From Candidatus Latescibacterota bacterium (GTDB lineage: Bacteria; Latescibacterota; UBA2968; SICM01): a stretch of 64,000 nucleotides of DNA. Within the stretch, counting starts at the first letter, position 1. Each line of letters opens with the position of its first letter. This document shows positions 1 to 64,000 of this stretch, piece after piece. The DNA lies in contig CBDCJO010000002.1 of the NCBI GenBank assembly GCA_965217865.1, positions 1,856,001 through 1,920,000 of the forward strand, written 5' to 3'. The position numbers were made by a program, and so were the translations under genes. The notes beneath the pieces were generated by a model, which saw only the letters and a program-made list of their open reading frames with translations, was not told the DNA's origin and ran no database searches.

Positions 1-1575
1 GAGGGATTCTTCCGACAGGCCGACCGCGAGGAAAGTCTGATCCAGCTCCTGCGTGTCAACGCGCTAAAACGCATGGAAAGTTCGGTGACCTCCTTCGCGC
101 TTACGGTACGGCGCCAACGCGACGATGTGGAGGCGACTCTCGCGCGCATCGAGGAGCAGGCCGACGAACTGGAAGAGCTCGACATCGCCGATGTCGACAT
201 CGAAGACCCTGCCTTCGAGAGCCTGTTGGTCGGCCGAAAGGTCAAAGTCCTGCTCCAGGACGTCGACCTGATCCGCTGGAGACAGGACCTGATTGAAGAT
301 CGCAATCGCTTGGCCACGCTCCACGCGGCGGCTTGCGAAGTCAGCGCGACGCGTGACGCCAAGCTCGCCGAGCTGCGCGCGGTCATCGAGCGGAAGTGTC
401 ACGCCCCCATCAACCCCGAGAACCGGAAGGTGATCGTCTTCACGGCGTTTGCGGATACCGCCCGTTACCTCTACGACGAGCTCGCGCCGTGGGCTCACGG
501 CACGCTGGGGCTGGAGTCCGCCCTCGTGACCGGGACGGGGGGAAATCAGACGACCCTGCCGCATCTCCGAAAGGACCTTGCGTCCATCCTGACTACCTTC
601 GCGCCACGGACCAAGGAACGACCCGACGACCTCGCCGAGGAAGGCGAGATCGATCTCCTGATCGCCACAGACTGTATCTCGGAAGGTCAGAACCTCCAGG
701 ATTGCGACTGGCTCATCAACTACGACATCCACTGGAACCCCGTGCGCATTATCCAGCGCTTCGGTCGCATCGACCGGATCGGCGCGCCCACTGAGTGCAT
801 CCAACTCGTGAACTTCTGGCCCAATCTGGAGCTCGAGGAGTATCTGCGCCTGGAGCAACGAGTGAGCGGCCGCATGGTGCTCCTCGACATCTCGGCGACG
901 GGTGAGGAGAACCTGATCGAGCAGCAGTCGGGCGATCCGATGAACGATCTGGAGTACCGTCGCAAGCAACTCCTCAAGTTGCAGGACGCGGTTATCGACC
1001 TGGAAGACCTATCGTCCGGCGTCTCCATCGCCGACCTAACGCTGACGGATTTCCGGATCGATCTGGCCGACTACCTGAGAGAGCATCCGGATGCCCTGGC
1101 AGCCTTGCCGTTCGGTGTGTATGCGGTGACCACAACGGCCGACGCCGAGATCCCGCCTGGCATGATTTTTTGCCTGCGAGCGGAGGGACCGGCGGCGACT
1201 CGGCCGTTTGAGACCGGCTATCCCCTCGCGCCGCATTACCTGGTCCACGTTGGTGAGGATGGCACCGTGCTCTTACCGTTCACCCAGGCCAAGCAGGTCT
1301 TGGACCGACTCAAACAGCTCTGTCTAGGCCGCGACATGCCGGACGCCGGCGCCTGCGCCCGCTTTGACAAAGCCACCCGAGGGGACCAGGAAATGGGCGC
1401 TGCGCAACGCCTCTTGGCCGCTGCGGTCGCCTCCATCGTGGGAAGGAGCAAGGAGCGCGCGGTCGCCAGCCTCTTTTCGCCCGGAGGGACGCATACGATG
1501 GCGAGCGAATTTGCGGGCATCAACGACTTCGAGGTGGTTGGGTTCCTCGTCGTCTTGGCGGCGGAGCCGGCATGA
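1..1575 (+). CDS. SNF2/DEAD-family helicase, C-terminal part (5' end outside window), associated with Type III RM
   Basis: Frame is open from base 1 (EGFFRQADREES...). Helicase C motifs VIVFTAFADTA, LIATDCISEGQNLQ, NYDIHWNPVRIIQRFGRIDRIG. Stop overlaps the next start (ATGA). Confidence 0.85.
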   Translation, partial: EGFFRQADREESLIQLLRVNALKRMESSVTSFALTVRRQRDDVEATLARIEEQADELEELDIADVDIEDPAFESLLVGRKVKVLLQDVDLIRWRQDLIEDRNRLATLHAAACEVSATRDAKLAELRAVIERKCHAPINPENRKVIVFTAFADTARYLYDELAPWAHGTLGLESALVTGTGGNQTTLPHLRKDLASILTTFAPRTKERPDDLAEEGEIDLLIATDCISEGQNLQDCDWLINYDIHWNPVRIIQRFGRIDRIGAPTECIQLVNFWPNLELEEYLRLEQRVSGRMVLLDISATGEENLIEQQSGDPMNDLEYRRKQLLKLQDAVIDLEDLSSGVSIADLTLTDFRIDLADYLREHPDALAALPFGVYAVTTTADAEIPPGMIFCLRAEGPAATRPFETGYPLAPHYLVHVGEDGTVLLPFTQAKQVLDRLKQLCLGRDMPDAGACARFDKATRGDQEMGAAQRLLAAAVASIVGRSKERAVASLFSPGGTHTMASEFAGINDFEVVGFLVVLAAEPA

Positions 1576-2348
1576 AGCCACTCGATCCCATTGCGGCTCT
1601 CGCGCTCCCCGACCGCGCCCTTGTCGACCGGCGCGTACCGAAGACGCTGCTGATCGAGAACGGCGCGCCCACGGCGGCCGACAAGCGGCGCATCCGGGAG
1701 GGTGTCGAGGAGGTCAAGTGGCTGGCCGCACTGAAACCCACGACCATCGGGGTGGCTGAATATCGCGACTCGGACCGTGAGTATCTCGAAATCGCTGTAC
1801 TGAAGCTCACACTTCGCACTGGGGCACGCGCCGAGCGGCTCACCGAGCTGGTGCATCGTGCCGTGCCCTATCCGGTGCTGCTCATCGCATGGCAAGGAGA
1901 CGCCCCCGAGCTTTCGCTGGTCCACAAGCGCTGGTCGCAAGGCGAAGCGGGAAAAACCGTGCTCGACGGCGATGTCGTCACGGCCCGGCTTGGGAATGTT
2001 TCCGCCGATGAGTTGACCACCGCATTCGGCGACGCCCTTGCTATAAGTCGACAGCCTCGCACGACGCTCCACGCGCTCTACCAAGGCTGGATCGATACGG
2101 TACAGGCGCTGCGCGCCGCCAAGGTGACGGGTGACTTTTCGATCCCCACTTCGACTGTGGAGGCGGCAGACCGTGCGGCGGCCCTACAGGAATACCGGCG
2201 TCTGGAATCCAGAATCGCCGAGCTGAGTGCTGCGGCTGGCAAGGAGAAGCAAATCGCCCGTCAGGTAGATATGAATCTGACACTCAAGCGCCTGCGGACC
2301 GACCGCAATGTCGTACGCGCCCGACTGCGAACTCAGGAGACCGTGTGA
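1572..2348 (+). CDS. DUF4391-domain protein
   Basis: RVPKTLL...EIAVL...LVHRAVPYPVLL...EKQIARQVDMN pattern; typical position between the SNF2 helicase and Type III Mod. Confidence 0.75.
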   Translation: MKPLDPIAALALPDRALVDRRVPKTLLIENGAPTAADKRRIREGVEEVKWLAALKPTTIGVAEYRDSDREYLEIAVLKLTLRTGARAERLTELVHRAVPYPVLLIAWQGDAPELSLVHKRWSQGEAGKTVLDGDVVTARLGNVSADELTTAFGDALAISRQPRTTLHALYQGWIDTVQALRAAKVTGDFSIPTSTVEAADRAAALQEYRRLESRIAELSAAAGKEKQIARQVDMNLTLKRLRTDRNVVRARLRTQETV

Positions 2349-4252
2349 AGAAGATCATTGCCAACGACCCAGAGACGCGCTCGGCTAACGTTGTCGCCGA
2401 GAACCTTCAACATCTGCAAACGCTGTTTCCCGAAGCGTTCACGGAGGGAAAAGTCGACTTTGAGGTGCTCAAGCAGCTTCTGGGCGGCGAGGTGAATGAG
2501 CGCGAAGAAAATTACGGCCTCAACTGGCACGGCAAGCGCCAAGCCCGACAGCTCGCGCTGACAACTTCAACCGGCACACTGCGCCCGTGCCCAGAGGAAA
2601 GCGTCGAATGGGACACAACTCAGAACTTGATGATTGAGGGCGATAACCTGGAGGTGCTCAAGCTCCTGCAAAAGAGCTACGCGGGTAAGGTCAAGCTGAT
2701 CTATATCGACCCGCCGTACAACACAGGAAAAGACTTCATCTACCCGGATAACTACCGAGACAACATTCAGAACTACCTGGATTTGACAGGCCAGAGTGAC
2801 GGCGAGAACCGGAAGTTATCGTCGAATACAGAAGCATCCGGCCGATTCCATACCGATTGGCTGAACATGATGTATCCGCGTTTAAAGTTGGCACGCAACC
2901 TGCTCCGCGACGATGGTTCCATCTTTGTGAGCATTGACGACGCCGAACTTGGAACCCTGCAGACAACTTTGTCTGAGGTGTTCGGAGAGGAGAATTTCCA
3001 AGCGAACATTAGCTGGCAGAAACGATACACGCGGAGTAACAACACTGTAGATTTCACCACTGTCGTGGAGCATCTCTTGGTTTACTCGAAGAGCGAGCAA
3101 TTCTCCGTGAATTTATTAGCACGCACGCCCGAGGCAGATGCTCGATATTCGAATCCGGACAACGACCCAAGGGGCCGATGGAAGGGAGCGTCTTTTCTTA
3201 ATCCTGCCACGCCACAACAACGCCGACATCTCTGTTACCCGATTAGGAATCCCAACACCGGAGAGGTCACAAACCCGACCACGAATGCTTGGAGAAGGTC
3301 GAGTGAAGAATTTGATCGACTACAGAGCGAAGGGCGGCTCTATTGGGGAGCGGCTGGGAGTCAACCAGTTCCAGCCATCAAGATGTTTCTTTCGGAAGCA
3401 CGCGACATCACTCCCATAAATTTCTGGGAGCATAACTATGCGGGCAATACCGATGATGGAACGCGCGACTTAAGGAGCCTTCTGGGTGAGAAAGTCTTCG
3501 ACAATCCCAAGCCGATCAAACTGATAGAACGAATACTCGAGCATAGTACGGACTCCGATTCCATCATTCTTGATTTTTTTGCGGGGTCCGGCACCACAGG
3601 TCACGCCGTAGCATTGCGTAACACCGCTGGCGGTAGTGATTGCCGCTGTATTCTCGTCCAGCTTCCCGAACCAGTACATCCTGACAATAAGGATCAGAAA
3701 GCCGCGACAGATTTCCTAGGGAAGCTCGGGAAACCACTCAACCTCGCAGAACTCACGAAGGAACGCCTTCGTCGCGCTGCCGAGAAGGTTAAGGACGAAC
3801 AACCGATGTTCTCCGGCGATCTCGGCTTCCGTGTCTTCAAGCTCGACACTTCCAATATTCGTGCCTGGGAGCCGGACCGCGAAGACTTGGATGGGACGCT
3901 GCTCGGAAGCATCGACCACATCAAGCCGGATCGCGGCGAGGAAGACATTCTCTACGAACTACTGCTGAAGCTCGGGCTCGACCTTTGTGTGCCCACAGAG
4001 GTTCGGACTATTGCGGGCAAGTCCGTCCGCTCCATCGGCGCTGGAACACTGATCACCTGCCTCGACGAGAGGATCGATAGAGACGATGTCGAGCCGCTAG
4101 CCCTCGGAATTGCCGAGTGGCATGACGAGCTTGCGCCTGCTGGAGACAGCACGGTGGTCTTCCGCGACAGTGCCTTTGTAGATGATGTCGCCAAGACCAA
4201 CCTCTCGGCCATCTTAGAGCAGCGTGGGCTGGGGAACGTCCGGAGCCTGTGA
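2345..4252 (+). CDS. mod: Type III restriction-modification methyltransferase (Mod)
   Basis: IEGDNLEVLKLL, catalytic IYIDPPYNTG, HTDWLNMMYPRL and SAM-binding LDFFAGSGTTG motifs. Confidence 0.93.
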   Translation: MKKIIANDPETRSANVVAENLQHLQTLFPEAFTEGKVDFEVLKQLLGGEVNEREENYGLNWHGKRQARQLALTTSTGTLRPCPEESVEWDTTQNLMIEGDNLEVLKLLQKSYAGKVKLIYIDPPYNTGKDFIYPDNYRDNIQNYLDLTGQSDGENRKLSSNTEASGRFHTDWLNMMYPRLKLARNLLRDDGSIFVSIDDAELGTLQTTLSEVFGEENFQANISWQKRYTRSNNTVDFTTVVEHLLVYSKSEQFSVNLLARTPEADARYSNPDNDPRGRWKGASFLNPATPQQRRHLCYPIRNPNTGEVTNPTTNAWRRSSEEFDRLQSEGRLYWGAAGSQPVPAIKMFLSEARDITPINFWEHNYAGNTDDGTRDLRSLLGEKVFDNPKPIKLIERILEHSTDSDSIILDFFAGSGTTGHAVALRNTAGGSDCRCILVQLPEPVHPDNKDQKAATDFLGKLGKPLNLAELTKERLRRAAEKVKDEQPMFSGDLGFRVFKLDTSNIRAWEPDREDLDGTLLGSIDHIKPDRGEEDILYELLLKLGLDLCVPTEVRTIAGKSVRSIGAGTLITCLDERIDRDDVEPLALGIAEWHDELAPAGDSTVVFRDSAFVDDVAKTNLSAILEQRGLGNVRSL

Positions 4253-4259
4253 GGCCGCA

Positions 4260-7238
4260 ATGAAACTCCACTTTGAACCCGACCTCGATTTCCAACTCCA
4301 GGCGATTGAGGCCGTATGCGACCTGTTCCACGGCCAGGAGATCTGTCGGACCGAATTCACCGTCACGACAGATCCCACGCAGCCGCAAGCGCGGCTCGCC
4401 TTTTACGAAAACGACCTCGGCATCGGAAACCGGCTGACCTTGCTCGACGAAGAGATCTTCGAAAACCTGAAGGACATTCAGCTGCGCAACGGTGTCGCGC
4501 CGTCTGATTGCCTGGACTCGGGTGACTTCACGGTGGAGATGGAGACCGGAACCGGCAAGACTTATGTCTACCTGCGCACGATCTTTGAACTGAATAAACG
4601 CTACGGCTTTGCCAAGTTCGTCATCGTGGTTCCGTCCATCGCGATCAAGGAAGGCGTCTACAAATCGCTCGAGATCACCGAGGAGCACTTTCGAGCACTC
4701 TATTCTGGCACACCTTTTGACTACTTCATCTACGATTCGTCGAAGCTTGGCCAGGTTCGGAATTTCGCTACCAGTCCGCAGATCCAAGTCATGGTGGTGA
4801 CGGTCGGGGCCATCAACAAGAAGGATGTTAACAACCTCTACAAGGACAGCGAGAAGACGGGCGGCGAGAAGCCGATCGATCTCATTAAGGCTACACGGCC
4901 TATCCTGATCGTCGACGAGCCGCAGAGCGTGGACGGCGGCCTGGCCGGGCGTGGCAGGGAAGCTCTGGGAAAGATGAACCCCCTTTGCACCTTGCGCTAC
5001 TCGGCAACGCACGCGGACAAGCATCACATGGTCTATCGGCTCGACGCTGTCGATGCCTATGAGCGCAAGCTCGTGAAGCAGATCGAGGTGGCGTCGGCCA
5101 CGGTCGAGGACGCGCACAACAGACCCTACGTCCACCTCGTGTCCACGAGCAATCGGCGTGGGACGATCAGCGCCAAGGTCGAGCTTGACGTCCAGGTGGC
5201 TGGACGAGTTCGCCGCCAGGTAAAGGTCGTTCAGGATGGCGACGATCTCGAACAGACGGCGGGCCGCGCTGTTTATGGTGACTGTCGCATTGGCGAGATT
5301 CGGGTCGAGAAGGGCAACGAGTTTATGGAGGTCCGCGTACCCGGCGGTGAGCAATATCTCCGGCCGGGACAAGCGTGGGGCGACGTCGATGCTCTCTCTG
5401 TTCAGCGCGAAATGATCCGCCGGACCATTCGAGAGCATCTAGACAAAGAGAAGCACCTTCGCCCGCAGGGGATCAAAGTGCTCAGTCTCTTCTTCATAGA
5501 TGCCGTGGATCGGTACCGCCGGTACGACGACGAAGGCGATGCCGTCAAGGGAGACTACGCCCTAATGTTCGAGGAGGAGTACCGGCGTCTGGCTAGCCAT
5601 CCAGACTACCACACACTCTTCGAGGAGGTTGATCTCACCACCGCCACCGAAGAGGTCCACAACGGCTACTTCTCCATCGACAGGAAGGGCGGCTGGACGG
5701 ACACCGCCGAGAACAATCAGCCCAACCGCGACAACGCGGAGCGCGCCTACAACCTGATCATGAGGGAGAAGGAGAAACTCTTGAGCCTCGAGACACCGCT
5801 CAAGTTCATTTTCTCCCATTCCGCACTGCGCGAGGGTTGGGACAACCCCAACGTCTTCCAGATCTGCGCGCTCCGTGACATCCGGACCGAGCGAGAGCGG
5901 AGGCAGACGATTGGGCGCGGGTTGCGCCTATGCGTCAACCAGGAAGGCGAGCGCCTGCGTGGCTTCGACGTCAATACGCTCACCGTCGTTGCGATGGAGA
6001 GTTACGAAGAGTTCGCCGAGAAGCTGCAGTCGGAAATTGAGAAGGACACGGGAATCCGCTTCGGCGTCGTAGAGGCGCATCAGTTTGCGGCAATTCCTGT
6101 CGCCGGTGACGACGGACAGACGACGGCTCTCGGTTTCGAGGCGTCCAAGGTCCTATGGAATCACCTCAAGGCAGAAGGCTATATCGACACGAGGGGCCGG
6201 ATACAGGATTCGCTCCGAAAAGCACTCAGGGAAGAGACGTTCATCGTTCCGGAGGATTTCACGGAACAGCACGCGGAGATCGCCAAGGTGCTGCGGAAGC
6301 TCGCCGGGCGCCTGCAGATCAAGGACGCCGACGAGCGTCGCTCGGTACGCCCGCGCCAGGCCGTGCTCCACAGCGCCGAATTCAAGGCGCTCTGGGATCG
6401 TATCAAGCACAAGACCACCTACCGCGTGGCGTTCGACAATGAAAACCTGCTCGCGCAATGCACCCAAGCGCTCCGGCAAGCACCGGCGATCCCTAGGACA
6501 CGACTCCAGTGGCGTAAGGCCGATATCGCCATCGGTCAGTCCGGCGTAGAAGCGACCGAGACAGCCGGAGCGGCGACCGTGGTGTTGGAGGAGGCTGACA
6601 TTGAACTGCCGGACGTGCTGACGGAGCTCCAGGATCGGACGCAGCTCACGCGACGAAGCATCCAGCGAATTCTCAGCGGGAGTCGGCGCCTCGACGACTT
6701 CAAGCGCAATCCACAGCAGTTCGTCGAGCTTGCCGAGCAGGCCATCAACCGCTGCAAGCGGCAGGCTTTGGTCGACGGCATCAGGTACCAGCGCTTGGGA
6801 GACGAACACTATTTCGCACAGGAACTCTTCGAGAAGGAAGAGTTGACCGGCTATCTGAAGAGCATGCTCGACACGAGCAAGTCAGTTTATGAACAGGTCG
6901 TCTACGAATCTGGCATCGAGGCCAGTTTTGCGGACGAGCTTGAGAAGAATACCGCCGTCAAGGTCTACGCGAAGCTTCCAGGATGGTTCGCGGTCCCGAC
7001 GCCGCTCGGCAGCTACAACCCGGACTGGGCTGTCTTGATCGATTCGGATGAAGGGGAACGGCTCTACTTCGTGGTCGAAACGAAGGGCAGTCCTTTCCTC
7101 GGCGATCTTCGCATCACCGAAAGCGCCAAAATAGAATGTGGAAAGGCACATTTCAACGCACTCAAAGTGGGAGAGTCACCGGCTCGATACGAGGTGGCAA
7201 CCAGTGTCGATAGTCTACTCGCGGCCGTTAGGAGTTGA
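4260..7238 (+). CDS. res: Type III restriction endonuclease (Res)
   Basis: METGTGKT Walker A, IVDEPQ, LRYSAT, EGWDNPNV, QTIGRGLR and C-terminal YNPDWA...VETKG nuclease motif. ATG at 4260 preferred over 4224. Confidence 0.93.
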   Translation: MKLHFEPDLDFQLQAIEAVCDLFHGQEICRTEFTVTTDPTQPQARLAFYENDLGIGNRLTLLDEEIFENLKDIQLRNGVAPSDCLDSGDFTVEMETGTGKTYVYLRTIFELNKRYGFAKFVIVVPSIAIKEGVYKSLEITEEHFRALYSGTPFDYFIYDSSKLGQVRNFATSPQIQVMVVTVGAINKKDVNNLYKDSEKTGGEKPIDLIKATRPILIVDEPQSVDGGLAGRGREALGKMNPLCTLRYSATHADKHHMVYRLDAVDAYERKLVKQIEVASATVEDAHNRPYVHLVSTSNRRGTISAKVELDVQVAGRVRRQVKVVQDGDDLEQTAGRAVYGDCRIGEIRVEKGNEFMEVRVPGGEQYLRPGQAWGDVDALSVQREMIRRTIREHLDKEKHLRPQGIKVLSLFFIDAVDRYRRYDDEGDAVKGDYALMFEEEYRRLASHPDYHTLFEEVDLTTATEEVHNGYFSIDRKGGWTDTAENNQPNRDNAERAYNLIMREKEKLLSLETPLKFIFSHSALREGWDNPNVFQICALRDIRTERERRQTIGRGLRLCVNQEGERLRGFDVNTLTVVAMESYEEFAEKLQSEIEKDTGIRFGVVEAHQFAAIPVAGDDGQTTALGFEASKVLWNHLKAEGYIDTRGRIQDSLRKALREETFIVPEDFTEQHAEIAKVLRKLAGRLQIKDADERRSVRPRQAVLHSAEFKALWDRIKHKTTYRVAFDNENLLAQCTQALRQAPAIPRTRLQWRKADIAIGQSGVEATETAGAATVVLEEADIELPDVLTELQDRTQLTRRSIQRILSGSRRLDDFKRNPQQFVELAEQAINRCKRQALVDGIRYQRLGDEHYFAQELFEKEELTGYLKSMLDTSKSVYEQVVYESGIEASFADELEKNTAVKVYAKLPGWFAVPTPLGSYNPDWAVLIDSDEGERLYFVVETKGSPFLGDLRITESAKIECGKAHFNALKVGESPARYEVATSVDSLLAAVRS

Positions 7239-7242
7239 GATT

Positions 7243-8298
7243 GTGTCCGGTGAATCTCTAATCGACGGCACTGATACGAGACTAAATTCGGCGGCTAGTT
7301 CCTCTGATGAGCCGGCGTTTAGGGTGCAGAGTCTCTCATTTTCCGACGGCACGACGGTTTCTATTGATCCCTCTGATGTTGTCGTGTTAGTCGGGCCAAA
7401 CAACGCGGGCAAAAGCCGGGCACTCCATGACATCGAAGATCACGCCTCAAAGTCATCAACAGGTGTCGTTGTTAAGGAGGTTACGTTCACGTACTCGGGT
7501 ACTGTTGATGAACTGATCTCCTATGTCAAGAAGCACTCTACATTGGACGAATCCGGCCGCGACCCCGTCTATAAGGGCTACCGATTTGCAGTGCGATCTG
7601 TGCTGCTGTCGCAACTATGGAACCGCCCACTGAGGGAGCTAACTCCCCTTTTCTGCATGCGAATTCCAACCGAGAAACGCATTACGGATAGTGATCCTGT
7701 TCAAGCGGTGGCCTTTCTTGATGAGCCCGGATCTCATCCGATCCACATGCTGTACAAGAACGACGCACTTGAGCGCCGGATTAGTGAGTTTTTCTACCGT
7801 GCGTTTGGTGAACACCTGATTGTTTTTCGCCTGGGTGGCAGCACGATCCCGCTCTTGGTCGGAGAGTACTTTGGGCCCGAAGACGGTGAAGACCGAGTCT
7901 CCGAGTCCTACAACGTGCGGTTGCGGGAATCCACCACACCGTTAAAAGAACAAGGCGATGGCATGCGTAGCTTTGCCAGTGTCGTACTACATCTCCTGAC
8001 TCCTATTACTTCATCTATTCTGCTCCTCGACGAGCCCGAAGCATATCTTCATCCACCACAGGCGCGATTGCTCGGGGAAATCATCGCGACTGAACGTCAG
8101 GACCTTACTCAACTATTTGTAGCGACACACAGCCCAGACGTGCTTCAGGGTTTGCTCAACGTTGTGAACGTAGACCATCTTCGCGTAATCCGCATCGAGC
8201 GAGATGGAGATGTGAACCACATCAAGGAGCTGAATAAAGATCAAGCAAGAGAGATTGGTAGTGATCCTCTGATGAAATACTCGTCTGTGTTGTCAGGC
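7243..8298 (+). pseudogene. OLD-family ABC-type ATPase, 5' half (truncated before the TOPRIM domain)
   Basis: GTG start after GGAG. Walker A GPNNAGKS, QGDGMRS signature, Walker B LLLDEPE, ATHSP. Identity with the second copy stops at 8298 and the frame runs into unrelated DNA. Confidence 0.75.
7401..8298 (+). repeat. 898-bp direct repeat, copy 1 (copy 2 at 14335-15232)
   Basis: Near-identical sequence at a constant offset of 6934 bp; at least six substitutions seen by eye. Confidence 0.92.
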
Positions 8299-8704
8299 CC
8301 GGGCGGAGGGAAAGCTGAGCGAGGTCCGGCAAGCGGCGTACGGGTACCTGGCGCTTTCGCTGAGCAAGATGTGCGATTACAACTCCCGCATGTGTGTTTG
8401 GCACGCTTATCGCGCCGTCATCGGACATACTTTTTCGCAACATGATTTCTCATTCAAATGGTCCTACGCCGAAATGGCGCCCCTCATCGTCGGACTCGGC
8501 TACGACTGGGCCATCGGGCAGATCGCCAAATACATCAAGGAACTCGTCGCGCTGGTTCGCCCCGAAGCGAATGGCGGCGCTGTCGGCATGTTCGACGATG
8601 CCGGCGCGGCCGAATACACGCCCCCACCGGTCACCATCACCTGCAAGCCGGGCGACAGCCTCGACCACATCGAGGACGGCAGCATCGACGTGATCGTCAT
8701 GGAT
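8299..8704 (+). pseudogene. Fragment of a DUF1156-type adenine DNA methyltransferase
   Basis: CDYNSRMCVWH...HTFSQHDFSFKWSYAEM...IEDGSIDVIVMD, breaking exactly where DPPY is expected; no native start or end. Confidence 0.6.
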
Positions 8705-8769
8705 GTCCGCAAAGCCGGCGGAATTCCCACCCGGCGATCTGAGAAGCCGCGTATGGTCTTTCGTCCGGC

Positions 8770-9660
8770 ATGCGCATGGCGCGGCTGTTTCAGTCGGTTG
8801 AACGCGCCTGCGGCGAAGCCGGGACGGAGGACGCGCAACGCCTCGTCAACCTGTCGCGTCTGAAGGTCAACAAGGTTCTCCGCGCGCTGCGCAACGACGC
8901 CGGCATCCCGCGCCGTCAGCTGGAAACGGCGGAGCGCCGGGCGGCGGTCAAGATCATGCGGGCGAACACGCCGCTTTGCAGGCTGGTCTCACGGCACACC
9001 CGCGAACTGCTGCGGCAGTACTTCAAGGCGGGCATGTTGACCACACCGATCGCCGACCGCCGGATCGAGGATCGCTTCCTCGAGATGACGGCCCAAGAGC
9101 GGGCGCTCTACGACGCGGTCGAGGATTACATCGCCAGCACCTACAACCAGGCCGGCGACACCGAGCGCACGGCGGTGGGATTCGTCATGACGATATACCG
9201 CCGTCGGCTCGCCAGCAGTTTCAGCGCCCTGCGCAAGACGCTTCAAAACCACCTCGACGCCATTTCCGCCGGCAACCCGGCGTTATTGACGGGTCTGGAC
9301 GAAGACGCGCCGGACGATGAAGCCGCGGACGAAATCCCGGATGCCGACGAGGTGGAAAAGCTGGAGCGCGCGGCCCTCGCCGTCGAAGAGGAGGCCGACA
9401 TCCAAAGCCTCCTTGGCCGCATCGGTCAACTGCCGCCGGACAGCAAGCTCGAAAGCCTGAAGAGCGCCCTCCACGAACTGCGCCAGGACGGCTACCGCCA
9501 GGCGATGGTCTTCACCCAGTACACCGACACCATGGATTTTCTGCGCGGAGAACTCCTGAAGGACGCCGGTTTGAAGTCGATGTGCTTCTCGGGACGCGGT
9601 GGAGAAATACCCTCCTCCGACGGCTCCTGGCGCCGGATCGGCCGCGACGTGGCACGCGAA
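8770..9660 (+). pseudogene. Internal fragment of an SNF2-family helicase
   Basis: SRHTRELLRQY, RRLASSFSAL, DSKLESL, AMVFTQYTDTMDFL. Lacks Walker A/DEAH and motif VI. Confidence 0.65.
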
Positions 9661-9682
9661 GGCAGTCTGACAGAGATGCATC

Positions 9683-9987
9683 ATGACGCCTGAACAGACG
9701 AAATCGCTGGCCCAGACAGGCGAATCCGAAACGCTGGGATTCAAAAGCACCACGGGAACGCGCCGCGAGGCGGTCCAAACGGTGTGTGCCATGCTCAATC
9801 AAAGCGGCGGGCAGGTGCTGTTCGGTGTCTCGCCGGGAGGAGATGTGGTCGGGCAACAGGTGAGCGAGAGAACGATTGAGGAGATAAGCGCCGAGGTCCA
9901 AAGGATTGACCCACCGGCCTTCCCGGAGATCGAGCGGATACACGTAGCTGGCGACCTTAAAGTCATGGAGGTTCGCGTGAGTCAGGG
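9683..9987 (+). pseudogene. 5' fragment of the AlbA_2 (Schlafen-like) regulator
   Basis: GESETLGFKST...CAMLNQSGGQVLFGV; homologous to 15992-16297, with homology ending at ~9987. Confidence 0.8.
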
Positions 9988-10080
9988 AACTACATCCTTC
10001 GGAACCCTTCGTAGCCCGAGCAATTTCCCATCGAACCTCGGGCGAGGGACGCGGAAGTTGCTCGCGTATGAGTAAGTAAG

Positions 10081-10878
10081 ATGACGAGTCTTCCAACCCT
10101 CGACTCTCGGGTTCACTACTCCGGCAGCGTTCAGTCCGTACATTGGGAAGGTCGCCTTGTAGAGGACGCTCTTGGCTTCCAGAGTTACATGCGCGCAGTT
10201 GTGCATCCGCGCGTCTCTGATGATGCGTCACCCTTCGCTTCCGAACTTCGCGGTCTTGCCACGACCGGGATGGAGACAAAGTTCGTTGAGCGCCTGTTGA
10301 ACACCGTGCCTAACCTGGAGGGCTGGGAAGTCGGTGAAGCCCTTGCAGAATGTGCACTCCGGGACGACTCAGCCCGACATGTGGTATGGCCTTGGAATAG
10401 CGTGCGGGATCGTCGAACTCCACGGGCGAGTCTCCCTGGTGCTGATCTCGTTGGCTTCTACTGTGAGGAAGAAAAAGTCGTTCTGCTGTTTGGAGAAGTG
10501 AAAACCTCCTCCGACGTCAGCACGCCGCCCAGCGTGATGAGTGGAGGGAGCGGAATGGCATGGCAACTTCAGGAAAGCGCCACACGTCTTGACATCCAGC
10601 ATGCCCTATTGAAATGGCTGCATGCGCGATGTCGATCCGAACCTTACCGTAATCTCTATCAGAAGGCAGTCAAGCGTTACCTCGCGTCAGAAGGAAAGGA
10701 GCTGCTGATTGTCGGGGTCTTGATTCGCGATACAGCGCCGAGCGAACTAGACCTGAAGGCCCGGGGGAACATGCTGGCGATTCGTCTGAATACATTGACC
10801 CGTGTTGAGCTAATTGCTTGGTACTTGCCCGTGCCAATCTCTGCCTGGCCGGCATTGCTTCAGGAGGCGGTCCAATGA
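10081..10878 (+). CDS. PD-(D/E)XK-type nuclease, HamA-like (Hachiman-like system)
   Basis: WEVGEALAE...PGADLVG...LFGEVKTS motif; translationally coupled (ATGA) to a Ski2-like helicase. Confidence 0.6.
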   Translation: MTSLPTLDSRVHYSGSVQSVHWEGRLVEDALGFQSYMRAVVHPRVSDDASPFASELRGLATTGMETKFVERLLNTVPNLEGWEVGEALAECALRDDSARHVVWPWNSVRDRRTPRASLPGADLVGFYCEEEKVVLLFGEVKTSSDVSTPPSVMSGGSGMAWQLQESATRLDIQHALLKWLHARCRSEPYRNLYQKAVKRYLASEGKELLIVGVLIRDTAPSELDLKARGNMLAIRLNTLTRVELIAWYLPVPISAWPALLQEAVQ

Positions 10879-13800
10879 CCACCGATTCCTGGATCGTCGA
10901 TTCCATAGGCAACGACAAGGTCCGCGATGCCACTATTGAGGCGGGACGGCGGCGGCTCCAGGGTGCGCTCAGTGTCGCCGAGTCCAAACAGCTAACTGAC
11001 GAGCAACTGCGGTTCATCGCCAATGGCCTTGAGATTCGCGTATTCGACCTACTTGACGATGGGAACCCCAATGAACTCTCCACTGCGGCCGCGGAAGTAT
11101 TTCAGGTAGCACGGGTCCTGCCAGTGCCAGAAAAGGCCATGGAGGCAGCTGAAGCACTTGTGCGACTTGGATGCCTTGGCGTCTTGGGAGAGCGTGGTGC
11201 TGATGTCCGACGGCTCCTTCTCGAAAAGGAAATCCCCCCGCTACCAATTGATGCGCCCGATTGGGGAGTGCGCGTCTGGGCGACCATTCTGGACGTTTGG
11301 TTGCGCCTTTTTCGCAAGAGAGGTTGGGACGACCTTGATGCTGTTCAAGAGCGAGTCGCACGTATTCGCTCGGAGCAGAGCAGCTTCGAGCCACCATTCC
11401 TGAGTCAGGCGGAAGAGCAAAGAAACGCAAGGCCGGCGTGGGAGCTTGTTTCTGCCTACCACTTGGCCAAAGCCGCCGAGATTGTCGGCGTTTACCAATC
11501 CCAAGGATCAGTCGACGGACACTACGACGTACAGGAGCAACTCGAAGCGCAGTTCGACCGGGCTATCGCTGCGGCGGGCCGTGGGCAACTCATGGAGCGG
11601 GAGGCGTTGACACGCCTGCTCGCTCTAACCGCCCAGACACTTGTGGACAGCAGTATCTGGACAGTTACGCGTTCCGTGAATAGTCGCGTTACCAAGTTTG
11701 TCGAGTCAATGGTTTCACGTCAGAGCCAGCAACCGATCTTCGAAATGCTGCCTCCGCAGCGACGCACTCTTCGCGAGGAGGGATTGCTCGGATCAGGTCA
11801 CCGCTCTGTCGTCGTGAGCCTCCCGACGTCGAGCGGCAAGACATTCATTGCAGAGTTTCGAATCCTCCAAGCGCTGAATCAGTTTGACCAGGAGCGCGGA
11901 TGGGTAGCGTATCTTGCGCCGACACGCGCTTTGGTCAACCAGTTGACTCTTCGCCTGCGACGGGACTTCGCGGAAATCGGCTGCGGTGTCGAGAAAGTCA
12001 GTCCTGCGCTGGAGATCGATGGTCTAGAAGCCGATATGCTCCTTGAGCGGGAATCTGACCTGCAGTTTCGTATCCTCATTACGACTCCCGAGAAGCTCGA
12101 TCTCATGCTGCGAAATGGTTGGGAGCGAACGATTGGGAGACCATTGACCCTCGTCGTTGTGGACGAGGCCCATGGTATCGCGTCTACGGCACGCGGCTTG
12201 AGGCTGGAGCTGTTGCTTGCCACTGTCAACCGTGAGTGCCGATATGCGCAGTTCCTTTTGCTTACACCATTCATTCATAATGCGGGCGAGATTGCACGAT
12301 GGTTGGCACCCGACAGCAACAAGAGCATCGAACTTGGCGTGGATTGGGTACCCAACGACCGTGTAATTGCCACGGCCCGTCCGCAGAAAGGTGAAGCTCG
12401 CGGCGATTTTCGAGTTGAGTTCACAAGTCAGCATACGACTCGGAAGACAATCCAAATTCCCGAAGCGCTGTCGATCGACATCCAACGCCCGTTGGGGCTG
12501 TCTTGGTCCGATGTTTCCAGATCGCCCGGCAAACTCGCGGCGGCGACGGGTCAGATTCTTCAGCGCCGTGGCACTGTGATTGTCCTTGTCGACAAGCCAA
12601 ATAACAGTTGGGGCGTGGCTGACGCGTTCAAAGTAGACGAGAACCGTCATGAGGTCGAAAGTGAAGACCTCAAGCATATCCAGAATTTCCTGGTAGATGA
12701 AATGGGGTCTGACTTCCCTTTGACATCGCTACTTGGATACGGCATTGGCGTGCACCACTCCGGACTTTCGGAAGACACTAGAACCATTATTGAGTGGTTA
12801 ACAGAAAAAGCGATGCTACGAGTGTTAGTTGCGACCACGACTATTGCGCAGGGTGTCAACTTTCCCGTCTCGGGAGTGGTTTTCGCCAGCCACCAGTATC
12901 CCTATGGGCAAGACATGCCGCCCGAAGATTTCTGGAACATCGCAGGGCGGGCCGGCCGCGTCGATCAAGGCGACCTCGGAATAGTGGCGCTGGCAGGACA
13001 TGACGACACGAAAGTAAGGAAGATTGAGGAGTTCATTGGTCGATCTGTGAGCGCTTTGAACTCAACGCTGATTGACATGATTCAGAAGGTGTACGCCGAG
13101 GGAAACGTGTTGAGGCTCGAGACTCTATCTTGGCGGCCTGAGTGGTCAGCGTTCCTGCAATACCTCGCCCACACCTACAGACAAATCGGTGATCACGAAC
13201 GGTTCGCGGCCGAGGTCGAACAGGTCCTTCGGGGGACCCTTGGATTCCAGGCTCTACGCAGGAACCATCAGGGCTGGGCGGATGAGCTGGTTAATAGCGT
13301 GTACAGCTACGCAGAGCGCATCAAAGGGAAGCCACTTCAGCTCGTAGACCTAACAGGATTCTCTTGGGAGTCGGTCAGCAATACGTTGCGCCGTCTGAAT
13401 GAGGCGCAATTGTCGAGTGAGGTCTGGTCTCCAGATCTTTTTGGGAGGCGCCGTGATGACCTGCAGCGGATGATAGGGGTGCTGCTTCAGGTCCCAGAAC
13501 TTAGAGAACCGCTCAAGGAGGTCACCGGCGGACCACGACCTGATGGGGACACCCTATCTCGGATAATCTGCGACTGGGTTCAAGGCCGTCCACTCGCCGA
13601 AATGGCTACCGAGTACTTCGCGATGAAGTCAGGAGACGAAGTGGAAGGCTATGGTGATGCAGTGGCGGCGATGACGAAATGTTGTACGAGAGTTTTTGGA
13701 CGGCTGACGCAGACGGCATCCTGGGGCTTGGCCGCGCTCCAGGCTCTGACAATCGGGGACACATTTGATTCATTGTCGGCGAACGAGCAGCGGACACTGC

Positions 13801-14045
13801 GAAACCTGCCGGCGCGAGTCTACTACGGTGTGAACTCCGATGAAGCGGTGGCCCTCCGCATTCTGGGTGTCCCTCGGACAGCTGCAGTGCCGCTAGCACA
13901 ACAGCTCGGGGTAGGGACAGCCGAGCCACTGCACCAAGTGCGAGGTAGGGTTCGCGAGGCAGGTGTCGATACATGGAGGGCTGCTCTGGGTGAACGAGGC
14001 GCGAGCTACCACCATGTGTGGTCGATCATCGAGGGTGAAGTGTGA
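10875..14045 (+). CDS. Ski2-like DEAD/DEAH-box helicase, HamB-like
   Basis: PTSSGKT, APTRALVNQ, TTPEKLD, VVDEAH, GVHHSGL, ATTTIAQGVNFP, NIAGRAGR; ~290-aa helical N-terminal region. Confidence 0.8.
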   Translation: MTTDSWIVDSIGNDKVRDATIEAGRRRLQGALSVAESKQLTDEQLRFIANGLEIRVFDLLDDGNPNELSTAAAEVFQVARVLPVPEKAMEAAEALVRLGCLGVLGERGADVRRLLLEKEIPPLPIDAPDWGVRVWATILDVWLRLFRKRGWDDLDAVQERVARIRSEQSSFEPPFLSQAEEQRNARPAWELVSAYHLAKAAEIVGVYQSQGSVDGHYDVQEQLEAQFDRAIAAAGRGQLMEREALTRLLALTAQTLVDSSIWTVTRSVNSRVTKFVESMVSRQSQQPIFEMLPPQRRTLREEGLLGSGHRSVVVSLPTSSGKTFIAEFRILQALNQFDQERGWVAYLAPTRALVNQLTLRLRRDFAEIGCGVEKVSPALEIDGLEADMLLERESDLQFRILITTPEKLDLMLRNGWERTIGRPLTLVVVDEAHGIASTARGLRLELLLATVNRECRYAQFLLLTPFIHNAGEIARWLAPDSNKSIELGVDWVPNDRVIATARPQKGEARGDFRVEFTSQHTTRKTIQIPEALSIDIQRPLGLSWSDVSRSPGKLAAATGQILQRRGTVIVLVDKPNNSWGVADAFKVDENRHEVESEDLKHIQNFLVDEMGSDFPLTSLLGYGIGVHHSGLSEDTRTIIEWLTEKAMLRVLVATTTIAQGVNFPVSGVVFASHQYPYGQDMPPEDFWNIAGRAGRVDQGDLGIVALAGHDDTKVRKIEEFIGRSVSALNSTLIDMIQKVYAEGNVLRLETLSWRPEWSAFLQYLAHTYRQIGDHERFAAEVEQVLRGTLGFQALRRNHQGWADELVNSVYSYAERIKGKPLQLVDLTGFSWESVSNTLRRLNEAQLSSEVWSPDLFGRRRDDLQRMIGVLLQVPELREPLKEVTGGPRPDGDTLSRIICDWVQGRPLAEMATEYFAMKSGDEVEGYGDAVAAMTKCCTRVFGRLTQTASWGLAALQALTIGDTFDSLSANEQRTLRNLPARVYYGVNSDEAVALRILGVPRTAAVPLAQQLGVGTAEPLHQVRGRVREAGVDTWRAALGERGASYHHVWSIIEGEV

Positions 14046-14192
14046 CCGCAGGATCAAATCCGGTGGTGGAACTGGCGAGCACGACAGGCCTGCCACGCCC
14101 CGATATCGAGAATGCCGACGGGAATGTGGCGTGCTTGCCCGACGCTCGGTTCGCGGGTTGACCGGTGTGTCCACTGGTCGCGGTTCAGTACG

Positions 14193-14265
14193 GGCCGGTT
14201 CGACGAATGGCTCGACCTGACGTAGCCAGTACCCCGACTCCTCGACATGGTGCGCGAGCCCTATC
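14193..14265 (+). pseudogene. Short 3' scrap of a SRAP gene
   Basis: gaatggctcgacctgacg...cgactcctcgacatggtgcgcga matches 18053-18110 and 55352-55410. Confidence 0.6.
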
Positions 14266-14334
14266 AGCCCGTTGAAGAACTACCTTTCAACGCACATAAA
14301 CGGAAAAGACGCCTGGAGTGCGGGTCGGATAAAT

Positions 14335-15937
14335 CAACGCGGGCAAAAGCCGGGTACTCCATGACATCGAAGATCACGCCTCAAAGTCATCAACAGGTGT
14401 CGTTGTTAAGGAGGTTACGTTCACGTACTCGGGTACTGTTGATGAACTGACCTCCTATATCAAGAAGCACTCTACATTGGACGAATCCGGCCGCGACCCC
14501 GTCTATAGGGGCTACCGATTTGCAGTGCGATCTGGGCTGCTGTCGCAACTATGGAACCGCCCACTGAGGGAGCTAACTCCCCTTTTCTGCATGCGAATTC
14601 CAACCGAGAAACGCATTACGGATAGTGATCCTGTTCAAGCGGTGGCCTTTCTTGATGAGCCCGGATCTCATCCGATCCACATGCTGTACAAGAACGACGC
14701 ACTTGAGCGCCGGATTAGTGAGTTTTTCTACCGTGCGTTTGGTGAACACCTGATTGTTTTTCGCCTGGGTGGCAGCACGATCCCGCTCTTGGTCGGAGAG
14801 TACTTTGGGCCCGAAGACGGTGAAGACCGAGTCTCCGAGTCCTACAACGTGCGGTTGCGGGAATCCACCACACCGTTAAAAGAACAAGGCGATGGCATGC
14901 GTAGCTTTGCCAGTGTCGTACTACATCTCCTGACTCCTATTACTTCATCTATTCTGCTCCTCGACGAGCCCGAAGCATATCTTCATCCACCACAGGCGCG
15001 ATTGCTCGGGGAAATCATCGCGACTGAACGTCAGGACCTTACTCAACTATTTGTAGCGACACACAGCCCGGACGTGCTTCAGGGTTTGCTCAACGTTGTG
15101 AACGTAGACCATCTTCGCGTAATCCGCATCGAGCGAGATGGAGATGTGAACCACATCAAGGAGCTGAATAAAGATCAAGCAAGAGAGATTGGTAGTGATC
15201 CTCTGATGAAATACTCGTCTGTGTTGTCAGGCGTCTTTCACGAACGCGTCATAATCTGTGAGGCGGACACCGACTGCATGTTCTACAGTTCTCTATTGGA
15301 CATTCCTGAAGTACATGGTGGTCCTCAACCTGACGTTTTATTCGTCCACGCGAGCGGTAAGCACCGTATGGCCGTTCAGGCCCGAGCGTTAGCAGCACTC
15401 GGAGTTCATGTCGATGTCATCGCGGATATGGACGTGCTCCAAGAGGAAGCGGATTTGCAAAGAATATTCGAAGCTCTTGGAGGCGATTGGTCAAGGGTAC
15501 AGGCAAAAGTGAGAAGCGTGAGAACAGCAATCGAAACTCATAAGCCCTGGTTGAACGCCGAAGAAGTGTCAAAGGGTATTCGGACGGAACTAGAGGGCGT
15601 TGGTCAAGCAGGTGAATTTCCACGGTCAGCCCAGCAAGACATTACCGCGTATTTTCGCAAGGCATCACCATGGGATGTCGTTAAGGATACTGGAGAGGCC
15701 GCCATACCCTCCGGACAGGCTACGACGGAGTACGGGGAGCTGAGGGAGGCCTTTCAACACAAGGGGTTGTGGATCGTTCCGGTCGGTGAGCTTGAAGGCT
15801 TCTGCAAGAATGTCGGGGGACATGGACCCAGGTGGGTCCAAGAGGTCATTGGAAAGTACGATCTGGTGAACTCTGATGAGCTGAGGATAGCTCGTGAATT
15901 CGTTGGCAAAGTGTGGCAAGCGAGGAGAGCCTCGTGA
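14335..15937 (+). pseudogene. OLD-family nuclease, 3' part (ATPase lacking its N-terminus, plus TOPRIM)
   Basis: In-frame TAA at 14330 directly before INAGKS, so Walker A is cut. Walker B LLLDEPE; TOPRIM IICEADTD...VIADMD. Confidence 0.75.
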
Positions 15938-15991
15938 ACCGAACGGGACTCATCGTAAGCTCCTCCTTCGACACGCCGTAAGAATGTGCCG

Positions 15992-17395
15992 ATGACGCCC
16001 GAACAACTCACAGCGCTGGTCGCGACAGGCGAGTCCGAGACGCTGGAGTTCAAGAGCACGACCGGGACCCGTCGTGAGGCGGCCAGGACGGTGTGCGCCA
16101 TGCTCAACCAGCGCGGTGGGCACGTGCTGTTCGGTGTCACGTCGAGAGGAGATGTGGTCGGGCAGCAGGTGAGCGAGCGAACGATTGAAGAGGTGAGTGC
16201 CGAGATCCAAAGGATCGACCCGCCGGCCTTTCCGGAGATCGAGCGGGTCCAAGTAGCGGAAGACCGGGAGGTGATTGCGGTCCGCGTGAACCAGGGCTCC
16301 GCACGTCCGTACCAGTACCGGGGCACCGCCTATCGCCGGGTTGGCAACACCACCGTGGCCTTGTCGACCGAGGAGTACAACCGGGTGCTCTTTGAGCGCA
16401 TGCACAGTGAGAAGCGCTGGGAGAACCAGCCCGCTACCGGGTGGTCGGTCGAGGACCTCGACGTGGCCGAGATTCGCAACACGGTTGCAGAGGCCGTCCG
16501 TATCGGCCGGCTGAATGAACCTGGTAGTCGGGAACCGGAGGATCTGCTGCGCGGGCTCGGGCTGATCCGCGACGGCGTCCTGTTCCGCGCGGCGGCGGTG
16601 CTGTTCAGTAACGCCGAGCGACTTGAGTTCGAAATGCCGCAGTGCCTGCTCCGTGTGGCTCGTTTCCGGGGTCTCGACCGGAGCGAATTCCTGGACAACC
16701 GACAGTTCAACGGCAACGCCTTAGAGCTGCTCTCGAGCGCGGAGCGCTTTCTACGCGACACCCTTCCCATCGCAAGCCGGTTCGAACCGGGCCGCATCCA
16801 GCGCATTGACGAACCGCTTTACCCGCCTCTGGCCACACGGGAAGCTCTGGCGAACGCCCTGTGCCATCGGGATTATGCGTTGGGCGGCGGCTCGGTGGGG
16901 CTGGCGGTGTACGACGACCGTCTTGAGGTGACATCGACTGGTTCACTGCACTTTGGACTGACCCCGGACGAGCTGTTCGGGCCGCACGAGTCGAGGCCGT
17001 GGAACCCGCTGATCGCCCGCACATTCTACCGGCGCGGCATCATCGAGGAATGGGGCCGCGGAACGCTCAAGATGGCGGAGCTGGCAACCTCCGCGGGCCT
17101 ACCGCGCCCCGAGATCGAAGATGCCAGTGGAGCCGTGACGGTACGATTCCGGCACGGCCAAGTCGTGCCATCTCAGCGTAGCGGGAGCGCCGTAATCGAA
17201 AGGCAAAATGCAATTCTCGCCCTGTTGGATCGCGCGGAAGGTGGCTTGGCGTTACGCGAGATTCACGCACAATTGCCCCTAGACGTCAGCGAGCGTCAGG
17301 TAAGAAGGGCCTTAACGGAGTTGAGGGACCGTGGGCTGGCAGTGTCCACGGGCCCCGGTCCGGCGGCGCGGTGGAAGCTTTCGCAAGGCCAGTAG
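15992..17395 (+). CDS. AlbA_2 (Schlafen-like) + HATPase_c_4/RecG-C + C-terminal HTH protein
   Basis: GESETLEFKST, CAMLNQRGGHVLFGV, REALANALCHRDY, NPLIARTF, IEEWGRGT and a winged-helix tail. Confidence 0.85.
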   Translation: MTPEQLTALVATGESETLEFKSTTGTRREAARTVCAMLNQRGGHVLFGVTSRGDVVGQQVSERTIEEVSAEIQRIDPPAFPEIERVQVAEDREVIAVRVNQGSARPYQYRGTAYRRVGNTTVALSTEEYNRVLFERMHSEKRWENQPATGWSVEDLDVAEIRNTVAEAVRIGRLNEPGSREPEDLLRGLGLIRDGVLFRAAAVLFSNAERLEFEMPQCLLRVARFRGLDRSEFLDNRQFNGNALELLSSAERFLRDTLPIASRFEPGRIQRIDEPLYPPLATREALANALCHRDYALGGGSVGLAVYDDRLEVTSTGSLHFGLTPDELFGPHESRPWNPLIARTFYRRGIIEEWGRGTLKMAELATSAGLPRPEIEDASGAVTVRFRHGQVVPSQRSGSAVIERQNAILALLDRAEGGLALREIHAQLPLDVSERQVRRALTELRDRGLAVSTGPGPAARWKLSQGQ

Positions 17396-17402
17396 AGGTG
17401 CC

Positions 17403-17457
17403 ATTAGACCCCTATCTGACCCCCAGGGGTCTAATAGGGGTCAAATGGGGGTCTGAT
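17403..17457. repeat. Array of five abutting 11-bp units (consensus RGGGGTCWRAT): two on the minus strand, three on the plus strand
   Basis: ATTAGACCCCT ATCTGACCCCC AGGGGTCTAAT AGGGGTCAAAT GGGGGTCTGAT, read directly. Confidence 0.85.
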
Positions 17458-17527
17458 TCATTGCACGCTCACGAGGGCCGCAGCTCGGGCCAGAAACTCG
17501 GGGCGAAGACGTGGAGAGCACCCGACG

Positions 17528-18223
17528 ATGTGTGGCCGTTTCACCCAGATGCTAACTTGGCGTCAGATTCACGACCTCTACAGCCTGACAGGATCGGCTC
17601 TCCCTCTGAATCTGGAGCCTCGCTACAACGGTGCGCCAACTCAGGATTTCGCGGCGTGCCGGCTCGATGACGATGGCAACCGTTCTATCGCCAAGCTCCG
17701 CTGGGGGTTGGTGCCTTCCTGGGCGAAGGACGTGAGCATGGGCACGCGTCTCATCAACGCCCGGGCAGAGACCGTCCACACCAAACCGTCCTACGGCGAT
17801 GCCTTTCGTTCTCGTCGGTGCCTAGTGCCGGCCAACGGATGGTTCGAATGGCAGGCGACCGGGCGCGGCAAGCAGCCCTACTTCCTGGTGCTCGCGGACG
17901 GATCGCCGCTGTCGTTCGCCGCGCTGTGGGAGCGCTGGGACAAGGATGAAAAATCCCTGGAGTCGTTCACCATTATCACCACGGCGGCCTCCCCGCACCT
18001 TGCCGACATCCGCCACCGACAGCCGGCGATAGTCCACCCCGGCCGGTCTGCTGAATGGCTCGATCTGACGTCGCCGGCGCCACGACTCCTCGACTTGGTG
18101 CGTGAATCCCATGGCGGCCCTTACGAGCGGCGCGCCGTCAGCACCAGAGTGAACAGCGTCCGGCACGACGATCCAGGCATTCTGGCCCCCAGGTCGGAGA
18201 GGGGACAATCGGCAACACCGTAG
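17528..18223 (+). CDS. SOS response-associated peptidase (SRAP/YedK/HMCES family)
   Basis: N-terminal MCGRF, RYNGAPTQ, WGLVPSWAKD, INARAET, RRCLVPANGWFEW, H-RQP. Confidence 0.92.
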   Translation: MCGRFTQMLTWRQIHDLYSLTGSALPLNLEPRYNGAPTQDFAACRLDDDGNRSIAKLRWGLVPSWAKDVSMGTRLINARAETVHTKPSYGDAFRSRRCLVPANGWFEWQATGRGKQPYFLVLADGSPLSFAALWERWDKDEKSLESFTIITTAASPHLADIRHRQPAIVHPGRSAEWLDLTSPAPRLLDLVRESHGGPYERRAVSTRVNSVRHDDPGILAPRSERGQSATP

Positions 18224-18238
18224 CTAGGGCTGCCTTTC

Positions 18239-21200
18239 GTGAAACGAATTGAGGATTCCTTAGAACTCAGCGCCATCGACTTGGTCGGGTACCTTAATTG
18301 CCGTCATCTTTCCGAACTGGACCGTGCGGTAGCCGAAGGTGCTTTGGCGAAGCCCAAAGTCTGGAATCAACCCCTTCTGCAAATTCTTTGGGAACAAGGT
18401 CTTGTTCACGAGCAGAACTATGTTGAGCACCTGACGAAGGACGGTGTGGAGTTTGTCAGAATTGAGGGCATAGAAGTTACAGACGAAGCGGTCTCTCAAA
18501 CGCTTGCGGCCATGAAACGAGGTGCGAGGGTGATCGTTCAGGGGGCGCTGTCCCACGATAGTTGGGTCGGACGTGCCGACATTCTGCGCCGTATCGAAGT
18601 CCCGAGTGCGATTGGCAACTGGTCGTATGAGGTGATCGACACAAAGCTCGCGCGTGAAACGAAAGCGGGAACCGTGCTCCAGCTTTGTCTCTATTCCGAT
18701 CTTCTGACAGAGGCTCAAGGCCTGGAGCCTGAGTACATGTATGTTGTCGCGCCATGGTCCGACTTTGAGCCACAGCAATATCGATTTGCGGACTACGCCG
18801 CCTATTTTCGGAAGGTGAAGCATGGTTTGTCAGCGGCTCTAGCAAAACGAGACACGGTAGGGACTTATCCCGATCCGATAGAACATTGCGACATATGCCG
18901 ATGGCGGCAAACTTGCGAAAAGCGTCGCCACGGCGATGATCACCTTTGCCTCGTGGCAGGGATCTCGAAGATTCAGATCAACGAGCTGAACCAGCGCGGG
19001 ATTACAACCGTGCGGGGCTTGGCTGGTATGCCCTTACCGCTGGATTGGAAACCGGATCGCGGCGCAGCTGAGTCCTATGGCCGCATCCGCGAGCAGGCGC
19101 GGGTTCAAATCGAAGGTCGTGAGGCCGGTGAGGGAAAATTCGAACTGTTCCCGGTGGAGACTGGATTCGGCCTCACCCGCCTTCCTGAACCGTCGGACGG
19201 GGACATTTTCTTCGACCTGGAGGGTGATCCGTTCGTTGGCGAGCACGGCCTCGAATATCTTTTCGGCTTCTTGTTCATTGGTGAAACCGGACAGACCGTA
19301 TACAGGAGTGAGTGGGCCTTTTCACGGGTCGAAGAAAAGCAGACCTTCGAGGATTTTGTCGATTTCGTCATGGCGCGCTGGGAGCAATTCCCCAGCATGC
19401 ATATCTACCACTACGCTCCTTATGAGCCGTCGGCCTTGAAGCGTCTGATGGGCCGTTACGCGACGCGGGGAGAGGAGATCGACCAGATGCTTCGCGCAGG
19501 GATATTTATCGACCTCTACCAAGTGGTACGCCGCGGTATTCGTGCGAGCGTAGAAAGCTACTCCCTAAAGCAGTTGGAATCGTTCTATTCGTTCGAACGG
19601 GAGACGGCATTGGCCGATGCGAATGCCGCCCTGGCGAATCTCCAGGCAAACCTCGAACTCAATGCCATTCCCTCAATTGCAGATGAGATTGGGGCCACTG
19701 TCGTTGCCTACAACAAGGATGATTGTCGCTCTGCCGCCGGCCTGCGGGACTGGCTAGAAACATTGCGGGCGCAGCTTGTCACTGATGGAGTAGACGTGCC
19801 CCGCCCGGAATTGGGCGATGGCGCCCCAAGCGAAAATGTCACGGATTGGCTGATCCGGATAAACGCATTGGTCGAACAGCTGAGCACAGATGTCCCTGTA
19901 GACCCGGAAGAGCGGGATGAGGAGCAGCAAGCACGTTGGATACTGGCCAACATCCTCGACTGGCACCGCAGAGAAGAAAAATCGGTGTGGTGGGAGCACT
20001 TCCGGTTGGCTGAGCTCTCTGAAGAGGATCTGCGGGATGAACGGGCTGGGCTCTCCGGTCTTAGTTTTTTGAGACAGGCCGGCGGCACCGCCAGAGCGCC
20101 GATTCACCGTTATAGGTTTCCGCCGCAAGAAACCGAGCTCCGTGGCGGCGAGGATCTCCGCAATCTCGGCGGAGACAAGCTGGGTAAGGTCGAGGCGATT
20201 TCCTTTGACGACTGCACAGTTGACATCAAGAAGCGTCAGGACAGCGTCGCGACCCACCCGCAAGCCGTCTTTGCACTTACGTACGTCAATGCGCAGGTAC
20301 TCAAGGATTCTCTCGTGCGGCTCGGTGAGTATGTGGCCCAGCATGGCCTGCGTGGAGAAGGGCCTAATCGGGTTGCCCGCGATCTCTTGTTGAAAGAAGC
20401 CCCGCGTGTCGGCGGGCAAGAGCTGCATCGTGATGGAGAAACGACAGTCGAAGCAGCTATCCGACTATGCGGGCATCTGGCTTACGGCGTTCTTGCGATT
20501 CAAGGGCCGCCCGGCGCGGGCAAGACCTTCACGGGCGGGCGCATGATTTGTGAGTTGGTGCGCCAGGGCAAGACAGTTGGCATCACGGCAAACAGTCATA
20601 AGGTCATCCACAATCTGATCGATGCGGCCATTGAAGCAGCAGGTGAGATGGACCTGGATCTGCAATGTTGCCACAAGGCTGCTCAAGTGGAGCAACCCCA
20701 GCACCGCCTTTCCTTTGCCAGGAGCAATGAAGACCTGTTTGCTGCGCTTGGAACCGGCGTATCTGTCGCTGGTGGAACCGCCTGGCTATGGTCGCGTCCT
20801 GAGGCATTCGAGACAGTCGATGTCCTGTTTGTCGATGAGGCCGCGCAAATGTCGCTCGCGAATGTGTTGGCCGTTTCGCAGGCTGCCAAAGCCGTGGTGC
20901 TGATCGGCGATCCGCAGCAGCTCGATCAACCAATTCAGGGCAGTCATCCGGACGGGACGGATGTCTCTGCGCTCGATCACATTTTGGCCGGTGAACAGAC
21001 CATATCCCCAGACAAAGGGTTGTTCCTCAAAGAAACTTGGCGGCTGCATCCTGATATATCTGCGTACACGTCCGAGCTTTTCTATGAAAGCAAGCTCAGT
21101 TCAAAAGCTGGGCTTGAAAAACAGATCATCAAGGCGGCGGGTCCGATCAGCAGTTCCGGTCTGCGTTACTTGCCCGTTGAACACGACGGCAATCAGAACT

Positions 21201-21643
21201 GCTCGCCTGAAGAGGCTCAGGCGCTCAGTACTCTTGTGAAGGATATTCTGGAAAACGACGCCACCTGGGTTGATCGAGACGGCCAGGAACGACCCGTTGC
21301 GCTCGGCGATATCGTTATCATCACGCCCTACAACGCACAGGTCTTTGAGATTCAGCAACGCTTGCCGGGAGCGCGGGTTGGCACGGTGGACAAGTTTCAG
21401 GGCCAGGAAGCGCCGATTGCGATCTATTCGACGGCAACGTCAAGCTATGCGGACGCGCCGCGGGGGATGGGATTTCTATACAGCCTCAATCGACTTAACG
21501 TTGCGACGTCCCGGGCAAAATGCGTATCGATCATGGTCAGCTCCCCGCGAATCTTCGAATCGGAATGCCGCACGCCACGGCAAATGCAATTGGCAAATGC
21601 CTTCTGCCGCTATCTCGAAATGGCAGATCGGGTGCCCAATTAG
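18239..21643 (+). CDS. TM0106-family RecB-like nuclease fused to an RNase H-like domain and an SF1 (UPF1-like) helicase
   Basis: GRADIL...YEVIDTKLAR, DLEGDP, HYAPYE, YNKDDC, QGPPGAGKT, VDEAAQ, GDPQQL, TVDKFQGQEA, NVATSRA. Confidence 0.88.
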   Translation: MKRIEDSLELSAIDLVGYLNCRHLSELDRAVAEGALAKPKVWNQPLLQILWEQGLVHEQNYVEHLTKDGVEFVRIEGIEVTDEAVSQTLAAMKRGARVIVQGALSHDSWVGRADILRRIEVPSAIGNWSYEVIDTKLARETKAGTVLQLCLYSDLLTEAQGLEPEYMYVVAPWSDFEPQQYRFADYAAYFRKVKHGLSAALAKRDTVGTYPDPIEHCDICRWRQTCEKRRHGDDHLCLVAGISKIQINELNQRGITTVRGLAGMPLPLDWKPDRGAAESYGRIREQARVQIEGREAGEGKFELFPVETGFGLTRLPEPSDGDIFFDLEGDPFVGEHGLEYLFGFLFIGETGQTVYRSEWAFSRVEEKQTFEDFVDFVMARWEQFPSMHIYHYAPYEPSALKRLMGRYATRGEEIDQMLRAGIFIDLYQVVRRGIRASVESYSLKQLESFYSFERETALADANAALANLQANLELNAIPSIADEIGATVVAYNKDDCRSAAGLRDWLETLRAQLVTDGVDVPRPELGDGAPSENVTDWLIRINALVEQLSTDVPVDPEERDEEQQARWILANILDWHRREEKSVWWEHFRLAELSEEDLRDERAGLSGLSFLRQAGGTARAPIHRYRFPPQETELRGGEDLRNLGGDKLGKVEAISFDDCTVDIKKRQDSVATHPQAVFALTYVNAQVLKDSLVRLGEYVAQHGLRGEGPNRVARDLLLKEAPRVGGQELHRDGETTVEAAIRLCGHLAYGVLAIQGPPGAGKTFTGGRMICELVRQGKTVGITANSHKVIHNLIDAAIEAAGEMDLDLQCCHKAAQVEQPQHRLSFARSNEDLFAALGTGVSVAGGTAWLWSRPEAFETVDVLFVDEAAQMSLANVLAVSQAAKAVVLIGDPQQLDQPIQGSHPDGTDVSALDHILAGEQTISPDKGLFLKETWRLHPDISAYTSELFYESKLSSKAGLEKQIIKAAGPISSSGLRYLPVEHDGNQNCSPEEAQALSTLVKDILENDATWVDRDGQERPVALGDIVIITPYNAQVFEIQQRLPGARVGTVDKFQGQEAPIAIYSTATSSYADAPRGMGFLYSLNRLNVATSRAKCVSIMVSSPRIFESECRTPRQMQLANAFCRYLEMADRVPN

Positions 21644-21776
21644 ATGACATCGCATACGCCTACCGACCTTGTCGGCAGGTTGATGGGCTCACAAGGCGGG
21701 CTGCTCGCCCTTACCAGCAGGCGGGTCCGCCTTGACCATCGCCTTAGCAACATCACGAATGCGGTCTCCTCGGGGC

Positions 21777-21975
21777 TTGCCGACATCCGCCACCGACAGC
21801 CGACGATAGTCCACCCCGGCCGGTCTGCTGAATAGCTCAATCTGACGTCGCCGGCGCCACGACTCCTCGACTTGGTGCGTGAACCCCATGGCGGCCCTTA
21901 CGAGCGGCGCGCCGTCAGCACCAGAGTGAACAGCGTCCGGCACGACGATCCGGACATTCTGGCTCCCCGGTCGGA
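21777..21975 (+). pseudogene. Duplicated 3' end of the SRAP gene
   Basis: Near-identical to 18000-18198, with a TGG>TAG stop. Confidence 0.85.
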
Positions 21976-21982
21976 GCTGGAG

Positions 21983-22170
21983 CTCTTTTGACCGAGAGGG
22001 CGGAAATCGGCGTTAATTGCCACCATCCATGTTTTCTCGATGGAGGGGGAAATCGGAGTCAAAAGCACTTCCCTCAGGCGAACCTTGGAGAACGATCTGT
22101 TGACCTTCGTAAGCCCACGCAAATCAACGGATTACGCATGTCCGTGGTAAGGGAGCGTGGATTGCGGGAA
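21983..22170 (+). repeat. Island-end arm repeat, copy A (lacks the CCCTCCACCA core)
   Basis: Colinear with 25513-25700 at offset 3530; also homologous to 55566-55690. Confidence 0.85.
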
Positions 22171-22334
22171 TTTAAGGAGAAGTTCGATGAAAAGTTACTC
22201 GTGCATCGGGGTCAAATGCATTGCTGGTTTCGAGTACCAGGCCGAAACCCGGTCGACCGAGTGGATTTGAAGAGACGCTATGTGCGGGGAGGTTATAGGT
22301 TGGTTGAAGGACTTTGAATAAGGGGGAAACGGCC

Positions 22335-25238
22335 ATGACCCAGCCGCATGGGCGCAATTTGACCCCTAGGAGTTCTCTGCACGTTGGACGAACCGGCCTA
22401 GCCTCGTTTTTGTTCGCGCTCCTTCATCCTGGGGGCGCCAAAGCTGCGACGGTGAATGCGGACATCTTGACACTGACTCGCGCGACCGGATCGATGGAAA
22501 TCCCCTTTCGGGAGATTGAGACGGCTGAGGTAAGGGCCGGGTGGTTCTGGAGCGGTATGCGAGTCCGTTTCGCCTCCGGGGAAGTCACCGTATCGGGGCT
22601 GGCGAAGCCCAACGCACTGGCGTTCACCGATGCACTGGAGAGCGCGAGAGTCGGCTGGTGGCGAAGAACCCTGGTTGCACACATTGGAACGCTTCGATCC
22701 GTTCACGACCGCTTGGTGCAGCTTGCCGACCCGCCCAGGTACATGGCCCGCAGCGTCTTTTCCGACCTCGAGCGTGATGCCAAAGACGCGGTCGCCCAGT
22801 TCCCCTCTCGGTGGCCCGGCAAGCTATCTGGCACCGCACAAATCCGAATGCTAAAGGCGATACAGGATTTCTCGAAAGAAACAGAAGCTTACCGGGCGCG
22901 AGCCAACGACACCTTTGTGGGCAACGAGTTGGTCCGGTCTCGGGAATTCTTCGACAGGGTCGAGGCACGGCCGCTCACAGACGAGCAACGGAGAGCGGTC
23001 GTCGTCGATGAGGACCGCAACCTGGTCGTTGCGGCTGCGGGTAGCGGCAAGACATCTGTCATCGTGGCCAAGGCCGGCTGGCTCCTTCAGAAAGGTTACC
23101 GGCACCCGTCGGAACTGCTGCTGCTTGCGTTCGCCAAAGACGCCCAGAAGGAGATGGAGGAGAGGGTCTGCGGCCGGCTAGGCGATGAGGCGGTGGCCCA
23201 GCTAACCGTTCGGACGTTTCACAGCCTGGGCATGTCCATCATCGGCGCAGTGGAGGGTAAACGTCCAGCACTGGCCAAGGTCGCCGAGGACGACAAGTCT
23301 CTGTTCGACCTGCTTAAAAACATCATTGCCGACCTACTTGCCGATCCCAAATTCTCGAACGTCATGCTCAGATGGTTCGAGGAGCACTTCGTCCCCCACC
23401 GGAGCGAGCACGAGTTCCGAACCCAGGGCGAATATTGGGACTACGTCCGAGCAAACGAAATCCGGTCATTACAGGGCGAAAAGCTCAAGAGCTTTGAGGA
23501 ATGCGAAATCGCCAGTTTCCTGTATCTCAACGGTGTGCCCTACGAGTACGAACGCTCCTACGAGCACGAAACCGCGACGTCGGAGAGGCGGCAGTACCAG
23601 CCCGACTTCTACCTTCCGGACGCCGGGATTTACATCGAACATCTTGCACTGTCCGCGTCGGGCGATACGCCTCCTTTCATCGACCGCGAGGAATATCTCC
23701 GGTCAGTTGCCTGGAAGCGTCAGCTTCATTCCGAGCATGGAACCGTGCTCATCGAGACCTACAGTCACGAAAAGGCTGCCGGTAAGCTGATCGAGAAATT
23801 GGCGGCAAAACTGGCCGACCATGGTGTGACGCTATCTCCGATCCCTTCTGACGAAGTCTTTGCCGTCCTCGAACAGCAAGGTCGAATTGACCCGTTCACG
23901 CGCTTGGTTGCGACCTTTCTCCAACACTTTAAGGGAGCACAGCTCTCCGCCGAGGAAGTGGCCCGGCGAGCCGCGAACGCTCCCCGCCGCCCGCGGGCGG
24001 TGGCTTTCGTTGCGGTGTTTCGACCGATCTTCGAGCGCTACCAGGACTCGCTGGCCCGACTGCGGCAGATCGACTTCCACGACATGATCGGCAAAGCGAA
24101 GGAACACGTGGAGAGTGGACGCTACCGGAATCGGTTTGACTACATCCTTGTCGACGAGTTCCAAGACATCTCGCCAGGACGGGCGCGGCTGCTGAAGGCG
24201 TTGCTGGACACGTCCCAGACCGCCCAATTGTTCGCCGTCGGCGACGATTGGCAGGCAATCTACAGATTTGCCGGCTCGGACATCGCCATCATGCGCGAGT
24301 TCCGGGAACGCTTCGGGGAGAGCGAGCGTGTCAACCTTGAGACAACATTCCGGTGCGCCGATCGCATCGCCGCCGTAGCAACGAAATTCGTCTTAAGCAA
24401 CCCGGCGCAAATTCGCAAGAATGTCTCCTCCACGCGTCAGGCGAATGGACCTTGCGTGCATGTCGGCCTTCCCGGAGAGGAATGCCCCGATCTATTGAGG
24501 GAGGCCCTGGAAGCGATCGCCGTGGACGCGGCGAAGACCGACGGAACGCCGACTGTTCTGCTGATGGGCCGGTATAGGCACTCGCGACCGGAGAACATGG
24601 CTGAGCTGGCGAGGGAACATCCCGGTCTGAGTCTCTCCTACATGACCGTGCACCGCTCGAAAGGGCTTGAGGCTGACTACGCCGTAGTGATCGACTTGTG
24701 CTCCGGAAAGTACGGTTTTCCCGCCGAGATCGTCGATGACCCGCTGCTTGATCTGGTCCTCGCGGCGCCCGAAGGGCATCCGAACGCCGAGGAACGGCGT
24801 CTGCTCTATGTCGCCATTACACGAGCCCGTCGCCATGTCTTTCTTCTTGCTGATGGCGGCTCGCCATCCTCATTTATTTTGGAATTGATCAAGGACGGCT
24901 ATAACGTCACCGTATTCGGTGAGCCTCCGGATGACGACGTTGCTTGCCCAAAGTGTGTAGAAGGGCGACTAAAGCGAAGAGAAGGCTCCCGGGGCACGTT
25001 CTATGGATGTTCGCACTATCCATATTGCGAACACAGAGAGTCCGCTTGTCCCCATTGCGGAAGAGGATTACCGGTGAAAACCGACGTGGCCATCCGTTGC
25101 CGCGACTGTGGCGAGCTCCTCGAGGGATGCCCGAAGTGCAACGGATGGCTTCAGATTAGAAACAGTCCGTATGGGCATTTTGGGGGTTGTTCAAATTATC
25201 CCACTTGCGACTACACCAGAGATATCCGGCGGGGATGA
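22335..25238 (+). CDS. UvrD/HelD (DNA helicase IV)-like SF1 helicase with C-terminal topoisomerase-type zinc ribbons
   Basis: AAAGSGKT, VDEFQD, VGDDWQAIYRF, TVHRSKGLEAD, EERRLLYVAITRAR; internal YQPDFY..IYIEH nuclease-like insert; C-terminal CPKC/GCSHYPYC/GCSNYPTC. Confidence 0.85.
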   Translation: MTQPHGRNLTPRSSLHVGRTGLASFLFALLHPGGAKAATVNADILTLTRATGSMEIPFREIETAEVRAGWFWSGMRVRFASGEVTVSGLAKPNALAFTDALESARVGWWRRTLVAHIGTLRSVHDRLVQLADPPRYMARSVFSDLERDAKDAVAQFPSRWPGKLSGTAQIRMLKAIQDFSKETEAYRARANDTFVGNELVRSREFFDRVEARPLTDEQRRAVVVDEDRNLVVAAAGSGKTSVIVAKAGWLLQKGYRHPSELLLLAFAKDAQKEMEERVCGRLGDEAVAQLTVRTFHSLGMSIIGAVEGKRPALAKVAEDDKSLFDLLKNIIADLLADPKFSNVMLRWFEEHFVPHRSEHEFRTQGEYWDYVRANEIRSLQGEKLKSFEECEIASFLYLNGVPYEYERSYEHETATSERRQYQPDFYLPDAGIYIEHLALSASGDTPPFIDREEYLRSVAWKRQLHSEHGTVLIETYSHEKAAGKLIEKLAAKLADHGVTLSPIPSDEVFAVLEQQGRIDPFTRLVATFLQHFKGAQLSAEEVARRAANAPRRPRAVAFVAVFRPIFERYQDSLARLRQIDFHDMIGKAKEHVESGRYRNRFDYILVDEFQDISPGRARLLKALLDTSQTAQLFAVGDDWQAIYRFAGSDIAIMREFRERFGESERVNLETTFRCADRIAAVATKFVLSNPAQIRKNVSSTRQANGPCVHVGLPGEECPDLLREALEAIAVDAAKTDGTPTVLLMGRYRHSRPENMAELAREHPGLSLSYMTVHRSKGLEADYAVVIDLCSGKYGFPAEIVDDPLLDLVLAAPEGHPNAEERRLLYVAITRARRHVFLLADGGSPSSFILELIKDGYNVTVFGEPPDDDVACPKCVEGRLKRREGSRGTFYGCSHYPYCEHRESACPHCGRGLPVKTDVAIRCRDCGELLEGCPKCNGWLQIRNSPYGHFGGCSNYPTCDYTRDIRRG

Positions 25239-25512
25239 GGACTCGCGATACTCCGCCCCTTAGCAACCAGGGCGAAATGGGTCGAACAGCATCTGACGGA
25301 CTCCCTGGCCTCGATGTCGAAGACGGAGCTCACTCAGTTATGAAAAGGGTTGCGCAAAGGGAGCTCCTGGTCGAGCCCCTTGGGGGTGGAAGGGCTGGCT
25401 CTGGGCATGGCGGATCAGGTATGCGCTTGTTGCAGCCATCGACGGATGCGGTGTTTGGGTGTGTCATGGGGGAATTCGCGCGCGATGTCAGGAGGTTCTG
25501 ATCGGAGAGGTG

Positions 25513-25725
25513 CTCTCTTGACCGGAGGGGCGGAAATCGGCGTTAACTGCGACCATTGACATTTTCTCGACCGAGGGGGAAATCGGAGTCAAAAGCACTT
25601 CCCTTAGGCGGACCTTGGAGAACGACCTGCTGACCTTCGTAAGCCTATTTAAATAAACGGATTACGCATGTCCGCGCCAATGGAGCGTGGATTGCGGGAA
25701 GGCTGCAAGCCCTCCACCATTCTTC
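25513..25725 (+). repeat. Island-end arm repeat, copy B, with CCCTCCACCA core at 25710-25719 (candidate att junction)
   Basis: Homologous to copies A and C; lies upstream of the DUF2924/serine recombinase module. Confidence 0.75.
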
Positions 25726-25736
25726 AAGCCACAACT

Positions 25737-25766
25737 CGTCTCTCCGGGGTGGCCCCCGGAGAGACG
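25737..25766. repeat. Perfect 13-bp stem hairpin
   Basis: CGTCTCTCCGGGG-TGGC-CCCCGGAGAGACG just inside the candidate att junction. Confidence 0.8.
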
Positions 25767-26286
25767 CGCGCCCTATAACCTTTTATTTTCAAAGGGTTTT
25801 TGCGTTCCCCACATCATTCCCGCTTCATTTCCTTCCGGTCGAATTCGTCCTGTTTTCCGGCCTCTCATTCTCTGTTAGGCCCGTATTCTCCGTTCCTTCC
25901 GGACCTCGTCCGAAAGTCGTCCGATTGGGTTAATCCATTCAGTATCAACGGGTTGATCCGAAAGGGCCGTTTTCGGGGGTTGTGGCAACACGCCCTGTGC
26001 CCGGTCTTGAGCACCCGGGAGTTCGAACGGCTCGTCCGATGGCCGATTTCCCCCCTCTGGTCTGAATCCGGATTCCCGTACCTCCCGACAGTCGTGGCCC
26101 GCCTCCGGTAGGTAACCAGCGACAGGGCCGGGGACGGCGCCCGGCCGCAGCGTCAGAAACCAGACAACGGACCGGCAGCGAGAGCTGAGGCGGTTGTGGG
26201 TGCCTGGGAACCCGCCTCCACGCCGTCCGGCGAGTTCCCAGGCATCCACACCGGCCCAACCGGCCCCCGAGCCGCCGGAGGTTACG

Positions 26287-26484
26287 ATGTGGAACGCCGA
26301 TTTGGAGTTGGGAACCATCCGTCCCGACCTGCCTGAAGCAGGGGTCCGCCCCGAGCCCAAACCGCTTGCCCCGAAAGCGAATCTGGAAGCCATCGCCTCG
26401 ATTCTGGCCGTTGGTGTGCTCCGCCGGAGAGCTCGAAAGGGGGGCTTTCCGCGCGATATCCGGAGAAAGGCGAAGAATCTCTAA
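26287..26484 (+). CDS. Small hypothetical protein upstream of DUF2924
   Basis: ATG after GGAGG; LEAIASILAVGVLRRRAR resembles small ORFs usually found at this position in such elements. Confidence 0.4.
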   Translation: MWNADLELGTIRPDLPEAGVRPEPKPLAPKANLEAIASILAVGVLRRRARKGGFPRDIRRKAKNL

Positions 26485-26558
26485 ATATAAGTGGGAGAAT
26501 GACTTGACTTCTGGCGCCAACAGAGCGTTCGTGTCTGACAAACGCGTCCGGTACGTCA

Positions 26559-27089
26559 ATGAGGGGGTTGCCCGTGAATCAGTCCGGAAAGGGATCGCAA
26601 GAGAGCCGCAAGGGTTCCCGCGCTCGCCATTCCGTCCTGCGGCAGTTGGCGACGCTCGAGACGATGTCGCTGGAACAGCTGCACGAGAAGTGGCGCGATC
26701 TCTACGGCGGCGAGCCACCCCGCTACAGGAGACGGTTCCTCCTCAAGCGCCTGGCCTATCGCATCCAGGAACTGTTCTACGGCGGCCTGTCGGAGGCCGC
26801 CAAGGCGCATTTGCGGCAAGCCGCCCAGGGCGACCCGGTGGCCCGGGTGGACCGCCGGATCTCCGGCAATCCCCAGAACAAGGCGGACATCCTGCCGGGC
26901 ACCCGGTTCGTCAGGATATGGAAGGACCGACGCTATGAGGTCCTCGCCCACGAGAACGGCTTCGAGTACGACGGCCGGATCTTCCGGTCCTTGAGCGCCG
27001 TGTCTCGAGAGATTACCGGCACCCGGTGGAACGGCAGGCTCTTCTTCGGGCTGAAGAAGGGCGACGATGCAGGTGGCCGGCATGCCTGA
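26559..27089 (+). CDS. DUF2924-domain protein
   Basis: LAYRIQELFYGGLS, PGTRFVRIW, GFEYDG...SLSAVSREITGTRWNGRLFFGL. Confidence 0.85.
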   Translation: MRGLPVNQSGKGSQESRKGSRARHSVLRQLATLETMSLEQLHEKWRDLYGGEPPRYRRRFLLKRLAYRIQELFYGGLSEAAKAHLRQAAQGDPVARVDRRISGNPQNKADILPGTRFVRIWKDRRYEVLAHENGFEYDGRIFRSLSAVSREITGTRWNGRLFFGLKKGDDAGGRHA

Positions 27090-28668
27090 TACGGGCACGA
27101 ACAACCCCACGGAGAAGAAGCTCATCAACTGCGCCATCTACACCCGCAAGAGTCACGAGGAAGGCCTGGAACAGGAATTCAACTCGCTGGACGCCCAGCG
27201 GGAGGCGGCCGAGGCCTACGTCGAAAGCCAGCGCATGCAGAGCTGGCGCGCGCTGCCGGACCGCTACGACGACGGCGGCTTCTCCGGCGGCGACATGGAG
27301 CGCCCCGGACTGCAGCGTCTGCTGGCCGACGTGGATGCGGGGAAGGTGGACGTGATCGTGGTGTACAAGATCGACCGCCTTTCGCGGTCTTTGCTGGACT
27401 TCATGAAGATGATCGAGCGGTTCAACCAGCAGGGCGTGAGCTTCGTCTCGGTCACCCAGCACTTCAACACCACCGACCCGGCCGGGCGCATGTTCCTGGG
27501 TATTCTGATCACCTTCGCCCAATACGAGCGGGAGGTCATCGCCGAGCGCATCCGGGACAAGGTGGCGGCGGCCAAGCGGCGGGGCAAGTACTGCGGGGGC
27601 CCGGCCATCCTCGGCTACGACGTGGACCGGAAGCGAAAGAAGCTGCTCGTCAATCCGGAGGAAGCCCCGCTGGTCAAGCACATCTTTCAGCGCTTCACCC
27701 ATCTGGGCTCGGCCAAAGCGCTGGCCGCGGAGCTCAACGAGCAGGGATACCGGACCAAGTCCTGGACCACGAAGAAGGGAAAACACCGGCCGGGGAGCCC
27801 CTGGAACACCGGCCACATCTACCGCTTGCTGGGCAACCGCACCTGCATGGGCGAGGTGGTCCACAAGGGGAAGGCCTATCCCGGAGAGCATGAGGCCATC
27901 GTTTCCAAGGGACTGTGGGAGCGGGTCCAGGAGGTTCTCTCGGAGAACACCCGGGCCAGGCAGACGAAGGCCCGAACGAAGATCATCTCTCCGCTCCAGG
28001 GGGTGGTTCGCTGCGGCCACTGTGACGGCGCGATGGGCTTGACCTACACGCAAAAAGGACCGCGGCGCTACACCTATTACCACTGCGCGAAGGACGCCAA
28101 GCGAGCGGTCAGCCGCTGCCGGCTCAAGCGCGTCCCGGCCGGGGACATCGAGAAGGCGGTGCTGGAGCAGCTGAGCGCGGTCTTTCGAACACCGACGCTG
28201 GTGTCCCGGACGTACTTCGCCGCCAAAGGGATGGAAGAAGCCGAACGGGAGCGGCTGCTGAAGCGGAAAGAGCGACTGGAGGACGATCTCCTGAAGGTCC
28301 GCGAGCGGGCGCTCGAGGAGGTAACGCCCGACGGCAACGGGTCGGACCCCGGACCGGCATTGGTCGAGCTCAACCAGGAGGCGGTGACCCTGAGCCGCAA
28401 GCTGACGGATGTCTCGGCCAGGACCCGGGCGTTCGAGGCAGACCCCGTAGCGGAACGGGAGGTCTCGGAAGCCTTCCAGAGCGTGGAGACCTTTTGGGGG
28501 GACCTGTTTCCCCTGGAACGCAACCGGCTGATCCGGCTGCTGGTCGAGAAAGTGGAAATCCGGGAGACCGGCATCGACATGGAATTGAAGACCCGGGGCT
28601 TGACCAGTCTCATCATCGAGCTGAGCGGCCTGGCGACCGAGGCCAGGGAACGGAGCAACGGCCGATGA
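27082..28668 (+). CDS. Large serine recombinase (resolvase + recombinase + zinc ribbon)
   Basis: CAIYTRKS catalytic motif, DDGGFSGG, RPGLQRLL, YKIDRLSRS, CGHC...YYHC. Confidence 0.92.
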   Translation: MPDTGTNNPTEKKLINCAIYTRKSHEEGLEQEFNSLDAQREAAEAYVESQRMQSWRALPDRYDDGGFSGGDMERPGLQRLLADVDAGKVDVIVVYKIDRLSRSLLDFMKMIERFNQQGVSFVSVTQHFNTTDPAGRMFLGILITFAQYEREVIAERIRDKVAAAKRRGKYCGGPAILGYDVDRKRKKLLVNPEEAPLVKHIFQRFTHLGSAKALAAELNEQGYRTKSWTTKKGKHRPGSPWNTGHIYRLLGNRTCMGEVVHKGKAYPGEHEAIVSKGLWERVQEVLSENTRARQTKARTKIISPLQGVVRCGHCDGAMGLTYTQKGPRRYTYYHCAKDAKRAVSRCRLKRVPAGDIEKAVLEQLSAVFRTPTLVSRTYFAAKGMEEAERERLLKRKERLEDDLLKVRERALEEVTPDGNGSDPGPALVELNQEAVTLSRKLTDVSARTRAFEADPVAEREVSEAFQSVETFWGDLFPLERNRLIRLLVEKVEIRETGIDMELKTRGLTSLIIELSGLATEARERSNGR

Positions 28669-29087
28669 CTCCACAGCCGACCCTCATGCTGACCGGGACC
28701 GGCAATCTGCAGATCCATATTCCGATGCACATCCGGCGGATGCGGGGCCGGAAGATGATTTTCGCCCCCCAGGCACTGGATGGCGACGTTCCGGATGGCC
28801 CAGCGGAGATACAGACGGCCCTCGTTCAAGCCCTGGGCCGGGCGTTTTCCTGGGCGGACGCGATTGAGAGCGGGGAGTTTCGCTCCATTTCGGATCTGGC
28901 GAGAAACCTGGACGTGGACAACTCCTACGTGGTGCGCATCCTGAAGCTGACCACGCTGGCCCCGGACATCATCGAAGCTATCCTCAACGGCGAGGAACCG
29001 TCCGGCCTGTCGCTGGCCCAACTGATCCGCACCTTCCCCATGGACTGGGAGCAGCAGAGAGCCCTGTTCGGATTCCCATCGGGCTGA
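28665..29087 (+). CDS. Recombinase-associated hypothetical HTH protein
   Basis: ATGA overlap; RGRKMI...ALGRAFSW...SYVVRILKLTTLAPDIIEAILNG...PMDWEQQR. Confidence 0.75.
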   Translation: MTPQPTLMLTGTGNLQIHIPMHIRRMRGRKMIFAPQALDGDVPDGPAEIQTALVQALGRAFSWADAIESGEFRSISDLARNLDVDNSYVVRILKLTTLAPDIIEAILNGEEPSGLSLAQLIRTFPMDWEQQRALFGFPSG

Positions 29088-29113
29088 GCCGCCTTCCCGG
29101 TCGCGGCTGGTCG

Positions 29114-29593
29114 ACGTCCCATTCTGAGCCGGATCGAGTCACGGTCGTCGTCGACACGCGGGAGCAGGAGCCGTACCACTTCGACACGCTAGGCGTGACG
29201 ACCACGCGCCGGGCGCTGCCCGCCGGGGACTACTCCCTCGAAGGATGGGAGGACCAGGTGGCGGTGGAGCGCAAGACGCTCGAGGACCTCGTCGCCACCG
29301 TCATTCGCTCCCGGAAGCGGTTCCGCAAGGAGCTCGAGCGGCTGGCGGGCTTTGAGGCCGCCTGTATCGTGGTCGAGGCCAACCTGAGCGACATCCTCAC
29401 CCGAGACTATCGCTCCGGGGCGCATCCCCACGCCGTACTCGGCGCCGTCTTGTCCATCGTCGTCGACTTCCGTCTCCCGGTCTTCTTCTGCTCCGACCGG
29501 CAGGCCGCCTGCCGCTTCGTCGAGGGCTACTTGCGCAGAGCCCACCGGAAGGCATCGACACGATGGGAACAACCGCCCAAAGCACACCAGTAA
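29114..29593 (+). CDS. ERCC4-domain nuclease (start codon possibly mutated to ACG)
   Basis: In-frame VVVDTREQ (from ~29144), GDYS and AVERKTLEDL motifs; the first standard start codon (GTG 29195) lies downstream of the DTREQ motif. Confidence 0.8.
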   Translation, partial: TSHSEPDRVTVVVDTREQEPYHFDTLGVTTTRRALPAGDYSLEGWEDQVAVERKTLEDLVATVIRSRKRFRKELERLAGFEAACIVVEANLSDILTRDYRSGAHPHAVLGAVLSIVVDFRLPVFFCSDRQAACRFVEGYLRRAHRKASTRWEQPPKAHQ

Positions 29594-31764
29594 CGAAGAT
29601 TCGGGGCCGGATCGACGCCGTCTTCTATGCCGGCGCGCGATTCTCGGCGGGTCGGCTGGTCACCTCCACGGGCGATGAAGTTGCCTTCGCCGGCAAGCTC
29701 TTCGCCCGCGAGCAGGAGCAGGTGATCCTCGAGGGGCGCTGGGTCACGCATCCGAAGTACGGGCGCCAGCTGGAGGTCGAGACACTGGCCTATGACCTCC
29801 AACTGGATACCGAGGGCCTGGCCCACTACCTGGCCCATCACCCGGACATCAAGGGGATCGGACCGGTCAAGGCGAAGCTGATCGCCGAACCCTTCAGCCA
29901 GGATTTCGACCGGGTCATCGACGAAGAGCCGGAAGCGGTCGCCCAGGCGGCGCGCCTGCCCCTGGCGACGGTCGAACGGCTGCGGGACGAATGGCGGAAA
30001 ACCCGCGAGGTCAACCGGGCGCTGACCTGGCTCGCGGCCTTCGGGCTCACGCACCATCAGGTCACGACGCTGGTCGGCAAGTTCAAGAACAACGCGTTGG
30101 CGCTGCTCAAGGCCGATCCCTACACCATCGTGCGCGAGGTTCGGGGCTTCGGCTTCAAGCGCGTCGACAAGATCGCCCGCAGGATGGGGACCGCAAAGGA
30201 CGATCCGTCCCGCATCCGCGCCGGCATCCTCCACTGCGTCGCGGCGGCGCTCGACCAGGGCAATTGCTGGATCGAGTTCGAGGAACTGATCGAGCAGGCC
30301 AACACGCTGCTCGTGATGGATGCCTTAGGCAGCCGCGACCATATCGAGACGTCGCTCGGCGCGTTGATCGACGAAGGGGCGCTCTCCTGCGTCGATCACG
30401 GCAGCCGTTTTCTGGTCGCCCGGCCGGACATCCGCCGGATGGAGGAGGACCTGGCCGAAACGCTCGGCAAGGGCGACGCCGCCAACCCGCATTTCCCCGA
30501 GTCCGAGCATCACTCAGGTCTCGTGGACAAGCTCGCGCCACGCTCAACGCGGGACAGCGTGAGGCCGTTCTGACGGCGCTCACCCACGCCATCACGCTCA
30601 TCAGCGGCGGCGCGGGAAGCGGCAAGTCCTACACCGTCGCGGCGCTCACCACGATCTACGACGAGGTCGGCCTGCAGGTCATCCTCGCCGCCCCGACCGG
30701 CAAGGCGGCCAAGCGGCTCGAGGAGGTCTCCGACCGCCAGGCCAGCACCATCCACCGGCTCCTCGGATTCGACGGCAAGTCGTTCGCCCGCGGTCCCGAG
30801 GACCCTATCGACGCCGACGTCGTCATCGTCGACGAAGTGTCGATGGTCGACATCCCTCTCGCCTGGCAGTTGTTCCAGACCATCGATCCCGAACGCACCG
30901 TCGTAGTGCTGGTGGGTGACCACAACCAGCAGCCGCCCGTAGGTCCGGGCAACCTGCTGCGCGATCTGATCGAGGCCCGGACCGTGCCCACGGTGGTACT
31001 CGACAAGATCGTCCGCCAGGCCGGCGTGCTCAAGGAGAACAGCATCGCCGTGCTCGAAGGCCGAGTCCGCAAGACCAGCGAGCCGGGGGTCTCCGGACGA
31101 CGCGCCTGGTACCTGGTCGACCAGTTCACCGATCCGGGCGACGCGCAGCGCTTCCTGCTCGAGCTGTTCGAGACCGTGCTCGCCGAGCGGCTGCGCTTCC
31201 ACCTGCGCGACGACATTCAATTGCTGACGCCGACTCACAAGGGGCCACTCGGCACCCGGGCGCTCAACGTCGCGCTGCAACGGCTGATTCAGGCCAAAGC
31301 TCTGGGGCGTCGAGGTGCCGGCGCCGAAGCCGGGACGCCGACCTCGGTTGCTCGTCGACGACAAGGTCATCCAGACCCGCAACAACTACGAGCTCGGCGT
31401 GATGAACGGCGCGGTCGGCACCGTCACCGAGGTCGGCCGCGACGGCTCGCTCGTCATCGCCTTCGACGGCATGCCGGTCGAGATCGAATCCGGCTCGCCG
31501 AACCTAGCGGACATCAAGCTCGCTTACGCCCTCACGATTCACAAGGCGCAAGGCTCCGAGTTCCCGTGCGCCGTGGTAGTGGTGCACAAGTCGCACGCCT
31601 TCATGCACCACCGCAATCTCTTCTACACCGGTGTGACCCGGGCCAAGGAGGTAACGGTCGTCGTCGGGGACCGCTGGGGCATCGCCAACTGCGCGCGTAA
31701 GCGCCACCTCGATGAGCGCAAGACCTTTCTCTCCCTCCTTCTCGGCGAAGGGGCGGCGATATGA
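29563..31764 (+). pseudogene. recD2: RecD2-like SF1B helicase with two frameshifts (~30540 and ~31297)
   Basis: HPKYGRQ, GIGPVKA, GFGFKRVD in one frame; GGAGSGKS, DEVSMVD, GDHNQ in a second; YALTIHKAQGSEF, YTGVTRA in a third. Confidence 0.82.
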
Positions 31765-34700
31765 CGCGGACGAGCGTGGGCGACGTCAGGGAGTACTACC
31801 GGCTGATCACCGATGTCGACATCGGTCGGGTGGCCCGCGAGGTCCTTGCCGAGCGCTTCGTCCAAGAAGACGACCGCCTGCTGCAGTGCGACTGCCCGAA
31901 TCATACGAGTGGCAGCCATCGCTCGCTTCACGTCCTGCTCGACAAGCAGGGCTGGTACTGCTTTGGCTGCGGGGTGGGCGGCGACGTGCTGCAGCTGGTC
32001 GAGTTCGTCCATTCTGGCACGGTCACGAGCGGCCACTCCGGTCCCATGCCGGAGACCCACCAGCGGGCGCGGGACTTCCTGGCCGCCAAGGCGGAGCTGC
32101 CGCCGCTTGCCCGCTACGGCCTCTCACCCGAGCGGCTGCGCGAGACCGAGGCGGCGCGGGAGCTCGACGTACGGGTCCAGGAGGCGCTCACGGCCCTGGC
32201 GTCGTTCTACCACCGGCGGCTCAAGGACGCGCCCGAGGTGCTGGAGTGGCTGCGGGCCAACTACGGCATCGCCGAAGAGACCATCGATACCCTGCGCATC
32301 GGGTACGCCGTCAACGGTCCGTGCGAAGACGCCGGCGAGCCTCAAGCCGGCGTCCTCGCCGCCCTGACCACGGGGGAGAACGCCTTCACTCCCCGCGAGC
32401 TCGCCGCTACCGGCGCGTTCCGTCCGACCGGCCAGGACGGCCTGATCCCCTTCTTCGACGGTCGCATCGTCTTCCCGTACTGGAGCCACGGACGCGTCGT
32501 GTTCCTGATCGGGCGCAAGACGCCGTGGACCCCGGACCGGGACTGGGAGCAGGGCAAGTACTGCAAGCTGCCGGTCCACAACGATCATTCGAACCGACAC
32601 ATCGCGCCGTCGATCAACAACGGCCATCTCTACAACGAGGACTGCCTGCTCACGCGGCCCGAACGCGTCATCATCACCGAGGGCGTCACCGACTGCATCG
32701 CGCTCATGGAGCGCGGCTTCCCGGCCGTGTCTCCGGTCACGGTGCGCATCCGGGCCTCGGACTGGGACCGCCTGCTGCCGAAGCTCCGGGGCGTCAAGAC
32801 GGTCTACATCTGCCAGGACAACGAGATCTCGCAGGCGGGACTCAACGGCGCGCTCAAGACCGCGAGCGTCCTGGCCAAACACAAGATACAGACCCGGCTC
32901 GTGGTCCTGCCTCTCGACGACTCCCGCCAGGAGGCGCGGAGGGAACTCAAGGAGAAGTTCGGCCTGGACGCGGCGGTCGGACCCCGCGAGCTGGCCAAGC
33001 TCCTCAAGGGCCGCTCGTCGGAAGAGCTCAAGGAGGCGGAACACCTCCTCGCCGCGGCCAAGATCGATGTCAACGACTACTTCGCCTCCGGCTGCACCGC
33101 GCAGGATTTCGAGGCACTGCTCGGCGAGGCCGCCACCCCGCTCGAGGGCGGGGTCGACCGGTTGCCAACCGACGTCGCTGAAGAGGAGCGCAACCGGCTG
33201 CTGGAGCCGATCCTGCGCGAGGTCGCGGTGCTGACGCCGCTCGAGCAAAGCCGACACCTCAAGCGAGTACAGGAGCGCTTTGGGAAGTCGAGCCTCTCGC
33301 TCACCACGCTGCGCGAGCAGGTGCGGGCGGTGGAGAAAGAGCGCAACTCGAAGGCCCGGCAGGAGTACCGCCGCGAGAAGATACGCGAGAAGCGCCAGAC
33401 CGGCGCGGCGCCCGGATCATGCCGCGCTCGGGTCGAGCAGGTGCTGATCGAGACCGAGGAGGACGCCGGCGCGCCCGACTACGCGCAAGCCGCCGAGGCC
33501 GCCTACGACTGGTTCACCGCACATGAAGCGCAGTTCTTCTTCACCCGCCACGGCGAACCGTTCATGCACTTCGACAACGCCATCTACTGGATGGATTCCG
33601 CCGACCGGGGCCGCAAGCGCCAGTATTCGGCCATGCTTTATCGCCACACCGGGCTGGTGCCGACCTCGCCGGGCGGACGGACGTTCTTCGAAGTGCTGCC
33701 GAGCCTGGCGCTACTCCGGGGGCAGATGCGGGAGCACTTCTCCTGGCTTCACACCGACGTCTCGACACACACGGTCTACTTCAACCTCAACAACGCCGCG
33801 CACGAGATCGCCAAGATCACGCCCGACGGCATTGAGCTCCTCAAGAACGGCGGCAACCCCGACGGCATCATCCTCGAGAGCTCGCGGAAGATGAAGCCGC
33901 TCCGGTTCCTGTCAGACGCCGATCCCGACGAAGCCGACCGGCTGCTGTCGACGCTGATCCTCGGCAACCTGACCTGCGCGCCGGGCGAGAGCGCACTGAT
34001 CCTGTCGTGGCTGTCCTGCTTCCTGCTGATCGACTTTGCCGGCACCCGGCCGATGACCCGCTTCGAGGGGCCCGCAGGCTCGGGCAAGACCACCGCGAGC
34101 AAGCTCATCTCTGCGCTGCTCTACGGCGAGCCGCAGCAGAAGAAGAGCACCGACGCGGCCAACTACACCGACGGCTCGCAGAACCCGCTCATCGTCCTCG
34201 ACAACATCGAGGTCAAGCAGATGACCGAGGAGCTGACTACCTTCCTGCTCACCAGCATCACCGGGATCGCCAAGGAGAAGCGGAAAAGCGGCACCGACAC
34301 CGAGACCGTCATCGAGCGCACCAAGTGCCTGCTCAACACCACCGGCATCGAGCCGCTGTGGGGGGAGCTCTCGGAGATTCTGTCCCGCTCCTTCGTCATC
34401 ACCTTCGATCTGACCAGCCAAGCCGGGGATTGTTTTCTCGAGTCCGAGATCATTGCGGCTATTCAGCAAAACCGGGATCTGATCCTGTCGGTCATGCTCA
34501 AGCGCACGCGGCACGTGCTGGCCATGATGCGAGACGGGCGACGCGGTCAAGCGATGAAACTCATGCTCGAGGGCTTGGGCGACCACGACAAGCGGCGCTG
34601 CAACGACTACCTGACCCTGATGTACCTCATGCTGCTGGCCGGCTCCCAGGAGCACGAAGTCGACGCCGGACTCGCGACATTGAGTCCCAAGTTTGTCGAT

Positions 34701-35111
34701 CAGATCAAAGCCCTCAACGCGACCAGCCAGCAGACCGCCCGGGACTCCAATCCAATCGCAACGGCTCTGGAATCGCTCTTCGATGCCTACCGCAGTGCCG
34801 TGGACCAGGACGAACAAGCCCGCCTCGGACAGGATGACGACCGGGCAGACCATGTGGCCAAGTTCATCGAGCGCTATCTGGTGCGCTTCGAAGACCCGGA
34901 CATCATGGAACCGGTCTCCGCCGGGCGGTTGTTGGCGGCCCTGCGCAGGGTCGCCCGGGAGTTCAGCCTGGAATTCCAATACAGCAAGCCCGCACAGCTT
35001 GCCCGCCGCATCAGCAACGACCTGGATGTCATCCGCGACGCCAGTTTCGTGATCGACCGGCAGCGAGACGCTCACACCAAGAACTTCAAGTACCGCATCA
35101 CCCGAGGTTGA
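31761..35111 (+). CDS. DNA primase-helicase (CHC2 zinc finger + TOPRIM + P-loop ATPase)
   Basis: CPNH...WYCFGCGVGGD, GRIVFP, ITEGVTD, CQDNE, KIDVNDY, GPAGSGKTT. Confidence 0.85.
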   Translation: MTRTSVGDVREYYRLITDVDIGRVAREVLAERFVQEDDRLLQCDCPNHTSGSHRSLHVLLDKQGWYCFGCGVGGDVLQLVEFVHSGTVTSGHSGPMPETHQRARDFLAAKAELPPLARYGLSPERLRETEAARELDVRVQEALTALASFYHRRLKDAPEVLEWLRANYGIAEETIDTLRIGYAVNGPCEDAGEPQAGVLAALTTGENAFTPRELAATGAFRPTGQDGLIPFFDGRIVFPYWSHGRVVFLIGRKTPWTPDRDWEQGKYCKLPVHNDHSNRHIAPSINNGHLYNEDCLLTRPERVIITEGVTDCIALMERGFPAVSPVTVRIRASDWDRLLPKLRGVKTVYICQDNEISQAGLNGALKTASVLAKHKIQTRLVVLPLDDSRQEARRELKEKFGLDAAVGPRELAKLLKGRSSEELKEAEHLLAAAKIDVNDYFASGCTAQDFEALLGEAATPLEGGVDRLPTDVAEEERNRLLEPILREVAVLTPLEQSRHLKRVQERFGKSSLSLTTLREQVRAVEKERNSKARQEYRREKIREKRQTGAAPGSCRARVEQVLIETEEDAGAPDYAQAAEAAYDWFTAHEAQFFFTRHGEPFMHFDNAIYWMDSADRGRKRQYSAMLYRHTGLVPTSPGGRTFFEVLPSLALLRGQMREHFSWLHTDVSTHTVYFNLNNAAHEIAKITPDGIELLKNGGNPDGIILESSRKMKPLRFLSDADPDEADRLLSTLILGNLTCAPGESALILSWLSCFLLIDFAGTRPMTRFEGPAGSGKTTASKLISALLYGEPQQKKSTDAANYTDGSQNPLIVLDNIEVKQMTEELTTFLLTSITGIAKEKRKSGTDTETVIERTKCLLNTTGIEPLWGELSEILSRSFVITFDLTSQAGDCFLESEIIAAIQQNRDLILSVMLKRTRHVLAMMRDGRRGQAMKLMLEGLGDHDKRRCNDYLTLMYLMLLAGSQEHEVDAGLATLSPKFVDQIKALNATSQQTARDSNPIATALESLFDAYRSAVDQDEQARLGQDDDRADHVAKFIERYLVRFEDPDIMEPVSAGRLLAALRRVAREFSLEFQYSKPAQLARRISNDLDVIRDASFVIDRQRDAHTKNFKYRITRG

Positions 35112-35233
35112 TTCTGAGGCCTGCACTCGGATCGGGTCCCCACGCGCGATTGCTCAGACCAACTGAAACGACACCCCGCCTGAGCCGTATCCGGCTCGAC
35201 ATCGAGATCAAGGACCCTCCAAGTGTCCTTTTC

Positions 35234-35584
35234 CTGCGGTGGTGCGGTGGTTGTCGACTGCCTGTGCGGTGGTATCCACTGCACAGATAACTTCTTACCA
35301 AACAATATGTTACGGGCCGTCTTCGGTGGTTGCGGTGGCAAATCCAGAGGTCTTACCTCCTATAGAGGAAAGAAAAAAATGTCACGCCCATCTCATAGGG
35401 AACGGACCCCCCCGAAAACCTGGCGGCATACGTAAGAGATTTTCCCCATTTACCACCGCAACCACCGCAAATTCTCTTTCTCATACTCATAACTATAAGA
35501 CTATAAACCACTTAATTTAAACACTGCACCGTCGTGCGGTGGTAAGCCAAATCAACCACCGCACGACCACCGCAACCGCCGCAA
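35234..35584. repeat. Clustered TGCGGTGGT/ACCACCGCA repeats around an AT-rich patch; candidate replication origin of the element
   Basis: About ten copies in both orientations directly downstream of the primase gene; AT-rich stretch at ~35470-35520. Confidence 0.65.
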
Positions 35585-35709
35585 GATCGCGGGAGCCGCG
35601 ATAACGACGGATCGCCTTCAACTCCGCACAATCTCAGCCGACATAACCGCCCTCCCACCGGTAGGTAACGGTGAACGACGAACCGCTCTGAACCACCGAA
35701 CCGAGACCC

Positions 35710-35955
35710 ATGAAGACCGTGTTCCAACTGATGCACGAGGAAAGCCAGAAGGCGGCAGCCCTGCGACGCCTTAACCAAGCGGACTGGACCTACCCGGCGG
35801 ACGGCGCCTGGAAGTACACGGAGCCGGTCACTGCCCAAGCGCTGGACAAGGTGGACGCGATCCGCGACCAGGCGCTTGCCCTGGAGTCCCTGGTGGCGGC
35901 CCTGTCGGTCCGCTACAAAGGCGGAGATGATCGGCAACCCCGGAGAGCGGCCTGA
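35710..35955 (+). CDS. Small hypothetical protein
   Basis: 81-aa ORF with island-like codon usage, co-oriented with neighbours. Confidence 0.45.
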   Translation: MKTVFQLMHEESQKAAALRRLNQADWTYPADGAWKYTEPVTAQALDKVDAIRDQALALESLVAALSVRYKGGDDRQPRRAA

Positions 35956-35993
35956 CCGAACGCATCCCTTCGCTGCAGGAAAAGCGCCAGGGC

Positions 35994-36239
35994 GTGATGC
36001 GCGGTCACGCCCTGGACCTGCTCGCCAATCTGGACGCCCGGTTGCGTCGGATCGAAGCCGAACTCGGGCTGTCCGCCGGGGAAGCGGAGGAGTTCCGGGC
36101 GGTCATGGCGCACATCCGCAGAGAGGCCCGGCGCATCCACGCCGGGCAGATCGCGGCGGGCATTCACGACGGCCGAGCGAACACCGCCGTTTCGTGTCCG
36201 GACATAAGCCCCGGTTCTTCCGCGACTTATAGCCTATAA
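35994..36239 (+). CDS. Small hypothetical protein
   Basis: 81-aa helical ORF, co-oriented with neighbours. Confidence 0.45.
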   Translation: MMRGHALDLLANLDARLRRIEAELGLSAGEAEEFRAVMAHIRREARRIHAGQIAAGIHDGRANTAVSCPDISPGSSATYSL

Positions 36240-36376
36240 CACATAAATCCTTCTAAATCATGTTAAGGACAAGATTTGCCTTGCTTTCCGTTCGGGAACG
36301 AGGTTGCATTCATGTGTGTGAACACAACGACCCGATTCAATTGCCGGACAAGGGATTACTGGAATCAAGGAGAACC

Positions 36377-36520
36377 ATGGACCTGTGCGAAATCGATTTC
36401 GGGGTCGAGATAGGGACGGTCAGACGAACACGCAAACGCGTGGTCCAGGCCATCCAGTCGGTGGTGGGCGGTGAGGTCGTCGACGAGCGGGGGCGGACAT
36501 GGCAAGGCGACTCGGCGTTC
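36377..36520 (+). pseudogene. Amidoligase family N-terminal remnant
   Basis: AAGGAG then MDLCEIDFGVEIGTV...AIQSVVGGE...RGRTW; the rest is deleted. Fits the adjacent GATase and GGCT genes. Confidence 0.5.
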
Positions 36521-36647
36521 CGGAGCGGCAGACCGGCGCCCGGGGCACCACCCGCCCTCGAGGCGGAATCATCCACGGAGGCCGGGCCGCAAGGCCTCCG
36601 GTTTTCGGGGAGGACGCCGACACTCAAACCGAAGGAGAAACGACGCC

Positions 36648-37139
36648 ATGAGAGTGCGGATCAAGAACACCGCCCTGGACAGCAAGCCCATCCAGGGCGA
36701 AGGGGATATCTTCACCGGCAAGACCGACCTTGAGGTCGTCCGGGCCATGCGGGGAGCAACGCTCTTCTCCGATCAGAACACGCTCGAGGACTACGTCGAC
36801 ATGGTCCTGCGCAACGCCAGGATGCTCGCCGGCATCGACCTGATCGTCAAAGGCGACACGCCCGAGGAGAAGGCTCGCGCCCTCCTCGCCTCCATGATCG
36901 ATCACGGCATGGCGGAATACGTCGAGGACGAGCCGCCGGCATCGGTCACCGTGCCCGCCGCCGTCTGGCATGGCCTGGAGGCGGTGAAGGACTCCGGAAC
37001 CACCAACATGCTCGACCGGCCCGCGGTCATCAAGATCGCCGAATTCCTCGGCTTTCACGAGACGGCGCGATGGATCGAGGGCCATCACGGGCAATATGCC
37101 GAAGGGCTGTTCCGGGGCTTCGAGGTCGACACGAACTAA
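36648..37139 (+). CDS. Hypothetical protein with C-terminal DUF5049-like domain
   Basis: AAGGAG RBS; GLEAVKDSGTTNMLDRPAV...YAEGLFRGF. Confidence 0.65.
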   Translation: MRVRIKNTALDSKPIQGEGDIFTGKTDLEVVRAMRGATLFSDQNTLEDYVDMVLRNARMLAGIDLIVKGDTPEEKARALLASMIDHGMAEYVEDEPPASVTVPAAVWHGLEAVKDSGTTNMLDRPAVIKIAEFLGFHETARWIEGHHGQYAEGLFRGFEVDTN

Positions 37140-37150
37140 GGGAAGTTCTG

Positions 37151-37961
37151 ATGTACGGACAGGCGGGCATCATCCTGGGCGGGAAAGGCGCCGCGCCGGC
37201 GAGCGCGATCATCTCGCCTGGCTGTTCACCCGGCTCTTCGCATTCAGCGAGCGGAAGGGGCCGCACGCCACGGGGCGTGGCCTGGCTCAAGCGCCACGGC
37301 CGGCACAAGCTCTTCAAGCAGCCGGTGCGGGCCGGTCGGTTCGTTCTCCGACAAGGCGTTCCACGAGGTCCTGGCCGGAATCGACAACCGCACCACGCTG
37401 CTCTTGGATCACACCCGCCGGCGCACCCGCGCGGCGACGAGAAGATCAACGAGAACAACCACCCGATCCGGGCAGGCGACATCCTCGGCACCCACAACAA
37501 CGGCACGATCTACAACGCCAACACCCTGTTCCGGCGGTTCAAGCCTCACCGCTTCGCCGAGGTGGACAGCGAACTGCTCTTCCGGCTTGCCGCCCGGGCC
37601 GGGCGAAACGGCCGGATCGACGTGGAGCGCTTCAAGGGCCGCCTCAAGCTCTACTGCGGGCAGATGGCGGCGGTCATGGCATCCCGGCTCGATCCGGAGA
37701 CCATCCTCGTGCTCAAGGGGAACAAGCCGCACGAGCTTGCGTATCCACCGTCGGTACCGGGCTGTCCTCTATGCCTCCGATCCGGCGTATCTGGACGCGA
37801 TCCTGGACGAAGAACGGGGCTGGCGCGAGCTGCCCGTCCCCACCATGAGCCTGATGGTGTTCCGGCACCGGGATCTGATGGATTGCTCGATGGGAGCCGT
37901 TCGAGTTCGTTGCGCAAGCGAGGCGACGGAAGAAGCCTGCCTTGGTGGAGGTTATCGATGA
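37151..37961 (+). pseudogene. Class II glutamine amidotransferase, frameshifted
   Basis: MYGQAGII (catalytic Cys apparently replaced by Tyr), GPHATG, GHTR-like segment, NNHPI, HNNGTIYN, EVDSE, spread over several frames. Confidence 0.65.
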
Positions 37962-38010
37962 CTGGGAGAGCACGGTCCACACGACCGAGTGAACCCCCGA
38001 AGGAGAACAC

Positions 38011-38516
38011 ATTGGAGCTACTGACTCTCTTCGTCTGCGGCACGCTCAAGAGCGGATACTGGAACCACGACCCCTTCTGCGGGTTTTGCGCTGGAGATCC
38101 GGGAGACGCGGGATCCCGCGGGCGGCTCTACGAGGGGCCGGGGTTCCCGGTCCTCGAAGGTCCCGGACGAGGATGTCCTCGCCCAGGGGACCGTCGACCC
38201 GTTGGCCGACATCGCCACACAGGCCTGCTTGGCGGGCAGACAGGCGCGCCGGTCCGGTCGGGTGGGGTCACACTCCCGACCAGTCCCCGAAAGCGCCACA
38301 GCGGGCGCCTGGGGCGCCGTGTACGGGAAGCTGCCCACCTTCGACGACCCTGATACCCGCATTGCCCGCCATCGACCGCCATTCCGCCCGGGCGGTTCCA
38401 ACCTCTACCAGCGGGTACTGTTACACGCCACGGTGAAGGGCGCTCGCGAGCTCGCCTGGGTCTATACGGCCGAGGCAACCGGCATCAAGCGGCACCGGAT
38501 CGTGTCCGGCAGTAAC
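38011..38516 (+). pseudogene. Gamma-glutamylcyclotransferase, frameshifted
   Basis: LFVCGTLKSGYWNH, GRLYEGPGFP, YQRVL...AWVY across frames. Confidence 0.6.
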
Positions 38517-38639
38517 CGCCCACCACCCCCCCCATCACCGCAGAGCGCGCCTCTGCTGGTGCGCGTCATTCCCATCACCGCAGAGTTTTGAATTGACCAC
38601 GGAAGCTAGTTTTTATATATATGTAGGAGTCCGGCGAAG

Positions 38640-38865
38640 ATGGCTACTGAAGAAGGCTGGGTCGATATTGCCGAGGGTCGCCGCGTATCTACAGGTGACC
38701 AAGGAATCCATATACCGGTGGGTCGACTCAAAGGGCTTTCCAACTCGCCGCGTGGGGCGGTTGCTGCGATTCCGGCTCTCGGAAGTTAACGAGTGGGTGA
38801 AGGCCGGAGGAAGTGATCCCGAAGGTAGCTCATCGAGCAATTCGGCGGAGAGCTATACCAATTAA
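38640..38865 (+). pseudogene. Excisionase-like HTH_17 protein with a +1 frameshift at ~38676
   Basis: MATEEGWVDIAE, then (extra G) VAAYLQVTKESIYRWV...RVGRLLRFRLSEVNEWV. Confidence 0.7.
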
Positions 38866-38972
38866 GAACGCATGAGAACAGGAAATGTCTGATGAGTGCT
38901 GAAACTGCCATGAAAGGAATTGTTGGGCTTCCGGGTTCTGCCAAGAACCCAGCGCTGAGGTGAGACCTGACT

Positions 38973-41423
38973 ATGGCCCTGAAGAAATCCCAACTCTACT
39001 CCTCACTCTGGCAAAGCTGCGACGAGCTGCGCGGCGGCATGGACGCCTCGCAGTACAAAGACTACGTCCTGACGCTGCTGTTCATGAAGTACGTCTCGGA
39101 TAAGCATGCCGGAAAGCCTGACCCGCTCATCGAGGTTCCCCATGGAGGCGGCTTTGCCGATATCGCGAAGCTGAAGGGCGACAAGGAGATCGGCGACAAG
39201 ATTAACAAGATCGTCGGCCGGCTCGCCGAAGCCAACGACCTCAAGGGGGTCATCGATCAGGCTGACTTCAACGACGAGAGCAAGCTCGGCGCCGGCAAGG
39301 AAATGCAGGACCGGCTCTCCAAACTGGTGGCCATATTCGATGGCCTCGACTTTCGAGCCAACCGCGCCGAGGGTGACGACCTGCTCGGCGACGCCTACGA
39401 GTACCTGATGCGGCACTTCGCCACGGAGTCGGGCAAGAGCAAGGGACAGTTCTACACTCCAGCGGAAGTCTCCCGGATCATGGCCCAAGTGGTCGGCATC
39501 GACGCCAACACACGTCAAGACCAGACGATCTACGATCCAACCTGTGGCTCCGGCTCGCTCTTGCTCAAAGCGACTGAAGAGGCGCCACGCGGTATCACCG
39601 TCTATGGCCAGGAGATGGACAACGCCACCTGGGCGCTGGCCCAGATGAACATGATCCTGCACGGCCACCCAACCGCCGAGCTGTGGCGCGGCAACACTCT
39701 GGCCGCTCCGTACTTCAAGAACAGGGACGACACCCTCAAAACCTTCGACTTCGCGGTGGCCAATCCGCCCTTCTCTGCCAAAGCTTGGTCCAACGGTCTG
39801 AATCCAGCGCACGACGAGTACGGACGCTTTGCGTTCGGCATCCCCCCGGCCAAGAACGGCGACTACGCCTTCCTCCTGCACTTCATCGCGTCGCTCAAGA
39901 GCAGGGGCAAGGGCGCGATCATCCTGCCGCACGGTGTGCTGTTCCGCGGCAACCGGGAGGCCGAAATCCGCAGAAACCTCATCCAGCGCGGACTCATCAA
40001 GGGCATTATCGGCCTGCCTCCCAACCTCTTCTACGGCACCGGCATCCCTGCATGCATCGTAGTTCTCGACAAGGAGAACTCCCACGCACGCACCGGCATC
40101 TTCATGATCGACGCGAGCAAGGGTTTCCTCAAGGACGGCAACAAGAACCGCCTGCGTGCACAGGACATCCACCAGATCGTGGACGTGTTCAACCGCCAAC
40201 TCGAGCTGCCGCGTTACGCACGCATGGTCCCGGTGGCCGAGATCGCCAACCCGGTCAACGACTACAACCTCAACATCCCGCGCTACATAGACTCCAGCGA
40301 GCCTGAAGACGTGCACGACCTCGACGCCCACCTGAACGGCGGCATTCCCGACCGAGACATCAACTCGCTGGACGCCTACTGGACGATCTTCCCATCACTG
40401 CGCCAAGCGCTGTTCGAGGGTAATGGCCGAGCGGGCTACAGCGAGACTCGCGTTGAGACGAAGCAGGTGAAGGCCATTGTCTTCGGGCATGGCGAATTCA
40501 AGTCTTATGCGGATCGCGTTACGGCCATCTTCGACGCTTGGCGCCAGACCCACGAGCCACTCCTTTGGGAGCTCGAAGTCAACGCCCGCCCCAGGACAGT
40601 GATCGACACACTTTCTGAGGACCTGCTAGCGTGTTTCGTCGATCTGCCGCTCCTCAGCGCTTACGACGTGTATCAGCGATTGATGGACTATTGGGATGAT
40701 GTGATGCAGGACGACGTTTATCTAATCGCCGCCGACGGCTGGATCAAGGCAGCCCAACCGCGCGGGATCATCGAAGACAAGGAAAAGACGATCAAAGAGA
40801 CGCCGGATCTGACGATTAAGCGTAAGAAATACAGGATGGACCTTGTCCCACCGGCGCTGATCGTCGCGCGTCACTTCGCCACCGAGCAGGCCGTCATAGA
40901 GTCCCTACAGGTCAAGCAGGAGACGGTTTCCCGAGAGCTGGAAGAGTTCGTTGAGGAGCATACGGGCGAGGACGGCCTGCTCGAGGATGTCGTCAACGAC
41001 AAGGGGAAGGTCACCAAGGCCGGCGTGACGGGGCAACTCAAGGTCATCCAGGACGACGGTGAACCGGAGGGTGACGAGGAACGGGACGCCCTCACGCGCT
41101 GTCTAGCCCTCATCGAGGCCGAGTCGAAGGCGGTTAAGGCCGTCAAAGAGGCGCAGGCCGCGCTGGACCAGCGGGTGTTGTCCCGTTACGCCACGCTCAC
41201 CGAGACTGAGATCAAGACGCTGGTGGTCGAGGGCAAGTGGTTCGCCAGCATCCGGGCTGACATTGAGGGCGAGGTGCAGCGGCTGACCCAGCATCTTGCC
41301 GGGCGCGTGAATGAGCTGGAAGAGCGCTACGCTCGGCCGCTACCTGAGCTGGATCGGGAGGTTGGTGAGCTAGGCCTGAAGGTTGAAGGACACCTCAAGG
41401 TAATGGGCTTGGATTGGGCATGA
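38973..41423 (+). CDS. hsdM: Type I RM methyltransferase subunit (long C-terminal variant)
   Basis: LWQSCDELRG, GQFYTPAEV, YDPTCGSGSLL, ANPPF, PHGVLFRG, YNLNIPRYI. Confidence 0.95.
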   Translation: MALKKSQLYSSLWQSCDELRGGMDASQYKDYVLTLLFMKYVSDKHAGKPDPLIEVPHGGGFADIAKLKGDKEIGDKINKIVGRLAEANDLKGVIDQADFNDESKLGAGKEMQDRLSKLVAIFDGLDFRANRAEGDDLLGDAYEYLMRHFATESGKSKGQFYTPAEVSRIMAQVVGIDANTRQDQTIYDPTCGSGSLLLKATEEAPRGITVYGQEMDNATWALAQMNMILHGHPTAELWRGNTLAAPYFKNRDDTLKTFDFAVANPPFSAKAWSNGLNPAHDEYGRFAFGIPPAKNGDYAFLLHFIASLKSRGKGAIILPHGVLFRGNREAEIRRNLIQRGLIKGIIGLPPNLFYGTGIPACIVVLDKENSHARTGIFMIDASKGFLKDGNKNRLRAQDIHQIVDVFNRQLELPRYARMVPVAEIANPVNDYNLNIPRYIDSSEPEDVHDLDAHLNGGIPDRDINSLDAYWTIFPSLRQALFEGNGRAGYSETRVETKQVKAIVFGHGEFKSYADRVTAIFDAWRQTHEPLLWELEVNARPRTVIDTLSEDLLACFVDLPLLSAYDVYQRLMDYWDDVMQDDVYLIAADGWIKAAQPRGIIEDKEKTIKETPDLTIKRKKYRMDLVPPALIVARHFATEQAVIESLQVKQETVSRELEEFVEEHTGEDGLLEDVVNDKGKVTKAGVTGQLKVIQDDGEPEGDEERDALTRCLALIEAESKAVKAVKEAQAALDQRVLSRYATLTETEIKTLVVEGKWFASIRADIEGEVQRLTQHLAGRVNELEERYARPLPELDREVGELGLKVEGHLKVMGLDWA

Positions 41424-42763
41424 GTGAATCCTCTGTTCATCAAATAAAGCCGCTTGTGGGGTACAAGCAGACCGATCTCGGTCTACTTCCCAACTGCTGG
41501 GACTCAGTACTTATTGGCGACCTCTTTGTATTCAAGAACGGTCTAAATAAAGCCAAGCGTTTCTTTGGTACTGGGACACCCATCGTCAACTACATGGACG
41601 TATTTGAACGTCCGGGTCTTATGACAGACGACCTATCAGGGCGGGTAAACCTAAGTCCGGAGGAGATTAAGAACTTCGAGGTCCGACTGGGGGATGTGTT
41701 CTTTACTCGCACATCGGAAACAGTTGAGGATGTTGGCGTCGCATCCGTCATGCTCGACGAGCCCTGTGACACAGTATTTAGTGGTTTCGTTCTTCGTGCT
41801 CGGCCCCGCGATGGTCACCTCAACGACCGCTTTAAGCAGTATTGCTTCGCGACCAGAGCAATTAGATCTCAGATCGTATCAAATGCAACATACACAACGC
41901 GCGCCCTGACCAATGGTCGTACGCTGTCGGCTGTCAGGATCGCAGTACCCCCAAAGCCCGAACAACGCGCCATCACCGAGGCGTTGTCAGATGTGGATGG
42001 GCTGCTCGGTGCGCTGGATGGGCTGCTCGCCAAGAAGCGGGCCATCAAGCAGGAGGCCATGCAGCAGCTCCTCACCGGCAAGACCCGCCTACCGGGTTTC
42101 AGTAGGGAGTGGGAGACAACAACGCTCGGAGGAGTCGCAGACATAAGAAACGGAGCAACGCCAAGCACTCAGATTACTGCTTTTTGGAACGGGTCGATTC
42201 CGTGGTGCACGCCGACCGACATCACGAGTACGCTCGGAAAGTATCTCCTCACGACGGAGCGAAGTATCACTGCGGAGGGGTTGACCAGTTGTGCGGCAAG
42301 CCTGCTCCCTGCTGGTGCTCTTCTCCTATGTAGCCGCGCAACCATCGGGGAAATCAAGATTGCTGCATCGCCGGTGTGTACGAACCAAGGCTTCAAGTCG
42401 CTCGTCTGTAAAGATGGCGTATCTAACGAGTTTCTGTACTACCTCCTTGTGACCCTGAAGCCGCAGATGATCGAGCGGGCCATTGGGTCAACCTTCTTGG
42501 AAATCGGTAAGCGCGATGTGGCGGCTATCGAAGTGAGGTTGCCACCCTCCGATGAGCAATCCGCCATCGCCACCTTTCTCTCCGACATGGACGCAGAGAT
42601 CGCCGCGCTGGAGCGCCGCCGAGACAAGATCCGTGCCATCAAGCAAGGCATGATGCAGGCGCTGCTGACTGGCCGCGTGCGGTTGGTCAAACCCGAGTTG
42701 GCCGCAGATCAAGAGACAGAGACGAGCACGTCCGACTTGGGAGGTGCACGGGTCACAACATGA
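41420..42763 (+). CDS. hsdS: Type I RM specificity subunit
   Basis: Two TRDs with conserved PPKPEQRAI / PPSDEQSAI and MQQLLTGK / MQALLTGR regions. Confidence 0.93.
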   Translation: MSESSVHQIKPLVGYKQTDLGLLPNCWDSVLIGDLFVFKNGLNKAKRFFGTGTPIVNYMDVFERPGLMTDDLSGRVNLSPEEIKNFEVRLGDVFFTRTSETVEDVGVASVMLDEPCDTVFSGFVLRARPRDGHLNDRFKQYCFATRAIRSQIVSNATYTTRALTNGRTLSAVRIAVPPKPEQRAITEALSDVDGLLGALDGLLAKKRAIKQEAMQQLLTGKTRLPGFSREWETTTLGGVADIRNGATPSTQITAFWNGSIPWCTPTDITSTLGKYLLTTERSITAEGLTSCAASLLPAGALLLCSRATIGEIKIAASPVCTNQGFKSLVCKDGVSNEFLYYLLVTLKPQMIERAIGSTFLEIGKRDVAAIEVRLPPSDEQSAIATFLSDMDAEIAALERRRDKIRAIKQGMMQALLTGRVRLVKPELAADQETETSTSDLGGARVTT

Positions 42764-44769
42764 ACACCCTCCGTATTTTCGTTAGCAGTGTGCAGGGTGA
42801 GTTCGCTGAAGAGCGAGCGGTATTGCGAGACTACGTCCGTGAAGACGTGTTGATGCGGCAGTTTTTTGACGTGTTCCTGTTTGAGGATGCCCCGGCATCT
42901 GATCAACGGCCCGACGAGCTCTATCTGGACGAAGTTGAACGGTCCGACATCTATGTGGGGTTATTTGGTAGGGACTACGGGACCGAGGACGATGAGGGGA
43001 TTTCGCCGACGGAGCGGGAGTTCGACCGCGCGACCACCATAAGCACGCATCGCCTGATATTCCTGAAGGGCATGGATGACGACGCCCGGAATCCTAAAAT
43101 GCTCGCACTGATCGACAAGGCCCAGGCTGGGCTGATTCGGAAGCGATTCAACACGCCTGAAGAGCTGGAGGCCGGACTCTACGCAGCTTTGGTGGAATAC
43201 TTGGTAGTCAAGGAGCTGATCCGCTCCAGTCCTTTCGACGCGGCGCCTTGCTCTAAGGCGACGCTGGACGATCTCGACATCGAAAGAATGGTCCGATTTA
43301 TCCGCACGGCGCGCAGAGCCCGGCAGTTTCCGCTGACCGAAGACGCGCCCCCTGACGAACTACTGGAGCATCTGAACCTGCTGAACGAAGGGCGACCGAC
43401 GAACGCCGCAGTATTGCTGTTCGGGAAGCTGCCGCAGCGGTTTCTGATCTCCGCTGAGATCAGGTGCGCCCACTTCCACGGAACGGAGGTCGGCAAGCCG
43501 ATCCCGTCCTACCAGGTTTACAAGGGCACAGCGTTCGAGTTGGTCGATCAGGCGGTGGACTTTGTGCTCAGCAAGATCAACCGATCCATTGGCACACGGG
43601 CTGAAGACGTCCGAGCTCCCACAACCTATGAGATTCCGAAAGAGGTCGTGACCGAAGCTATCGTCAACGCGGTGGCCCACCGCGATTACACAGACAACGG
43701 CAGCGTGCAGGTCATGCTCTTCGCCGATCGGCTGGAGGTACGGAATCCAGGCAGACTCTCGCCGCCGCTGACACTCGATAAGCTGCGTGTCGCGCACAGG
43801 TCGGTACCCGCCAACCCCTTGCTGGCAGAGTCCTTATACCTTGCCGAATACATCGAACGGATGGGGACGGGAACACTGGACATGATCCGCAGGTGCGCCG
43901 AGGCCGATTTACCAGAGCCTGAGTTCGCCGTCACCGATGGATTTGTCGCGACAGTTCATCGGCCGCAGAGTCAAGTCTGCATTGTTACTGTGTACTACGG
44001 CCAAGAGCCACTGGCGGATGTCGACATACTGGTACTGTTTCCCAACGGAACCTGGAAACGCTCAACGACCAACGAACATGGAGAGGCAGATATTGAACTA
44101 CATTCCCTCCATCTGCCAATGACGGTGTTCGCGGCTGCGGTGGGCTTTGCTGCATGCACCGAATACGACTGGACGCCTGCGGAACGCGCACTCTCCTTGC
44201 AACTAAACTCGTTGGAGGACGGCGGCGCCGTCATCTTTCCTGAGGCGATTGGCGACCTTCCGGGGCTTAAAGGGAGACTGAACCCCATTCGCGACACCCA
44301 TGACCGCACCTATCTTTACGCCTCCAACATCGCCATCAACAGTGGCCAGCAGCAACCGGTTGAGTTCGTCCTCGGTGAGGAGCTGTGTCTCACTGATGCT
44401 GACGGGAACGAACTGCTGGCTCGCATCGTCGACATCGTAGGCCGATCAGCGTTGGTGGAGTATCGTGCGACTCAGGGTCAATCCAGGTTGCGGCCAGAGT
44501 CGCGGCCAGAGTCGCGGCCAGAGTCTCTAGAGGCGAAAGTGCTCAGCCTCTTGACGGCTGGACCGATGTCGAAGGCCGAGTTGTCCAGGAACCTGGGACA
44601 GAAGGAAATCTCTGGCCAGCTCAACAAGGTCGTCCGGCTGCTTATTGGTGACCGGAGGATCGAGTACACGCTGCCCGATAAGCCTCGAAGTCGGCTCCAG
44701 AAATATCGGCTGACGGACAAGGGACGGGCCGCCGTCGCAGACCCGAGGGCGGGGAGCGCAGAGTCATGA
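42760..44769 (+). CDS. DUF4062 + HATPase_c_4/RecG-C + unexplained insert + HTH protein inside the Type I RM operon
   Basis: RIFVSSVQGEFAEER, SDIYVGLFG, SPTEREF; EAIVNAVAHRDY, NPLLAE, IERMGTG; PRSRLQKYRLT tail. Confidence 0.8.
   Translation: MNTLRIFVSSVQGEFAEERAVLRDYVREDVLMRQFFDVFLFEDAPASDQRPDELYLDEVERSDIYVGLFGRDYGTEDDEGISPTEREFDRATTISTHRLIFLKGMDDDARNPKMLALIDKAQAGLIRKRFNTPEELEAGLYAALVEYLVVKELIRSSPFDAAPCSKATLDDLDIERMVRFIRTARRARQFPLTEDAPPDELLEHLNLLNEGRPTNAAVLLFGKLPQRFLISAEIRCAHFHGTEVGKPIPSYQVYKGTAFELVDQAVDFVLSKINRSIGTRAEDVRAPTTYEIPKEVVTEAIVNAVAHRDYTDNGSVQVMLFADRLEVRNPGRLSPPLTLDKLRVAHRSVPANPLLAESLYLAEYIERMGTGTLDMIRRCAEADLPEPEFAVTDGFVATVHRPQSQVCIVTVYYGQEPLADVDILVLFPNGTWKRSTTNEHGEADIELHSLHLPMTVFAAAVGFAACTEYDWTPAERALSLQLNSLEDGGAVIFPEAIGDLPGLKGRLNPIRDTHDRTYLYASNIAINSGQQQPVEFVLGEELCLTDADGNELLARIVDIVGRSALVEYRATQGQSRLRPESRPESRPESLEAKVLSLLTAGPMSKAELSRNLGQKEISGQLNKVVRLLIGDRRIEYTLPDKPRSRLQKYRLTDKGRAAVADPRAGSAES
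44490..44525 (+). repeat. 12-bp tandem repeat x3 (GCGGCCAGAGTC, encoding RPES)
   Basis: Read directly; in-frame linker before the HTH. Confidence 0.85.
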
Positions 44770-47700
44770 ACATCGTCGGCCAACGGGAGATCCACACGCA
44801 GCGGTGCGTGATCGATTTCTTTCACGACTTTCTCGGCTACGCCTATCTCGGTAACTGGAAGGATCGTTCTGACAACCGCAATGTCGAGGAGACGCTGCTT
44901 ACCCACTGGCTGACACGCCAGGGTCACAGCGACAAGATCATCGCCAGGGTGTTGTCCCAGCTAGACAAGGCAGCGGCACTCGGCGGTAGCAAGACGCTCT
45001 ACAACGCCAACCGCGAGGTCCACGGTCTGCTCCGCTACGGCGTGAAGGTCCAACCCGCAGCGGGCGAACAGATTATCACTGCATGGCTGATCGACTGGGC
45101 GAATCCGAGCAACAACGACTTCGCCATTGCCGAAGAAGTAACGGTCACCGGGAAGAACACCAAGCGTCCGGACCTCGTGCTCTACGTCAATGGCATCGCG
45201 CTGAGTGTGCTGGAGTTGAAGCGCTCCACGGTGTCCGTGACCGAGGGCATCCGTCAGAACCTCGACAGCCAGAAGAAGGAGTTCACTCGCCCGTTCTACG
45301 CCACCGTTCAGCTGGTGATGGCGGGCAACGACACCGAGGGACTGCGCTACGGCGTTATCGAGACGCCCGAGAAGTACTGGCTACGCTGGAAGGAAGCCGA
45401 TGCCCATCCGGCCGCCGGCGACAACCCTCTGCTCCGGGAACTGAGCAAACTGTGCAGCAAGGAGCGGCTCCTGGAGATTGTGCACGACTTCATTGTCTTC
45501 GACGCGGGCGTAAAGAAGATTTGTCGTCACAACCAGTACTTTGGGGTATGCGCGGCGCACGAACGCGTGCAACGCCGGGAGGGAGGCATCATCTGGCATA
45601 CCCAGGGTAGCGGGAAGAGCCTGACCATGGTCTGGCTGGCGAAATGGATTCGCGAGCACGTGACCAACGCACGAGTGCTGATCATCATCGACCGCACCGA
45701 GCTGGATGAGCAGATCGAGAAGGTCTTTAAGGGCGTCAGCGAGAACATCTACCGCACAAAGAGCGGCGACGACTTGGTGCGCGTGCTCAATGCCAGCGAC
45801 GAGTGGCTGACCTGCTCGCTAATCCAGAAGTTCGGCACATCAGAGGAAGGCGACATCGACGCTTTTCTAAAGGACATCCGAGAGCACCTACCCAAGGATT
45901 TCCACACTAAGGGCGAAATCTTCGTCTTCGTCGACGAATGCCATCGCACCCAGTCCGGCAAGCTCCACGATGCGATGAAAGCGCTGCTCCCAGGTGCGAT
46001 GCTGATCGGCTTCACTGGCACACCGCTGCTCAAGGAGGACAAACGGCGGAGTATCGAGACCTTCGGTCCGTATATCCACACCTACAAGTACGACGAGGCG
46101 GTGGACGACGGCGTGGTGCTGGATCTCCGCTACGAGGCCCGCGACATTGACCAAAACATTACTTCCCAAGCCAAGATCGATCAGTGGTTCGACCTCAAGA
46201 CGCGCGGTCTGACTGATGTGGCAAAGGCCCAGCTCAAACAGCGCTGGGGCACGATGCAGAAAGTAATGAGTTCACGGGACCGGCTGGAGACAATCGTTGC
46301 CGACATCTTGCTAGACATTGAGACGCGCGACCGGCTGAAGAGCGGCCACGGCAACGCGATGCTTGTCTCCGGCAGCATCTACTCTGCCTGTCGCTACTTC
46401 GAAATGTTTCAGCAGACCGATCTGGTGGGCAAATGCGCCATTGTGACCTCCTACAAGCCCGTTCCGGCAGACATCAAAGGCGAGGAGTCCGGTGAGGGTC
46501 TCACCGAGAAGCTGCGTAAGTATGGCATTTACCGAAAAATGCTTGCGGAGTATTTCAACGAGTCGGAAGACTCGGCGATGAACAAGATTGAGCAGTTCGA
46601 GCGGGAGGTGAAGAAACGCTTCGTCGACGAGCCGGGGCAAATGAAGCTTTTGATCGTCGTGGACAAGCTCCTGACCGGTTTCGACGCCCCCTCGGCGACC
46701 TATCTTTACATCGACAAGCAGATGCAGGACCATGGTCTGTTCCAGGCGATCTGCCGCGTTAACCGTCTCGACGGCGAGGACAAGGAATACGGCTACATCA
46801 TCGACTACAAGGACCTGTTCCGGTCACTGGAACAATCGATCAAGGACTACACAGGCGAGGCTTTTGCCGGCTACGATGAGGCCGACGTTAAGGGATTGCT
46901 GAAGGACCGGCTACAGCAGGGCCGGGAGCGCCTTGGGGAAGCACGCGAGGCCATCAAGGCGCTGTGCGAGCCGGTAGAGCCGCCATACAATACTGCGGCT
47001 TATCTGCGCTTTTTCTGCGCCGCCGAAAGCGGCAACGTTGGGCAACTCAAAGATAACGAACCAAAGCGCGTAGCACTCTACAAGCTGGCCACGGCGTTTC
47101 TTCGTGCCTACGCCAACTTGGCCAACGAGATGCACGAAGCCGGCTACTCTGAGGCCGAAGCACAGACGATCAAAGCCGAAGTGGGACACTACGAGAAGGT
47201 CCGCGTGGAGGTCAAGCTGGCGAGCGGCGATTACATCGACATGAAGATGTATGAGCCGGCCATGCGGCACCTGCTCGATACGTACATTCGGGCAGAGGAG
47301 AGCGAGGATCTCTCGGAGTTCGATGATTTGACGCTTGTCCAACTGATTGTCGAGCGCGGGGAAGCAGCGGTGGATGAGCTGCCGAGGGGGCTTCGTAAGA
47401 ACCGCGAAGCGATGGCTGAGACGATTGAGAACAATGTCCGACGGCTCATCATTGATGAAACAGCGGTCAATCCGAAGTACTACGAGAGGATGTCGCGGCT
47501 ACTGGACGCCCTGATCCTCCAGCGCAAGCAGGAAGCGCTCGACTACAAGGCTTACCTGGCGAGGATCGTTGAGCTGACCAAGAACGTCAGCAGACCAGAG
47601 ACCCAGTCGTCATATCCTTCGGGTATCAACACCACCGCACTCAGGTCGCTTTTCGACAACTTGGATGGCACACAGCTTCCGGGAGAGGCACCGGTGCACG

Positions 47701-47903
47701 ACGGCACTGAACCAACCGTGGATGTCAGGGAGGCAAAGGCGCTTGCCTTGGATAGCGCCATCCGAGGCGTAAAGAAAGCGGACTGGCGGGGAAACAAATT
47801 CAAGGAACGAGAGGTACGCAACGCCATCAAGTCAGAGCTCGGTGAAAATGTGGGTCTCGTAAGCACCATATTCGAAATCGCGAAGGCACAGAGTGGCTAC
47901 TAA
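44766..47903 (+). CDS. hsdR: Type I RM restriction subunit
   Basis: RPDLVLYVNG...LELK, WHTQGSGKS, DECHR, GFTGTP, LTGFDAP, QAICRVNR. Confidence 0.95.
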   Translation: MNIVGQREIHTQRCVIDFFHDFLGYAYLGNWKDRSDNRNVEETLLTHWLTRQGHSDKIIARVLSQLDKAAALGGSKTLYNANREVHGLLRYGVKVQPAAGEQIITAWLIDWANPSNNDFAIAEEVTVTGKNTKRPDLVLYVNGIALSVLELKRSTVSVTEGIRQNLDSQKKEFTRPFYATVQLVMAGNDTEGLRYGVIETPEKYWLRWKEADAHPAAGDNPLLRELSKLCSKERLLEIVHDFIVFDAGVKKICRHNQYFGVCAAHERVQRREGGIIWHTQGSGKSLTMVWLAKWIREHVTNARVLIIIDRTELDEQIEKVFKGVSENIYRTKSGDDLVRVLNASDEWLTCSLIQKFGTSEEGDIDAFLKDIREHLPKDFHTKGEIFVFVDECHRTQSGKLHDAMKALLPGAMLIGFTGTPLLKEDKRRSIETFGPYIHTYKYDEAVDDGVVLDLRYEARDIDQNITSQAKIDQWFDLKTRGLTDVAKAQLKQRWGTMQKVMSSRDRLETIVADILLDIETRDRLKSGHGNAMLVSGSIYSACRYFEMFQQTDLVGKCAIVTSYKPVPADIKGEESGEGLTEKLRKYGIYRKMLAEYFNESEDSAMNKIEQFEREVKKRFVDEPGQMKLLIVVDKLLTGFDAPSATYLYIDKQMQDHGLFQAICRVNRLDGEDKEYGYIIDYKDLFRSLEQSIKDYTGEAFAGYDEADVKGLLKDRLQQGRERLGEAREAIKALCEPVEPPYNTAAYLRFFCAAESGNVGQLKDNEPKRVALYKLATAFLRAYANLANEMHEAGYSEAEAQTIKAEVGHYEKVRVEVKLASGDYIDMKMYEPAMRHLLDTYIRAEESEDLSEFDDLTLVQLIVERGEAAVDELPRGLRKNREAMAETIENNVRRLIIDETAVNPKYYERMSRLLDALILQRKQEALDYKAYLARIVELTKNVSRPETQSSYPSGINTTALRSLFDNLDGTQLPGEAPVHDGTEPTVDVREAKALALDSAIRGVKKADWRGNKFKEREVRNAIKSELGENVGLVSTIFEIAKAQSGY

Positions 47904-48627
47904 GGTAAGAAGCCACAGGATAGACGTTCGAGGAACGCCAGTAGAGGTCGTCCGTAAGGACATCAAAAACCTCCATGTGGGTGTTTACCCACCGAGTGGC
48001 CGGGTGCGAGTGGCCGCACCGCTCTGCCTTGACGATGACGCCGTGCGCGTGGCTGTAATTTCACGCCTGGGATGGATTCGCCGGCAGCAGGCTGAATTCG
48101 TGCAGCAGGATCGCCAGACCCAGCGAGAATTTGTAACTGGCGAGAGTCATTACTTCGAGGGCCGGCGCTACCGGCTAGACGTGATTGAGCGTGAGAGTCG
48201 GCCGACTGTTCGCCTGCTCAACAACACAACAATTGCGTTACGCATTCGTCCAGGCTCCGATAGGAATACTCGCGAGGCTGTACTGCATCGGTGGTATCGC
48301 CGTCAGCTCAGAGCGCGCTTGCAAACGTTGCTCGCGAAATGGGAACCGAAGATCGGCGTCGGTGTGCCCGAGGTTCGTATCAGAAAGATGAAAACCCGTT
48401 GGGGGACGTGCAACAGTGACGCCGGAAGAATTTGGTTGAATCTTGAACTGGTGAAGAAGCAGGCATCCTGCATTGAGTACATCGTAGTGCACGAGATGTT
48501 TCACTTGATTGAACGCCATCACAATGAGCGGTTTTGGGATCTGATGGACCGGCACATGCCGCGGTGGCGCTTGCATAGGGACGAACTCAACCGTGCACCG
48601 CTCGCACACGAAGACTGGAAATACTGA
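47893..48627 (+). CDS. M48/YgjP (DUF45) zinc metallopeptidase-like protein
   Basis: MKTRWGTCN, IWLNLEL, VHEMFHL...HNERF; usual companion of hsdR. Confidence 0.88.
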   Translation: MATKVRSHRIDVRGTPVEVVRKDIKNLHVGVYPPSGRVRVAAPLCLDDDAVRVAVISRLGWIRRQQAEFVQQDRQTQREFVTGESHYFEGRRYRLDVIERESRPTVRLLNNTTIALRIRPGSDRNTREAVLHRWYRRQLRARLQTLLAKWEPKIGVGVPEVRIRKMKTRWGTCNSDAGRIWLNLELVKKQASCIEYIVVHEMFHLIERHHNERFWDLMDRHMPRWRLHRDELNRAPLAHEDWKY

Positions 48628-49072
48628 ATGCAATCGTCCGCTACCAACTGGGACCGCGAGCTAACTAACTGCGACTGCGGGAAGACTTCGCTATTCTGAA
48701 GGCTCAGGGACTGGCCAAATCCAAGGATTGCGGCCGGGAGGAACGATGTAACCGCCCGTAGAATTGTGAGGTTGTCTCATTTTTTCCGAGGGGATTAAAA
48801 GTATTAGGCTTGGTGGGAGAAGTGGAGTTGTGAATCTGAAGATTCTTTTTCCTTGACTTTCCCTTGAAAAAATGATGGGAATTCGGGAATAATATACATT
48901 TTCAACGGCTAATTACGTATATTATACCCATATTTCAGGATGGTATTCTATGACATATATACTATAGTTAAGTTTTGACTACGGTTGAGGAGTGACCCGA
49001 ACACGTTATTGATTAAGAAGGAGTAGACGTTACCCTTTTCCTAATGCCGGTGTTAGCCAAGGAGATGATAAC

Positions 49073-49501
49073 ATGGCTTCGGTGCGTGATGTTGCAGGAT
49101 ACACCCTTTCCATAACTGGGAAGATCACAACGTGGAAGCTTCAAAAACTCGTCTATTACTCTCAAGCGTGGCAACTTGTTTGGGATGAGGATCTATTGTT
49201 TGAAGAAGAAATAGAGGCGTGGGCAAACGGTCCAGTCTGCCCACGCCTCTATCAGATACACAAAGGCAACTTTTTTATCTCGACCGTGAGAAAGGCTGAG
49301 AGCAACAGGCTATCTAACGATCAGCGGGAAACCATAGACATAGTAGTTGACTATTATGGAAAGTACTCTGGCCAACAACTTAGTGACCTCACTCATTCTG
49401 AACTTCCGTGGCAACAAGCAAGAAAGGGGATTCCGTCTAGGGAAAGGGGGGACAGCGTTATCACACTTGAGTCTATGGCGGAGTACTATGGTTCCCTGTA
49501 A
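49073..49501 (+). CDS. Panacea (DUF4065/SocA-like) antitoxin
   Basis: KLQKLVYYSQAW, IEAWANGPV, LSDLTHSELPW. Confidence 0.85.
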   Translation: MASVRDVAGYTLSITGKITTWKLQKLVYYSQAWQLVWDEDLLFEEEIEAWANGPVCPRLYQIHKGNFFISTVRKAESNRLSNDQRETIDIVVDYYGKYSGQQLSDLTHSELPWQQARKGIPSRERGDSVITLESMAEYYGSL

Positions 49502-49973
49502 AAGGAGAAAAAACAAGGAGGTAAGATCGAAAAAAATTCCCCCTAAGGCTAAGAAAGTGCAGGAAGACGAGTACCTCTTCGGGGCAGACCAACTAACGAT
49601 TTGCTGGCACCTCGGCAAGTTTGACTGGGATGGGCCTTGGGGGGAAATGGCGTGTAAGAGCCTTGATTTCCGACACTTATTAGAAGAGACAATTTCGCAA
49701 TGGGAACGGATGACTTGGGCTGAAATCTATTCTGCCAGTGGTGGAAGGGCTAAAGGAAACAACAGTCATCCAGTCGATACATCTAGGATTTCTAGTAAAG
49801 CGAAGAAGCGACTGAGGTCAATTTATTTGGAAGACACTGAGAGTTTGGTATCACTTAGGATAAATTCTAGAACGAGGTTCTATGGAATCCGGGACAGGCG
49901 GTCATTTCAGTTTCTTTGGTATGACCCATGGCATCATATCAAGAATAAGTCCGTCTTCCCTACCCGGAGATGA
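49488..49973 (+). CDS. Putative toxin paired with Panacea (RelE-like fold suspected)
   Basis: Overlaps the antitoxin stop; basic protein with SLRINSRTRFYGIR...FLWYDPWH C-terminus. Confidence 0.6.
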   Translation: MVPCKRRKNKEVRSKKIPPKAKKVQEDEYLFGADQLTICWHLGKFDWDGPWGEMACKSLDFRHLLEETISQWERMTWAEIYSASGGRAKGNNSHPVDTSRISSKAKKRLRSIYLEDTESLVSLRINSRTRFYGIRDRRSFQFLWYDPWHHIKNKSVFPTRR

Positions 49974-50088
49974 AGAACCTTAGAGCCTACCCGAAGCATC
50001 TCTTTCCCGTGAGGTTTAAATATGGAAATGATTGAAACCCAAACTCTAATCAATGAGGATGAACAGAAAATGGTTCTTGACGCGGAGT

Positions 50089-50703
50089 TTACGCGGGATA
50101 GCGGGTTGAAAAGATAAACAGCTTCAAGAGGAAGTCGATGATGCTTCGTCCGGTGGTATCCTCGGCCACGCAAGCCGTGACGTTTCCGCTTCGCTGCACC
50201 GCGCCCAGGACCGGCGTCTTTTTCGTTCCCCGTCCCCGCTTGTTCTTTTGATCGTCCTTTCGATTCTTGCGCCTTCGGGGTCGGCCTCCAACGTAGGTTT
50301 CGTCCGCTTCGATGATGCCCTTGAGCAGGGGAAGCTGTCCAGAGGCCATAGCCGCTCTGATGCGCTGTTGCATATACCAGGCCGTGGGGTTGGTCATATC
50401 GATATCGCGGGCAAGCTGGCAACTGGACAGGCTCTTCTTTGCGTTGAGGATCAATGCGATTGCCATAAACCATTTCTGAAGCGGCATATGCGTTCCTTGA
50501 AAAATAGTCTTGGACAACACGTTGAAGCTGGCCTTGCAAGCATGGCAGTTCCAGCGTCCGATAAGATCACGTTCTTTCTTTCGGGCCACGTCCACAACCC
50601 CACATAGCGGGCAGAAAGGCTCGTTTCCAAACCTGATCCTTTCAAGATGATCGATGCATGACTGCTGGTCCGGAAAACGGTTGAGAATATCAAATAAATT
50701 CAT
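50089..50703 (-). pseudogene. IS1595-family transposase, C-terminally truncated
   Basis: CPLCG...CHAC zinc ribbon, KSLSSCQLAR HTH and IEADETYVGG (first catalytic D); the remaining catalytic residues are missing. Confidence 0.85.
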
Positions 50704-51148
50704 GGTGAACCCTCCTTAAGTGTGTATATAATATACATAATATGGGTTCACTTGTCAAGCCTAAAAGTTAGAATTACCTTTTCCGATACTGGCTTATTCC
50801 GGCCCATTCGTGAATACGTCGTGTATTTGGGTCTATTTAGGGTCTCATTCCTGTCGACCCAATCCCACTTCACGACCTATACAGCCTGGGGGGGCTTGCT
50901 CTGCCGCTGAATCTGCAATCTCGCTACAACGAGTGCGCCGGCGCAGCAATTCGCGGCGTGCCTGCTCCCGTAACGCCTCCGTCCCTCCTCGTCTCCGAGC
51001 CGTGGCCGCGCCATAGTTCGCTTCCTTGCCTTCCCAAGAGGATCCGGGGGGTGCCCCCGGCAAAGGTGGGACGTATCGAAGGCCATCTTTTCAAGAAGCT
51101 TGATTGATTTCTATCCAAAGGCCATCTTTTCAATGAAGGAGGTTAAAT

Positions 51149-51232
51149 GTGGTGTGGGTAGTTCTACTAATACCCGTTTGTATAGTAGCCCTGTTGGCCT
51201 ACATGGGCAGCAAGTCAGGCCGACGTACTTGA
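51149..51232 (+). CDS. 27-aa hydrophobic peptide, type I toxin-like
   Basis: AAGGAGGT RBS then GTG: MVWVVLLIPVCIVALLAYMGSKSGRRT. Below the ORF-track cutoff; translated by hand. Confidence 0.4.
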   Translation: MVWVVLLIPVCIVALLAYMGSKSGRRT

Positions 51233-51236
51233 TTGT

Positions 51237-51265
51237 TTAGTCCTGTCAAATTTTGACAGGACTAA
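51237..51265. repeat. Perfect 29-bp palindrome
   Basis: TTAGTCCTGTCAAA-T-TTTGACAGGACTAA. Confidence 0.85.
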
Positions 51266-51788
51266 TTGCGAAGTACTCCTACCAAGAGCGGGCCAGCGGA
51301 GGCTGGGAGGCGGTCATTGCCGCGGCGGATGACATCGGCGACGGCTGTCTTGAACTGAAATGCGGAAATCGTCTTTACGCCGTTTCCGCTCCTCAGCTGC
51401 CAACTTTGGTGGCTCGTTATTTTGTGCGATCCCCCGAGAATAGCCCTCTCCGGGGCTTGTCGTATCTGGCATTTTTCAGATTGTTGCGCCGCTCCACACA
51501 TCGTCCCCTAATCTCCGTTTCGAACCGGAACTCGTAGGGTCCGCTATCTGGAGGGCGTCGGTCCGCGCCAGTCGCCCCTCGGGACCTGCCTCATGGGTGT
51601 ATCCTGCCCTTGGTCCTGGGGCAAGGAGGCCGTCCATCGGGGTTGACCAAGGTTCAAATGTTGTGATATGACCCGGGAAAAGTGGACAGTGGTTTAAGCC
51701 GCTTTCTGCAGCGATAGGCGTTCAAAAAGGGCCGGGGACACATAGTCCAGGTAAGCGTGCAGCCGCTGATTGTTGTAGCCTGCATCTG

Positions 51789-52157
51789 ATGGAAACCGAG
51801 GGCGCAGACGCTCAGGCGACGTTTCCTGATACTGGCAGCAACCAGGTAAACAAAGTGCGTTACGCGCCCCCAAAGAGTGGTGTGCCGGGGCGGGTATGGA
51901 TCAACCGCGAACAGTATTTCGAGAGCGTTGAGCCGGACATCTGGGCGTTCACCATCGGCGGCTACCGGCGCGCGGAGAAGTGGCTCAAGGACCGAAGAAG
52001 CCGCACGCTTTCCGAGGACGACATCGACCACTACCAACAAATCGTCGTCGTCCTCGCCGAAACTCAGAGTCTGATGATCGAGGCCGACGACGTCATCGAA
52101 CAGCACGGCGGCTGGCCCGACACGTTTCGAACGGTCAAGACCGACGCAAGAACGTAA
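51789..52157 (+). pseudogene. C-terminal fragment of a Type ISP restriction-modification enzyme
   Basis: RVWINREQYFESV...WAFTIGGY..AEKWLKDR...DIDHYQQIV. Confidence 0.7.
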
Positions 52158-52173
52158 ATGTGCCCATACCGCG

Positions 52174-53106
52174 GTGGTTCTCAGTAGCCTAGAACGGACG
52201 CTTCAACCCCACGAAGGGAATCCGCGAGCAGCCCCCGTCCTTAACGGCATTCGCTATCGGCTGACTGCTCAGGTACCAGAGTTCCGTTCAAGAGTGCAGA
52301 GGTTGCTGACTCGCATTCAGCCTGAAAAGCGTCCTGCTGGTGGATTTATGAATGCTCGTGGCCATGTGGCAAGTGAGTCTCGGTCACAGTTGTTGCATGG
52401 CTTCTATGCAGAAGTTGAACTTCGAGCAAGCGCTTTGGGCTGGCGTGGTTTTTCCGACTTGCTAACGCTTTCGAGCGCGCGATGCGAGATCCGAGACTTC
52501 AAGACTGGAGCCCCGAAGCAGGAGCATGAGTTCCAAGTCCGCACTTACGCACTGCTTTGGGCTCGGGATCGAGACTTGAACCCAAACCGGCGGTTGGCGG
52601 ATAGACTCGTTCTTTCTTACGACGAAGGCGATACCGACGTTCCGGCACCGAGCGAGGAGGAAGTCCGTCACCTAGAGGAAGAACTCCAGCGACGGACTAA
52701 CGAAATGTTATCTAAACTCCGGGCCGATCCTCCTGAGGCGCGACCCAGTCGGCAGAACTGTGAGTACTGTCCTGTACGACATTTATGTGAAGAGTATTGG
52801 CACTGGCACGCCCGACAAGAGCCAGACAGCGAATCGCTCAAGACCGGATTTGGTGACATTCAGATCGAACTTTCTGCTCGACATGGTCCCCGAAGTTGGG
52901 ATGGATTCGTGGAATCTGGTTCGAACTTGAAGACCGGAGGGAAAATCCTACTGCGAACCACAAATATCCAGTTCGAGTTGCAACCGGGTCAACGGGTACG
53001 TCTACTCAACGTCCACATTAGCGTACCTGACGAAGAGCCCGTGGAAGAGATACAGCCTACGATTGTGGCGACAATGGGAGCAAATTCCGAGGCATTCCTG
53101 CTTTGA
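52174..53106 (+). CDS. PD-(D/E)XK (RecB/Cas4-like) nuclease, probably 5'-truncated
   Basis: GFSDLL...IRDFKTG...QVRTYALLW and CEYCPVRHLC. Confidence 0.65.
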   Translation: MVLSSLERTLQPHEGNPRAAPVLNGIRYRLTAQVPEFRSRVQRLLTRIQPEKRPAGGFMNARGHVASESRSQLLHGFYAEVELRASALGWRGFSDLLTLSSARCEIRDFKTGAPKQEHEFQVRTYALLWARDRDLNPNRRLADRLVLSYDEGDTDVPAPSEEEVRHLEEELQRRTNEMLSKLRADPPEARPSRQNCEYCPVRHLCEEYWHWHARQEPDSESLKTGFGDIQIELSARHGPRSWDGFVESGSNLKTGGKILLRTTNIQFELQPGQRVRLLNVHISVPDEEPVEEIQPTIVATMGANSEAFLL

Positions 53107-53152
53107 GTGTTCTCGCTGGGTGGGCTGATCGAGACAGGATTAAGAATCGTCC

Positions 53153-54798
53153 ATGACGCCTGACCAAATCAAAGCGCTGGCTACAGTCGGTGAATCCGAG
53201 ACGCTGGAGTTCAAGAGCACGACCGGGACCCGTCGTGAGGCGGCCAGGACGGTGTGCGCCATGCTCAACCAACACGGGGGGCATGTGCTGTTCGGTGTCA
53301 CGCCGAGAGGAGATGTGGTTGGTCAGCAGGTGAGCGAGCGAACAATTGAAGAGGTGAGTGCGGAGATCCCAAAGGATCGACCCGCCGGCCTTTCCGGAGA
53401 TCGAGCGAGTCAATGTAGCGGAAGACCGGGAGGTGATGGCGGTTCGCGTGAACCAGGGCTCCGCACGTCCGTACCAATACCGGGGCACCGCTTATCGTCG
53501 GGTTGGCAACACCACCGTGGCCATGTCGGCCGAGGAGTACAACCGAGTGCTCTTCGAGCGCATGCACAGTGAGCAGCGCTGGGAGAACCAGGCCGCCAGC
53601 GAGTGGTCGGTCGAGGACCTCGACGTGGCGGAGATTCGCAATACGGTTGCAGAGGCCGTCCGTATCGGCCGGCTGAACGAACCTGGTAGTCGGGAACCGG
53701 ATGACCTGCTACGCGGGCTCGGGCTGATCCGCGACGGCGTCCTGTTCCGCGCGGCGGCGGTGCTGTTCGGTAACGCCGAGCGACTTGAGTTCGAAATGCC
53801 GCAGTGCCTGCTCCGTGTGGCTCGTTTCCGGGGTCTCGACCGGAGCGAATTCCTGGACAACCGGCAGTTCAACGGCAACGCCTTCGAGTTGTTCTCGAGT
53901 GCGGAGCGCTTTCTACGCGACACCCTTCCCATCGCAAGCCGGTTCGAATCGGGCCGCATCCAGCGCATTGACGAACCGCTTTACCCGCCCCTGGCCACAC
54001 GGGAAGCGCTGGCGAACGCCCTGTGCCATCGGGATTATGCTCTGGGCGGCGGCTCGGTGGGGCTGGCGGTGTACGACGACCGTCTTGAGGTGACATCGAC
54101 CGGTTCGCTGCACTTCGGACTGACCCCAGACGAGCTGTTCGGGCCGCACGAGTCGAGACCGTGGAACCCGCTGATCGCCCGCACATTCTACCGGCGCGGC
54201 ATCATCGAGGAATGGGGGCGCGGAACGCTCAAGATGGCGGAACTGGCAACCTCCGCGGGCCTACCGCGCCCCGAGATTGAAGATGCCAGTGGAGCCGTGA
54301 CGGTACGATTCCGGCACGGCCAATTCGTGCCATCTCAGCGTAGCGGGAGCGCTGTAATCGAAAGGGAATTATATACTTGACAAAGGCTATTTGCTTTATC
54401 CCAAAATGTTGAGTTTTTTGCGAAAGTTTCGCAGAATGCCCCGTCCTTTGGCCGGAGATCGTCCGATTCGAGCGATTTCTTTACCTGATTTTTGATGTCC
54501 TGTTTCTTATATTTGTCGGCATGGGGACTGCCAACAGATTGTTTGAGTAGACAGAGCCTTCATCACTATCATGACTTTATCAAGTATATAATCACCAATC
54601 GAAAGGCAAAATGCAATTCTCGCCCTGTTGGATCGCGCGGAAGGTGACTTGGCGTTACGCGAGATTCACGCACAATTGCCCCTAGACGTCAGCGAGCGTC
54701 AGGTAAGAAGGGCCTTAACGGAGTTGAGGGACCGTGGGCTGGTAGTGTCCACGGGCCCCGGTCCGGCGGCGCGGTGGAAGCTTTCCCAAGGCCAGTAG
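53153..54798 (+). pseudogene. AlbA_2-HATPase-HTH paralog with a frameshift (~53370) and a MITE insertion
   Basis: Highly similar to 15992-17395; extra C in GAGATCCCAAAGG; coding sequence resumes after the MITE at ~54597. Confidence 0.85.
54364..54596. mobile_element. 233-bp MITE, IS1595-like
   Basis: TSD AATCGAAA at 54356-54363 and 54597-54604. IRs GGGAATTATATACTTGACAAAG and (reverse complement) GGTGATTATATACTTGATAAAG. Empty site visible at ~17194. Confidence 0.88.
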
Positions 54799-54805
54799 AG
54801 GTGCC

Positions 54806-54860
54806 ATTAGACCCCTGGGGGTCAGATAGGGGTTTAATAGGGGTCAAATAGGGGTCTGAT
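54806..54860. repeat. Second copy of the 11-bp array: one unit on the minus strand, four on the plus strand
   Basis: ATTAGACCCCT GGGGGTCAGAT AGGGGTTTAAT AGGGGTCAAAT AGGGGTCTGAT. Confidence 0.85.
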
Positions 54861-55509
54861 GTGCCGGCTCGATGACGATGGCAACCGTTCTATCGCCAAG
54901 CTCCGCTGGGGGTTGGTGCCGTCCTGGGCGAAGGACGTGAGCATGGGCACGCGTCTCATCAACGCCCGGGCAGAGACCGTCCACACCAAACCGTCCTACG
55001 GCGATGCCTTTCGTTCTCGTCGGTGCCTAGTACCAACCTGCGGAAATTCGCGTAATCTGATTTCCTAGCAAAAACAGGATGTTAAGGGCGGATTTGCACG
55101 CATAAACTTGCGCAACTAAGTACTAGTGCCGGCCAACGGATGGTTCGAGTGGCAGCGGACTGAGCACGGGAAGCAGCCCTACTTCCTCGGGCTCGCGGAC
55201 GGATCGCCGTTGTCGTTCGCCGCGCTGTGGGAGCGCTGGTACAAGGGCGGGAGTTCCCTTGAGTCTTTCGCCATCATCACGACTTTCGCCTCATCGGCGC
55301 TCGCCGACATTCACCATCGGCAGCCTGCGATCATCGATCCCGACCAGTTTGACGACTGGCTCGATCCGACGGCGCCAGTACCGCGGCTCCTCGACCTGGT
55401 GCGTGAACCTGATGCCAGTCCCTACCAGAGGCACGCCGTCAGCACCAGGGTGAACAGCGTCCAGAACGACGACCCGGATATCCTGGAGCCCAGGTTGGAA
55501 CGCGGCTAA
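54861..55509 (+). pseudogene. SRAP paralog, 5'-deleted and interrupted by a MITE
   Basis: Begins at the equivalent of 17656, so it lacks MCGRF; continues PANGWFEW after 55123. Confidence 0.85.
55031..55122. mobile_element. 92-bp MITE with CTAG target duplication
   Basis: CTAG at 55027-55030 and 55123-55126; imperfect IRs TACCAACCTGCGGAAATT and (reverse complement) TACTTAGTTGCGCAAGTT; empty site at ~17822. Confidence 0.8.
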
Positions 55510-55565
55510 TTTCAACCCCAGTGGGAATCGAACCCACGTCCGAAAGAGTCTTCGATTCCTTGACT

Positions 55566-55714
55566 GGGGAAATCTGGATAAAAAAGACTTCCGCATTAGA
55601 AATTCGGAGAGCCACCCGTTTAGGTTCGTAAGGCTATGACAATCAGGGGATTACGCATGTCCGTGGTAAGGGAGGGCGGATTGCGGGAAAGCGGCAAGCC
55701 CTCCACCATCCTTC
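55566..55714 (+). repeat. Island-end arm repeat, copy C, with CCCTCCACCA core at 55699-55708 (candidate attR)
   Basis: GGATTACGCATGTCCGTGGTAAGGGAG...GGATTGCGGGAA...CAAGCCCTCCACCAT shared with copies A and B. Confidence 0.72.
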
Positions 55715-55849
55715 GCTCGCGAGCTACGGATGGCAGGCCACCTACAGGCACAGGGTCACATGCGAGCGAAGGATGGTGCCCTCCGTAGCGCGAAGCGCGT
55801 AGGAGGGCTTTGTTCTGTACACGGCGGGCTGTCAGGTAAGTGGATGGAA

Positions 55850-56095
55850 ATGCACTATGCATACGTCATTGAGAGCCTTGAGCAGCCGGGCCGGTTATAC
55901 CGCGGCAGTACCCGCAATGTGGAGGAGCGGTTAGCCCACCACAACGCCGGGAAATGCAGACATACCTCCAAGTACAGACCCTGGAAACTGAAGCTATACA
56001 TCGCGTTCGAGTCGAAGGAACTCGCCCAGCGATTCGAGCGATACCTCAAGTCGGGCTCTGGTCACGCCTTCGCCAATCGGCACTTCTGGGATTGA
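55850..56095 (+). CDS. GIY-YIG nuclease family protein
   Basis: YAYVIES...LYRGST...RLAHHNAG..TSKYRPWKL...ERYLKSGSG. Confidence 0.85.
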   Translation: MHYAYVIESLEQPGRLYRGSTRNVEERLAHHNAGKCRHTSKYRPWKLKLYIAFESKELAQRFERYLKSGSGHAFANRHFWD

Positions 56096-56255
56096 GTAAG
56101 TGAGCGAAGGATAGTGTCCTCCGACCTGCCTGCCCTTCGGAGCTAACGCGGAGGAGGGTCCACCGGAGCCCTCTGGGTGTAGGTGGAAGCACGCCTGTCC
56201 ACCGTAGCTGCCCTGCAGCGAAGGTGGACGAGCTACCACCTCCGCCCGTTACCCT

Positions 56256-56283
56256 AAAAAGCCACCGATCCTCGGTGGCTTTT
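56256..56283. terminator. Bidirectional rho-independent terminator
   Basis: AAAAAGCCACCGA-TCC-TCGGTGGCTTTT. Confidence 0.75.
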
Positions 56284-56619
56284 CGCTTTCCAGAAATTTC
56301 GAGATCTTTGTCCACAGGGTTATCAACAACCCAAACTAAGGCATATTTAATTGTTTAAAATGAACTTATAATGCTTGTTTCTTCTCTTTTCAACGACAAT
56401 CCGGATTTGTGCGGGAGGTTTTCAACACCGAAATCACGCTGAACGCCTTGAAGAAAGGATGAATGTGGATACACCTCCCAAACCCGGTCCGTGAAGCATC
56501 CCATCTGATCCCTGATAACTGCTAAAGCCTAATAGATTTGGGGAGTTTTTTCTTGCGGACCCTCCATATCTATCATATATTTTGAAAATTAAACAATTCG
56601 CTCGTAAGGAAGGACACGC

Positions 56620-57210
56620 GTGCTCGGCCAGAAAGCAAAACAGGATCTCTCGGAATTACTGCAACCCTCGACGGACTTTCTCGTCAAAAAAAGGCTGAGG
56701 CCAAACTATATCACCATCGCTGGATTTCTGTTGAGCCTTGGTGCGGCACTCCTGTTCGCTTCTACATTCGTAGCGCCGCTGAAATTCAGGGTTGCGGGAT
56801 GCCTCGTGCTTCTTGCGGGTCTCTGCGACATCTTTGACGGACAGGTTGCCCGGGCCGGGCAAAAACGAACCAAGTTCGGTGCCCTTTTGGACTCCACCGC
56901 CGATCGATATGCGGAGATCTTGGTCTATTTCGGCATGGCCATCGATTTTGTCCGTGCAGAATGGTGGGCGACGAGCACAGCTCTCTTCTTCGCGATGGCG
57001 GGTTCCCTGATGGTCAGTTATATTCGGGCAAGGGCCGAGGGCCTCGGAGAAGAGTGCCAGGTGGGATTCATGCAGAGGCCGGAACGGGTCATCGCTATCG
57101 GCGTAGGAGCTCTCCTCGGTAGAGAAGCCCTGGCCGTCGTGATGTGTATGATCGCAGTCCTAGCAAACTTCACCGCCATCGAGCGGTTGTGGCACCTCCG
57201 AAAAATTTAG
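56620..57210 (+). CDS. CDP-alcohol phosphatidyltransferase (phosphatidylinositol-phosphate synthase-like)
   Basis: DIFDGQVAR...GALLDSTADRY, SYIRARAEGLG, RPER; directly upstream of ino1. Confidence 0.88.
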   Translation: MLGQKAKQDLSELLQPSTDFLVKKRLRPNYITIAGFLLSLGAALLFASTFVAPLKFRVAGCLVLLAGLCDIFDGQVARAGQKRTKFGALLDSTADRYAEILVYFGMAIDFVRAEWWATSTALFFAMAGSLMVSYIRARAEGLGEECQVGFMQRPERVIAIGVGALLGREALAVVMCMIAVLANFTAIERLWHLRKI

Positions 57211-57306
57211 CCACAGTCCCGTTCTTAAGACATCCTTCCTTACCTTCCCTTCATCAATTCACCGGCCATCCCAGATTAATCCTTTCACATTGACCGGAGG
57301 CTCCAC

Positions 57307-58437
57307 ATGGGCAAAGTAAGAGTCGCCATCATTGGCGTCGGAAACTGTTCCTCGGCCCTTGTACAGGGCGTTCAATATTATAAGAACGCAAAAGAAGGCG
57401 AGTTTGTCCCGGGTTTAATGCACGTCGACCTGGGGGGGTATCACGTAAAGGATATCGAATTTTCCGCTGCCTTTGAAATCGACAGAAACAAAGTCGGCAA
57501 AGACCTGAGCGAGGCCATTTTCCTTCCGCCAAACAACACGATCAAGTTTTCCGACGTGCCGGAACTCGGGGTCCCGGTTCACAGAGGGATGACTCACGAT
57601 GGATTGGGCGAGTACCTCTCAAAGATCATCCACAAAGCATCGGCGCCCACTGAGGACATCATTGAGATACTGAAGGCCACCAGGACGGACGTCGTTGTCA
57701 ACTATCTCCCTGTGGGCAGCGAGGAAGCCACAAAGTGGTATGTCGAACAGGTTCTCGAAGCCGGATGCGCCTTCATCAACTGCATTCCGGTCTTCATCGC
57801 ATCGGCCTCCTATTGGCCGGAGCGTTTCGAGAAAAGAGGTTTGCCGATCATCGGCGACGATATCAAGTCCCAGGTCGGGGCAACGATTACCCACCGGGTG
57901 CTTACGAGGCTATTCCGGGAGCGGGGGGTAAAACTCCATCGTACCTACCAGTTGAATTTCGGCGGGAACACCGATTTTTATAACATGCTCGAACGATCCC
58001 GCCTCGAGTCGAAGAAGATTAGCAAGACCAACGCGGTCACCTCCCAACTCGACTATGACCTGGGCCCAGATAACGTACACGTCGGACCGAGCGATCACAT
58101 CCCCTGGCTCAAGGACCAGAAGTGGTGCCACATCCATATGGAGGGTGAGACATTCGGCGGCGTTCCGCTGAAGCTGGAGTTGAAGCTGGAGGTCTGGGAT
58201 TCCCCCAACTCAGCCGGTGTGGTCATCGATGCGGTCCGTTGTTGCAAACTCGCACTCGAGCATGGACTCAAGGGTCCACTGGCGGGACCATCGTCATACT
58301 TTATGAAAACGCCCCCCCAACAGTTCAAAGACGAACTGGCAAGAGAGATGGTTGAGGACTTCATCCTCCAATACGGAAGGAAATCCGCCCCGGAGCCCCC
58401 GAAACCCCCTCGCACTCGAAAACGGGCGAAGAAATAG
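57307..58437 (+). CDS. ino1: Myo-inositol-1-phosphate synthase
   Basis: [49 protein letters not shown]. Confidence 0.95.
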
Positions 58438-58441
58438 CCAA

Positions 58442-60041
58442 ATGGAGACCCGAACCGCAAGTGCATGGGTTGACGCCTTCATGAGGCGCGATCCTGTCCT
58501 TGAGGGCCGCCTTCGGACAATCTACGGCGAAGACCCGGTGCTATTGGACGATCGTCGCAGGGCTTATGTCAACCTTCTGACTCGATTCGGCATGGCCTAC
58601 GGCGACGATAACGTCATCGTGACCCGGTCCCCCGCCCGGATCAACCTCCGGGGGGTACACGTGGATCACCGCGGGGGACACGTTAATTACATGTGTATCA
58701 GCAGGGAAACCTTGGTCGCCGCCCACACACGGGATGACGACCAGGTTTTCATGCTGAACACCGAACCAAAGAAATATGGTCCTCGGAGTTTCAACGTAAA
58801 CCAGGAACTTCCTCCTCACCAGAGGGGAGATTGGCTTTCCTACATCGACCAGGTGGAAATCAAACCTGGCGACTGGATGAACTATAGTTAAGGCCGCGGT
58901 TCTGCGACTTCAGGATCGGTTTAAAGACCTCCCCCTGAAGGGCATGAACTTGATGGTGAGCGGGAACATTATCGGCCAGGGGCTGAGTTCCTCCTCCGCC
59001 CTGGTCGTCGCCACCATGGAAGCCGTCCTTCAGGTCAACGGACTGGACCTCCCCATCACTGAGCGGATCGACCTGTATGGCACCGGAGAGTGGTATGTGG
59101 GCACGAGGGGGGGGTCCGGCGATCATTCTTCTATGCTTTATGGCCGTCGTGATTATGTTGGTCATATGACCTTCTTTCCCTCCTCAGTCGAACTCATCCC
59201 TTTCCCTTCCGGCTATAAAATCGTGGTCTGTAACTCTCTGGTGGAAGCCCGGAAATCCGCAGGGGCCAAAAGCACCTTCAACCAGCGCGTGGCAACATAC
59301 GAGATCGCTATGCTTCTGCTCAAGGCGGGATTCCCCGTCGTCGAGGCGCACGCGGATCACCTTCGGGATGTCACCCCCCGTGCGTTGGGCTGCACCGAAT
59401 CGGATATATACAGGATGCTTAAAGCCCTCCCCGAAACCATCACGAGGGACCGGCTTTTTGAGGCCCTCCCGGATCGGAAGGCCGACCTTCAAAAGCTGTT
59501 CAAAACCCACGACGACCCCCCCGGGGGTTACGCAGTCCGGGATGTATGTATCTTCGGCCTGGCCGAATGTGAACGGGGGCGCATTTGCGCTGAATTCCTG
59601 AAAACCGGAAGTATGGATAGGTTCGGTAAGTTGATGTATATCGGACACGACGGGGACCGGGTGGTGGAATATGGTGAAGACGGCCGGTCCAATGCATGGA
59701 AGAAACGGGTCACGGATGAGGATCTGAGTCGGTTGATTCAGGCCTCCGAAAGCGACGATGCAGATCAAAGGGAAACCGCCCACATATGGCGACAGCCCGG
59801 CGGATATGGATGCTCTTGCGACGAACTGGATCACCTTGTTGACACGGTCAAGCGCGTTTCCGGAGTGGTTGGAGCAAGCCTGACAGGAGCGGGTTTGGGA
59901 GGCCCCGTCGTGGTGCTTGTCCGTGAGGATGCCGTGTCATCGGTCGTGGATGCTGTCCAAAAAAATTATTATGAACCTCGAGGCCTCACCCCTTCCGCCG
60001 AGGTTTGCTCGTCTGTCGAAGGGGCTGGAAGAGTGTTATAA
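58442..60041 (+). pseudogene. Galactokinase-like GHMP kinase with a single +1 frameshift (~58886)
   Basis: SPARINLRGVHVDH, GLSSSSAL, GASLTGAGLGG. Removing one A in TAT-A-GTT restores MNYVKAAVLRL and joins the two ORFs. Confidence 0.8.
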
Positions 60042-60139
60042 AATCTCATCAATTCTTGTGGCATATAAGAAATTCCTTATGCATTTTCACTTTGTTCAAT
60101 ATTAATATTCTTACTCTACCATTTCCCTAAGGGGATGAT

Positions 60140-60790
60140 GTGCGAGGGTTCTTCATCACCTTCGAAGGAATCGATCGAAGTGGAAAATCCACCCAGGCAG
60201 ACCTTCTGGCCGAGGGGCTTGCGAGCACAGACCACCAGGTTGTCCACACCTGGCAACCCGGAGGGAGTCCGATCTGTAGTGAAATCGCCCGGCTCATCCA
60301 CGATCGGACCCACTTCGGCCGAATGGATGCGTTCACCGAACTGATGCTCTACATCGCAGATCGGAGCCAGAATGTTCGAGAGGTCATCCTCCCGGCCATC
60401 GGACTCGGAAAAATTGTTTTGTGTGACCGGTACACAGATTCGACGGTAGCATACCAGGGATATGGCAGGGGTTTGAGTTTAGAAACCATCTCATCTTTCA
60501 ATCAAATCGCAACGAAGGGACTCGTCCCCGACCTGACGGTATTCATCGACATTTCGGTCGAAGAAGCCCAACGGAGGGACCTCGAAAATGCTGCCGACCG
60601 GATGGAGATGGAAAAAGCTCCCTTTTTCGAGCGCGTTCGGGAGGGCTACCTGCGCATCGCGGAATCGGATCCCGAACGTGTGAGAGTCCTCGACGGCTGC
60701 AAGCCAGTGGAAAGCATCTCTGAAGAAATTCGGACAATCGTCGATCGGGCGTTGAAGGATATGGGATCGGGGATTGGGGGAAAACAGTAG
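60140..60790 (+). CDS. tmk: Thymidylate kinase
   Basis: FITFEGIDRSGKSTQ, CDRYTDSTVAYQGYGRG, PDLT. Confidence 0.95.
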   Translation: MRGFFITFEGIDRSGKSTQADLLAEGLASTDHQVVHTWQPGGSPICSEIARLIHDRTHFGRMDAFTELMLYIADRSQNVREVILPAIGLGKIVLCDRYTDSTVAYQGYGRGLSLETISSFNQIATKGLVPDLTVFIDISVEEAQRRDLENAADRMEMEKAPFFERVREGYLRIAESDPERVRVLDGCKPVESISEEIRTIVDRALKDMGSGIGGKQ

Positions 60791-60880
60791 CAGGTGGCAG
60801 TGGCAGGAAGACAAAAAGGAAGGGGCCAATATTCAATTCTCCGATATTCAATATTCAATTCCCTTTTGACTGGAGACTCC

Positions 60881-62812
60881 ATGACGACTCAATTCCTTAG
60901 GGTCTCATTTCGGCTGACCCTTCTTGTTGTCCTCCTATCAACACCTCCAATCGTCCCTTCGTTCGCTTCCGGGGAGGAGACCGACCGCTACAGCGAAATC
61001 GAAAAGGGGATTGAACGTCTCGGCCATGTCTACAAGCATCTGCTTGTCAGCTATTACCGGGAGATCAGCCCTGACAAGATCGTCTCGGACGGGATCGAAG
61101 GAATGCTGGGAGACCTTGATCCCTACACACAGTACTTCAGCGAGCATGCTCTCAAACAGCTCAGGATCGATACAAGTGGAAAATTCGGAGGGCTCGGAAT
61201 CACCATCTCCCTCGATTCCAGAACGCGTACGCCCAAGGTGATTACCGTCATCGGAGGAACCCCTGCGGACAGCGCCGGTATGTTGCCCGGTGATCTGATC
61301 GTGGAAATCGACGGGAAATCCACTTTCCGGCAAACCCTCAGGGAGGTCGTCGATCAGCTTCGCGGTGCACCCGATTCCATAGTCCGGATCGCCATCCGTC
61401 GAGAAGGCCTTTCGGACCCGATCCCCCTGGCCATTACCAGGGCACAGATAAAGATCGAAAGCGTTACATATGCCGAGGAGATTGAACCCGGAATCGGATA
61501 CATCCGCATGTCCAGGACCCGTTTTTTGGAGGAGACCGGTCAAGAGGTCGAGGCCTCCCTCCTGAGGCTTCGAGAAAAGGTCTCCAAAGGAGTCATCCTC
61601 GACCTGAGGGGAAATCCCGGGGGCCTTCTTTCGCAGGCCAGAGAAGTATCGGATAAATTTCTAGAACCGGGCCAACTCATCGTCTCGACGAAAGGCCGCA
61701 AACCAGATCAAACCCAGGACTACAAGTCTCACAGTCCGGCCGTCCTCGGGAAGGAGATCCCCCTTATCGTCCTGGTGAATCCCGGAAGTGCCAGCGCTTC
61801 GGAGATTGTTGCCGGAGCGATTCAGGACGCAGATCGGGGATTGATTCTTGGAGAGACAACTTTCGGCAAGGGATCAGTGCAGACCGTGGTGGGAATCGAT
61901 GACGAAACGGCCCTCAAGTTGACCACCGCCCTCTACTACACCCCCTCCGGCCGGAGTATCCATCGGCGATACGGGCGCGCCCATATCAATGTCAACGTAG
62001 ACGATCGAAAATTTCCCGTTCACACACTCATCGATGTCATCAGCAGATCATCGGACCGAACGGAGAGCCGTGAAACCCTTGTCAAGAAATTCGGGTTTTC
62101 ACAATCACAGGCCGATAAGGTCCTGAGTTTCGAACTGGGTAACATGGCGGGCCTTGCTTTAAAGAAGACAGGCAAAGATTCCGGAAAAAAAGAAAAGATC
62201 ACTTATAAAACCGCTGCTGGGAGACCGGTATACGGAGGGGGGGGGATCACTCCGGATGTGGTGATTCAGCGCAAGGAACCGTCTATTCTCTTCTTGAAGA
62301 TGGAAGAAAAGCGGATGTTCCTCACTTTCGCCAGCCATTTTGCGGCTGTGCACCCCGACGTCAAAAAACCATTTGCTGTCGACAGCTCGACCGTGGCTGA
62401 ATTTCGCGCCTTTTTGGCCGACACCACCTGGGGATTCGATTACAAAACCAAATCCGAGAGCAGACTGGATGAAATCGAGAAGAAATTCAAAGATCACGAC
62501 ACGTCGTATGCCACAAAGGCCGCTATTGCCGAACTCCGGAAAACCTGTCGGCAGGAACTGGAATTGGAGTTCCAAGAAGCCGATAGGTTGATCCGTGGGG
62601 CAATAGAACGGAACATCGCTTCTCGTCTATTGGGCACGCGTGCATCCATCGAGGCGGAGATCAGATGGGATGATGGCATTCAAGAGTCGGTTCACATACT
62701 GACGGATCCTGGCGGCTATGCCCGGAAGATGGAATTGGCGGGGAGGAATAACGCGACACACCCGGACAGCTCTCTATCCGATTCATCTCCTCCTGGGTCT
62801 CCCTCAAAATAG
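60881..62812 (+). CDS. S41 family C-terminal processing peptidase with PDZ domain
   Basis: Signal peptide, LDPYT, FGGLGI, LDLRGNPGGLL, SASASEIVAGAIQD, TFGKGSVQ, YYTPSGRSI. Confidence 0.93.
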   Translation: MTTQFLRVSFRLTLLVVLLSTPPIVPSFASGEETDRYSEIEKGIERLGHVYKHLLVSYYREISPDKIVSDGIEGMLGDLDPYTQYFSEHALKQLRIDTSGKFGGLGITISLDSRTRTPKVITVIGGTPADSAGMLPGDLIVEIDGKSTFRQTLREVVDQLRGAPDSIVRIAIRREGLSDPIPLAITRAQIKIESVTYAEEIEPGIGYIRMSRTRFLEETGQEVEASLLRLREKVSKGVILDLRGNPGGLLSQAREVSDKFLEPGQLIVSTKGRKPDQTQDYKSHSPAVLGKEIPLIVLVNPGSASASEIVAGAIQDADRGLILGETTFGKGSVQTVVGIDDETALKLTTALYYTPSGRSIHRRYGRAHINVNVDDRKFPVHTLIDVISRSSDRTESRETLVKKFGFSQSQADKVLSFELGNMAGLALKKTGKDSGKKEKITYKTAAGRPVYGGGGITPDVVIQRKEPSILFLKMEEKRMFLTFASHFAAVHPDVKKPFAVDSSTVAEFRAFLADTTWGFDYKTKSESRLDEIEKKFKDHDTSYATKAAIAELRKTCRQELELEFQEADRLIRGAIERNIASRLLGTRASIEAEIRWDDGIQESVHILTDPGGYARKMELAGRNNATHPDSSLSDSSPPGSPSK

Positions 62813-62826
62813 CAGGGTGGAATTCG

Positions 62827-62861
62827 AAAGCCCGAAGGCGAATGGCCTTCGGGCTTTTTTT
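62827..62861 (+). terminator. Rho-independent terminator
   Basis: AAAGCCCGAAGGC-GAATG-GCCTTCGGGCTTTTTTT. Confidence 0.88.
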
Positions 62862-62921
62862 ATCCCAAGTGTTGCACTTCCTTATTGAACTCGTGAAATC
62901 CGTATTCAGAAATTGAATCCC

Positions 62922-63758
62922 TCAGTTTAGTTTTTTCCGTGGCTGAAGGACGAACCCCTTTTCCGTATTGTGAGCGACGGCCTCCGGAAACTTATCCTCC
63001 AGGTGCTCCATGACCTCTGATATCGGCCATTCACAGCTCAAACACGGGAAAGGAAGTTCACCCGTTTCCCGAAAGGCCGCCCCGTTTCGATCGTGAAATC
63101 CCCCCCTTCGATCGTAAAATTGTCCCCAGTATCCCGCTGTGTAGCAGATCGTGCCTCGCAACCTGGCACTCCGAATCCAGCCATTCGGGAAAAGGGCCTG
63201 GAACCGTGGTGCCGAATTCAGCCAGGAAACACACTGGACGATCTCCATCCCGGGACACCGCTGTGTCGAGTCGTGTAAAAGACGGATCAGAGAGGCCGCA
63301 AATGGAATCCGCATATCGCTCAGGGGCGACCTGGGCTTATAGATATTATAGATGTGAATGCTGAGCCGACCTTCATCCGAATATCCGCCGTCCCAGCATT
63401 CGTACGGCCGTTCATCCTCACCTTTCCCCTGATCCTTATTCTCAAGGAGACGTGCCTCCAGATACGGCCATAGCAGGGCCAGACCTTCCGCTTCGATCAG
63501 CTCGGAATACGGATCGTCCCGATGCCGATCGAATATCCCTTTCACCTGGTCCAGAATCTCCGCCCATCGGGGTCCCACATCGCACCGGAAAGGATGACTT
63601 CTTCCGTCGTAGAGCGAAGTCTTCCGGTAGATGTCCACCCGGTTTACCGCATCGGCGAAAGATATCTCCTCTTCGCGGAGGACCTTGCGTACATACCAGA
63701 GGCTGAGCTTCGTCAGCTCTTTCACAAAGTTGACGCGAATCGGGTCCGGTTGGAGCAT
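62922..63758 (-). CDS. Hypothetical protein
   Basis: 278-aa ORF with a plausible RBS (AAGGAA), convergent on the terminator; no family recognised. Confidence 0.65.
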   Translation of the reverse strand: MLQPDPIRVNFVKELTKLSLWYVRKVLREEEISFADAVNRVDIYRKTSLYDGRSHPFRCDVGPRWAEILDQVKGIFDRHRDDPYSELIEAEGLALLWPYLEARLLENKDQGKGEDERPYECWDGGYSDEGRLSIHIYNIYKPRSPLSDMRIPFAASLIRLLHDSTQRCPGMEIVQCVSWLNSAPRFQALFPNGWIRSARLRGTICYTAGYWGQFYDRRGGFHDRNGAAFRETGELPFPCLSCEWPISEVMEHLEDKFPEAVAHNTEKGFVLQPRKKLN

Positions 63759-64000
63759 CGTTTTCCTTTAGACTGCGGACACGGTCCTCACTTAAAAAAA
63801 CCACAGTGGGATGCCCAGCCTTCTTGATTTTCGAAACCACAACTTGGGTTTCCGTTTGCCGTCTGGGCTTTCACGTTTTACTGACTTTGCACAACCCTAT
63901 AACCGAAACAGCAGCCACTCCTTATCTCCCGCCCGTTTGAATCGAACCAGACAGTAGCGTCCCTTGAACAGCTTGCCGTACAGAACAAACACGATCCGAT

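What the first reader, a model, noticed from the sequence alone, without database searches (positions are those of the whole stretch)
9683..25719. Defence cargos bracketed by duplicated pieces of one AlbA_2-SRAP-arm module: a possible cassette-accretion platform
Seen: the Hachiman-like pair sits between an AlbA_2 5' fragment (9683-9987) and a SRAP 3' scrap (14193-14265). TM0106 sits between two copies of the SRAP 3' end (18000-18198 and 21777-21975). The HelD-like gene sits between two copies of the 188-bp arm (21983-22170 and 25513-25700). The same AlbA_2-array-SRAP-arm order recurs at 53153-55708. Inference: the conserved island end acts as a homology landing pad where nuclease-helicase genes are added or removed as units without a dedicated integrase. 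I know of no description of this module.
Basis: partly seen in the sequence, partly recalled or inferred. Interest (0 to 1): 0.72.

Follow-up and report, generated by a model that had tools for sequence, protein, structure and literature searches.

The report
Stacked ends of tmRNA defence islands
The repeated gene pieces are real and lie at the variable right end of two related islands that carry their own integrase gene and sit in tandem behind the tmRNA gene, where extra nuclease and helicase genes were likely added by ordinary recombination anchored in shared backbone DNA, not by a new cassette system.

Summary
The repeats exist and contigs of other runs bridge most junctions. The stretch is the right end of island A (50.7 kb), followed in tandem by sibling island B (30.0 kb). 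Both are bounded by the tmRNA 3' core and each encodes an intact large serine recombinase, so 'no dedicated integrase' is wrong at island level; the 'arm' is the sequence next to the right attachment site. The three brackets differ. PDC-M23 (Hachiman-like) replaces the middle of one eroded AlbA_2 copy. The helicase IV gene sits between two 86%-identical arms here, but without flanking repeats in other genomes. Only TM0106 shows a recombination footprint: the same gene and junctions occur in a Nitrospira island, yet here both SRAP flanks belong to another allele and are nearly identical in the middle. Breakpoints in relatives are scattered, so no fixed site. Wider pattern: 12 of 80 loci with this AlbA_2 gene carry an orphan 5' piece upstream, mostly in type I restriction operons. 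Best reading: homology-anchored insertion with long target duplication plus tandem accretion and deletion, all described processes. Interest modest.

The parts
1..25719 (+). Right half of island A (whole island G000:C2:1831053 to window 25719, about 50.7 kb; begins at the tmRNA 3' end 24.9 kb left of the window with DUF2924, large serine recombinase, LexA-like, primase, methylase, GATase, GmrSD, SNF2, type III RM)
7390..8298 (+). First copy of a 909-bp duplication inside an OLD/AAA_21-like ATPase gene (5' part, cut at 8298)
8299..9680 (+). Scraps of a methylase-like region and an SNF2 helicase from a sibling locus
   Evidence: matches L015
9683..9987 (+). AlbA_2 5' piece (80% to the intact copy); start of a 130-aa ORF that keeps Pfam positions 1-95 of 118
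10081..14045 (+). PDC-M23A (265 aa) and PDC-M23B (DEAD helicase, HamB-like), replacing the middle of the eroded AlbA_2 copy
14064..14116 (+). AlbA_2 3' scrap (75% over 53 nt)
14193..14261 (+). SRAP 3' scrap starting near codon 172
14262..14337 (.). Truncated end of an insertion sequence (94 hits in the genome)
14338..15937 (+). Second copy of the OLD-like duplication and the gene's 3' part
15986..17395 (+). Intact AlbA_2 - HATPase_c_4 - HTH gene (469 aa)
17403..17457 (.). Short 11-bp direct and inverted repeats after AlbA_2
17528..18223 (+). Intact SRAP gene (231 aa); last codons replaced at the TM0106 left junction (about 18202)
18239..21643 (+). TM0106-family nuclease-helicase (1134 aa), orthologous with both junctions to the Nitrospira island L011
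21752..21992 (+). SRAP 3' piece (codon 150 onward, with an internal stop); first 24 nt Nitrospira-like, middle nearly identical to the intact SRAP
21971..22170 (+). Internal arm copy, ending 10 bp short of the attachment core
22314..25238 (+). DNA helicase IV-like gene with C-terminal zinc ribbons (974 aa)
25502..25710 (+). Terminal arm of island A (island-side half of the right attachment site)
25711..25719 (+). Attachment core, a copy of the last 9 nt of tmRNA; boundary between islands A and B
26559..28668 (+). DUF2924 and large serine recombinase of island B (97% and 96% identical to those of island A)
48648..50967 (+). Further eroded module in island B: AlbA_2 3' end (48648-48781), short repeats (50791-50824), SRAP 5' piece (50869-50967), split by an IS1595 remnant
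53141..55699 (+). Module at the right end of island B: frameshifted AlbA_2, repeats, SRAP with a 198-bp deletion, two short mobile inserts (54361-54597, 55027-55126), arm of a second allele type
55700..55708 (+). Attachment core at the right end of island B

Best explanation
The stretch is the variable right end of a defence island that lies behind the tmRNA gene in tandem with a sibling island, each encoding a large serine recombinase that likely integrated it, and the duplicated pieces are likely scars left when incoming DNA from related islands recombined into the shared AlbA_2-SRAP-arm backbone. Shown: island boundaries, recombinase genes, repeats, different cargos at the same module in other genomes, scattered breakpoints, and a change of SRAP allele around TM0106. 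Inferred: a donor piece (linear with one homologous and one illegitimate end, or a small circle looped out between the two SRAP 3' copies of a donor) crosses over in the host's SRAP or arm, leaving backbone-cargo-backbone; host recombination proteins would do this, not the recombinase. Later deletions and IS hits eroded older copies. PDC-M23 is a replacement within one eroded copy; for helicase IV, insertion and tandem accretion followed by deletion cannot be told apart.
For: tmRNA at C2:1830702-1831061 and three cores at C2:1831053, window 25711 and 55700; left 3.4 kb of A and B 95.5% identical; intact recombinases. Same family at tmRNA in G027 (recombinase 88%) and at tRNA-Ala in Nitrospira G170 (89%). 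L011:11464-15363 aligns with window 18045-21976 in one piece at 83.7%, yet the two window SRAP copies differ at 4 of 176 central sites against 14 of 53 end sites (Fisher p 4e-7, boundaries chosen after seeing the differences), are sisters in a tree (93/87, unstarred) and trees pairing them with their Nitrospira counterparts are rejected (AU p 7e-6 and 0.008); the arm allele also switches. Modules A and B fall from 92-99% to 70-86% identity inside SRAP. Homology to the SRAP-arm reference starts anywhere from position 1 to 814 of 886 in 21 segments. Orphan AlbA_2 5' pieces upstream of an intact copy: 12 of 80 loci; 10 of 62 against 3 of 317 other long genes (p 1e-6, kin not independent); in 4 of 10 tested the piece is joined to a second hsdS tail. 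Insertion with long target duplication is described for RM genes (PMC2853133, passages).
Against: The arm pair shows no chimeric pattern against four outgroups (permutation p 0.7-1.0). The SRAP chimerism test is significant only against the Nitrospira copy (p 0.02; 0.35-0.90 against three others). The homogenised SRAP tract could be gene conversion between inherited repeats, with no movement of the cargo. The TM0106 case rests on two genomes; no other TM0106 match was found in 167 other genomes of the phylum. No circle or cassette-less joint was seen. Most of the loci with AlbA_2 5' orphans are Dehalococcoidia and lack SRAP and arm; only 2 of 80 AlbA_2 loci have SRAP pieces beside them.
Confidence: 0.6

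Rival explanations
1. Tandem accretion and deletion only: the recombinase integrated three or more sibling islands or mini-islands one behind another at the tmRNA core, and ordinary deletions removed the cores and left halves in between, so each cargo with its downstream SRAP or arm piece is the surviving right end of a separate island; similarity between neighbouring copies was later raised by gene conversion.
For: Tandem arrays are seen here, in G039, G068 and G170. Single right ends with cargo abutting a cut SRAP or arm are the rule: 8 of 9 from other genomes have no bracket (four are one genus). The internal arm ends 10 bp before the core. The arms are only 86% alike without chimerism. The OLD duplication ends at a truncated IS with a 3-nt overlap, as a deletion would. 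Tandem ssrA islands and accretion are described (PMC3146451, passages).
Against: Needs a deletion end point within about 200 bp of the attachment site twice in a row; does not explain the switch of SRAP allele 24 nt past the TM0106 junction without added recombination; does not explain AlbA_2 5' orphans in type I operons where no recombinase or arm was found in most loci.
Confidence: 0.28
2. One reading: AlbA_2-SRAP-arm is a dedicated, integrase-free landing pad on which defence cassettes are added and removed reversibly as units, perhaps helped by SRAP or AlbA_2.
For: Three different cargos (PDC-M23, TM0106, helicase IV) are found on this module in four genomes; a 9-nt overlap joins the end of the SRAP duplicate and the start of the arm duplicate; SRAP scraps start at positions 514-525 in four segments.
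Against: Breakpoints spread over 800 nt; the cluster at 514-525 looks like one inherited deletion allele (flanks, by eye); SRAP and AlbA_2 are broken or absent in most ends; helicase IV has no flanking repeats in G069 and G036 and no module part within 20 kb in 4 of 6 loci examined; repeats of 86-93% identity are poor substrates for easy reversal (general knowledge).
Confidence: 0.08
3. The repeats are assembly artefacts from merged strains.
For: The genome is listed with 9.3% contamination and communities hold many relatives of the island.
Against: Copies differ by 7-20%; contigs from two other studies bridge the helicase IV and PDC-M23 junctions without differences; the TM0106 arrangement recurs in Nitrospira. 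The 99% OLD duplication is the least secured: its IS-side junction was not bridged in listed pieces.
Confidence: 0.03

Closest known systems
Dehalococcoides ssrA genomic islands (McMurdie et al. 2011, PMC3146451; passages read)
   Same: Tandem islands behind tmRNA, bounded by repeats of its 3' end, with a CcrB-like serine recombinase next to the left boundary, discordant integration and cargo modules, and integrase-less members attributed to accretion.
   Different: Here the common repeat is 9-10 nt, the module is DUF2924 + recombinase + primase/RecD2 on the forward strand, the cargo is defence genes, and an AlbA_2-SRAP-arm end is present; relatives also use tRNA-Ala.
Insertion with long target duplication of restriction-modification genes (Furuta, Abe and Kobayashi 2010, PMC2853133; passages read)
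   Same: Defence genes under 20 kb flanked by direct repeats over 30 bp of variable length, often spanning a start or stop codon, without a transposase.
   Different: Cargos here are helicase and nuclease genes without a methylase pair, repeats are 200-900 bp and 86-99% alike, and they lie inside a mobile island rather than in the core chromosome.
Orphan arrays at T6SS/Rhs loci by homology-facilitated illegitimate recombination (Kirchberger et al. 2017, PMC5361080; passages read)
   Same: A conserved stretch is proposed as anchor, successive insertions leave truncated backbone pieces from different donors.
   Different: Those arrays are effector-immunity pairs; here the cargos are unrelated defence genes and both 5' (AlbA_2) and 3' (SRAP, hsdS) pieces are left.
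Pipolins (PMC11551731; passages read)
   Same: Integrative islands with a small core and a defence-rich, exchanged cargo, often at tRNA/tmRNA.
   Different: No primer-independent PolB was found among the island genes scanned; the replication gene is a DnaG-type primase-helicase.

Membership tests
tmRNA-targeting serine-recombinase genomic island (ssrA-GI type) | Located directly behind the tmRNA gene and closed by a direct repeat of its 3' end | tested here: met
tmRNA-targeting serine-recombinase genomic island (ssrA-GI type) | Large serine recombinase next to the left boundary | tested here: met
   Resolvase + Recombinase + zinc ribbon in both islands; CcrB model E 8e-45, below cut-off
tmRNA-targeting serine-recombinase genomic island (ssrA-GI type) | Tandem arrays at one site | tested here: met
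   A + B here; arm-core-left end joints in G039 and G068
Dehalococcoides ssrA-GI in the strict sense | Six-gene module with DsiB, DsiA (PinR), RecF-like, ParBc, Mom on the reverse strand | tested here: not met
   different gene set and orientation (against PMC3146451)
tmRNA-targeting serine-recombinase genomic island (ssrA-GI type) | Excision and integration by the recombinase | not testable with these tools
   needs att-site assay or raw reads; only contigs were served
[quoted passage not shown] | Insert under 20 kb with duplication over 30 bp | tested here: met
   TM0106 225 bp, helicase IV 200 bp, OLD-bracketed block 909 bp
[quoted passage not shown] | Insert holds both R and M genes | tested here: not met
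   cargos are TM0106, helicase IV-like and PDC-M23; works like, not a member
[quoted passage not shown] | Empty allele with a single copy of the target in a related genome | tested here: inconclusive
   uninterrupted SRAP-arm-core in G068 (78% over 886 nt) and G039, but these are other islands, not the same locus in a close strain
Integron-like or other site-specific cassette array | Fixed recombination site at every cargo boundary | tested here: not met
   start points 1-814 of 886; no shared motif at the window's junctions by inspection
Hachiman (for the 10081-14045 pair) | HamA (DUF1837) plus HamB helicase | tested here: not met
   no Pfam or HamA match, no PDB match at E below 0.087 for the small gene; best model PDC-M23A/B
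Strand-biased circularizing integrative elements (SE) | intA-tfp-intB-srap with tyrosine recombinases | tested here: not met
   their 'Srap' is an unrelated auxiliary protein (PMC10214605, passages); no tyrosine recombinase among window genes scanned

The most novel reading that the evidence does not exclude
The 5' end of this AlbA_2-HATPase gene and the 3' end of SRAP act as community-wide homology anchors: because near-identical copies sit in restriction operons and island ends of many phyla, defence genes can be stacked one after another across phylum boundaries by host recombination, each step leaving a backbone fragment that can anchor the next exchange.
Probability: 0.3. Interest if true: 0.55.

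Novelty: new member of a known kind. Interest (0 to 1): 0.33.

Why it matters
As it stands it is a clear worked example of how a defence island grows: site-specific integration of whole islands at tmRNA, then gene-by-gene gain at a conserved end. The processes are described. What would add something is the wider pattern: the same AlbA_2 gene leaves orphan 5' pieces in front of new cargo in about one locus in six, and the TM0106 unit is shared with an island of another phylum. If that holds up with independent lineages, AlbA_2 5' and SRAP 3' fragments become cheap markers for finding new defence genes and for measuring cross-phylum exchange.

Tried and rejected
A 9-nt repeat at 18194-18202 and 25502-25510 first looked like a target-site duplication around one 7.3-kb insert; dropped because TM0106 and helicase IV have separate histories in relatives and the 9 nt are part of the SRAP end itself. 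Chimerism test on the arm pair: negative. The 79-nt repeat at 14259-14337 is the end of a longer IS, not a MITE. Pattern scan of metagenome contigs: 31 hits, only L117 is a real island end, the rest match little beyond the 19-mer; pattern scan of viral contigs: 0. 18 viral contigs encode relatives of the recombinase (52-71%); none showed SRAP, AlbA_2 or an arm in the 5.7-21 kb held. Plasmid search: best 40%. PDC-M23 DNA: 1 other match (G018, 67%) in 167 genomes. Arm/SRAP DNA in 50 + 5 genomes behind the AlbA_2 loci: 6 and 0 matches, only G170 a full island end; in 201 genomes of the family of G174: 13 matches, SRAP pieces, none with arm and core in the 8 looked at. First control for AlbA_2 orphans (0 of 40 hsdR, 0 of 34 hsdM) covered only gene middles and was replaced by the whole-ORF control (loci under 21 kb and ORFs near locus ends were left out). 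Runs: no RNA holder listed; no joint skipping TM0106 or helicase IV listed (1 joint; 15 of 42 shown), which says little because contigs cannot phase the repeats; low cover of PDC-M23 and OLD in X5 is not proof of absence. Rfam found nothing in the window itself. Earlier-findings look-ups by place and words were empty.

Full report
Observation. It also finds a 909-bp, 98.9% duplication inside an OLD-like ATPase (7390-8298 / 14324-15232). A more sensitive search adds an AlbA_2 3' scrap at 14064-14116 and shows that 14262-14337 is the cut end of an IS with 94 hits in the genome. A further remnant lies at 48648-50967. The cargos are PDC-M23A/B, a TM0106-family nuclease-helicase and a helicase IV-like gene. 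Contigs from other runs bridge the PDC-M23 and helicase IV junctions without differences (X2, X3, X4 of one study, X5, X7 of another); the two TM0106 junctions are bridged by X1 only among the pieces listed, and X1 may be the source. The extra base that breaks AlbA_2 in module B and its 198-bp deletion also appear in X2, X3 and X5.

What the stretch is. The window is G000:C2:1856001-1920000. A tmRNA gene ends 24.9 kb to its left. Its last nine bases recur at window 25711 and 55700, each time directly after an arm. The 3.4 kb after the tmRNA are 95.5% identical to window 25711-29112, and both stretches encode DUF2924 and a full-length large serine recombinase (96% identical). So there are two sibling islands in tandem, A (50.7 kb) and B (30.0 kb), both with primase, GATase and restriction genes. 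The arm is the island-side half of the right attachment site, and AlbA_2-SRAP-arm is the island's right end.

Relatives. The recombinase is 88% identical in G027 (island behind tmRNA, 44 kb), 91% in G039 and 89% in a Nitrospira MAG (G170, island behind tRNA-Ala, which ends in the same bases). Arm-core-left end joints in G039 and G068 show tandem arrays there too. Nine right ends with arm and core came from other genomes (G027, G039, G068, G137, G141, G154, G156, G170, L117; four are one genus, two loci are short). Their cargos differ, and only G170 has a SRAP duplicate around a cargo. Homology to a SRAP-arm reference starts at positions 1 to 814 of 886 across 21 segments, which argues against a fixed recombination site.

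TM0106. L011:11464-15363 aligns with window 18045-21976 in one piece at 83.7%, with the same two junctions, so the bracket is inherited and not a window-specific event. G170 did not turn up when the whole phylum (168 genomes) was searched with this DNA, so it belongs to another phylum. The flanks, however, do not follow the gene. The two window copies differ at 4 of 176 central sites and 14 of 53 end sites (p 4e-7, boundaries set after seeing the data); the first seven informative differences match the Nitrospira right copy (permutation p 0.02; not significant against three other outgroups). In a 14-row tree the two window copies are sisters (93/87, unstarred) near G039 and G068, and trees joining them with their Nitrospira counterparts are rejected (AU p 7e-6 and 0.008). 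The arm behind them is also of the other allele type. One insertion of the unit into a new SRAP allele explains this most simply; gene conversion of inherited repeats is not excluded. Modules A and B are mosaic as well, falling from 92-99% to 70-86% identity inside SRAP.

Helicase IV and PDC-M23. A long match to the helicase gene exists in 22 of 167 other genomes of the phylum. Of six examined, four have no module part within 20 kb; in G036 and G069 it follows an AlbA_2 3' remnant, in G069 with a short SRAP scrap behind it, and neither has flanking repeats. The two arms around it in the window show no chimeric pattern, and the inner one stops 10 bp before the core, so insertion with duplication and tandem accretion followed by deletion both fit. 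PDC-M23 lies between the 5' and 3' parts of one AlbA_2 copy, a replacement; that whole eroded end sits inside the OLD duplication.

A wider pattern. In 80 genome loci with an intact relative of the AlbA_2 gene (69-85% identity, many phyla), the gene sits mostly in or beside restriction operons and has SRAP pieces next to it in only 2. Yet 12 of 80 carry a same-strand 5' piece of it (65-250 bp, 72-92%) 0.3-4.2 kb upstream, against 1 upstream 3' piece. With whole ORFs as control the count is 10 of 62 against 3 of 317 (p 1e-6, but most are Dehalococcoidia and some share a junction). Genes between piece and intact copy include HepT, DUF3800, AAA_21-DUF4435, HicA and Fic. In 4 of 10 tested the piece is fused to a second hsdS tail. 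Four more AlbA_2 5' pieces lie elsewhere in G000. This supports homology-anchored stacking as a habit of this gene, not of the AlbA_2-SRAP-arm module as a unit.

Mechanism. Shown: boundaries, recombinases, repeats, cargo variation, scattered breakpoints, allele switch around TM0106. Inferred: whole islands integrate by the recombinase; single genes then enter when DNA from a related island pairs with the shared backbone, one end joining by homology and the other illegitimately or through a small circle, which leaves a partial duplicate; deletions and IS insertions erode older copies. I give this 0.6, pure accretion-and-deletion 0.28, a dedicated reversible platform 0.08, artefact 0.03.

Known systems. 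Tandem islands at tmRNA with a serine recombinase and accretion of integrase-less members are described for Dehalococcoides (PMC3146451, passages; Pavlovic et al. 2004 seen only in its reference list). Insertion of restriction genes with long, variable target duplications, often spanning a start or stop codon, is described in PMC2853133 (passages). Anchored insertion leaving orphan pieces is proposed for T6SS arrays (PMC5361080, passages); a unit of 3' gene end plus next 5' end is described for S. aureus lpl clusters (PMC2568036, abstract). Pipolins are a parallel defence platform (PMC11551731, passages). The 'Srap' of SE elements is an unrelated protein (PMC10214605, passages). Bacterial Schlafen domains are reported as anti-phage nucleases (PMC13056530, search listing only). 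Searches listed no paper on this island family or this module; the library lacks most subscription journals and supplements were not opened.

Verdict. New member of a known kind, interest 0.33.

Noticed in passing
G000 genome-wide, e.g. C2:240160, 62476, 376995, 3344066; C1:620047: A second element family: 50 matches to a 370-bp stretch that joins an arm, the 3' end of tRNA-Asn and a left end; about ten carry a SRAP 3' scrap in front, some are fused to cas1-like sequence (by eye), and copies lie near recombinase paralogues at C2:134610 and 820138 (40-49% to the window's). One copy follows the tRNA-Asn gene on C1.
   Followed up: partly
L020, L033, L044, L075 (also L056): Type I operons read hsdS - cargo - AlbA_2 5' piece joined to a second hsdS tail - cargo - intact AlbA_2 - hsdR: both neighbours of the cargo slot are duplicated head to tail.
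   Followed up: partly
window 7390-8298 and 14324-15232: Youngest duplication in the region (99%), inside an OLD-like ATPase-Toprim gene, bracketing 6 kb; contigs of X2 and X3 carry the second copy's letters at four sites of the first copy.
   Followed up: partly
L127, L128, L130, L131 (G141, G156, G137, G154): Short recombinase-less elements of 3.4-13.2 kb between tmRNA and an arm + core, with sulfatase and other metabolic genes; likely remnants of one old island in that genus.
   Followed up: partly
L162-L176 (viral contigs): Elements with 68-71% recombinase, DUF2924, sigma-like, RecD2 and primase genes in the same order as islands A and B; L175 starts at a tmRNA gene. The backbone looks phage- or satellite-derived; no structural genes were looked for beyond the flanks held.
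   Followed up: partly
G177 (L137) and G154 (L131): Type I RM region behind tmRNA with 60-380-bp direct repeats that are adjacent in the first copy and 1.5 kb apart in the second, another stacking pattern.
   Followed up: no
window 55710-56200: GIY-YIG gene flanked by short palindromic repeats directly after the last attachment core.
   Followed up: no
window 42760-44769: DUF4062 - HATPase_c_4 - Fic-like_C gene between hsdS and hsdR of island B, a different N-terminal domain on the same scaffold as the AlbA_2 gene.
   Followed up: no
L008:13000-15000 and L120 (G039): A CRISPR array with cas1 and cas3 lies inside the island upstream of the SRAP-arm end.
   Followed up: no
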